From NCBI GenBank assembly GCA_001642005.1, contig LWCA01000092.1, positions 1 to 56,049 on the forward strand: 56,049 bases of DNA. The letters are read 5' to 3'. The first letter of the stretch is position 1, and each line of letters begins with the position of its first letter. The translations under genes and the position numbers were made by a program. The DNA comes from Intoshia linei (lineage: Eukaryota > Animalia > Orthonectida). Positions 1 to 56,049 of this stretch are shown one piece after another. The notes under the pieces were generated by a model. That model did not search any database and was not told the DNA's origin. It worked only from the letters and a program-made list of their open reading frames with translations.

Positions 1-1569
1 TGTTTTTCATTGCTACGCAATTTTTAAAGGTTATTACAACTACTACAACTACAAGATTACTAAAAGTAATACAACTTTGTTAATATTTCTATCATTTTTA
101 TACTTACTACAATCCTTGCAATATTGGTAAAATTCGCCTGAAATAGGTTTATAAAGTGCAGATTCAGATAATTATTTATACATAATTTGTATTTTTAAGT
201 ATTTATTAAATTGGTACTGAATATAACTTTTGAATATATTTACCGAAATTATTAATTATTTTAAAATAAATTTTTTTTCTTAAAAAACATTTTGCAGATG
301 CACTTAATCAACTTATCAATAATTGAAATAGAAATTGTTACAAACGCATACTTTTTCAGAAATTTTTTTAAATCGGACAGGAAAAGTGGATTTTTCCCTT
401 AAAGGTTGGTAAATTTTGATTTTAATGAAAATTGTTGGATTTAAGAATATTCTCTTAAAATGTATAGTCCAATATTTCTAAAATATTGAAATAATATCCG
501 TTGCTGATCTACAATTGTATATCTGCGTATATGTCATGGTTTAATTAAAAAATAAAGTCCTAGAATTAAAAACACATTTTCTAATATAATTTTTCGAGAT
601 CATATTTAATCGTAACATTTTATTAATTTCATTTTCAGAAATAGTCCTTCAGGGTTAAGATCCCAATTTACCCGTTTAATTAATTAAAATCTAAATTACT
701 CGCTTAAAATTTAAAAATTGCAACTTCATGACTAATTGTATATGACTATAACAGGTTTGGAATATGCCGCTGTTTTTATTTAGTTTTATTTAAAAAGTCC
801 CAATTCTGGTGTTCTGAAAGTAAAAAAGTACAAAGTAAAAATTACCAAAAATGTGAGTCTATTTGTGTAACCATATATTTATAAAACCAACATTCCCAAA
901 ATTCTAAGATTTTAAACTAGACAAATTTTAAGTAAGTTTTTTCCGTTACCAAAAATAAAATAAAATAAAAGTCACTGTAATGTTCGTTGTAATAAGATTT
1001 AAATAGAGCTTTTACAATATCAATAAATTTAATTTAAGATAAAAATTGATATCAAAAAAATGGTTCCAGTATTTGACAATCAGTAATAGTGATATAACAT
1101 CACTACAGTCACACTCAAAAATTTGGGTCTTCATGGATTGAAACCCTTAAAAACCCAAATTATCCATTTTTTAAAAATAAAAAAAAATGTAAATCAAGAA
1201 TTTAAAAAATCTCATAAATTTGTATCTTTACTGTCAAAAACTCCAATTACCACATTTTCTTAAAAATCAGGTGATACGGTCTGTTAATACGGTTAATAAA
1301 TCCGTATAACTTGGAAAAGCCCAAAATTTTAATACACAATATTGGAAAATATAAATCTTTACTATGAAAATGTTTTCAAAAAATACCTAAAACTCTATCT
1401 AAAAGAAATTGGGTACTTTTAACTTCATTGTGATAAACATTATGAGAAGTGTCGCTAATAATACTGGCAGCATTTTGTCTAACAACAAAGGATTGCTAAA
1501 AACAAATTATAAAAGAAAAATAAAAAAAAACCTCCCTAACGAAATTTGTGTTGTCAGATAATTGATTAT

Positions 1570-2160
1570 TTATACTCATCCACTCTGACGGTGTGTAAAG
1601 GCTAGAGTCTTTTCTAGCAAATTTTTCCATTTTTTCAAAATAGATCAAATTGTTGATTATAATAAATTAACTAGATTTAATCTGGAATACCTTAACAATA
1701 AATGTTTGGTTTATGTATTTGTTTCCAACAAACACCTTGTTAAGCTCAATTGATAATGTTTTTATTCAGACTTGTAGCAAAATTTTCAATAAATCTATAA
1801 AACATTTAATATAAAATTTCTTTTCAAGAGCAATTGTCTTGTACACAATTGTTTAAATATGAGAGTTCACTTATTCAAAATTTAATGCGGTTGTAATTAA
1901 TGTGATATTGATTGAAACTCAATTTGAGTTGAAAATAATTATTGTTAATTTCATTAATATTGAGTAAATAAATGAATTGCAAAAACAATGTACAAACTAT
2001 TAATATATAATTCAAAATTAAAATTTAGTGCAGACAAATATTATTTAAATTATTGTGTTTATGCAAGACTAGTTGTATTGTTTATTACTAGCTGTTTCTG
2101 TTTTTATGTGGTGTGCATTAGTCATTTTATATCTTGGATATAAACAAAAAAATTAAATCA
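1570..2160 (-). pseudogene. Heavily degraded transposase-like remnant (DNCxGQNKN...F..IEK...YxPxEW type)
   Basis: Minus-strand fragments read ENFATSLNKN and FEKMEKFARKDSSLYTPSEWMSI, interrupted by stops and frameshifts. Family resemblance is by eye only. Confidence 0.25.
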
Positions 2161-2270
2161 CCTGCATTTATTAATACACTAATAATATACAAATACATAA
2201 TCACAATATACAATAAATCAAATAACTTATGTTGACAAAGTAAACTTTTTTAACCATCAATCAGATATAC

Positions 2271-2599
2271 CAGGGGCGGATCCAAGAGGCTAGTTAATGG
2301 GGTGCGAGCGAAGCGAGCAATATATTTAACTTCGTTCAAGGCAAAAAAATTTTAGAGGCGTCTATTTTAATATCAAGGCGTTTAGTTTGATTTTAAAGCG
2401 TCTCTTTTAATTTCATTTAAAAGTTGTTATACAATAGTTTCCAAACTTGTATTTTTTTGCAAAAATAAAAAAAATGTAATGTTATGCGCTATCTATATTG
2501 TTTTAATAAATTAAAACCTTTTTCAGTTATTTTACAAAACATTAATTAAATATTTAGGGGTGCAACTGCACCTTCTGCACCCTCTTGAATCCTCTACTG
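2271..2599. mobile_element. MITE (CAGGGGCGGATCC-type ends, hAT-like)
   Basis: Left end caggggcggatccaagagg; right end cctcttgaatcctctactg is an imperfect reverse complement; tatac flanks both sides. Confidence 0.65.
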
Positions 2600-3239
2600 T
2601 ATACGATTATATAAATCTTTGCATTTAGACTAAATTTGGTCGGTTTATTAAGATAAGAATAGTACAACTTTTTATATTAAATTTATTGTTACCGAAAATA
2701 TTTTTATAAGCAGGAATGACTGGAAAAATATCAATTATAATAACAATTGCAAATAGTACAATTGTGTAAAATTTAAAAAGTACAAAGTAAAAAAAAATTG
2801 AAATAAGAGTTAATGTATTGCTGGAATGTTATAATAAAGAAATGTATAATGAAGGAAAGGGAAGGATTTCTGTGGAATGGAAATTAATGGGTTCGTAGGA
2901 CCAATTGCTAAATAAATGCTAGTATCAATAAAATACTGTATTACAATTGTATAATTATTCAGTGTTGATAAAATGTCATTATAATTTTAAATGTTAATGT
3001 AGTATATTTAAATGTATATTAATTTCCTTCTACGTGTTACCGTTTATTTAAAACAATCTAATTTCTAATTTCTAATACAGTTTTTCGCGGCTTATTTTTT
3101 TATCAATGTTTTATTTTCTGAAATTCATTCCTTCAGAGTCAAAAACACAATTCCCCCTTTTTTTTAAAAATTAATATAAATTCTAAGACGCATTTTAAAA
3201 ATTAAAAAAGTTATCAAAAATACTATACCATTTACAACT

Positions 3240-3310
3240 CAATAATGCAATGGTGAAATACAATAATGGAATAGTGAAATTCAATAATGCAATAGTGAAA
3301 TACAATTATG
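3240..3310 (+). repeat. 21-bp tandem repeat, about 3.4 copies (caataatgcaatagtgaaata)
   Basis: Units start at 3240, 3261, 3282 and a partial unit at 3303, just upstream of a transposase fragment; probably a subterminal repeat. Confidence 0.85.
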
Positions 3311-3414
3311 TAACTAAGAAACTTTTTAAGTTTTAATTTACTAATTTATTGTTATTATCGTTTAAACATTGAGCTTGCCATTTTCTAATAAATTTTCAAA
3401 TATGATGATCAAAT

Positions 3415-3651
3415 ATGAATTCAAGAAAAAATAACAAAAGTACTGTAGAAATTAGAAGATGTATTATTGAAACCCATAATGATGGTGGGGACTGGAAAAG
3501 GGTATGCGAATTGATGGGTATCAAAACCAGAACGGCATATTCATGGATAGAGAAACAAATGTACCATTTAAGGGATACAGGTGGAGCAACTCATACAAAA
3601 AAATCACCTGAAATCGTTTCTTTGTTATGGGTTGTAGATCAAATATTATAA
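3415..3651 (+). pseudogene. Tc1/IS630-like transposase N-terminal HTH fragment
   Basis: IRRCIIETHNDGGDWKRVCELMGIKTRTAYSWI...TGG resembles the N-terminal HTH of IS630/Tc1 transposases; truncated before the DDE domain. Confidence 0.55.
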
Positions 3652-4273
3652 CAGTGAGGTATTTAAATTCTAAGTTTTTTAAACATAAAAACTGTATTAG
3701 ATTTTAAAATTACAAATGGCAACCTCAAAAAAGTACATTTTCACTATCAAAAATCCATAAATTTTTAGATAGATTTGTACATGTATTAGCTTTTTTTAAA
3801 AATGAAAATGTAGTTCTAGAATTTTGAATAAAATTACAGCTCATATAGTTATCTCCAGTTAACACACAAAAATTTAATCTGACAAAGTGACGCCTTCATA
3901 GTCAAAAGAGTAATTTGGTTTTTTTTATTTTGTAACTATTTTAACAAAAAATTTGAAATAATTAATGGTCCTAGAGTATAAAAAAATTTAGTTTGATACA
4001 ACTTATATAAATACAAAAGTTCAATCTCAGAAATCTACGATGCTTTACATTTGACGTTTAAATTTTTATTTACAATAATTAGATTTTTGAAAAGTAGTCT
4101 GTAATAGTTTTCTTTTCTTGGTTCATCAGTTCTGTACTAATTACATCTTCAAGATCAAAACATTTTTAAAGCATCGTCTGTACAAAAATTATTAATTCCA
4201 TTTTTAAGTTCATTCAATTTTATAAAAATACTAAAAAATTATATAATAAATACTTTATCAAATATAAATAATA

Positions 4274-4393
4274 CAGTCTAAATCCATATTAACGGAATTT
4301 TTGTTTCATACAAAAATGTTAACAAGAAAATCCATTTTGTTATAGACGTATTTTTTCCGTTAAAATAAGTTCCATTATAGAGGACTTAGACTG
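4274..4393. mobile_element. Small Tc1/pogo-type MITE with TA target duplication
   Basis: ta|cagtctaaatcc ... ggacttagactg|ta; TIR match 11/12; a related end occurs near 15195-15207. Confidence 0.75.
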
Positions 4394-4425
4394 TATTTAA
4401 AAAATTATTTATCTTTTTTCATTAT

Positions 4426-4674
4426 TTATTTTTCTTGATTTACATAACAAACACAATCTTCGAAAGCTGCAATAATAACATCTATTTCAGCATCTTCAAT
4501 ATCATCATAAGTTTCATTTTCGGTGTATGGACGGAATTCAACATCCTGCATTGGCTCATCGGATACTTGATCGTCACAAAGATTGGCTTTTTTCAAACAA
4601 TTTATTGAAACTACTGAATCCATACCCTCAATTGATTTTTCAATCGACCTTAAAATCTTTTTGAAGTCCACCAA
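4426..4674 (-). pseudogene. pogo/Tigger-like transposase C-terminal remnant
   Basis: VDFKKILRSIEKSIEGMDSVVSINCLKKANL followed by an acidic tail resembles the end of the pogo DDE_1 domain (..W..V....I.NCFKKAGF); adjacent to a TA-flanked TIR element. Confidence 0.4.
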
Positions 4675-4754
4675 TTTGATACAATAATTTAAATTTATGT
4701 CTTCATTTAATATATATAAAATTATTTAAGTAACGCTTGTACTTTGGTTTAAAC

Positions 4755-5451
4755 CAAGCATTCTCAACCCTTTTTCGCTGTGAAAAATTAATATTTTATA
4801 TCCCTTGGTTGATGTTTCATAGAATCATGAATATTGACTGATTTTTTGTCCTATTTTTAATTTGACATTTAAAGTATTTTTTATGACTAGAAACTTGGCT
4901 CAGTCATAAATTTTAATAAAATAATTAAATAAAACCGCTGCTCCTAAAATAGAACAATGGAGGTTTCCCAATAAGTGTTTACACTTGTAAGTAATTTAAT
5001 TTAATACGAAAGAATTTACTTATACATGATTTTCACGTTATATATTAGTATTTCTAAGCCTTTATGTTTTAAAAACGACTTTATGTTACTGAAAATGTCT
5101 ATAATATGTAATAAATGTAGATAATTTTAATGGACCCCCAAAAAAGTGATGTGGACCCTATATACATATACATGTAGACTTTTTATTGATCTGATAAAAT
5201 ATGTAGTAAACAATACCTGAAAAACATGTTCAATTTTGGGAACATTGACAGGTTAAAGGTTAATATTAATAGTTCACCAAGTTTATCACCTCGTAAAAAT
5301 AGAGTACTTCATGTCTTTTGACCATCGTTCGTTTCATCCAAATGTAATGATTCATTAAAAATTGTCATTATTATTAATTTTTTTGGGGGTCCACAGGTTT
5401 TATGTAATATCATCTTAGGGGTCCACAGCGAAAAAGGGTTGAGAATGCCTG
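4755..5451. mobile_element. hAT (Charlie-like) MITE, 697 bp
   Basis: 28-bp TIR caagcattctcaaccctttttcgctgtg / cacagcgaaaaagggttgagaatgcctg (1 mismatch); 8-bp flanks gtttaaac / ctttaaat. Confidence 0.9.
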
Positions 5452-5674
5452 CTTTAAATCGACAACCACTGTAACTAAAATTAAATTAAAATTAACGACG
5501 ACTTATTAACCATAAAAGCATGATAAAATCAAAAATGTTATTGAATGAACAAATCAATATAATTTTTGATAAATGAAAAATAAAATGGAATAATCTTTAT
5601 TTTTATTTTGAATAAAAGTAAAGTTTTATTAAAATTAAATATTTGAAAATCTTTATAGGAAATTAAACAAATAT

Positions 5675-8600
5675 ATGAATCGACGAACCAAGAAGAATAG
5701 AGTGTATAGACAGCGAGACAAAAGTTCTAGCAGTGAAAATGAAACATGTAGAGACAAAAAAATGAGTGAAAAAAAGCAAAAAATTAAATCTAGATATTTA
5801 AATAAATCAAATATCAACCGTGTGAAAAAGGCACCAAGCAGTACTAATAAAATTAGTTTTGACATTGATGAAAATGCAGGTGAGGTTTGAATAATTATTT
5901 TAAATGTTAAATTATCACTAGATGTGGAAGAGTTCCAAATAAGAAAAGACAAAAATAGGACAAGTAAAAGGGAAAAAGTGAAACAGGCTTTAGCTGCTGC
6001 GATTGCTCAACAGGTATAATTTTTTTGCAAAATTATTAAATATTATTTTTAGGAACACGAAAGTGAGATATCACAAGAAATTAATAATGTACAAACCGCA
6101 AACAAACAACAAAATTTACCGCAAAGTATTCATGATTACTCCGAGTTGACTAGAAAATATACTTCGACTAGGGGTATTTTTATCAAAATATATTAAAAAC
6201 TTAATAATTTTACTTTGAAATTTTTAGAAACTCAGATTATTAATCCTCATATTGTACATTTGGCCAGAAAACAGAGAGAAAAGGCCAGACAAGTCAGCGA
6301 TTCAACTTACATACCATTAGCTCCACGTGATGTTGAAAACGAAGATGACCCAGACGGTGATGAATTTGACATTGACATGTTAAATAAAAATCAATGTTAT
6401 AAAGAAGTCGAACCTGAAAAATGTTCTATAATTGAAATGAAAGATCATCGACATAACCAGGAAGCTTATATGCGAGACATTGAAAATCAAATTAGAGATA
6501 GGGAACAAGCTAGTTCAAATTCAGATTCAGATTCTAGTACTGAGAATGCTGAAATGCGATGGGAAGAACAACAAATTAGAAAAGCCATGTCGTATAAAAC
6601 TGGACAGCCTATTTATTCTAAACACCCGAACCCTTTACCTAAAGAAATGAAATTTTTTTCTAATCATATACTTTACAATACCTTTGCAAAAGATGTATTT
6701 ACTTATAGGTTCTCTCATAAATTATCTTTTAGGCGAAACAATCTGATTCTAACAAGGAAATATTGGGAAAATATGTGAAATCTATTAAAAAATACGATAT
6801 TAATAAACTCAAAAACCTTACTATCGATGAAAGTTGGAGACATTGTGATACCACAGATGTGATGTGTATATTGCATGATGGGTTTGTCTTTATTTTTTCA
6901 CAATAAATGGGATAATTAGGATCAGTGTTCTCGAACAACAAAATATCAAGTACAATTCTTATAAAGAAGCCGTAATTAACAGAATGGACGAAATCAGACT
7001 ACTTCAAGATGTCGAAATTACAGGAAATGATTCTTTGCATGTCCAGTTTAATCTCATTAAAGAAATTACCACATACATTAATATTCTGGATGATTGTTTT
7101 ACTCAAAAGGTTAATTTTTTTCATATAACGTTGAGACGATCTCATAATTAATTAAATGGTTGCATGCTTTTAACGGAAGGTCTCAATAACGCGTTGTATG
7201 AGAATAGTTCAAAATTGTTAACAACTTTTCCTTTTTTTAATTACATTAAATCAAGTTTATTCTTGATTTTTATTTTGGTTGGTTGGTAAATTAATTGACG
7301 ATTTATGAGACATTGCGCAGAATAAAGAGAAATATTTGACCTATTTATAATACTCTTTCTAATTTTATGTTACGTTTAAAATGTGGTCTCCATACTCACT
7401 GGGTGACACCCTGAAAAGTAAAACACAATGAAAAATAAAAATGATAAATAAATTGAGAAATAAATCATAATATGAGGAGACCCTGTTTTTTGGGTAGTTT
7501 TAGAAAGACTGCAGAAGACGCATCTTTAATTATTTACTAGCATGCGTCTACTGATAATTTTAACTGTTCTCATTGAATTTAAATCGTATATCATTATCTT
7601 AAAATGGTATTATTATTTATTTTATTTTAAAACTTTTTAGGTGATTTTAATTAATCATCTCGAAAACAGAACTATAATAAATTTTACGAACAATAGCAAA
7701 TTTGTCATTTCTAGGCGTAGACAAAATATTAAGGATGAAGCGTCGTCTCTGATGGGGTTTTTGAAAAGTTATTTATTCAATCATACGTATAAAATAACTA
7801 TATTCAGATAAAACTGATGTGATAGAAGATGAACACCAACTTAAACTAATGAAAAAAAGACTAGATTCCCAATTACAAAGGAGGTTTATATTTTAATTAA
7901 TAACGATCCGAAAATTCGTATTATCCCCTTTATAGTACCGAGCCGCTTTTCCGCGACGAATATTTTTGGAAAATGGGGATATCCTTTTTCAACATTAAAA
8001 AATATATTTTTGAATGTCAACTGTTTATGGGTGAAATTTAAATTGTCTAGACTAGTGATTCCCAACCTATGGGTATTTACCCACGAGTGGGTAATTTGAT
8101 ATTTTTCATGGGTAATCTCGAAATTGGTTCTAAAAGAATAGGAATTTTTTTATTTTTTAGCGTCGCATGCACAGTAATGTATGAAATATAATTTTTCCCA
8201 TTGAGTCCTTCAGATTCAAAAACATAATTTACATTTTATTTTACTATTTTGTAAAATTAGTTTTTTAAAAAATTTTTATGGCTTATTCTAAAAACCTGAC
8301 CATCTAAAATGAAGTTAAACAATATAGTGGGTAATATCAAAAATGTAACTTTTTGATTAAAATATTTTAAATTGACTTGAATAAAATCTGATTTACACTT
8401 TTTAAACTTTAAATTTTTTCAATTTAACGTAAAATGGTATATTTTATTGCACAATAAAACAACCAAAAAATTTAAATTAAGTAATTATAAAAAGATGGTC
8501 ATTGTGCCATTCTTTACTAACACAATGGGCATAGGTTTATAAAATGTAACTTTTTGATTAAAATATTTTAAATTGCCCATGAATAAAATCTGAAGTTAAC

Positions 8601-10653
8601 TTTTCAATTTGAAATTAAATGATATATTGCATTATAATTACATAAATTGCCACGGCCGCACATAAACGATCTCACGACCGCAGGTTGTGCACCCCTGGTC
8701 TAGTAGTTATATGGAATTACGCATCGCTGACGATAATTTTTTTAGGGTCCTACAGCATGGTTGATTTACCTCATACCATTCGAACCAAATCCACAACTAT
8801 ATACCTGGGGGTCCGTGAGAATCAAATAAAATGTAAAAAAATTTATCAAATTTTATTTATTTTTATTATAAATTCTATAATTTTAAGTTTTAGATTTTAA
8901 ATTTATAGAGTTGACAGATTTTGGGAATTTATTCTAAACCTAGACGAATTGACCTACATTGTTATTTCACAAAATCTTACTTCTCTCCCACCTTTTATAA
9001 AATTTAATAAAAAATACCATTTTAAACCCTAAGAGAAAAATCGACTATTACCTTATGACCTTACCTAATAAATTATAAATCTACTTAATCAAACCAATAT
9101 CAAATAGTAAATCCCTTTTTCCAGTATTTTTTTGAAAAACATGATTTTACCAAATCTTATGAGAAAAACTTGTTATTCCAATCCCAAAATAAAAATCCAA
9201 TTTTATTTAAAAATATTTAAAGTAATTTTAACTTTAAAATGTTTAGTTTAAAACGGGAAGAAAAAAGAAATTTAATTGATAAAAAATCGCATTATGACGG
9301 ATACAGTTCGGATGATTTATTGGGTGGAAAAAATTTGGAAAGATCAAAAACGACTATATGTACAAATAATTACCTGCAACATGATTGTAATACAATATAA
9401 ATATTTTAGGCGGTATAAAAGAATCTCGTGATCGTATATTTGACGATGTTGCCGAAGAATATACAAATTATCAAAATTTATTTAAAAAGATAACCTTATG
9501 GGTAGACCGCGACGCTGAATTTGTAAAGAAATGTGGATTAATTTATTACGTAGGAGATTTGATTTCAATGCATATACGAAATAACCATATTACGTGGAAT
9601 CCTCTTGTGGTATATTTTCTATTACACCTAACATTTTTGCAGGTAAAGGATAACGGAATCAAATTTCATGACTGGTACAAGAATGTGGATAATTTTTACA
9701 AAGAAATTGGTCCCAAACTGGAGTTGGATGCAAGTGATGTTGATAAAATATTTTGTTATATTATTGATGCTACATTTATGCTAAAATTAGCCAGTACTAA
9801 ACCATCTAATGGTGTTATGATAGATTTAGAAATTGTAAAAGAATTTGACGCTTTATCAAAAAAAAAATGTACATTATTACGGACAATTTTGAATTCAATT
9901 TTCAATATTCACGTCGAGTTATTCAAACAACGCCAAAATTACCCAAACACATGTGTAATTAATTGTATAATTGGTTTATAGCTTTTTAGGAAATATTTAA
10001 ACTAATTGAGCAGAGAATAAAACTATCCATTGATGAAGATTTATATGTGCCGTTGTTTCCGATAAAGTAGGTTGTTAATGTAATATTAATGCATGTATAG
10101 AATACTGGAATCGCGAGATACGGATTGCGCCAAATTTCATAGTAGACAATTTTTTAGATCATTAAAGGTTTTCAATTGAAACGTAAAGGTTTAAATATAG
10201 TACATTTAGTTACTCGAAAATGTAATGATTTTGTCTAAATTTATAACCAAAACTTTTTTCATTGAATGCATCATAAACAACCTCATGGAAAGACATTTAA
10301 TATTATCTTTTCGGTATGATTGTGTTGATGAATTTTTTGTTGTCAAATGCTCGGAGGTAAATGTAATTTCGCCGATTTTTGACATTTATTTTTAGGTAGC
10401 ATCAAAATTTCAAAAACACAAATCGATTCTAAAACACGCAGACCCTTCTTTGCAAATTATTATTAAATTTATAAATTATCTCGCCCATGATTGGAAACAA
10501 AATTTTAATGTAAACTCCATCTATTACCTCACAAATTTAGAGTAAGTTTTAAAAATTATAAACTTTTAAAGTTTCGTATAATGAATCACCTTGTTTAGAT
10601 CAAAAATTAAAGATATAATTAACAATTTACAAGAAATTATTGAAGGAATTTAA
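5675..10653 (+). CDS. PAXBP1: PAXBP1/GCFC2 family protein (GC-rich sequence DNA-binding factor; Ntr2-like spliceosome disassembly factor), multi-exon
   Basis: Spliced frame gives SFDIDENADVEEFQIRK, IVHLARKQREKAR, RWEEQQIRKAM, YINILDDCFTQK, SRRRQNIKDEAS, HYDGYSSDD, IFDDVAEEY, TWNPL, IDEDLYVPLFP, SRQFFRSLKLLEN. GT-AG introns include 5880-5921, 6014-6052, 6174-6227, 7110-7640; stop TAA at 10651-10653. PAXBP1 versus GCFC2 cannot be separated by eye. Confidence 0.88.
8053..8697. mobile_element. hAT-like non-autonomous element in a PAXBP1 intron (ends from different subfamilies)
   Basis: gtctagac|tagtgattcccaacct ... aggttgtgcacccctg|gtctagta; internal direct duplication at about 8341 and 8542. 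Confidence 0.6.
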
Positions 10654-10692
10654 CACCACGCATTGTATATTTAAATTTTTTATAATTTGTTT

Positions 10693-13600
10693 TCAATTTG
10701 AATTTGTTCTTGTTTTTTCGATATTGCCTCCGAAATACTTTGTTGATATAATCTAATTTTTTAATATCATTATTGCACGTTTTTTCAATAAATTTATTAC
10801 CTCTGTCGCGTTGTGTAAGTAAAATTCTATCAGCGCAATTAAAAGTAGTGCAAGTCGAAAGTAAACATCTGGAGGTATCGATAACTAAATTAATGAAATT
10901 AGTTACTAGTTACGTTAATTCACCAATTTTAAAATTTACCGACAAAAATCTTGTGATAATATTTGGATATCCGTTCATTAAAAAATAGAAACTAATGCTA
11001 GAAAACACTACGTACCAAACCGATAATAGCTCTAAATTTTTTTAATAGATTTGCTAAATGTTTTAAAAAATTATCACATCGGAAAAATATTTGTCATCAA
11101 AATTGATGGCTTTCATTTCTCCCAAGTGTTTTATTTATAAGTAAATATTTAACATACTATTGTGAATCATTGATTTTCGATATCTAAATTAAGTTAAGCC
11201 TGGTTCTATTATGTGTTACGGTGGTCCTTTACAGTAAATGAATATTCCGGATAGATACTGGAATATTGTTAAATTGAACAAAACATAGGCAGCATAGTCT
11301 ACGTATTCACTCCCCCATTCTGATCTATAAATAATATATTAGTTAAATCCAAGTTAAACCATTTTTTCTGTAATTCACGTTGTAATTTAATCCTATATAT
11401 TTTATAATTTTTCCTAATGTGCCTTCTACATACGGTATATCTCAGTGATGGCAACCAATTCAAATGTGGTGTCATAATTTTAAAATTATATTCGAAAATA
11501 ATTGTTATTCAGCCCCTTTATTAAAACAAAAGCTAAATTTCTTAGTTACATGAGATATGTATATGAAAAGAAACGAGTAACATTTTTTAGTACAGTTTTC
11601 AACAGAATGAACAATGTTAATCGCACAAAGTTTATAAATTACAATGATACGCAAGAGAACCTTTTTGAAGTGTGTTTATAATACGTAAAGTTTGTATTTT
11701 TAATACGAAAACAAATCTTTTGTCATCACTGGTATACGTTATAATTTTAAAATTTTTGTCAAGTGACAAATACTAATGTCAAAAATAAATAAGGGTAGAA
11801 TAAAAAAGTAAAAAGTATCTTTTTAAAAATAATTAACTACCGCACAATTTACACTTGATTTAAGATGTTCAAAATTAACTTTACTTTTTAACCTTTTTGG
11901 GTTATACAAATATAACCGGTGCGTTTAAATAGATCCGTACCATAAGCTCGAGGCCACCGAAAATATAAAATAGGCTGTAAAAAATGTTCACAAATGAATT
12001 GTATATAGTATATAACAAAAATAGTTATGATATTTATTGATTATAATTTTTTAATGCTCATTATACAAAAATTTCATCTAAAGGGTTAAAAAGGGGGTCT
12101 CGGCTATGATAGGTTCGGCACTACGTTTAAAGTTTAAAATATTTTTAAAACTTGAAAAAATGATAAACGGTATTTTTTACATTTCTAACCCTAATTTTAC
12201 TAACCCGCGGGTGTCTGAAATAATAAAATATAAACTTGTAATGTTTTGAAAGCATTATTATGGAACCGCATTGAACTATAACTATAATTATCGAGTGTAT
12301 AGCAAATGTAATCAAATTGCTAGCTTTCAACAAATTAGAGTTTGGTTTTTTTGGAACTATCCATTTGTATGTTGGATTGTTTGCAATCAAAAAGGTAGCA
12401 CTCATAGTTATCACCAAATCTGAATATATCATCATACTATCTGTCATTGTTGAATCTACCTAAATGAAAAAAATATACCATGTATGAAGTTATACATCCA
12501 AATATATCATTTTTACACAAAATTAACGATAAAGTTAAATAAGATACTTGAATCAAATAATGCATGATATATAGTAGAATGGATAAGTTTTTCTAGAAAA
12601 ACCAGAACATAACACTTTATTAAGAAATAGCCTAAAATATTCTATCCAAGGAGCCCTTTAAGCCTATTATGCTAATCGAAACCATGATTTATTTCAATTA
12701 CTATCCCCTATAACTAATTATTTGGGTCTAAAGGTTACTTGGTATGTCAGGATGGGAAACCTTTCTCAACTGTAAGGAATTAATTGAATGAAAAACATGT
12801 CTTTGATTATTATTCAATACAATACACAGTTTTATAAAATATTCCTCATATTACGGCAAAACTATTACCGTACCTTAAGGGAAAAAATCCATGTTTGTCA
12901 GACCAAATTTATCTAAAAAATAAATCAATTATTTCCAAAATCTACGCGGTTCTTGAAAAGTAGCACACCCCATTTTGACAACCACTACCCTAAAAAAAAC
13001 TAAATATTAATTTACATGTTAATTACAATATTGCAGTATAGTATAGTAGTTAACCATTTTTGTGGATACACCCTACTAGGTGTGGTGGTAAGTAATAACA
13101 CTTTTTTATAATATTACATTTAAGATAGTTAAATTAAAAATTGGGCCTATATACTTAATGTAATGTAATTAGACGAAAATTTTTAAAAATAAAAATTTGG
13201 GCTGACAAAAATTTAAAAAAGATTTTGTACTCAGCATATTCATGTCTTGTTAAAATTATATTGTATTTTTTATTGTGATTGTTCACCTACTAACAGTGTT
13301 AGTCTAACATCCGATGGTTGTCAACATTGAAATAATAATGTATTTAATTGATATCTTAATGATTTTTAAAAATTAAATATTTAAAATGGAATCAATGGTT
13401 GAGTTTGTCGTGAATTTGTTTAAATTTGTTTTTTTATGTTAACTAACCACCGTATTATTAGTCACTAAAAGTTACCATATCTGTGGTGAAAATCCCAACT
13501 ATTTCGAATCGTATATCACGACATTGCGTGGTTTAAAACCACAACTCTTAATAAATGTAAAGTTAAATAATTACAGTGTACAAAACCATCATAGAGATCC

Positions 13601-16600
13601 CTTGTATTATGCTAGCTATTGCCGTGTATTTCAAAACACAAAACGAACTAACCATTGCACAACGTCCTTCTCTAATAATATTTTATAATTTAATCATTAA
13701 TGCAGCGTTTCCCAAATACCGGCCCGCGGACTGCACTGTACTGGTCCGTTAAATAATTTTTACTAATTAAAAGTCAATTAACTACGTTATTTATCAATTT
13801 TTGTAATGTTTCTTTGTAATTTTGCTTTAATGGTCCATGAAAAATTTTATAATTTGTTACCGGATGCCGGGAAAAAAGTATGGGAACCCCTCCATTAATG
13901 TATAATATGTTACAGTCCGTTTACAATTTCAGCCATTTTGTTATTTGCAGTTTGAGAATATGATAACTTATTAATTAACTTTTTGATAAGTAAAATATAT
14001 TAAAGGCCATGGGCTATTTCGTATTCTGTATGGGGATTACGTATTGGATTTTATTTTTTATAATGGTTTGGTAAAAGCAGATTTTAGAATATGAGATAAA
14101 AAAGTTTTAAATAATGTAAAATGTTTTAGTTACTCCTGACTTATTCTTGAAACTCCAAACGGACGGACACATATACTTGGACATAACACGTGCAATTATT
14201 AAATGGTACAATTTTTAATTTACATAAAGAGCGACTTTAGTGACAGGGTGGAAAAATTCAAATTTGAATGAAATTTATTGTTGAGATTTGAAAATATTAC
14301 TTTATCAGATTTTCTATGCATTCGATTCCGTCTTGTTGTGTGTTGAAGTGGGCTGCAGCACAAATTTCCGATTTACTAACGGAAATTCCGACGTGAGACA
14401 TTCTCATAGCATTAATATCGTTTGTTCCATCACCGCACATGGAGACGATATAACTATATTAATTACATTACTATCTGGCTAATATTAATTTATACAAAGT
14501 CTTTATTAACAGAATTTTTGTTAGCGGAAATTTTATTTTTTATGTGTTAACAGGATACAACTGTACCACCTGTAAATTTTTTTAAATTAAGGGCTATTTT
14601 CAATAAAACAAAAAGGGTAATTTGGGGTTTTGGCCCTGAAGAATATTTTTTTTAAATTTAAATTTTTGATAATATTCATGATTTAACAATCCGTATCAGA
14701 GTATATATTTTTTTAAACTCTCGAACTCGTTTCATTTTAAAAAAAATGAAAATTGGGCTTTTTGAACGTAAGATGTGAGTTTGGGAGGTTGAAATTTATT
14801 TTGCTAACATCACGGAAAAGACTGTAATTGAAATGTGGACTTTATAAAATTCTAAAACTAGTAGTTATTGAAATAAACGGTAACATACACACAGATATAC
14901 AAACACATATTGCGTAGCATATTATATAAGTAAGGATAAATATTAAATTATAATTTATAATTAATAAAATTTTTCATCGACCCAAAAAACTGCTGTGGAC
15001 CCCTATAGTTCACAGTGACCCCTTGATAATTTTTTGTTGGTATCACTTTATCTTGTATTATTCAAAAACTCATCACAAGAAATATGCCCATTTAATGGTT
15101 TTTATTTTAAAAAACTATATTTCGTTAAAAAGGATGTTTCTATGAAAAAAGTTCATTATTAACGGAATTACGGAATTTTAAATTTTTTTAATAAGGACTT
15201 AGACTATAGTATTTTTTATTATACTTTAATTTTTGATAAGAATCCACCAAATGACATTTTTGATCTGGAGACATTCTGGCAAAAACTTTACAGTACGGTA
15301 AAATCTAAATGAAATTTTTTTAAATTAAATAATAGTCAGATAATAATCTGTAGAATCAGTTAAGATTTCAAAAAAATTGACAAAAAAACAATTATATACA
15401 TGTAGACTAGTTTCATAAAATTTTAACTGGCGATCGAATAACCTCGGACACAAAATTCAGCTTGTCTTACACAAACAATACACATTTTATATAAACAAAA
15501 ACTGTTGCATATTAAAAATTTCGACCTATCTCACTAATATTGAAATTATAGAGTATTGAGTACTCAGTGACAATCTTTATTATGCATGTAGTATAAATTT
15601 TGCTAGTAAATGCTGCAAATTAAAAAAAAGTTTCTTGTACAAATAACTGATTAAGCAATGGTCAGTGACCATCTTTGAAATGGTATATAGCTCGCTTTTT
15701 CCCCAATGAGCACTGCCCATCGGCTACACATACAATTTGTTGATGCGCACGGTTTGAAAAACACTATCAAGTTGAAAATATTGTATAATTACTTGTCTAA
15801 GTATATTGGTATACCGCTCTTTTAAAATATCGAAAACATAACCCTCCATGACAAAATCAAAATTCTTTAATTCTGAATGAGCACACATATTCTGCAAATA
15901 CAGGTATAAATATTTAAAAAAAATTTTACATCATCAACTAAGGCTGATATATCGCAATCTCTAAACTTTGCAGTATTTTCATCTGAACAGCTACTCTCAT
16001 CATCATTAGAGCTGTAGTACATTTTTATGATGGGTGAAATATTACACGGAAATTTCGGTGCAGATTTGAAAAATTCAGTATTAGAAAACGGCCCATCATA
16101 TGTAATGTATAATATTGGCTTTTTGATCAAGTCGCATTTATTCGCAATACATATTGACGTATTTATATTGTCTCCAGATGACATGACCGTAAAAATATTT
16201 ACGCTTTCTAACAAGTTTAATGTTTTTTTCACTTTGGGTTGCAAATTATTTTCAACGAGTAAAAATCCTTCAAAAGTAAGTTTAGATTCAATTTCATCTC
16301 TATGCATTAGTATGTATTTTTTTTTTAAATTTAATAAACCTGGTCATGTGCATAGCATTGTGCCAACGTGTATCATTTAAATGCCTTGACGCTAAAGCTA
16401 TTACTCTGTATCCAAGTCTTGTGTAGAAGTCCAATTTTTTGTAAACGTTGTTGGGAACTAATTAAATTGATTTATTTTGGGTCAAGGGTAATTTTTATCA
16501 CGTTTTTGGGGTGATTATTCGTTATAAATGGTAAAAAATAGCTGGATAAAAAATGTAAAAAATGGGTATAAAAATATATTGTCGTTAAAACCGAACCTAT

Positions 16601-19600
16601 CAATGTTTCATCCCGAATGTCAAAAATAGACCACTGAAAAGTTTTATCAAAAAATGTGAATTTGCAGATTAAATCTGACATACAAAAGATGGAATATTGA
16701 AAAGTATTTTTTTGATGCTGAATTGGAAAAAAAGGGGGCCCATTTTTACAAAAAAGTATTTCATATGATTGTAGTGTATAGCTCAGAATATTATTAAATA
16801 TTGTAATATTAATGTGGATGTGTTGGAAAAGGTTTCCCTACAGTTAATTAGTTTCCATGTAAATTATACAGAATTAGTTAGTTAGAATAAATTATATAGT
16901 TAGAACCGTCGAGAGCCAATAGTAGGATCGGACTAGATGGAAATTGTAGGACCCTATAAATTTTTTTTTTAAAAAAATGGGACCTCTATACATTGCTTAA
17001 TTGATCATTCATTATCTAAAAACTAAAAATAACTAATTGGATGTTAATAGAACATTTTACATATTACATTATAGCAGAGTTTCTTAACCTTTTTTACTTC
17101 ACACCTGCTAAATAAATAAAAATTTGGGCGTACATTAAATTATGATAAGAAAAAAACACATCGATACTCAAAAATGTGCAAATATTAACAACGATAAATA
17201 TAACATCATAATACAAAAATACTTTTATTTGGTAAACTTAAATATATTAATATATAATAGTAAAGAATTTGATGTATGATGGAATATTGATATTTTTGAT
17301 GTTTATCATATTATTTAAATAATACATTATATTAAATAGTAAATCCCAAAAAGTTCATCAAAGAATGGTCAATGTAAACATTTAACGTTATTTTAAAAAA
17401 ATTTATAAAATAAACTCAAATTTCTATGCGGCGTACTCGAACTCTACTCATGGCGCATCGGTTAAGAATCACTGTATTAAACGATAATTTTGGTATACTA
17501 AAAAAATATTTCCAACATCATTGATTAATAAATTATAAATTTAGGCCCTTATGATTTTAGGCCTGCGCCATATGGTCCTCTCTTCGTCCCTGCATACAGT
17601 TGATATGTACTGTCGCACATGGAACCAATGGCTTTTGAACCAATTAAAATATTATTTTATATATTTGATTACCTGTTTGAAAAAGACATAAAGGTATTAT
17701 TTTTTCTGGTGCTCCCTTTGAATAAGAAATTAAATCTGAATTATCTAATGAACTCGTTAGAACACTCATCATCTTTACAGTTGTATTAAATGGAAAGTAC
17801 TTTAAGATTCCAATCTCTTCCAATGTCTAATAAAATAATATGTAATCTATACAACTGTCAGTCAATTTTTACAAAAGATATTGTAAGATGCGACCCAGGC
17901 GTATTATACGCCTGTCCGTTAAGTTTCGGAAACTATAACCCTTATATAAATCAGTTTTTCTCAATTGAGTATCTGCGGAATACACACAATTTATGAGGAT
18001 CAGTGATTGGAAATAATTCATTTTTTATAAAATAATTGCAATTAATTAAAAAATGAAAAGATAATTTTCAATTAATTGATTTTTTTCCCATAACTAAAAA
18101 AAATAAATTGAATCCATTTATTTAGGAATGGTTGGATGAAAAAGTTAATTAAAATTTTTTTGTGAAATAAATGTAGTTCAAAAATTAAATTTAATCATTA
18201 TACACTATAATTTATAATAATACAATATTAAGGTGTCAAGTTGACACTGTCAATATTTGTTGTAGTATCACAATCCACCATGCTTTATTTATTTCCAAAT
18301 TCGAAGAAATAATATGAAAATATTTTCTAAATGCTATTTTGCAAATAAAACATAATGCAACTAAAATAGTTTGACACTGGATAATAAAATATTAACAACT
18401 TTTCATTATTTTATGTAATTTTAGAAAATTTAGTCACCAGAAAAATAATGTACTTAACTTACTAGCTTAACTTTTATGTACTTCTATCAAACAGCATCCT
18501 AGTATATTCATTATAACCTCATGACAGTTTTTTAAAAATGATTGATATTGTTATCAGTCTTCAATTAATTGAAATTTTTTATTTTTCATAGAGTAATAAA
18601 TTAACAAATAATTTTTGACCAAACAATTAATTGATAATTTTTCAATAATTTTTACCAATTAATTGTAATTAAATTAGTTGCAATCAATTAATTCCAATCC
18701 CTGTTTGTGTGTATTACCGTTTAATAAAAAAATTAAAAGTCTTAATATTTAAACCTAGAGAGTAAAAGCCGAACCTACTGTACTGCGATTCTCTTCAACG
18801 GGACTTTGACGAAATTTTTGTAAAATAGGAGATCATTTTTCCAAATTAAGCATTAAAAATTATATTCTTGAGTATTATAACTATTTGGTGTTAAATTTCA
18901 ACTATAGACCCATGTATATGGGCCTAGGCTAGGGCCGTGGAGAGCCAAAAGTAAGCCCGGTATGATGGAAATTATAGGCCCTATAAAAAAAGTTTAAAAA
19001 AGGGACTCTATACATTGCTTAATCGATCGTTTATTATCATATGATTATCTAAAAATTAAAAATAACATGTGGAAGTCACATAGGTTATCGAAATTATGGT
19101 ATATTTAAGACTATGTCAAATATTACCTATTAATACATTAAAAAAGTAGACCCTCATGATTGTAGGCCCGGATCATATGGCCCTAGCCCTCTCCATTGCT
19201 TTGGCTAGGGGCTAGATAGGGCTAGGGCTACACTACGCCTGTATGCAAAAATTTTGTTAGGGACCTATTTTTGATTTACCATGGCCTCGAACGTGTTAGA
19301 TTTGGCTCTGGTAGTATTATATATTACGTTAAAAGATTTCAATACAACAGGAACACAATCATCATATTGTTCATTGTCATTTTCTTCATTATCTTCCAAA
19401 ACCCACCTCGAAGCATTGAACATTGCCAAATCCATTGCATCTCCAACAACATTATTATTAACTCTAGTAAGCGTGTGGCAACATGCAATACATTTTTTAA
19501 TACTTTGATTATCTTCAATATTATCAATAAGAATAGAATTTTCTGAAAACGATCTATGTGTAGGAAACACATTTAATAATTATTAAATCTAAATTACCCT

Positions 19601-22600
19601 CCTTCGGATTTAACAACACTTGTAATGGCAACTTTTGTTTCAGTCAAAGTGCCGGTTTTATCAAAAATGGCACAATCTATAATACCAGCAAAATTGACAT
19701 ATTGCGCATTGTTGCAAAAAATATTGCATTTTCGGAGACGTTTTCTAGCGTAAATGAATCCAACCGTCATCGCTATTGGCATTGAAGGCGGTACTAATTA
19801 TAATTGTTTAAATATTAAACTACATAATACTCATAATGGTAAATATGTCTAATGATCGAATAATTATGTGAAACCAGTCATTCTAAATATGGTAATGTAT
19901 AGATTAACAAGATGATTACATTGTTTTTGTACAACACAATGAAACTATAAATAGACCCGCACAGACCAAAGAGGAACAAGCTACCCACAATTTTAACTGC
20001 ATCGATATAAAATTTTCGGCTTAATGGTTTGGGGTATAGCATAGAATTTACTAGATTTCCTTTAAATGTGGTAAAACCTAAAGAGGGTAAATAATTTTTA
20101 ATTTTAATTTCAATTTATCTACCTGTATTTACTACCATCGCTTTTATTTTTTCATCTTTGTAATATCGTGTTTGAATGACATATGTACCACAAAAAACTG
20201 TTTGTAATTTAAATTTATGAGGCTCGTAGTTATCTTGAATACTGCCATTTGTAATGGCTATTTTTGTCACTGGAGTAGTTTCACCTAACAAGTTTGAATA
20301 ATTACAATACCTCCATTATTATAGATAACCATCATATATGTCACTCTAAGGTAGAATAGACCAGTGGTAGTTATACGGGGGACTTGGCCGAAAGGGTCGT
20401 AATAGTCTATAGGGGTTATTTATAAATTATTATTAAGAAAAATTATTAGATTAAATTAGAATCGATAACGATTTAAGTCTTTGAAATGTAATTAATATAT
20501 TCTGGAAATTCGGTTAAGGATTAATTTTTGATAATAAATTTAAATTATTACATTTGTTGACAAATGTACTAAATTATGTCACAAAAATCAACAATTTGTG
20601 AATAAAAAATTAGTTTAAATCGCTGATGCTTTGTTTACATATACATATTAATATATACATGTACTGTTTTGTACTAATTTCTCTTTTCTAAAAATATGAT
20701 GGGTCGAATATTTATTTTGGATTCACTGGAATAGACCATTCAAATTTAAACATTATATTTTTTCGGTCATTTCACTGTCCACGTCAATTAAATTTAACTG
20801 AAAATCAAAAAATACCGAAAATACGTATTATATAGATGAAATATATAAATGAAAAAATTTCGTGACCGCTGGCAGCCTATAGCGCGCTGCTGTAATACTT
20901 ACTTATATAAAATTATTTAACTAAAAATGTGTGTCTGTTTATTTATTTGTCTGTTACCATTTAGTTAAGAAAGTAATAGGCGTAATTTTAGAAATACCAA
21001 TTTCTTATATAGTTTGTGGAGCGTGAGGTTTATCGGTAATTTCATTGTCATAATTGCGTTTTTTAAAGTCAAAAACCCCTAATAATTATTTTTTATATAA
21101 AAATCAAACGAGTCCTAAAATTTAAAAAAAATATGCACCTAGTAGAAATTTTAAAATCATTAATATTATGATAACTTTAAATTATTAAAAACGTATATCT
21201 TCATGATGGAAACCAGAAATTACCTTTTTTTTAAAAATCAAAAAAGTCACATAATTTTATACAACATAAATTGTCGGGTAGGTTTTAAAATGTGTTAAGA
21301 TGTATTATAATTTAAATACAAATGTTATCAAAAAAAAATTAATTGTGAATAATTATACAAGTAATGTATGACGGGTCTATGCTGAATTCATGTTTAGGAA
21401 ACACTCCTTCATCCAAAATGCATTATAGAAGAAAAAACCATGTACTGCAGTTATTTAAAATTTTATTTTTTCTAGGATTCATGTTTTTTATGACGATTTC
21501 TTAAGGTTATAATTATAATTGGATTGTTTTAAGATCATACTTTAATTGTATTATAAATTAAAATTTCGACCTTCGACAGAGTTAGCCACGGTTTGTACCA
21601 AGTACATAATAGTCAAGCTACTGCAGTTATAATATATTTACTATTTCGTTTTTCTACTAACACTAAGTATTTGGTATAATTATCAACCTGTTAGTAATGA
21701 TTCATCTACAATTAAACTGCCATTTAAAAGAACAGCATCGCAAAACATTTTAAAACCGTTAGTGGGCATATAAAATATTGTTCCGGGTACCAAATCTTTT
21801 ACATTGACACTTTGAACCTCTAAAAATTTATGATTTATATATATATTCATGATGAGTTATTATTATCAATAAAAATTATGAACATTTTATTTCAAATGCT
21901 AATTATTTATGGGAGTCTTTTATGGTTTAGCCTGAACCTTTTTTTTTTCCAATTTGTATTTAAATTAAATCTAAATTTTAAATGAATGTGCTTGAAATCC
22001 GAGTTGCTAGATTTTGGGATTTTATCCAAAATCCTAGACGACCGCTACATAAATAAATAAACCCAAAATAAAAAACCCCATTTTACCTACCCTTAAGGTA
22101 AAAATCCCCTTTTTCCAATATTTTTTTGAAAAACACGATTTTACTAAATCTTATGATAAATAATTTGGCAACTCTACTTGAAAATGTTAAGTTGAAATTT
22201 TGAATAAAATGTTCATACGATGTGGTTTTAAACTTTAAACCAGGGTTGAGCAAACTTATTGGTATTTTGGCCGCATTGAACATGCATCAATATGTTTAAA
22301 TTAAGCTTTAAACTAAACGACGTTGATTTTTTATGTCAATTATTTTTTAATAAATTAAAAAACTAGTTTACAATGAAATTCAGACTAAAAGACTAATTAA
22401 ATATTTTCATTTACAGAATAATTTTTTTATTATATAATATGCTATGCTACGCGATTTCTGTTTTTGTGTGTGTGTGTTCTACTTTATTGATATAAATACC
22501 AGTCTTAGAAATTTATAAAGACCACATTTCAATTACAGTTTTTTCCGGGACGTATAATAAGATAAATTTCAATCCTCTAAACTCCCATTTTACGGGTCAA

Positions 22601-25259
22601 AAACTCCAATTGTCCCTCTTGTTGAAAATTAAACGAGATGGAGAATTTAAGAAAATATATACGCTGATACGGATTTTAATATTATAAACATAAAAATAAA
22701 CAAATTTAAAAAAATTATATTTTCAGAACCAAAAGTTTAAATTACTTTTTTTTTTTTAATGAAAGCAGCACTAGAATGTCAAAAAATTTACAGGTAGTAC
22801 AGTTGTATTTTGTTAACACACATAAAAAATTTCAATTTGAATAAGTGACGATTTCACGGTCAAAAAAGTATTTTAGTATTGATTTTTTTTTACCGAAATG
22901 TTTTATTAAAACAAAAAATGTGAAATAATTAAAGGTCCGAAAATTAAAAAAAAAAATTATTCTGATAGAGATTATTCCAGTTGATATAAATACAAAAGTT
23001 CAACCCGAGAAATCTACGCTTTCCCGATGAAAAATAATTTTTAATATATTATCAACTGAATTTCGATTAAAATAAACATTGATTATGTAAATATTCATCC
23101 TAATATTGATGTGATCATTTCTAAAGTCTTAGTTTAGTAATTTTTATATAAATATGTTCACTAATTTTTAATTATATTTTAATTAATAAAATTCAAATTA
23201 ATATTTGTCATGATTTATTAGTTCGTGATTACAATTTTAGCATTAGTTATGCACTTACATTATTATTATTTATTATGACTTATTGTTGAATTATTTAATA
23301 ATTAATTAATTATTAATTAAAATTGTTAGTTTAATAATGTTTTGAGTAAAGATATTTTTTTATGCGGCCAGTAAATAATTTTTTGACATTTAGCCCGCCA
23401 AGTCAATTTAGTCGTATATTATATTATATATATACAAAATTGTAGTTATTTGTAAAATTACCATTGTTACTTAGAATAACATCAACACTAAAATCTTCAC
23501 AATTGCATAGTTCGATCATTTTTGTGTTGGCCTAAAATCACTAAAGTAAACCAGTGTGACGAAATAATTTAATCAAAATGATATACAGGTACGATCCGAC
23601 TAGTTCGGCTAATATACTGAAAAAAATTTCGATTTTTTATTAAAAATATGATTACAATTAATAATTGAATTAGTAATATTGATTTGATTTTGATGGCAAA
23701 GTGAAGGTACACGGTAAATCGCAATGTGGAAATTTTGGAAACTTTCAGGGCGTATTTATCAAAATTTGAATCATTTATCAAAACAATTACAATATTGCTT
23801 TAAAATTTATTAATCCTAACTTATACAAACTAATGTGTCTGTGTGTAACCATTTATTGAAAAAACTGACATTCTTGGAAATTTAAAAAAAAAATTGGCAA
23901 AAAATACTATACATTTACTAGTTACATTGTACAATGTACAATGTATATAGTTAACCTGTACAGATGTTTTACTGTACAAACTAAACGAAATAATTTAGCA
24001 TTTAAAATTACTAGTCATTAAATTAAACTAAACATTAATTACATGTACTTTAATAAAATACTGTGAAAATTTTATAATGAACCTGTTTACTTTCAGAGAC
24101 TGAAGCTGCAACACAAACTAATGATATCAAGAAAATGGCGGCAGCATATATATAATATTCATCACAAATCCAAATACCAAAAGATCCAACTTGAAATAAA
24201 TAAAATGGATTTATAATCTAAAATATGTTTCAAAATTTAAAATTTAATCTTAAAAATTCGTGTTACTTCATCAAATATTAAACTGAAATATGAAGAATTT
24301 GCAATGTGTAATTTGTTGTCCCCATATAAATATTTTCTAAAAAAATAAAAAAATTTTTTTTAATTTTAATATTAATGTAATATTAATTAATTTTACCTGT
24401 TTTTCATTTCATTCAATGATAATGGAGCTGCATCTATAATATTTGAACAATCTAATCCGCAATATCCGCTAAAAAATACGCTATAATCCATTAATTCGTT
24501 AAGGGATCACAGGGAAAACCACTTTTACAGACGTAAACTGCAAATTATTATTCATCAAACCCTATAAGTGAGTTTTGGTTACAAATTAATATATACTTCA
24601 ATTAAATTCTCAAATAAAAAGTTATCTGAAACTGTAAAGAATAAAATAATTATAATATACTTAAGGTTCCTAAATGTTAGAGTTTCTTTGTTTAAAGTAT
24701 ATTTTACATCTCGAAAGACAAAATAGGTAAGAACATCGTTGTGTGTTCCAATAAAACTTTGACTTGTTTTGAAATCGATAGTAATGTTCCTAAAATGTTT
24801 TATTTTTACTTTATCAAGTAACATACCGTGAACGATCATATGACTTACACCTCACAATAAAATGTCTTTTATAAATGTCCTAAATTAATAATGAAAAAAA
24901 ATTATTAATTGAAATGTATAAAAACGTGTATAATTTACCATGATTAAAAAATATTCTGCTTCTACATGATAACATCTTTTGCATGTGAGGTATAAAATAA
25001 TTTTTCTTTTAAAATAAAAAAGTGCTAAAACAGGAATAAAGCCTGTGAGTATACCCGCAATAATTGTTAAAACTACACCAAATTGGTCTTTTTTGTAGCC
25101 TTTGCATTTCTAAAACGATATAAATATACATTTGAGTAGATACATATTCTTCTTCTGTACCCTCGTTTACATAGAATGTATATTCTTGAGAAAACTTTTT
25201 CTAAAATATTTATCATTTTTTCAAATTTAGTAAAATACATGTTGACTGCTGTTAAACAT
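10693..25259 (-). CDS. ATP13A3: P5B-type P-type ATPase (ATP13A3/ATP13A2-like), more than 25 exons
   Basis: N-terminus VNEGTEEEYKCKGY; INPFYLFQ; VDESLLTGETTPVTK; IPPSMP; phosphorylation motif FDKTGTLT (near 19650); KGAPE; SGDN; FARMSPDQK; MCGDGTND; EGRCA; KGPPYRK. ATG at 25259; TGA at 10693-10695 through a phase-0 last intron. Confidence 0.92.
11443..11731. mobile_element. hAT-like MITE in ATP13A intron
   Basis: TIR cagtgatggcaa / ttgtcatcactg (11/12); flanks gtatatct / gtatacgt. Confidence 0.7.
13703..13892. mobile_element. hAT-Charlie (MER5-like) MITE, 190 bp
   Basis: Perfect 8-bp TSD cattaatg at 13695-13702 and 13893-13900; ends cagcgtttcccaaatac / gtatgggaacccctc. Confidence 0.85.
14505..14935 (-). 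repeat. Copy of dispersed TIR-less repeat family (Helitron/DINE-like, tentative)
   Basis: Reverse complement of the repeat at 22429-23060 and 46972-47600; shared blocks tgtgttaacaggatacaactgtac, ccgtatcagagtatat and cttatataatatgc. Confidence 0.7.
16901..17592. mobile_element. hAT-like MITE (CAGGGCCGTNGAGAG family) with nested Charlie-type MITE at 17075-17474
   Basis: Collinear with 18930-19203 (gagagccaa...gatggaaatt...gactctatacattgcttaat); flanks tatatagt / catacagt; nested element ends cagagtttcttaacc / ggttaagaatcactg. Confidence 0.75.
18001..18703. mobile_element. TIR element with aattaattg subterminal repeats
   Basis: TIR cagtgattggaaataatt / aattaattccaatccctg (16/18); no clear TSD. 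Confidence 0.7.
18930..19203. mobile_element. hAT-like MITE (CAGGGCCGTNGAGAG family), second copy
   Basis: tagggccgtggagag ... ctctccattgctttg; internally similar to 16901-17592. Confidence 0.7.
20362..20728. mobile_element. hAT-Charlie-like MITE
   Basis: Perfect 8-bp TSD gaatagac at 20354-20361 and 20729-20736; termini cagtg / cactg. Confidence 0.8.
21999..22176. mobile_element. hAT-like MITE (CAGAGTTGCCA family)
   Basis: ccgagttgcta ... tggcaactcta; flanks cttgaaat / cttgaaaa. Related sequence at about 8907-9200 and inside the elements at 47667 and 52572. Confidence 0.75.
22429..23060 (+). repeat. Dispersed TIR-less repeat family (Helitron/DINE-like, tentative)
   Basis: About 630 bp collinear with 46972-47600; starts ttatatataatgctatgc followed by a TG microsatellite. 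Partial copies at 26085-26250 (-) and 31148-31290; diverged relatives near 3700-4050, 20900-21280 and 43080-43420. Confidence 0.75.
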
Positions 25260-27228
25260 GTGTGTTATGTTATGAGGCATATATACAAATATTAATACAC
25301 TATTACACTTTATTATTATTTACTTTACATATTTACATTTCTTCATGATATATTAAATATCCAAGTTTATATAAAAATTGAAATAAAGACATAATATATG
25401 ATAAAATTGCACTTTAGCAATAAGGTTCGGGCATTATGACACGGCTAGTCTATCAAAATAAATTTTCTCAAATACTGTGTTTAAAGTTCAAATTATAAAT
25501 GTAAATATGTATTTTCCAGAAAAATCGTGGTTCACATATAAAATATTAGTAAATTTATTCAGTGCATAGATACTTCAAGTATTGTATATATCAGTGGTTC
25601 TTAAACTTTAAATTTGATGGACCCCAAATTTTACCAAATAAAAAAACCGCTTTTACCAATATTTTTCTGAAAAATTCCATTCTACCAAAAATTAATGTTT
25701 TAAAAATAATAAAATAAATAAAACATTTTTAAATGAAAAAAATCCGCATTTTCCCACCTCTAGACTAATCCAATTAACTAATTTTATTTACTACTAACTG
25801 CATTAATCTAATCATTAAACATTAGATTCGAACGTAATAATTTACTGTCTGGGAAACGCTGAACTAACCATTGTATAAAGTCATTTTGATTCAATTTTAT
25901 TTCGAAATTAACATTATGTAACCTTTTTGTCCAAACAAATGTTAATGACATGTTTTGTTTATTATTAAACATTTTATTTTAAGGAAATAATGGAATGTAT
26001 AATAAAGATAAAGAAAGATTGAGAATATTATAAATTAAAATACACAATAATTTTTGATAGATACCAGTGTTTCTTATTCATCACTTATTCGGATTGAAAT
26101 TTTTTGTGTGTGTTAACAGGATACAACTGTACCAATAGGGGTGTTTTCATAAAAAAAAAGGTAATTTGTGGTTTTGGCCTTGAAGATATTTTTGTTTTAA
26201 ATTTAAATTTATGATTTTAAAATCCGTATCAGAGTATCAGATTTTTTAAATTCTACATTAAAATCTATCATCTATCTAATCTAATCTATCTAACATTAAA
26301 AACTAGTTGAATACCCATGTTTTAAAATTTAAATGAATGGTTGCAAAATGTGTGAAAACAATTTTTTATTTTTAAATTCTAGGACCTTAATTTCTCAAAA
26401 AAATGTGTCTATAGTATATTGCTTTTTTGATTATTAAGGCTTTGTGACATAGAAAATTTGTATATATTTTACCTGGAAAATGTATGAAAAAATTGTGATT
26501 TTTTATAAATTCTGGAATTATTAGTGTAGATTCAAATTTTATAAATAATCGATAATTTAAGGTTATTCCATTAAGATACAAGTTTTTGAAATTGATATTT
26601 ATAAATTATAATGTTCAATATTTTAAAATCTGGATGATAATATACAAACTAATATTTAAAAAAACATTAGATTAAAAAAAGAATAATTGATGTTTTTTAC
26701 ACTGAAGGACTCAATCTCTGATATAAATTTTCGATACATCTCATTATAATTAAAAAATGTATTAGAAATTTTAGTTTTTAAAACTCTACTTACTAAAAAT
26801 AAGATAACTCGAAAACTTGATATGATTGGGGGGAAAACAAATAATATCACGTTAATCGTATATTTCGGATATATTGTTTGTTTTATAAAAATAAAAAACT
26901 TTTAGATGTTTAGTTCCGGGTGGCTACGTCCAGTTTTTCTAACTCTGTACTAGATAATACTAGTATTGCTGGTGTCAATTCTAATAATTGTTACATTTTT
27001 AAGAATCTTAATGGGTTATATTTTTTCAATAGTCACATCAATAATTGTTATGGATTGAATTTTTGTTATACTACATTATACCTTAAGTTGGATAATTCTT
27101 ATTTGAATTAAACTAAACTTCGATTTCAACTTTAAATAAAAATGAACGCTATGTTCCACAAACTATGTATTGACATAAAAAAATGTAGATCAAATGTATT
27201 ACAATTATTTTATAAATCTACTTTTAGT

Positions 27229-29004
27229 ATGAATGACAAAGTTTCTTTTGTGAAAAGTTTTATTTCTGGAGGTAATTTTTGATTAATTTAATAATACACA
27301 AAATTCTTGGAAATTTTGGGGTGGTGGTGAAGAAAAGGGTTATTTTAAATTTATAGTCACTTTTATTTGAACTCAATTTCATAAATCATAAGTTCTGTAA
27401 CAGTGGGTTTCCATAGAATTTTATTAATATATATTTTGAAGGCCACTGAGGTCTCTTTTTAAACTTATTTTAAGTTTAAACATAGGGATAGCTGGTTGCG
27501 TTGCAAAGACATCTGTGGCTCCATTGGATAGAATTAAAATATTATACCAATCTCATCACATTAAATATCATCAATTAAGCATTATAAGTGTTGCTAAAGA
27601 AATCTATCGAGATTCCGGGGTGGCAGGATTGTACAGAGGAAATTTGATGCAAATGATGCGCGTATTTCCGTATGCAGCCATTCAATTTTCCAGTTTTGAA
27701 AAATATAAACATTTTTATTCATTTATCAAAAATGAGCACATTCGGAAATTGATATCAGGATCTTCAGCAGGTTTATTAATACCTTGTTATTGATTATAAA
27801 TCATAATTTATGATACTCATTAAACTCAATTGATTAACCAATAGAGTCGCTATAGCTCAAATGAACATTATAAGATAGATTTATAATCTTTTCATTTCGG
27901 ATACCCTCACACTACTACAAATAGTAGTTTTGTTTAAATATAAGTAAAAATTATTATATTTATTTACAATTCTTATATGGACTCTAGTGGCCGGTGGTTC
28001 TTTTGTTAGTTTTATAACGCTGACGCGTATTTTAAATTGTAAAAATTGATAGTTGCTAATAATTACAATTAGTGGGCCGACGTCCTAGGTCTCGCCTAGT
28101 CCATGTCTAGACTACTATACTTAAAACTGTCCACGGCTTTGGTAGCAACTACATTATATATTATTAAAAATTTAAAATATATAATTTATTTTATTTATAA
28201 TTATAAAAATAGGTGTAACAGCTGTAATATTTACCTATCCTTTTGATTTTATGCGTTCAAATATTGCTTATGGAAATGTACCAAAATCAAATTGGAAAAA
28301 CCTGACTATGAAATACGTTTCTTTTTTCTATGGTCGTGGTATATCATCGTTTTATTCAGGCTTGGTAGCAACTTTGATTGGAATGATTCCATATGCTGGT
28401 TTGTTATTAATGAACGAGTACAAATGTATTTATATTATATCTGTCATTTTGAGGGTCGTTTTCGTCAAATATTTTTAGGAACTGATTCATTGTCCCACAA
28501 TAGGGCCTTTACAACTTTAATTTACAGTCCGCGTTATAGTATACTATTTATATCCATGTTTAGGTGCATCATTTTATATATTTGAATCCTCTCGCCAATT
28601 TATCATTAAAAACATTACACCCCAAATAGACAAATCCGATATAAAAAAAATTTCCATTGTCAATGCAATTTCAGGAAGTTTTGCAGGGATTGTAGCTCAA
28701 ACAATTGCGTAATTATCAATTTTATTAAAAAAACTTTGTTTAGATATCCAATTGATGTAGCGCGTAGAAAAATTCAAGTGGCAGTTATTAGTGGTCAAGG
28801 TGAAAATCACAGGTTTTTTAATTGTCAATAAAAACAAAAAAATTTAGTACAATAAAAAAAGCATTGATAAATACCTACAAAACACACGGGTTTTCTAGAG
28901 GTTTGTTCAAAGGAATGTCAATAAATTATATACGAGTGATTCCCATGATTTCCATGTCATTTACAACCTATGAATTACTGAAAAATTTAAAAATCAATAA
29001 TTGA
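27229..29004 (+). CDS. SLC25A16: Mitochondrial CoA carrier (Graves disease carrier protein)
   Basis: Exons 27229-27271, 27486-27770, 28213-28398, 28564-28708, 28744-28812, 28848-29004. GGIAGCVAKTSVAPLDRIKILYQSHHIKY, RGNLMQMMRVFPYAAIQFSSFEKYK and three Px[D/E]xx[K/R] motifs (PLDRIK, PFDFMR, PIDVAR). An in-frame ATG at 27142 could add 29 aa. Confidence 0.92.
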
Positions 29005-29038
29005 ATAATTTAATAGTACTGTATATAAATGTAAATTA

Positions 29039-29478
29039 TCACTTGCATTCTCTTAAATATGCTATTAAATCTTGTCTTTCTTTTTTGCTTTTGATTCCAA
29101 CGAATACCATTTTAGTTCCAGGAATAAAAGCCTAAATAATATATTTGTATAAATTAAAACTGAATAATACGGCGGGTTTTTTCAAATAATTAAATAGATT
29201 GTCATCAGTCCAAGTTATACCTAAATATAATCAAAACGTTGCAAATAATTAAACCTTTGTCTTTATTTGCTTTGGTATAATCGTAGTCCTTGGCTTGTCC
29301 AGTTTGTCGACCATGAACTTGGTGAAGGTTGGGACTAATTTGAATTATAAATAAATTTAATTAAAATCAAAATAAACCCCTGTTTATGAGGACTTTCCTT
29401 GTCTGTGGTATGGCAAGTAGCACACAATTTTTGAAAAATTTTTTTTCCTTTCTTGGAATTTCCTTCGTCACAAGACAT
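29039..29478 (-). CDS. CYCS: Cytochrome c, 107 aa, 4 exons (not in the ORF track)
   Basis: Exons 29478-29378, 29334-29255, 29220-29171, 29131-29039 give [107 protein letters not shown]; CxxCH and the Met80 motif are present. Confidence 0.97.
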
Positions 29479-29691
29479 TTGTTTTAGATAATTAAATTTA
29501 AATTAATATATAATTTTTTTAAGTAAAATGTCGAATATATAAACAAATGTGGAGGTAAATCGTTTATGGTCTACTTTATTATTCTATATTAATATGGAAA
29601 CAATGTTTACAAATTATGTTGCAAACTTTGCAATTTGCATTTATTGCTATAGATATTTAACATATATATTTGTATTTTATTTTTAAGTGAA
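29479..29691. promoter_or_regulatory. Putative compact bidirectional promoter between CYCS and ZRANB2 (213 bp between ATGs)
   Basis: Divergent start codons at 29478 (-) and 29692 (+); contains the inverted repeat ttgcaaa-c-tttgcaa (29619-29633) and ATTTGCAT (29633-29640). Confidence 0.55.
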
Positions 29692-30728
29692 ATGAAAAAA
29701 TTTCGACAATCCCCGGGAGATTGGAAATGCCCAGATGAAGAGTGATATTGAAACAGTTGTTGTATAAGTTATTTATTTGTGTCTAGTTGCGGCAATATTA
29801 ATTTTTCAAAACGACTTGAATGTAATCGTTGTGGAAAAGGTATACACATTTTTGCAATTTTATAAAATGTACAGACAAGCCATATGTCCAAGAAAAAAAG
29901 AAGGACGGGAAAGTAGGCCAGAAATTTGCTATTCGTAGTAACGGCTTGTTTTCAGCTGAGGATTGGCAGTGTAAAGGGTAAATATACGGTAAGTGTATAT
30001 TTATGATTCTTTTCAGCTGTGGTAACATTAACTGGGCCAAGCGAAACACTTGCAATGTTTGCAACAAAAACAGATTCGAAAAACCAGAAAACAGAACCGG
30101 TAACATTAATTTTTAAACCCATTACATATTTATTCGTAAGGAATCGGAGGAGGTTATTGCGAGAGAGACGATAATGTTGAGTATAACAATCATGACGATA
30201 CTATGGATACCTATGATGAGGTTGTAGTAATGTACAATTTCAATAATATATTAGTTTGGATTGATTAAAAAAAAGTATCGAAAAAAAGACGACGCTCCAG
30301 TTGTTGTAAACGATATGAAACGAAACGTTTTTGAAAGGTGTAACTTTTAATGCATTTTTTAGGAAGATATACCATCAGAGTCGGAACATTCTTCAAATAT
30401 GGGTGACTACGATTTTGATGACATGTCTGAATCTGACACTGAAACTGAAAAGATTAAAGAAACAGACGAATCAGTGGTCGTAGAAACTAAAAAAATACAA
30501 TCTGCTACCCAAGACTTTCCAAAAACATCAGAATCAACTGAAAAGGATTTTCAAGAATGTCGCTTAAATGATACACACACTAGGTCCAGGTAACTTTGGT
30601 AAAAGATGTGCCGAAAATGTTCTTATTCCATAAAAAACCTAAGCCCATCTATAAAAATATGTAGATCTCGGTCCCCTTTGATGCAAAGAGAAACGTTAAA
30701 CATGGACTCGGAAAAACAGAAATGTTGA
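29692..30728 (+). CDS. ZRANB2: Zinc finger Ran-binding domain-containing protein 2 (splicing factor)
   Basis: Spliced frame [34 protein letters not shown]...SNGLFSAEDWQCKGCGNINWAKRNTCNVCN...ENRTGIGGGYCERD...YDEFGLIKKKYR; two RanBP2 fingers; small GT-AG introns; stop TGA at 30726-30728. Confidence 0.93.
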
Positions 30729-30843
30729 CAAAAAGACAATCCGTATTTTATCAGTATATTTTTTACATCATTTTAGTACCAAATTATGCACGTGGTTAAA
30801 ACATTTATTGTGTATTTAAATAAATCTTTTTGATTATTTTCTC

Positions 30844-33800
30844 TTATACCGCATGGATGTAGAAAGGACTTCCAACAATGTGATCGTCTCCTAATTTATA
30901 AAATTAGTTTTATATATTTTGATTCATTTTTAAAGTACCCCATATAACAGCTATTTTGTATTGTCCTGGTTCAGGAACTCTATAGTTTATTACATAGTGC
31001 TGTTTTTCTGTGTCGTATGTTACATGCAAATCTTTACATGGCAATTTTCTTCCACATATTCCGATTAAGAGTGTGTTATGTCCTAAAAATATAAAATTTA
31101 TTGATATATTTTATTCCACTTTTAGTGAAATCAATAAAAATTTTGTTCTTACTTATATAATATGCTTTCTTTATTTCAATAACCACCAGTCTTAGAATGT
31201 TATAAAGTCTACATTTCTATTACAGTTTTTCCGGGGTGTTAGTAAGATAAATTTCAATCTCCAAAACTTACATCTGAAGGACTAAAATTCTGAAACTGAA
31301 AAATAGATAAAAATTATTATATACTATAAATTTATCTTAATTTTTAAAATATAAAAAACTATAAATTTTTATTTTATGGGTAAAACGTTTGCATTATGAA
31401 ATCGATTGTAAAAAAATTTGAAATCGCCTATCCTAATAAACTTTTCATTGTTTGACATCAAAAAAACAAATGTCCGTTAGCAATACAAAAACAACCAGTC
31501 TGATTTAATTAAGAATCCATTTAAAATTAGTTTTGTCGGTTTATTTACACGAATTGAAAACTCCTATGGAGAATGAAAAAGTGAATTATTTAATTTTGGA
31601 GATATACACTTACATAAGGGTTTAATTTAAGTCAAACTGAATCACAATATATTTTGAAGGCATTATTAAATTTAAACAGCACCGTAATAATAAAATTAGA
31701 GCAAATTAAACGTATCTTTACGTAATTATATATCAAAGAAATTTACCTGCATCTTTACTTTCGATGATGAAAGAGTTGATTTTATCAATACAAGCATTCA
31801 TAATACCATTTCCATAAACATTAATTTTAGAAGAATCAGAATCATAACTAAATAATTTGTCGCTATTTTGTTTATTTGCAGTTATATTGAATGATGTTTC
31901 ATACAACTCATTACTGACTTCTTTGAGTTGACAAATATCTGGTTTGTCTAAAACAACTAATAATATTGGAACAGAATTGACAATATTAGAATTATAAAAA
32001 ACATTGAGCCAGTAATATCCGCTTTTTTCAGGAGTATATTTGAATTGAAATACATCATCCGTTTGTTGACATAAAAAGTTAATTTCAGAGGGTCCGACAG
32101 CACGCACAACCATTATACCGTTTACATAGATTCTAGAAATATCAACCATAAAAGTGGCTTCTTTACCAACGGTGGCTTTAGTTAAACCGTCTCCGTAATA
32201 TTTGATTAGTGAAGCGTCTACAATAAACCCAACATTGAAAGTAAACGGCGATTTTGGAATTAAACAACCATTAACGTAAACATTCATGAAATGAATTCCT
32301 TGGACAGTGGGAGTAAATTTAGCGTCTATATTTTCTTTTCCGTCAGTCATTTTACGTTTCAATTCAACAAAAAGTTCTTTATTTTCGGGAGTCACCACTT
32401 TAGCCTTGATGACGTCGTTTTTTCGGTAATGTGAAATGGTGTATTCCATTTCATTGTTCACATTGCTTATTGAATTTCTTGAGGCTGTTACTTGAATTTC
32501 CTTAAGATAATCATCATTATCAGCAACTTCAAATGTATACGGCGATTCACTTATTTCTCTATCATTAAACAAAACTTTTATTGTGTAGGTTCCTGCCCTT
32601 TTAGCCATAAACTCACATGGTATCATGATATCACCATTACTAATTTCCATTTTTTGTACCTTTCCCTCACTATCGTCTTGATCGTATCTATTATTCATTT
32701 TTACATAAGACGGATGTTTTCCAGTTAGAGTCATAACAATGTTTCCTTGTCCAGCCTCCACCGCATGTAAACTAAACAATACTTTTTGTCCTGCAATGAG
32801 CGACTGCAAGGGATCAATAATCAATTTAACTTTTACTTCATCAAAACTTTCCAATTCACCCAATTCAGGTTCTTTTTCAGATCCAATATTAACACTAAAC
32901 GGACTTCCACTCACTGGAATGTATTCGTTCAAAATTGAAATTGTATACTCTCCAGATTTTTTAGGCGTAAATTGAATATCAAATTTGGTATCATCAACAT
33001 ATTCGAAATTGAGAGGAACCAATTCATTATCAGGGTCATACAAATGGCCATTTAAATTGTTGACATCGATGGGTTCACTTACCCAGAGCGATAAATTAAC
33101 AGGCGTATTTACTTTAATTTCTGGAATATGACTTTGATCGTAGAAAGTAGACTTTTGAACTTTACCATCTTCCACAACTTTCATTGTAAATGGACTTCCA
33201 GGAATATGTTGGTCAGCAAATAGAACATCTACTTCATAAGTTCCCAAAGTGTCTGGTAAATATCGAATATAATTTCGACACGGTGAATGTTCGTAATTGT
33301 TCAATTTAATTTCAGATGGTCCAGTAAATTCGATTTTTAAGTTGCCTAATCCAGCATTACTAGAATTAACAATAAATTCATTTTCTACATTGACAACACT
33401 TTCATAAATTCCATCTCCTTCAATTGTCACTATACTAGGGTCGCTAAATACGTTTATCTCAATTGGTGTATTTTTAAGAGGCTTTTCGTTTTCCAATAAG
33501 TGCAACAAATGTATACCCTTTTCGGTCGTTTCAAAAGAAGTTGTCAAATTTCCAAATTGATTTTTACCCAATTCGCAGTATACTTGTTTTTCAGAGGGTG
33601 TAGTTATGTAATAATTTATTTTATCTAAATCTGCCACAGAGTACTTGATTACTTTGCCGTCAATGATTAATTTGTTCATGTCATTTGATAAAATGGTAGC
33701 TTCATATAGAGTTTTGTTAATTACTTCATTATTAATCTCAACCATTATTTGGTATTTACCTTCTTCCTTTGGTATAAATGTGCAAATTAAATGTTCTTCA

Positions 33801-36800
33801 GTAACTTTATCATATTGAATAGTTGTTTTATCTGGTCCATCTATTTTAATTTCAAATTCAATTCCGGAATATTTTTCATTTAGATATAAATCGAAGACAA
33901 CGGGCTGATTTTTCAAACCGCAAATCACTCCTGGTCCAATTAAAGTGCATTCATCTGCATCATGTTCATCAACGACGAATGTTATGGGATCTTCAAAAAC
34001 TGTTTTGTTTTTGGCAACATATTGAATTTCATAATTTCCAATTTCAGTTGGTATGAATTCTAATTGATATGCATCGTTCACTGCTTCGTCTTCGTTTACT
34101 TGGACAACCTTAATATTACTGGGTATTTCTTCTTTAAACGTTTTTTTAGATTTGTGTTTTGATTTTTTATCTGATTTAGGTTTAGATTTTTTATCTGATT
34201 TAGGTTTTGATTTTTTATCAGATTTTGATTTAGCTTTTTTTGACTTTTTAGATTTTTTAGAACAGGAATCAGAACTAAAACTTGAGCTAGAACTTGAACT
34301 GGATGATGATTTATCCTTACTTTTTTTATCGGCATAATGGAAAACTTTAATATCTGTATTTTGAATGTCTTCACAATAAGGTAAAAGTACTTTTATTTTT
34401 TTTGCGTTAACTACGTCTACTGTTTTAATGTTGTATATGGGGTTTCCAATCGGCATGTTGTCTATCGATGCACACAAAACCAAACTGTGGTATTTACTTT
34501 CAGGAGAAAATGTGCATTTATAAATTACTGTATCTAATCTTTTTTCAGATATTTCTTGAGGTTCGTCTTGTTTGACGCAGACACATTCAATTTCAGTTCC
34601 TTTAATATCATAAAATATCGCTTTCACTGTTCCTTTATTATAATTTTTCAATTCAATTTCAAAATTGTTTGGTTCACATACTGCAGCGAATTTGGTGTCA
34701 ATTATTTGTCCAATTATAGCTGACTAAAAATTCAAAATAAAAAATTATCTTAAGCTTTATAATAAAACTCTAGTAAAGCAATTATCAATGCAGGATCGCA
34801 GGAATTATTAGAAAATTTTACTATTCAATTTGTATAAATAAAAAAATAAATGTAGTGATAATATTTTGGAACGTCATTTAATGTCGTAATAATGATTATG
34901 ACGTACTAAATGATTATCACGTAATTATGACGGGGTAAACAGATAATTCTTTTAGATTTGAAAATCTCAGTAAAATATACATTTTACAGTATTTAAAACA
35001 ACCCTACATCTTATAATTTTCGCCTTTAATCGAAGAATTTATAAATCAATATAAAACTTTTGAGGAGCAGTAAAATAAAACTTTCTAGTTGTTTTTATGA
35101 ATACATTATTTTGGTATGAATTTTTTCAATTATTTCTACATTTGTAAAACAAAACTATTAATGGATCTTTTTTATTTAAAACGTAACGTAAAATATTACA
35201 TTTTTGACTGTTTCTACAACTTGCATAGCTTTTTCAGTATCATGAACTTCAGAAACAATATTTAATTTCATAATTTCTTTCTTGAGTATCAAATCTGTTA
35301 TAGTAACATCATATTTTCCGATTTCGGGGGTAGTGTACCATACTTCTGCAAATTCTCCACCTTCTACCTCTTTAATTTTGTATTTGACATCCTTTGGACC
35401 GTTAAATTTGAAATCTAAATTAATAGATCAAATATTTATAAATATTTGGAATATTATTAAGTGTAAATTGTTAATATATGTTAGTATATTACAAGGGTTC
35501 TTAACGGTGGTCGATTTTTCTCAATTTTTATATTTTATTTCACAAAATGCATAATCTAATAAAAATTTTTTAAGGTCAAAAATTATTCTTCGTCATTTGA
35601 TTAAAATGTTAACGTCTTTTTCTTAAATTTCATAGCTAAAATAACATACAAAAGTATCACTTTTTTAAGATAATTATTGGTTATATGGGTCGATTCTTAA
35701 AAAATTGAGTATCAGTAACAACTTGTTACTAACATGTAATTGAAAACACTCACTATAGTAAATTTTATCAATTTAAAAAAATGTGATTTTTATTTTGAAT
35801 TATGGAAGGGAATTATGGTCTTAGATGCGTTTTAAAATTGAGAAGCCCTGGTATATCATAATAATAGGTATACGTCACCTTGTCAATAATTATTTTGTAG
35901 TGATAAAATTCAGAATATTACAGTTATATAGTGTATTACATGTAGTTTACTAATCGAAAAGGGATTATTGTAAAAAAATAAATTTTGGAGATTTTGTTAT
36001 ATTCAACATCTCTATCCCTGTCCAAATTTAATTTTTTTGATTATTTGCAAAAGTTAATAATTGCAGAAACATTTCAAAATAATTTCAAAACATCTCACTA
36101 CACCAACTCTGGTCACACTGTGATAATTATCACAGTAAATATTAATTAATCACATATTATAATAGACAAAATTCGATACTTATCCATTTATGATTTTTAT
36201 AAATGGTTTTGAGATGTCATTAAAAATTTTATTTTAATTAATTAGGTTGTTAAAGACAAACCTGTTTTTTAAAGTTTTAAAAAAATTCCCCCAATCATAA
36301 CATAACGCATCAGTACATTAATCAAAATAACCTAAAGAGTCACTATCTTTGCATGCGACAATGAAATAGTTTTCAACATTGGCTTCACTGAATGCAACTC
36401 CAGGACCATATGCAGCAATGTCTGTTACTAAAATCTTTTCAAACGCTTTTCCAATAGGAACACCACCAATATCCAAACATAAGGTATAATTATCAGCTTT
36501 GACGGGTTTGAAAGACAATGCCGTCAATTTTTTTCCATCTTTCACAATTTTTTCAACTTTTGATTCACATTCAACGCCTTCAGAATCTGTAACATTAAGG
36601 TATAATGGAGCTTCTCCTGATTTGGACGTATCGACACAAAGTGTATTATAGTCATTCAATTTTGCAATATGGTTCTCTAAGACAGGTGATTTTACAATAA
36701 CCTAATATAGTCTATTAATATTATAAAAAAATTTATATATAATTATAGTTGTATGAAATTAAAATTTAACGAGCTAACTAAAATTCCCTCTCAGAGCCGA

Positions 36801-39800
36801 ACCTGTCATGTTACACCTGTAACCAAAAAAATTTAATCAATTATGCCCCAATTTTTGCAAATGATACAGAATGATATATGACCCATAGCATCATACCCAA
36901 AATTCTGGAATCGATCTTTTAAATTTGACGCACAAAACTGCAACAATGTTGAAAAATGAGACGGCCATCTTACAAAAATTTCGTCAAATCTAAGCTCCAT
37001 TATAATAGAGCTTATTAATAATTATTATTGTAAACAACAATAACATATTAAATAGTACAACAGAAAAAATATAATAACGTATCAATTTTATGTGATGAGA
37101 ATTAGGGAATGACATCTGATTAATCGAAAACCCGGTTAATCGCTTACAATAAATAATCGTAATATATTTCGAATAATCGGATTTTCAAAAATTTCATAAA
37201 TAATCATAAATTTTTCAGGATTTACAAAATAAAACCATGTTCAGTCTCACTCTTGATGAATATACTGAAATTAATAATCGAAATTACATGAATATAAATA
37301 TTTATACATATAATATTCATAATATTCTTAAAATATATAATACAAGTTTGATCAGAATTTCTGGATCGGCCAAATCAGAGAAATGTGTACAAATTGTTAA
37401 GGAACAAATGTTAGAATGTGAACTTGACATAAATAAAGACATCGTTTGTGCCACAACTGATGGAGCCAGTGTAATGATGAAATTATGAAGGAAATTGTTT
37501 ACATCAAACTTTTTTTTCCCATGCGATACACTTAGCTGTGTGTGATGTCTTATATTCAATAACCGCAATCAATCAATCAATATTTTCTAATTCTAATAGT
37601 GAATATTCATGTAATGATACATCTGAAGAAAATAGTGAAAAAAATATCATACATTCCAAAAATTGTGAGATTATTTCGCAAATCATATGTAAAAAATTAC
37701 TGTCTACAAAGCCAAGTTATTTGACACATAAAAAAGAAGTGAAATTAATTTTTGATGTAAAAACAAGATGGAATTCTCTTTTGATTATGATTGAATTTTA
37801 TTTTAAAAATTTTTAAATTCCGATTAATCCGATAATCGTTGTTCAAATAACCGGAATTATTCGATAACCGGTTTTTCAAATTTTCGAATAATCAGGACTC
37901 TATAATGAGAACTATCAATTCTAATTCTAATTTTTTTTATATGTCGTTAATAATTTAAAATGATCATTGTTTACATTTCTCTAACTTCTTGAACAGTGGG
38001 AATAATTCATTAATTTATATTACTTAAAATTTAGAATATTCTTAAATCCAGCCATTTTTACTAAAAATCAAAATGTACCAACCTTAAGGAAAAATTCACT
38101 TCTACCAATCATTAAAGGAAAAAACCACTTTTACAAACATTTAAAAGAAAATTCCCGTTTTACCATAAATTTTGCATCAAACAATCTAATTCAATACACA
38201 AAACGAAAAAAAGAGCGTGCTTTAGAATCGCATATCACGTTGGTAAGAGTGTATTTTTCCATTAAGGGTGATAAATTTTGATTTTTAGTAAAAATGGTTG
38301 GATTTAAGTAGACGCCCCTTAAAATGTAATAAATTTGAAAAAAACTTCTATGTCATTACTTCAGGTTATCATTTCTAAAAATATTTCGGTTATGTGTGTC
38401 CCATCCCATTACCGAAGATAACAATTGCAATTGAATTATTAATGTACCTTATTTGCGTCAAATTTGATATCATCCGGTTTGGCATACACAACATAAGGAC
38501 TACTCGATATATTTTCATCTTTGATGGTAACGTAAATAATGTAAATTCCGGATACCGAAGGAGTATACGTAACTTGTTGAACATCGTCCAATATTGAAAC
38601 TAGTTTGTGCTCACATGTAATATCTGACACAATTTTTATTTCTAAAAGTCAAAATATTAATTATTATTCATAAAGTATCAAAAGTGACTCAAAAAAACTA
38701 AAATTTATTAACTCTTAATAATATATATGTTAAAATTTTGTAATGAAATTATGCTTATACTATGATAATATAAAAAAAATACCGACATCTTCTTTATTTT
38801 TGTTAGTATCAATTTGGAAGCATGTCGGATATCCAGCAATAGCTCGTTTAATACCTGGACCATAACATTTAACATCTGAATATTTTTCTTCATCAACAAT
38901 AATTTCAAAAGGAGAAGAAGTTATATTAACATCTTCATATTTAATTTCCAAATAGTGTTTTCCAGGTTGTTCAGATGAATAAGTAAAGTAATGATCACAT
39001 CGAATTTTATCAACAAATTCAGGGTTGTTTGCTATATATTCAGAGTCGACGATAATTGGATCAATTTTTACAAATGATTTGTCGGGTTTGATTAAATTAG
39101 CAGTCATTTTTCCTTTTCCAGCATTTTTTGATTTAACAAAAACTTGAGCTTCCTCTTTAGTATTCAAACCTTCATTTAAAACACCTTTCCCAAACGCTTC
39201 GCATGCAGCAATATTAATAACGTTTTCTTTTGATTTCAAACTTACAACTGTAAAGAAGGGTGACCCATATACTTCATTATCATTATAATAAATGTAGATA
39301 TAATAGTTTCCAGCCAATTTTGGTACAAATTCGATAGTAAATTTCTGACTCTCAGAGTCATACTTCATAGTATTTTCTATAACATCATTAGATCCAGATT
39401 TTTTAACATTAATTTGCAATTCTTTCTTTTCTCCTTCGATTTTTGCGTATAATATGGAAGGTTCTCCTACACGTGCATTTATTAAACCTGGGCCATAAAT
39501 ACGTACCGTATCAGGACTAGAAGGAGCAGCACACAACAAAAATGGACTTTCTGCTATAGGAATGTCAGTATCTTTGTCATCAATGTGTACTAGATGGTAT
39601 CCAGGTTTAGTCGGTTTGTAAAGTAATTTTAGGAATCCATTGTCTTCGATTAATAATTGATCCTTGTCTTGTCGTCCATCAGGCAAATCTATACAAACTG
39701 AATAATTATCTGCAGATTTTGTTGCATTAATAGGTATTTCAAAAACTTCAAATTTATCGACAACTTCTATTACAAGAGGTTCAGTACATTCTTTAAAGTC

Positions 39801-42800
39801 TTTTAAAGTTACATCACCCTTAACAGCTTTCTTTACATCATCAACGTCAGTTTTGACTGCATTATTCATTAATATTGCCAAATTCAATCCATTTATATTA
39901 GCGTATACTTTCACTTCACCGGGTTTTCCTGGTTTTATTTTGAATTTGTACTCACCGTCATCATTTTCCAATTTAGCTTCGAGTAATTTACCGTCTTCGT
40001 CAACTGCATAGATATCCAAAACCGTTTTTTTTTCAGGATCAGCTTTTCTAGTGTCAATTTCAATGGTTTCAGCGTTATTCGTATTAATACTGTCTGGAAC
40101 ATTACTCACAATAATTTTAGATGGATCAAATGAATCGAGTAAATTTATTACTGGACAAAGGAATGGAGAATCTTTGATATTTTTTCCGTCTTCCAAAACA
40201 TTAATTTGATATAATCCCTCCATATTTGGTGTATAATCGAGAGATAATTTATTTTCGTCTATGAATTTTTCTTCAACTTGAACCAAATTTCCTTTAGGAT
40301 CACGAATATCAAAAGTTAAATCGTCTAAAACGGATTTCGATTTTGCGGTAACGTCAATTTTAGCTGGGAAATTTTTCAAACAGAGTGTAACACCGTTTCC
40401 AACACACGTTGCATTTTCAGGAGCTATGTCGTCGACTTTTACAATATAAGGACTGCTTGCAACATCTTTATTGTCATAAAGTATACTAACTTCATAATCA
40501 CCAGGTTCTTCATAGCAAGGCTCGATTTTGTAATAATTTGTGGCGTCTTTTTTATCGATGCCCAATTTCTTCATTACTTTTTCAATTAAATTTGGTTTAT
40601 CCTTTATTTTTTCAATTTCTGCGTGTTCAATGTTATCTGAATTTGGTCTCTTAACTTTACATACTAAATCAGCGTCACCGGAATCTGTCACGTTAACATA
40701 AATTGCTTTGTCGTCATCGTTTGTATTTAGTCCTTCATTGAATATTCCCCGACCAAAGACTTTAACTTTTGCAGGATCAAATGCTGATTTTTCTATTACT
40801 TCAATTTCCTTCTTTTTTAGTTTAGTTCTTCCATGTTTAACACATGCATTCAATTTACCAACCTTTTCTGGAGTATACTCAATATTATGTTCCATTTTTT
40901 CTGGGTTGTAGTCATTTAGTACCTAAATCGCACATAAAGCACAATTAATATTAAAAAATTTTTAAATGAATAAAATGTAACAGGCATTAATCGTAAAATA
41001 GAATTAATTAAATTATACAGATTGACATATAGGCACGGGTATTAGAAAATGTTATTTATATTCATATTTAAAGATCCCAATAATTTTTTTTAAAATTGCC
41101 AAAATTATCCATTAAAAAAAATTGGAGTTCAACCAATATTTTTATAGATTCTAGACTTATATTAAAGTGTAATATTATAAAAAAATTTAGTTTATAGACA
41201 TCATTGCATAATGATCTTCTAAAAAGTTTTAAATGTGTGAGTTATTAATTCATATTAGATATGTTCGTTTCTATTACATGCATTAATAATATAAATTATA
41301 TTATTAATTAATTTACCTTTAGTTTTTTTCCTTCATCGTTTTTAAGAATAACATTCAAATGACGTGGGTCATAGTCCTTCAGTTCAGAATCAATTTTTAT
41401 TAAAAAATTTGTTGGTTGATCTACTGTAACGGGTTTCTCACTTTCTCCTATACCAGCACCTTCAAATTGAACATATTTCGGATCGATTATTTTTGAAATT
41501 GGTGCGTCGTCTGAAACTTTTGCTGATGGGAATTGAACCAAATAAGTCAATAAACTCAGTTTATCAACATTTGGTTGCATCATATCTTCTGGTGTCATAA
41601 GCTAAAAATTTTAAAACATTTAAAAATAAATAAAACAACTCAAATAATTTAAATAGATATTAATTCATCAAATTATATATCCTGAAATAAAATATATCGG
41701 GTGTTCGTAAAGTTTGAAACGTAGCAGCCCATTTTATTAACATGAATTTCACCGGTCCCTTTTTAATCGCGTTCTTTTATTTTTGTAAAACTAGGTAATA
41801 TGTCAATATAAAGCGATACATGTATGTATAAAAACATTTTGCATTATTTTATTTGGTTGTCCCACTCGTAAATACAGAACTATATCATAAAATTATAATT
41901 TCATACCTTAAAGGACTTTTTTTGGTTTATATCAGTAATAATTTACATTACCGACATTGATGTTCTTAATATTACTTACATGTATACATTAGAACCGAAA
42001 TATTCATGAATTATATATAATACTGTTTTCCAAGAACACTATTTCAAAATTCATTAATTAATTAAAAACTTTGATAAATTTTTTGGTAGCATTCTATTAT
42101 TACGTATATAAGATAATATACGTGCATTATTATATACGCCCATAATTTTTAAAGTGATTGGGTAGTTTGATTGGATAGTGGTTGGAGATTGGTGGATTGA
42201 TTAATATAGTGTATCTAAAAACTATACAAAACCAGCTCATATTTAATCAGCTAGTCGTCTATTAAAAAAATTATTTCAATAAAAATCGTGTTGGCTTCTA
42301 ACAACTTTTGTAGTCCATAATTTTAGATTTCATTTGTATAACACAATTATTTTCATTCAATTAGAAGAGTCTTAAATCATATTAGAATCAAAATTTACCT
42401 TTGAAACATTCAAGTATTGGTCTGCCAAATCCATAGCTTTGGTTGTTCTTTCAACTGGACTTTCGTCTGTTTCAATGTGATCATCATATAATCCTAAAAA
42501 AATATATATTAAATTTATATAAAACAAGGAAAATAAACAGTATTTGTAATCTTGACATCAGTATAAAAAGTGACGACATAAGTATATTTGGGAAGACTTT
42601 CTTTCAATTTAGCTTTTAATGATAATTTATTAAATTAATAATGTGGCTCTTTAAAATGGATTTTTAGTTTCTACGTAAAAATTAAAAAAATTAACTTAAA
42701 AAAATAGTAAATATAGTTAAACCAATGTTTTCCAAATTTTTTGTGTGCTAGGCTCCACTTTAACTCTTAAAAAATACGAGGCACAACGGAATTACAAAAA

Positions 42801-44961
42801 TTACCTAACAGTCTTTTTTTGAGCTGATATAATAATTAAATTAAAAAAAAATTATTATTAATTCAGTGACAATTTTTTACTACAAAAAAAAACTATAATT
42901 TTCTACTAAATTACAAATCGAAAGTATTCACATTGTCGAAAGTGTAGCGAATTATAATATTTATTTTATAGAATTAATGATATCACTGAGCCTGACTATT
43001 CTTACAGATTTTCTTAATATCAGGTATGACACATGGGAATCTTTTACGTATGTAAAATTTAAGGTCAGTGGTTACATTACGTTTACTAATTAAAATTAAA
43101 AAAACACCAAATTCTATTACGGTTATTACAAATTTCAGTCTCAGAAATTGAATCCTTCAGAATCAAAAAAACAAATTATTTTTTTTAATATATAATAAAA
43201 TCAGTTTTATAATTTTAAACAACATAAATTCTGGAACTCGTTTTAATATCATTACCATTTTCGTAAATCTCAACCTCAGAAATGTACCTCTTCATGGCCA
43301 CACCACCAAATTACCCGTTTTTTGAAAAATGGGAAAAATTAAAGCATTTTATAATACATAAATTCTGGATATTTTTTTACATCATGAGCATTATCATAAA
43401 CCACAACCTCAAAAACTAGAAATCTGTTAAAATGCGATCCTCAGCAGAGTTTGATAGACTATATGAACCTGTTAAATTAAAATTATCAAAAATTTCATTT
43501 CAATGGTATACTCCACTGATGAAAACCAAATCAAATGTGGTGTGTTAATTTTCAGATTATATTGACTGTATATTTGAAAATTATTTTTTGGTGAGTTTTT
43601 AAATAAAAAAATTATTTTGCATCCTTACCGATTCTACATAATACTAAAGTTAAACATATTTGTTTTTTCTTAACCATTTTCGGAAACATTTCATACAACC
43701 CAATTTTTAACATATTAATTCTTAATAACCTTTAATAACCGGCGCACCGGTATGAAAATGCTGTTCTACATCATTAGTGTATGTGTAATAAAAGTTAGAG
43801 CCGAACATACTAAGCCCCAGGCCAGCGGAAAATGAAAAATAGGGCCCTAAAAAATTCACAAACGATGTGTAGTTTCATAACCTCCAAGGGTTTTGTTTCG
43901 ACATTTTAAGTTTAACACACAAAATAATTATCATATTTAAGAATAAAATTTTTAAATGCTCAATTTGGAAAAATGATAACCCCATTTTACAAAAATTACG
44001 TCAATCCCTCTGATGAGGTCTCGTGTACTGTAGGTTCGGTTCTGGGTAATATTTATTAATTATAATAACAATGCAGTGCATTACAATAAAAAATATTCAG
44101 AGTGGTAAAAAATTAAGTCAATTATAAATTATACCCAAAAACTTTAAAAATGAGTAAAAAAATATATATAATATGTTATATTTGTTAACAAATATATACG
44201 TCAATTGGGAATAAAAATTAACCTGGAGCACATGCATCAACAATAGAAGCTAATCTATGTCCATCATCCCACCCTGCACAAATATTGCCAATTTTGTCAT
44301 CGGGTAACATATCTTTAACCCATTTAATGAGTTTATCTTCACTGGTCATTTTAGTTTTATTAAGATCATCTTCACTATCGTCGTCATAATCGAGTGATTT
44401 TATTTGAAAATTTAAAATCAAGGTCCACACGAATGCCAATAATAATTTTTTGTCCTTATTCATTAAGGCTTGACTATCTAAAAAAATTTTTTATTTATTT
44501 ATTAATTATTGAATAATTGTATTGCTATTGATTTAATGTTAAAATTATTAATGTTTAAATTATTGAAATAAATTACCGATACTTGGAAAAACAACGCCAT
44601 CCTTTTGGAAATTATCTAGAGCAATAGAAATGTTATCCAATTTTTGATTAACCATTTTTGATTTTTTATTATACTTTGTTATCTTTTTACTCGACAAAAT
44701 CTCATACAGATGAATTACAGTCATGTCGTTAAAATCGTCATCCATATTATCAAACTTGACATTTGATTTATTCAGTAAATTTTTTATCCAGGCCGTAAAA
44801 GTTCTTCTTTGTACATTTTTCCAATCAGATATTGGAGCTTCTAAAAATAAAGGTAAATAAAAAAAGGAATGTAAAAATGTAGTAAAATTAAAAAATCAAA
44901 AAATTAAAAGACTAAGTAAATGTTAAAGCTTACTAACGCTTTTTAATCTAGCTTTACTCAT
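30844..44961 (-). CDS. Filamin-like protein, full length (CH1-CH2 actin-binding domain, Ig-FLN repeats, C-terminal dimerisation repeat), about 2,340 aa
   Basis: Approximate exons 44961-44934, 44840-44577, 44477-44223, 42493-42399, 41601-41318, 40923-38782, 38641-38447, 36701-36332, 35414-35200, 34724-31747, 31082-30938, 30890-30844. DWKNVQRRTFTAW, LAFVWTLILNFQI, NVDKLSLLTYLVQFP, many GPG / GSPF repeats, C-terminus WGDDHIVGSPFYIHAV. Confidence 0.93.
34161..34232 (-). repeat. Coding 24-bp tandem repeat, 3 copies (KSDKKSKP), inside a Ser/Lys-rich filamin insert
   Basis: gattttttatctgatttaggtttw units at 34161, 34185 and 34209. Confidence 0.9.
35492..35850. mobile_element. hAT-Charlie-like MITE in filamin intron
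   Basis: caagggttcttaa ... ttgagaagccctg; flanks gtatatta / gtatatca. Confidence 0.75.
37102..37902 (+). mobile_element. Internally deleted hAT transposon with transposase remnant, antisense in a filamin intron
   Basis: ORF fragments FSLTLDEYT, TTDGASVMMK and DVKTRWNSLLIMIE are hAT catalytic motifs; taaccg/taatcg subterminal repeats at both ends; flanks tgatgagaa / taatgagaa. Confidence 0.88.
38030..38325. mobile_element. Long-TIR (about 60 bp) foldback-like element with ~29-bp internal repeats
   Basis: cttaaatccagccatttttactaaaaatcaaaatgtaccaaccttaaggaaaaattcac (38041-38099) is nearly the reverse complement of 38250-38308; the right end is ...cccc|ttaa; a related end lies at about 380-465. 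Confidence 0.75.
43796..44044. mobile_element. MITE (CAGAGCCGAACCT family)
   Basis: tagagccgaacatac ... gtaggttcggttctg (12/15); related ends near 12110, 18766 and 36792. Confidence 0.7.
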
Positions 44962-45121
44962 ATCAAAAAATGTGGTTAATAAATGAAAATAAGATATTTA
45001 AATGATGGCACAATATGTCAATATTAGTATATCTGTATTAAATATATCCCAGTAATGTTTATATTGCGTAAAATATGATGTAAGACAAAGATAATTTCTT
45101 AAAAAATGTAATTAATCATTA

Positions 45122-48100
45122 TTAATTGTATATACCTGGAGCTAATATTAATGTTTCAAACGGAGTTTTATGTATTTTTTGGTTATCAACCCACAAAGAA
45201 ATGAAATATTTTCCTTCTTTTTCAGGTAGGAAAGTGCACATTAATTGAGTACTATTTATTCGAATTAAATCAACTGAAGGTTGAGATGGACCAAATATTT
45301 TTAATTGTAGTTTTTTGGTAGCATACTCTTTATTTATGATTATATAAAATGTGGTAGGTTTAGTCGCAATTCCACACATTAATTCGTTACCATAAATAAT
45401 ACAACCATCATTAATGTCACATTCGGGTATCATAAAGGTGAGTTTATTTGGAAACATTAACTTTTCTCCGCAATGGTATACAAATTGATAAATTCCACTT
45501 TTTTTTGTCAAAAATTCAATCATGTACGCATCATATTTATAATTCATAATGACTTCAGTAATTTTGATTGGTACGACTTCGTTAGCCGTTAAAACATTTT
45601 TAGTAATATCCAATAGATCCGATACATTATATTCGTGAACAACACGATTATTTCTTTTAATTTCAATTACATTTTCTGTTACAGGGTGGATATTTGTTTC
45701 TTTAGACAATTGTGTGTCTTCATGAGTTGGCTCACAAGTAGATTCGAAATTATCGGAAATGTGTAATAAGCAAATAGTAGTTTCCTCAATTGGTTCCAAA
45801 TATGGTAATAATATTTTATGAGTTTGTGTTTTAATAATATCATCAGTATAAACAATATATGGTTCTTTAATTGCAATGTCATCAACCAAAATGCAAATTG
45901 ATAATTTTTCGTTTCGCATTAAAGGTGTAAACGTAAAAGTGTAAACAAATTTAGTTTCAATATTTTCACCTTTTCTAATCATTTTTTTAGTGGAGCATGC
46001 AACCAATTTACCATCAAAGGCATAAATTTGAGCGACAACGTCTTTAGCTTCATAATTTGTCAAATGTAATTCAAAAACATTTGGTATATATACAGCGCTC
46101 ATACACGTATCGATACATTTTCCGACAACCTTGCTCTAGATTTATAATTACGTTTTATATCAATTAATTAAAAAATATTAAATTTACCTTTAAAAGATTA
46201 TCCATTTTATCAATCAATTTTGGATTATGGCTTGCTTCAATAGTTGCAGATTTTACAATTTTATTGTTTACTGTCACAGTAAAGGGGTATTTTCCAAGTT
46301 TATCAATTTTATAGACTACACAACAAATATCTTTATATGGGCTTAATTTTACTTTAACTGGAATTGATTCATTTTCAAAGTTTACTTTGACGTCAGCGGA
46401 ATTGTAGCATGACACACAAAAGTAAGTATCAACATTTAATTGGCAATGTTTCAATCCTGGACCAAAAATGTTTATGTTATCGAGTACGTTTAATGTTATG
46501 TAGGGTTCACCGATTGGGTATCCTCCAATATCGAGCATAGCTGTGTGTAAACCAGGTTTATTTGGAACGAAGCTGAAAGTTTTTAATGAATCACATTTTG
46601 GATCAACAGACATGTTAACTTCACAAGGTAGGCCCAATGAATCTACAACTGTCAAATATAATGGCGCTTCTTTACTTTTTGATAAATCTACTTTCACCAT
46701 ATTTTCATCGTTCAATTTTGCGAATCCATTTTCAAATGGCAATGACTCAACAGTAATCTAAAATAATATTAACATTCAATTTTTTGAATAAAATAAATTA
46801 GGGATAGCAAAGGTTTTTTTATTTAGATGTTAGTTAATTATCATGGAATAAACATGTATATATCAAGCACATAACGACAATATTACACATGATCAGAAGG
46901 AGGGGTTTTAAAATGTTTTGGTTCAATTTATGTTACATTTAATTCAATTTAATATAATATTGATTACATCCTTACTTATATAATATGGTATGAAATATTT
47001 GTGTGAGTGTCCAGCTTTATTTAAATAACTACCCGTCTTAGAATTTTATAAAGTCCACACTTCAGTTAAATTTTTTTTCCGGGGGTGTTCGCAAACTTAA
47101 TTTCAACCTTCCAAACTCACATCTTATGGGTCAAAAACCTCAATTGTCCTTTTTTTGAAAATCAAACAAGTTGGAGAATTTAAAAAAATATATACGCTGA
47201 TACGGATCTTAAAATCATAAATAATATCATAAATTTAAATTTATGATAAATAAAAACCAATAAACCAAAATACCCTTTTTTTAATGAAAACAACCCTAGA
47301 CTTTAAAAAAATTTACAGGTTGTACAGTTGTATCCTGTTAACACACACAAAAAATTTCAATCTGAATAAGTGACGACTTCACGATCAAAAAAGCATTTTA
47401 GTATTAATATATTATTTTGTTCCGAAATATTTTATTAAAACAAAAACTGTGAAATATTTAACGGTCTGAAAATTAAAAAAAAATAATTGTAATTGTGATA
47501 GAGCTTATGCCAGTTGATATAAATACAAAATATAAATCCCAAAAATTTACGCATTCCAAATAAAAAATAATTTTTAATATATTATCAACAAAATTTTTAC
47601 CATACTTTGAGTAAAATAAAAATTAAAAATGTAAATATATCGTAATGTAATTGGTATATCTTAGATCAGTGATTTTCGATTCAAATAATGCAGGGACCCC
47701 ATTTAAAAATATTTATTTTTTTATACCCCAAAGGAAACATGAAATATCAAAAAAATACTGGAAAAAGAAAATTTTTTATTTTGTGGTTTCATTAAGTGGA
47801 TTTTTCCCTGAGGGTTTAAAATTTAATTTTTTATTAAATTTTATTAATGGATAGACAAAAGTGACATTTTTTAAATAATAATGTAATGATCGTCTAGGCT
47901 TTGAAATAAATTCCCAACATTTGGTAACTGTAATAAATATTAAAAATTCTCCTATAAAAATAAACAAAACTTGATCAAATTTTTTTCATATTTTATTTGA
48001 ATTTCACGCATCTCCAGGCACATAGTTTTGGACCCCGATCGGAAACCACTGTCTTAAATCATTATGGATGAAAAATTTGAAAAAAAAATAATTTATCAAA

Positions 48101-51100
48101 AATTTGATATCCTATTAACTAGGGGTGTCAGACTCAATTTGCATATGGGTAAGATATGAAAAAAAATTATTACGGGGTTCGCACAAAAAAATAACTTCAT
48201 TAATAAAATTATTAAACTAACAGTTTTAATTAATTAATAAAATAAAATAAGAAAGACTAGCTCAATTTTTTTTGATGCTTTGAATACAATTTAAATAATA
48301 TAAATACCCAGAATTCAAAAAATTAAATTGTTAATAAAATCAAAAAAAATGAACTAGAAACAAATTTAAAAACATAAACAGTATAACTGAACATGGAGAA
48401 CAATATTATAAAGTCGGTACCATGTTTAACAACTCAAAAGCCAATTTCCGTTAAAATAAAGTTTAGTTTTAATTTATCCATAATAGCGATTAATTTTAAT
48501 TTTAAAGCGATATTTAAAATGGCAAACGTAGCTCGAATAGATAGCGTTAAATGCTTTTTGATTGCAAATTAGTTTTTCTATTTTAAAAATACACCTTTTT
48601 AGTGCTAAATGCCCATTGAATGCTAAAATTGTAATTATGAATAAATAAATCATGAAAAATATATAATAAATCTGTAAAAAATTTTATAACGTTGTCTAAT
48701 TGACACCCCTTCTCTTAACTTACAAATAACTCAATCTTGCTAAAGCAACTTATATAATTAATTAAATTAAGATTCAGCGAACATTTTGTGGTGAAATAGG
48801 AGTCAGTCGAGTTTAAATTTTAAGTCTATCTATAAGTATGAGTCTTGCATATCTTGTCCTGTAGGTCACTTAAATTGAAATAATTATATTTCATTTTCTA
48901 AAGAATGGTTTATTATATTATTTTTTATAAATTTGTATTATATCAATAATGCGTAAACTTTTCAGTGATTTTATAATATAGTGACACAAACTTTCATAAT
49001 TTCTGTTTAATGTGATTATTTTTATAAGAAAAGAAATGATTTCGTAATAAAGGGTCCAAAAAATTATTTTTTTAATTATAATATTATATGGATAAGTCGT
49101 CAAATTTTTTTTAATGCGAATTTGGGTCGCCTAGTTAAACAGGTTAGAAAGCGCTTGTGTAGAGAGTAAATCTAAAAATCGGCAGATAATTCAAATCACC
49201 TTGCTCTAAATATTAAACCAACTTACCTTATCAAGATGGAATTTGACATTATCGGGTTTAGCATATAATACATATGGACTCATTGCAACATGAATACCAT
49301 CAATTTTTATCGATATAGTATAAATTCCTGAAGTTGGTGGTGTATAATTAATTTCAATGACATCTGACAAAATATTTTTGACAGTATACTTGCAAGGCAA
49401 ATCGGAATCAATGGTTATATCTACAAAAAATTATATAATGAATAAACTTAAGACATTACCAAATTCTTTGCTAGTCATATTTTGATTTGAATCTATTCTG
49501 AAACAAGTCGTGTAGCCTGCTATGGCACGCTGAATACCTGGTCCATAACAGGTAATTGAAGTATATTTTGGATGAGTTACGTTAATTTCATAAGGAGATC
49601 CGTTAAATGCTAGGCTTCCACATTTAAGTTCCAAATAATATTTTCCTTCTTTATCAGGGGTATATTCAAAAAAGTAATCACAACGTATTTTGTCTTTAAA
49701 AGATAGGTTTAATTCAACAAATTCTTCTGTAACTTTAATTGGAATTATTTCGTCGATTGTTTCGTCTGGATTAATTAATTTCACTGAAATTTCTGAATTT
49801 TTAGAATTTTTGTTTTTTATAAACACTGGCACAGTTTCTCCAGTTTCCATTCCATTCTTAAGTATTCCTTTTCCATAAGCTTCACAAGCATTTATATTAA
49901 CGAGACCGCCATCCGTATCAACTGCAAAATTGCAGAAAAATGGAGACCCATAAACTTCGGTTTCATCATAGTAAACATAAATGTAATGATTGCCACTTTC
50001 TACAGGATAATAATCGGCCACAAATCGTTGGTAATCTTCATTATAACAAACGTTAATGTCACATTGGGAATCATGTAATGAATTTTTAATTTGTACTTTA
50101 AGTTCTCCAACGTTTTCAGATTCTTTATCCAGTTTAGCATAAATTATCTTTTTTTCTTTAGTTTTTCCATCAAGTAACCCAGACCCATAAAGTTGAACAG
50201 TATTAGGTTCATAAGGTTGTATATATAGACAGAAAGGGCTTTCCGAAATTTCATCGTTTGTATCTAAATCTTTTATGCGAACCTCGTGGTTTCCAGCTTG
50301 AGTGGGCTTATAAAGCAACTTTAAAACTTTATCGTCTAATACTAGCACAGGAGAATCTGTAGATCCATCTGGACAATCAACGGAAACTGAAAAACATTCT
50401 GGCGCTTTTGTTTCCATAATAGGAACTTCACAAATTGTAAATTCTTCGTCTATATTAAACCGCAATCCAGCTTCGAAATCTAATAAATCTTTTACAGTGA
50501 CATCCTGTCCTTCAATTGTATTTTTATCTTCTGTCAGCACTTTTTTAGTAGTTAATAATGCAATATTGATTCCTGAAACATCAGCATATAATGTAGCTTG
50601 GCCAGCCATTTTAGGTTTTAAACTGTAAATGTACAAACCATCTTCAATTTCTTCTAATAAACAATCGATAAATGTATTGTCAGAGTTTATTGTGTACATA
50701 TTTAAAATACATTCATTGTAAGGATCTGCTGCTCTCAAGTCCACTTCAATTTCTGTTACACCGTTTACTGTGACACGATCTGGTAATTTTGTCATTTTTA
50801 TTTTAGTTGGGTCAAATTCTGGATTTATATCCACGACTGTGCACAAGAATGGTGAATTTTTAACTTCTTCATCGTCCTTCATAATGTGAATTTTGTGTTC
50901 TCCGAGGACATTTGGAACATATTCCAATTGCATAGTTTTATCGTCAATTAATTTTTCAGTAACTTCAATTTTTTCTCCGGTAGGATCAATTACTTTGTAA
51001 GACATACTTTCAAATTTCTCATTGTCTTTCAATTTAATTTCAAATTTAGCTGGCATTCTGGCTGGAGATGATTCTAAACCACCACCAAAACAATCAATTT

Positions 51101-54100
51101 CTATCACTTTTTCAGTGCCAATGTTTACAGTGTATGGGCTTTTTGGTATATGTGTCGTACCACTCAACACCGTAACAGTATATTCACCCGTTTCTTTATA
51201 TTTTGGTTGGATTACAAATATATCGTTTAATACGGATCTTTTCAATCCCAAATACGACAAACAGTGCTTAATCAGATTAAACGAGTGTCTTAATTTGATT
51301 GCTTCATATACTGTTTCTTTATTACCATTTACAACTTTACATGTCAAATTTACATTTCCACCTTTAGATGAATCTACATAAATGTTACAGTCTGTGTCGT
51401 TTATACTTAACCCATCTTTTAATATACCACGTCCGAATATTTTAATCAGATTTGGATTGAAATCTAAATATCAATTAGAATATTGAAAATGTACTATATA
51501 TTACAGGATGATGAAGCATCAACGTCAACAACATATGGAGTTGGAGTTAATATAACCTTTCCATGGTTTATGTCAATTTTTATTATTCCAGATTGTTCCG
51601 GTGTATAAGTTAAAGTATGAATTTTCTTTTCGGGATCATATGCACCTGTAACCTAATTTAAAAAAATTATAAAAATATAATAAAATAATCTAAGCTAACA
51701 ATTTAACAATTAATAAATATTAATCTAATAATGTAATAAATCTATATTAATTTTAATATAAATAGGGTTGTCAAATATACTTGGCGTCAAGAAAAAAAAT
51801 TAATTCAAATGTTAAAACAAATCATGGCACACAAACTAGGATTTTTGGGCTAAGAATAAATTTTTTTATTTTTACAACATAAATTAAAACGTTCACCATA
51901 GTTACTTTAACGTTCATATTAAGTAAAAAATAGGATTAAAAATTATAATTTGTATATAGGCCTATAATATTACTGTTATATGTATTTTAATTTCTTGTGA
52001 ATTTTATAACAGTGTCAATTTTTTTTATTTTACAATTATTAAAATCAATATACCACAATGATATCATTTTTCATATTTTTGATGGATACGTTCAGTAATG
52101 TATCATCATAATTTTTTTCTTGTGGTGCAATTTTAACATAAAATGTTGTTTCCATTCCCATCCATATTTTATCTTCATTAGCATATTTTTGAATGCCCAC
52201 TCCTGCGCCATAAATGGTTACATTTTCAGGGTTTATCATTTTGTAAATTGGAGCATCATCTGCTAACACGGCAAATTTGAATTGCACCAAATATGTCATT
52301 AAGCTAAGTTTATCTACATTGGGTTGGACTAAATCTTCAGGTTGCATGAGCTAGATTTTATTAAATTTTTTTATTTTCAAGCAACCTTTTTAACAGCCAA
52401 ATATTTATCAGCCAAATCCATGGCTGTAACAGTTATTTCTAACGGAGTATTTTTACTTTTGTCATAATCGAGATATAATCCTAAATATATTTATTTTTAA
52501 ATACGAAACCACGAGGCGCACATTATGAATAAAAACTAAGAAAGTAGTAATAAATTAGATTTGACTTAGACCAGTGGTTCCCGATTCAGATAGTGTACGG
52601 TCCACCATTTCAAAATATTAAGTTTTTTGGACCCCAAAAGAAACATGAAATATAAAACATTTATGAAAACATGGTTTTTTAAAGTTTTTTTTTCAAAAGA
52701 TTTAATATAATAGGATTTTTTATTTTGGGTTTTGGATGAGTAAGTTATTGCTTATAAGATTTGGTAAAATTGGATTTTGAAAAAAAATATTGGAAAAAAA
52801 GAATATTTCCCTTAAGCATTGGTAAAATTGGATTTTTATTTTGGAGTTGGAATAATAAGTTTTTTTTAAAAGATTTGATAAAATTGGAAAAATGGAATTT
52901 TTCACCTGAAGGGTTTAAAATTGTGTTTTTTTAATGGTGAGATAAAAGTGGAATAAAATTGGGGTTTTTGAAATAATCATGTAGCGGTCGTCTAGGCTTT
53001 GGGATAAATTCCCAACATCTGGCAAATCTGTAATAAATATTAAAAATTATCCTATATAAATTAATAAAAGTTTTGTAAAATGGTGGCCTAATTTTTTCAA
53101 ATTGAGCATTCAAAAAATAATATTTATTTTGTGTGTTAAATTTAAAATGTCAAGTTTATGTCATATCACCAAATATTTAAGATAATATATATTTTTATAT
53201 TTTATTTAAATCTCACGGACCTCAGGAATATAGTTTTGAAACCTCATGGGTCCAGGGACCCTAATCGGGAACCAATGATTTAGACTATCTTTGTCTTTGA
53301 CTAGCATTCTGTATGGCCTAATTTCTTCAAGTATCTTTATTTATAAAGTAATATTTAAAGGTGGACAGTTCAAATAACTTGGGGTCGTTCACTAATGACC
53401 ACAGGGCACAAAAAATGTTAAGTTCAATTGCATTTCATTACAATTCATAATAATTTAAATGAAAATATCCGCGAAGATTAGATAATATTCTAAAGGTGCC
53501 GCCTGAGTCATATTTTGTAGGATATATGTCTAGCATTTTCCTTATGGACATTTCTAATTACTCAAATAAGAAAGCAAAAAAATAACCTGGTGCGGTATTG
53601 TTAACCATTTTAGCTATTCTATGTCCATCTTCCCATCCTAGAATTAAATAAATATAGTATAAACACCAAAACATTTACCTTTTGAAATATCAGGAATTTT
53701 TTCATTTAAAACAGATCCAATCCAATTGATAAGTTTTTGTTGTGATGTCATTTTTTCGGAAGATTTTTTTTTTTTTTCTATGTTGTCATCAACGTCGTCA
53801 AATTCTAATTGTTGAATTTGATAATGTAAAATTAATTTCCAGATAAACCCTAATACCAATTTTTTGTCAACCTCCAAAAGTGCTTTACTATCTATTTAAA
53901 CATATTAATAAAAAAAGATGTATGATAATGTATTCATATATTCAAATACCTATAGATTCAAAAGTAACCCCATCCTTGTTGAAATGTTTCAGAGCAATGG
54001 AAATGTTATCAAGTTTTTGATTAACCATTCGAGATCGTTTATTATACCTTGTAATCTTTTTTTTAGACAAAGCCTCATATAATTTAATCACAATCATGTC

Positions 54101-54394
54101 ATTAAAGTCTGTTGATAAGTCATTCAACTGATATCCACTATCAATTAAACAGTTTCGTATCCATGCTGTAAATGTTCTCCTTTGCACACTTACCCAATCA
54201 TTTGAATTATCTAATAGATTTAATTAATAATAGCTAATTAATCAACCAATTACTAAACTAATTTTATCAATAAAATTCACTTTTTCAAAATTCGCAACAG
54301 ATAATTAAAAACAATAAAAATATAAAAACCATTTCTTCTAAATTACCTGTGACATATGTTTAACTTTTAGCGCTTTTTTAATTTTATATTCCAT
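45122..54394 (-). CDS. Filamin-like paralog 2, C-terminally truncated (about 1,620 aa) or 5' half of a fused filamin gene
   Basis: Approximate exons 54210-53950, 53891-53679, 53637-53587, 52480-52386, 52350-52053, 51652-51505, 51463-49459, 49421-49227, 46757-46188, 46136-45122. Collinear with the downstream filamin (QRRTFTAW, MVNQKLDNISIAL, QPNVDKLSL, DKIRCD, YGPGI.RAIAGY). The first exon (ATG 54394) is not in phase as assembled. Confidence 0.88.
46972..47600 (+). repeat. Dispersed TIR-less repeat family copy (Helitron/DINE-like, tentative)
   Basis: Collinear with 22429-23060, for example gtcttagaa...ataaag.ccaca, tatacgctgatacggat and aataagtgacga.ttcacg. Confidence 0.75.
47667..48051. mobile_element. 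hAT-Charlie-like MITE (CAGTGGTTCCCGAT family), shorter copy
   Basis: cagtgattttcgat ... atcggaaaccactg; flanks tcttagat / tcttaaat; collinear with 52572-53277. Confidence 0.85.
48120..48711. mobile_element. hAT-Charlie-like MITE
   Basis: taggggtgtca ... tgacacccctt; flanks ctattaac / ctcttaac. Confidence 0.8.
52572..53277. mobile_element. hAT-Charlie-like MITE (CAGTGGTTCCCGAT family), longer copy
   Basis: TIR cagtggttcccgatt / aatcgggaaccaatg (14/15); flanks acttagac / atttagac. Confidence 0.9.
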
Positions 54395-54804
54395 ATCAAT
54401 CAAAAAATATTAAATAGTGTATATTCATTCAAGTATTGACTTTGGCGCAATTTTATTAGATAAAGTCAGACAGGTAATATTTATTTGTTATATTATTTCA
54501 AACCAAAATATATTACTCTCTAAAAATAGTAAGGTCACAATATAATTTATTTCATTGTATTTTATTAATTATTATTTATAATCTACTTTCATCCCGATAA
54601 AATTTTAGTCATCAATCAAACATGTATAGATGCATGACTTGTAAATCATTAGGCAACATTATTATAAACCAATATGCAAGTTAATGATGTGGTTAGTGGA
54701 TTAAATTTAATGGTTGTTCAAATAACATTTAAATACACACCTTAATTTAACTAACGTATTGTACTTCTACAAGTCAATAAAATTTAAATAAGTTTATTGT
54801 TTAG

Positions 54805-56049
54805 TTACAATTTCCAAAAATAATAAAATTTTTGGAAATGAAATAAATAATATTTATACAGCAAACATTTATGACAACTGTATACTATTTGACGATTTGA
54901 ATGATTCCCACATATTCTTTTATTGCAACCACAGCAAATACGAGGTGTTGAATTTTTGCAATTTTGTGAGCAAATACCATATTTAGGAAAGTATGAATTT
55001 GTAAATGAAGGGATATCAAATTTAATTCTACAAGTTAGCATTGCATCAATTATATCCTTATGAAACCCACCTACTGGCAATGATCTGTGTTGCATGTGAT
55101 CCATAACTAATTCCATTCCAAAATTTTACATGAATTCATAACGTTTGTGTCGATGATGAACTTTATTAAATTTGTATAAAACAGGAATTAATGCAGGCGA
55201 TATTTATAGTGTTCATAAAATAAGAATATGGCCATCTTCTGGTTTTACGCTGCACAGAATAACTTTGACACAACTGATCTACTGTGTCTACCCCGCATTT
55301 TGATTTATTGTAATATAAAATAGACCTAGGCTTTTTGGAATCAGCATCTATACATCCTTTCACGTGTAAAGTTGACACTAACAATACTTGTTTATTTTTT
55401 TGGGAAGATATGATACAAGTGTTACAATATTTGAATAGAAAAATTTGATAGATGGGATAATTAAATGTTTTGTATTTGATATTTCAATTGGTAAATCACA
55501 TTTGTTTTTTCGATTTGTTCCAATGTATTGTAAATTATTTTCACATAAATACTTAATAGACTCAAAATTAGAAAAAAAATTATCACCAGTTACTGTCCTA
55601 CAAGAAAATAAAATAGTTTTAGTTATAATTGATACAATATATGGAGCAGTTAACTTTTCAGACGCTATCAATGATTTATCTAAATATGGTAAACCGTCAA
55701 ATGTATATTTTGATAACAATTAAAAACAATTTCATTCCGTAACGTGCTGCTTTCATTGGCATATACACACGAAATTTTACACAACCTCTAAATGGAATGA
55801 GTTGTTCGTCAATTACAACATTTTCACCAAATATAAATGATTTTCGACAATTTTCAATAAATACCTCCCGTATATTACGAAACGCAGCAAATTTATCATT
55901 TTTATTTCTTGTTTGTACATCAAATCTTAAATTTGTCGAAATGTCCCTAAATCTATTTAAAAACATCGTTGCTCTGAATACTCTGAATGTCTCTTCCAAG
56001 AAGCCCACATTTCCACATCATGGTAGCATTTTCCTTACTACTTTTGCAT
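54805..56049 (-). pseudogene. piggyBac transposase pseudogene (PGBD4-like), runs off the window end
   Basis: Four consecutive broken ORFs carry VIDEQLIPFRG...YMPMKAARYGMK, TGDNFFS...IGTNRKNK, YNKSKCGVDTVDQ...KTRRWP and a C-terminal Cys-rich domain; frameshifts and stops separate them. Confidence 0.93.

What the first reader, a model, noticed from the sequence alone, without database searches (positions are those of the whole stretch)
44841..45136. Tandem filamins can splice in frame into one giant filamin with two actin-binding domains
Seen: the upstream filamin ORF ends ...TPFETLILAP-G|gtatat exactly at the end of an Ig repeat, with a stop 4 codons later and only 160 bp before the next ATG. 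The GT at 45135-45134 is a phase-1 donor of a type used elsewhere in this window (gtatat, gtatac). Exon 2 of the downstream filamin has a phase-1 acceptor at 44842-44841. A 295-bp intron joins them in frame (ILAP-E-APISDWKNVQRRTF) and skips the 28-nt ATG exon. Known: canonical filamins have one N-terminal ABD and dimerise through the last Ig repeat. Inference: the locus could make a normal filamin, a monomeric truncated filamin, and a ~3,950-aa ABD-rod-ABD-rod-dimer chain that would be a tetravalent actin cross-linker. I know of no such architecture.
Basis: partly seen in the sequence, partly recalled or inferred. Interest (0 to 1): 0.85.

Follow-up and report, generated by a model that had tools for sequence, protein, structure and literature searches.

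The report
One giant two-headed filamin gene
The predicted splice is real, and it is the only form seen in transcript contigs, so the two "tandem filamins" of the parasite Intoshia linei are one internally duplicated gene for a roughly 4,000-residue filamin with a second actin-binding domain in mid-chain, already in GenBank as an undescribed "hypothetical protein".

Summary
The donor G|GTATAT (45136|45135), the acceptor AG (44842-44841), the 295-nt interval and the in-frame join ILAP-E-APISDWK are all in the sequence.

Spliced contigs of two public runs carry exactly this joint. One contig is 5,584 nt at depth 56, the other 2,024 nt at depth 8.7. Both continue through the neighbouring introns. 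Nothing in those runs covers the "stop plus 3' end" of the upstream unit or the 28-nt ATG mini-exon.

The window is a whole contig of Intoshia linei (an orthonectid). GenBank OAF70983.1 (3,997 aa, "hypothetical protein") already uses this junction.

Architecture:
- leader
- ABD1
- 13 Ig repeats
- ABD2
- 20 Ig repeats

The first 13 Ig repeats match the next 13 one for one in order and size. The two ABDs are 61% identical and the Ig pairs 24-51%.

So this is one gene with an old internal tandem duplication, not two genes that sometimes fuse.

No other ABD-rod-ABD-rod filamin appeared among 193 other fetched proteins, and no paper names Intoshia together with filamin. A dimer model of the last Ig repeat passed its controls. 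I rate it a new variant of a known kind, of moderate interest.

The parts
30847..55116 (-). Whole coding region of the single gene as annotated (OAF70983.1 / A3Q56_01266, 3,997 aa, 22 coding exons)
   Evidence: Exact mapping of P0001 onto the window. Pfam finds 4 CH and 17 Filamin stretches.
45136..55116 (-). First half: leader (residues 1-61), ABD1 (62-309), Ig repeats 1-13 (303-1665)
   Evidence: Self-built repeat profile, ABD matches and Pfam on exons.
45136..46135 (-). Last exon of the first half (Ig 11 to 13), ending ...TLILAP + G
   Evidence: X1 contig record 2 and X2 contigs 6 and 7 cover 45136-46135. Maps to P0001 residues 1337-1669.
46188..46759 (-). Preceding exon, joined to the next one by a 52-nt GT..AG intron (46136-46187)
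   Evidence: Joint 46135/46188 in X1 and X2. Intron ends shown.
44841..45135 (-). 295-nt GT..AG intron that joins the two halves (donor GTATAT, acceptor TTTTTAG). It is single-copy in the genome.
   Evidence: Joint 44840/45136 in X1 and X2 contigs. Sequence. Own-genome search finds only this copy.
45122..45124 (-). TAA that would end the first half if the donor were not used. It lies inside the intron.
   Evidence: Sequence. No contig covers 45058-45135 in X1, X2 or X3 (table 2 arithmetic).
44934..44961 (-). It is intronic in the only transcript form seen.
   Evidence: Sequence. Zero depth in X2 and X3. The X1 depth is explained by a 22-nt match to a C2733 transcript. No significant likeness to the region upstream of the first CH exon.
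44577..44840 (-). First exon of the second half: CH1 of ABD2 (APISDWKNVQRRTFTAWIKN...)
   Evidence: Contigs in X1 and X2. Pfam CH. PDB matches to alpha-actinin and filamin ABDs, E 3e-11 to 1e-8.
44222..44477 (-). Second ABD2 exon, after a 99-nt intron (44478-44576)
   Evidence: Contigs in X1, X2 and X3. Pfam CH.
42399..42492 (-). Third ABD2 exon, after a 1,729-nt intron
   Evidence: Joint 42492/44222 in X1, X2 and X3. P0001 mapping.
30847..44840 (-). Second half: ABD2 (residues 1667-1920), Ig repeats 14-33 (1912-3995), with a 37-residue linker before the last repeat
   Evidence: The dimer model of residues 3897-3997 passed its controls.

Best explanation
The stretch is an ordinary, apparently constitutive GT..AG intron inside one gene of Intoshia linei. 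An old tandem duplication copied a genomic segment holding the actin-binding-domain exons and the exons for Ig repeats 1-13 of a filamin paralogue. A donor at the end of the first copy's Ig13 is spliced to the acceptor of the second copy's first CH exon. The mRNA encodes one chain: leader, ABD1, 13 Ig, ABD2, 20 Ig. The stop four codons past the donor and the 28-nt ATG mini-ORF lie in the removed intron. Shown: the junction in transcript contigs, the continuous open frame, the domain order, and the one-for-one match of the two halves. Inferred: both ABDs bind F-actin, the chain pairs through its last Ig repeat as canonical filamins do, and the dimer therefore carries four actin-binding heads, with about 13 Ig repeats between the two heads of each chain.
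For: Transcript evidence:
- one 5,584-nt X1 contig (depth 56.4) runs 46759-46188 | 46135-45136 | 44840-44577 | 44477-44222 | 42492 onward. It extends 3,398 nt further upstream. A 2,024-nt X2 contig (depth 8.73) carries the same 44840/45136 joint.
- All four skipped intervals have GT..AG ends on the minus strand.
- Bin depths over 45058-45254 (X1 34.1, X2 5.27) equal 119/197 of the fused contig's depth, so nothing else lies on 45058-45135.
- X2 and X3 have depth 0 over 44861-45057.
- The share of sampled words held by X1 (0.49) is about the exonic fraction of the stretch searched. This fits RNA.

Annotation and architecture:
- the public protein OAF70983.1 (3,997 aa) holds the junction peptide.
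- 4 CH domains and 33 Ig repeats. ABDs lie at residues 62-309 and 1667-1920.
- Repeat sizes of the first 13 Ig (105, 114, 93, 89, 94, 96, 108, 91, 96, 88, 102, 93, 91) mirror the next 13 (101, 116, 93, 88, 95, 93, 108, 89, 94, 87, 106, 93, 91).
- ABD1 and ABD2 are 61% identical, against 24-51% for the Ig pairs.
- intron positions are largely shared by the two halves, so the duplication was genomic.

Dimerisation:
- the homodimer model of residues 3897-3997 scored 0.79, best control 0.57.
- That mark was reached by 21 of 30 proteins solved as pairs of one chain and by 0 of 23 solved as single chains. On eukaryotes the counts were 17 of 29 and 0 of 30.
- The runs agree in at least 94% of contacts, and the partner's pLDDT is at least 88.
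Against: The RNA evidence is contigs, not reads, and comes from three runs of one study whose library kind is not on record. Contigs drop rare variants and cannot show transcript starts, ends or relative levels, so minor separate transcripts are not excluded. The ATG mini-ORF keeps an intact phase-1 GTAAGC donor, which could be chance or a little-used internal first exon. No orthologue from another orthonectid was available, so conservation of the fused form is untested. Actin binding by either ABD is untested. The dimer pass may reflect the model's memory of solved filamin Ig24 dimers. The annotated 5' exon (55116-54942) is not confirmed.
Confidence: 0.8

Rival explanations
1. One reading: the locus makes three products. 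These are a canonical filamin from an internal promoter using the ATG mini-exon, a truncated monomeric filamin ending at the TAA at 45124-45122, and the fused giant, by alternative splicing, promoter use and polyadenylation.
For: The sequence allows it. There is an in-frame stop four codons after the donor, and an ATG followed by 28 nt and a GTAAGC donor in the right phase for the 44840 exon. Contigs cannot exclude rare forms (tool notes).
Against: No contig of X1, X2 or X3 lies on 45058-45135 or truly on the mini-exon. The fused contig passes the exon-2 acceptor without a break in two runs. The X1 depth near 44981 is a 22-nt match to a spliced C2733 transcript. The mini-ORF shows no significant likeness to the sequence upstream of the first CH exon: local score 27, against a shuffle mean of 29.8. 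The public annotation has only the fused model.
Confidence: 0.13
2. Two independent genes whose fused RNA is a minor read-through (conjoined-gene) by-product without a protein role.
For: Short distance and same strand. Read-through chimeras between tandem genes are known in animals (own knowledge).
Against: The fused junction is the only form assembled, at the same depth as the flanking exons in two runs. The donor sits exactly at an Ig boundary and keeps the frame. Both ABDs are well kept.
Confidence: 0.04
3. Artefact: a mis-assembled duplicate or chimeric contigs create the appearance of a fused gene.
For: The assembly is fragmented (3,520 contigs).
Against: The halves are only 24-61% identical at protein level, so they are not collapsed or duplicated haplotypes. 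The intron is single-copy. Runs dated 2024 reproduce the junction with zero mismatches around it.
Confidence: 0.03

Closest known systems
Canonical animal filamins (FLNA/B/C, Drosophila cheerio, C. elegans FLN-1)
   Same: An ABD of two CH domains followed by a rod of filamin-type Ig repeats and a terminal repeat that is modelled as a dimer. The best long database matches are filamins at 33-39% identity over the ABD2 region. CH1 matches solved filamin A/B and alpha-actinin ABDs. The definition 'N-terminal ABD followed by multiple IgFLN' comes from the abstract of PMC3143143.
   Different: This chain has two ABDs, the second one internal (residues 1667-1920) and directly after an Ig repeat, and 33 Ig repeats. 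Typical filamins have about 20-24 (own knowledge). It is about 1.5 times the length of the 2,200-2,700-aa filamins found. The same genome also has a separate locus with a CH exon upstream of filamin repeats on contig C1753.
Fimbrin / plastin
   Same: Two CH-type ABDs in a single polypeptide, so a monomer can bridge two filaments (abstract of bioRxiv 10.1101/2021.12.01.470822).
   Different: Plastin ABDs are adjacent and tightly packed and make tight bundles. Here the ABDs are separated by 13 Ig repeats (about 1,360 residues), and the chain also has a long rod and a likely dimerising end.
Conjoined (read-through) genes between tandem paralogues
   Same: The exons of two adjacent duplicate units are joined by splicing from a donor in the first to the second exon of the next, skipping its first exon.
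   Different: No evidence that the two units are transcribed on their own. The joined form is the only one seen and is the annotated gene.

Membership tests
Filamin family | Actin-binding domain made of two calponin-homology domains | tested here: met
   Pfam CH with 4 stretches, 157 bits. ABD-length matches at residues 62-309 and 1667-1920. PDB matches to filamin and alpha-actinin ABDs.
Filamin family | Rod of filamin/ABP280-type Ig repeats | tested here: met
   Pfam Filamin, 723 bits, 17 stretches. 33 repeats with a profile built from the protein itself.
Filamin family | Self-association through the C-terminal Ig repeat | tested here: inconclusive
   Dimer model of residues 3897-3997 scored 0.79, best control 0.57. 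The mark was reached by 21 of 30 solved pairs of one chain and 0 of 23 single chains (eukaryotes: 17 of 29 and 0 of 30). Contacts agree in at least 94% and pLDDT is at least 88. This is a model only and may come from memory of solved filamin dimers.
Filamin family | One ABD per chain, at the N-terminus | tested here: not met
   A second complete ABD lies at residues 1667-1920, after 13 Ig repeats. This is the respect in which it is a variant.
Filamin family | F-actin binding and cross-linking activity | not testable with these tools
   Needs co-sedimentation or imaging with recombinant fragments.
Conjoined / read-through gene pair | Each parent gene has its own transcript (own start and own poly(A) end) | tested here: not met
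   No contig lies on 45058-45135 or truly on 44934-44961 in three runs. Contigs can miss rare forms.
Conjoined / read-through gene pair | A transcript that joins exons of both units | tested here: met
   Joint 44840/45136 in X1 and X2 contigs.

The most novel reading that the evidence does not exclude
Both ABDs bind F-actin and the chain dimerises through its last Ig repeat. Intoshia linei then makes a natural four-headed filamin, in which each chain alone can bridge two filaments about 13 Ig repeats apart. That cross-linker geometry has not been described for any filamin. A rarely used internal start at the ATG mini-exon could add a canonical one-headed isoform from the same locus.
Probability: 0.4. 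Interest if true: 0.55.

Novelty: new variant of a known kind. Interest (0 to 1): 0.45.

Why it matters
Filamin function is usually explained by its geometry: one actin-binding head per chain, a flexible rod and tail-to-tail pairing, which gives a V-shaped two-headed cross-linker. A natural chain with a second complete head in mid-rod tests how much that geometry can change. It could serve as a template for engineered cross-linkers or for studies of how head spacing sets network against bundle formation.

It also corrects two readings of this contig. The "truncated filamin kept open" and the "tandem pair" are halves of one gene.

The value is limited in three ways. The organism is hard to work with, the gene model is already public, and nothing is yet known of the protein's behaviour.

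Tried and rejected
- **Spliced leader or B-only 5' end.** The X1 loose end at 44981 looked like a leader. It occurs once in the genome, on contig C2733. With a 41-nt GT..AG intron removed on the other strand of C2733, it abuts a 22-nt stretch that is 95% like window 44960-44981. It is therefore a chance short match of another gene's mRNA. I rejected it as evidence for the mini-exon.
- **Mini-exon as a conserved relic of an ancestral first exon.** By eye it resembled a stretch upstream of the first CH exon. The local alignment score was 27, and 243 of 300 shuffles scored as high or higher. Rejected.
- **Same architecture elsewhere.** In the 150 best CH1 matches among 1.84 billion representatives, the only other match lying far from the N-terminus is P0002, a 453-aa Elysia protein with CH domains and no filamin repeat. 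Among 38 long filamin or plectin matches none has rod then ABD then rod. P0188 (4,170 aa) has CH matches only at its start, and P0194 (5,224 aa) gave none in that scan. This is a limited sample, not proof of uniqueness.
- **Logan contig L002 (P0003).** It holds an ordinary N-terminal ABD gene with unrelated genes upstream, so it is uninformative.
- **Rfam on 44800-48200.** No match.
- **Literature.** No paper holds both "Intoshia" and "filamin". Searches for two or internal ABDs in filamins returned only plastin and general filamin papers.
- **Protein Atlas on an Ig exon.** It returned only generic animal filamin clusters.
- **Steps not run.** I made no search with a sequence joined by myself across the splice. 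Exons were searched by reference, and the joined form was examined only through the public protein P0001. No structure prediction of the Ig13-ABD2 linker was possible, because no reference exists for that segment alone.
Full report
**What is in the sequence.** On the minus strand the open frame of the upstream filamin-like unit ends ...KTPFETLILAP and then G|GTATAT. The G is at 45136 and the GT at 45135-45134. Read through, the frame gives G-I-Y-N and a TAA at 45124-45122. An ATG at 44961, 160 nt further on, opens 28 nt followed by GTAAGC. The next acceptor...TTATTTTTAG, ends at 44841, and the exon from 44840 reads AA GCT CCA ATA TCT GAT TGG. Joining G to AA gives ILAP-E-APISDWKNVQRRTF across a 295-nt interval. 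Pfam confirms CH domains and filamin repeats in the open segments on both sides.

Laid on 42300-48200, their contigs are spliced, so they behave as RNA.
- One X1 contig of 5,584 nt (depth 56.4) covers 46759-46188, 46135-45136, 44840-44577 and 44477-44222, then jumps to 42492.
- One X2 contig of 2,024 nt (depth 8.73) covers 45612-45136, 44840-44577 and 44477-44222, then runs on beyond 44222.
- The joint 44840/45136 is listed as "skips 295, CT..AC", which is GT..AG on the minus strand.
- The other three skipped intervals in the same contigs also have GT..AG ends.
- X1 holds 0.49 of the sampled words of 38763-48762. That is about the exonic share of that stretch by the exon map.

**Are the separate forms seen?** They are not.
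- The bin 45058-45254 has depth 34.1 in X1 and 5.27 in X2. These figures are exactly 119/197 of 56.4 and 8.73, the part of the bin covered by the fused contig (45136-45254). Nothing lies on 45058-45135, where the stop and the 3' end of a stand-alone upstream gene would be.
- The bin 44861-45057, which holds the ATG mini-ORF, has depth 0 in X2 and X3.
- X1 shows depth there together with a loose end at 44981. That loose sequence occurs once in the genome, on contig C2733.
- Removing a 41-nt GT..AG intron on the other strand of C2733 brings it next to a 22-nt stretch 95% like window 44960-44981. The signal is a chance short match of another mRNA.
- The 295-nt interval itself is single-copy in the genome.
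- Contigs can drop rare variants, so rare alternative forms remain possible. The fused form is the only one assembled, and it passes the exon-2 acceptor without a break in two runs.

**Identity and prior annotation.**
- A search with the first ABD2 exon against 1.84 billion representative proteins gave one strong hit. It is a 3,997-aa protein with two matched stretches, the better at residues 1671-1757.
- That protein is OAF70983.1 / A0A177BBH7, "hypothetical protein A3Q56_01266" of Intoshia linei, on a 56,049-base contig, which is this window. The assembly has 41.6 Mb in 3,520 contigs.
- The protein contains ILAPEAPISDWK starting at residue 1666 and maps exactly onto 22 coding exons from 55116 to 30847.
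- The fused model is therefore already public, though unnamed. No paper in the library holds both "Intoshia" and "filamin".

**Architecture.** A profile built iteratively from the protein's own repeats finds 33 Ig repeats. ABD-length matches lie at residues 62-309 and 1667-1920. The order is:
- leader, residues 1-61
- ABD1
- 13 Ig repeats, ending at residue 1665
- ABD2
- 20 Ig repeats, with a 37-residue linker before the last

The sizes of the first 13 repeats mirror those of the next 13 one for one. This includes an unmatched insert after repeat 11 in both halves. Most intron positions are shared. The unit that was duplicated is therefore a genomic segment holding the ABD plus Ig1-13.

The copies are old. 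The Ig pairs are 24-51% identical, and the last exon of the first half is 34% identical to its counterpart. The two ABDs are 61% identical overall and 67% in the first CH exon, against 36% to the CH exon of another locus. That pattern fits continued constraint on both heads, although ABDs also evolve more slowly in general.

Contig C1753 carries a CH exon upstream of many filamin repeats, apparently a separate canonical filamin. Further repeat loci lie on C544 and C2444. The gene in this window is thus a lineage-specific paralogue, not the animal's only filamin.

**How it most likely works.**
- Shown: one pre-mRNA, one open frame and two complete CH-CH domains. Their first CH resembles solved alpha-actinin and filamin ABDs, with E-values from 3e-11 to 1e-8.
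- Modelled: two copies of residues 3897-3997 form a symmetric dimer. The score was 0.79 and the best control 0.57.
- That mark was reached by 21 of 30 proteins solved as pairs of one chain and by 0 of 23 solved as single chains. On eukaryotes the counts were 17 of 29 and 0 of 30.
- The runs agree in at least 94% of contacts and pLDDT is at least 88. The tool warns that such a pass may come from memory of solved filamin dimers.
- Inferred: each chain can bind two filaments through heads about 13 Ig repeats apart, and a dimer would carry four heads. I did not test actin binding or the effect of an Ig repeat directly before CH1 of ABD2.

**Comparison with what is known.** It meets the filamin criteria of a CH-CH ABD and a filamin-type Ig rod. 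It fails "one N-terminal ABD per chain", which is what makes it a variant. Fimbrin/plastin also has two ABDs per chain, but they are adjacent. It looks like a conjoined gene pair, but independent parent transcripts were not seen. Among 193 other fetched proteins (the best CH1 matches and the long filamin or plectin matches), none has rod-ABD-rod.

**Limits.** The RNA evidence is contig-level, from one study and with unrecorded library type. No orthonectid relatives were reachable. The annotated first exon (55116-54942) is unconfirmed. The X1 contig reaches 3,398 nt upstream of 46759, which corresponds to about CDS nucleotide 39 of the annotated model. That is compatible with the annotated exon but does not prove it. 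Exons were searched by reference, and the joined form only through the public protein.

**Verdict.** The three-product picture and the tandem-gene picture are not supported. I rate it a new variant of a known kind, already present unremarked in the public annotation, and of moderate interest.

Noticed in passing
window 55169-56017 (-) and 54808-55125 (-): Decayed piggyBac-type transposase in three shifted frames (Pfam DDE_Tnp_1_7, profile positions 69-348). The annotated first coding exon of the filamin gene (55116-54942) lies in the Cys-rich open frame just 3' of it. If its donor is read through, the frame gives C-SQN-C-KNSTPRI-CC-G-C. Exon 1 may be exonised transposon sequence or a gene-prediction artefact.
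   Followed up: partly
window 46831-47618 and 47816-48012 (inside the 2.4-kb intron 46760-49226): Contig depth rises to several thousand in all three runs, from many contigs mostly 90-95% alike with many variant positions. This points to a dispersed repeat family that is abundant in RNA. There is no Rfam match.
   Followed up: partly
G000:C1753:13216-25178 (-), G000:C544:6218-9937 (-), G000:C2444:6692-6931 (+): Further filamin-repeat loci in the same genome. C1753 has a CH exon upstream of many repeats and looks like a canonical filamin. Its CH1 is only 36% identical to those in the window.
   Followed up: partly
L001 (G000:C2733:12799-15828), about 1531-1571: A 41-nt GT..AG intron on the minus strand, inferred from the spliced X1 contig. 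The gene appears highly expressed, with depth of some hundreds by the bin arithmetic.
   Followed up: no
window 45676, 45685, 45894, 45960, 46521: Single-base differences from the assembly, each seen in two or three of the runs. The 2024 material is a different strain or population from the reference individual or individuals.
   Followed up: no
P0001 residues 3043-3099 (window about 34420-34250, -): The insert after Ig11 of the second half carries a serine run (SSSSSSSSSFSS) that is absent from the matching insert of the first half. It may be a flexible or phosphorylated linker.
   Followed up: no
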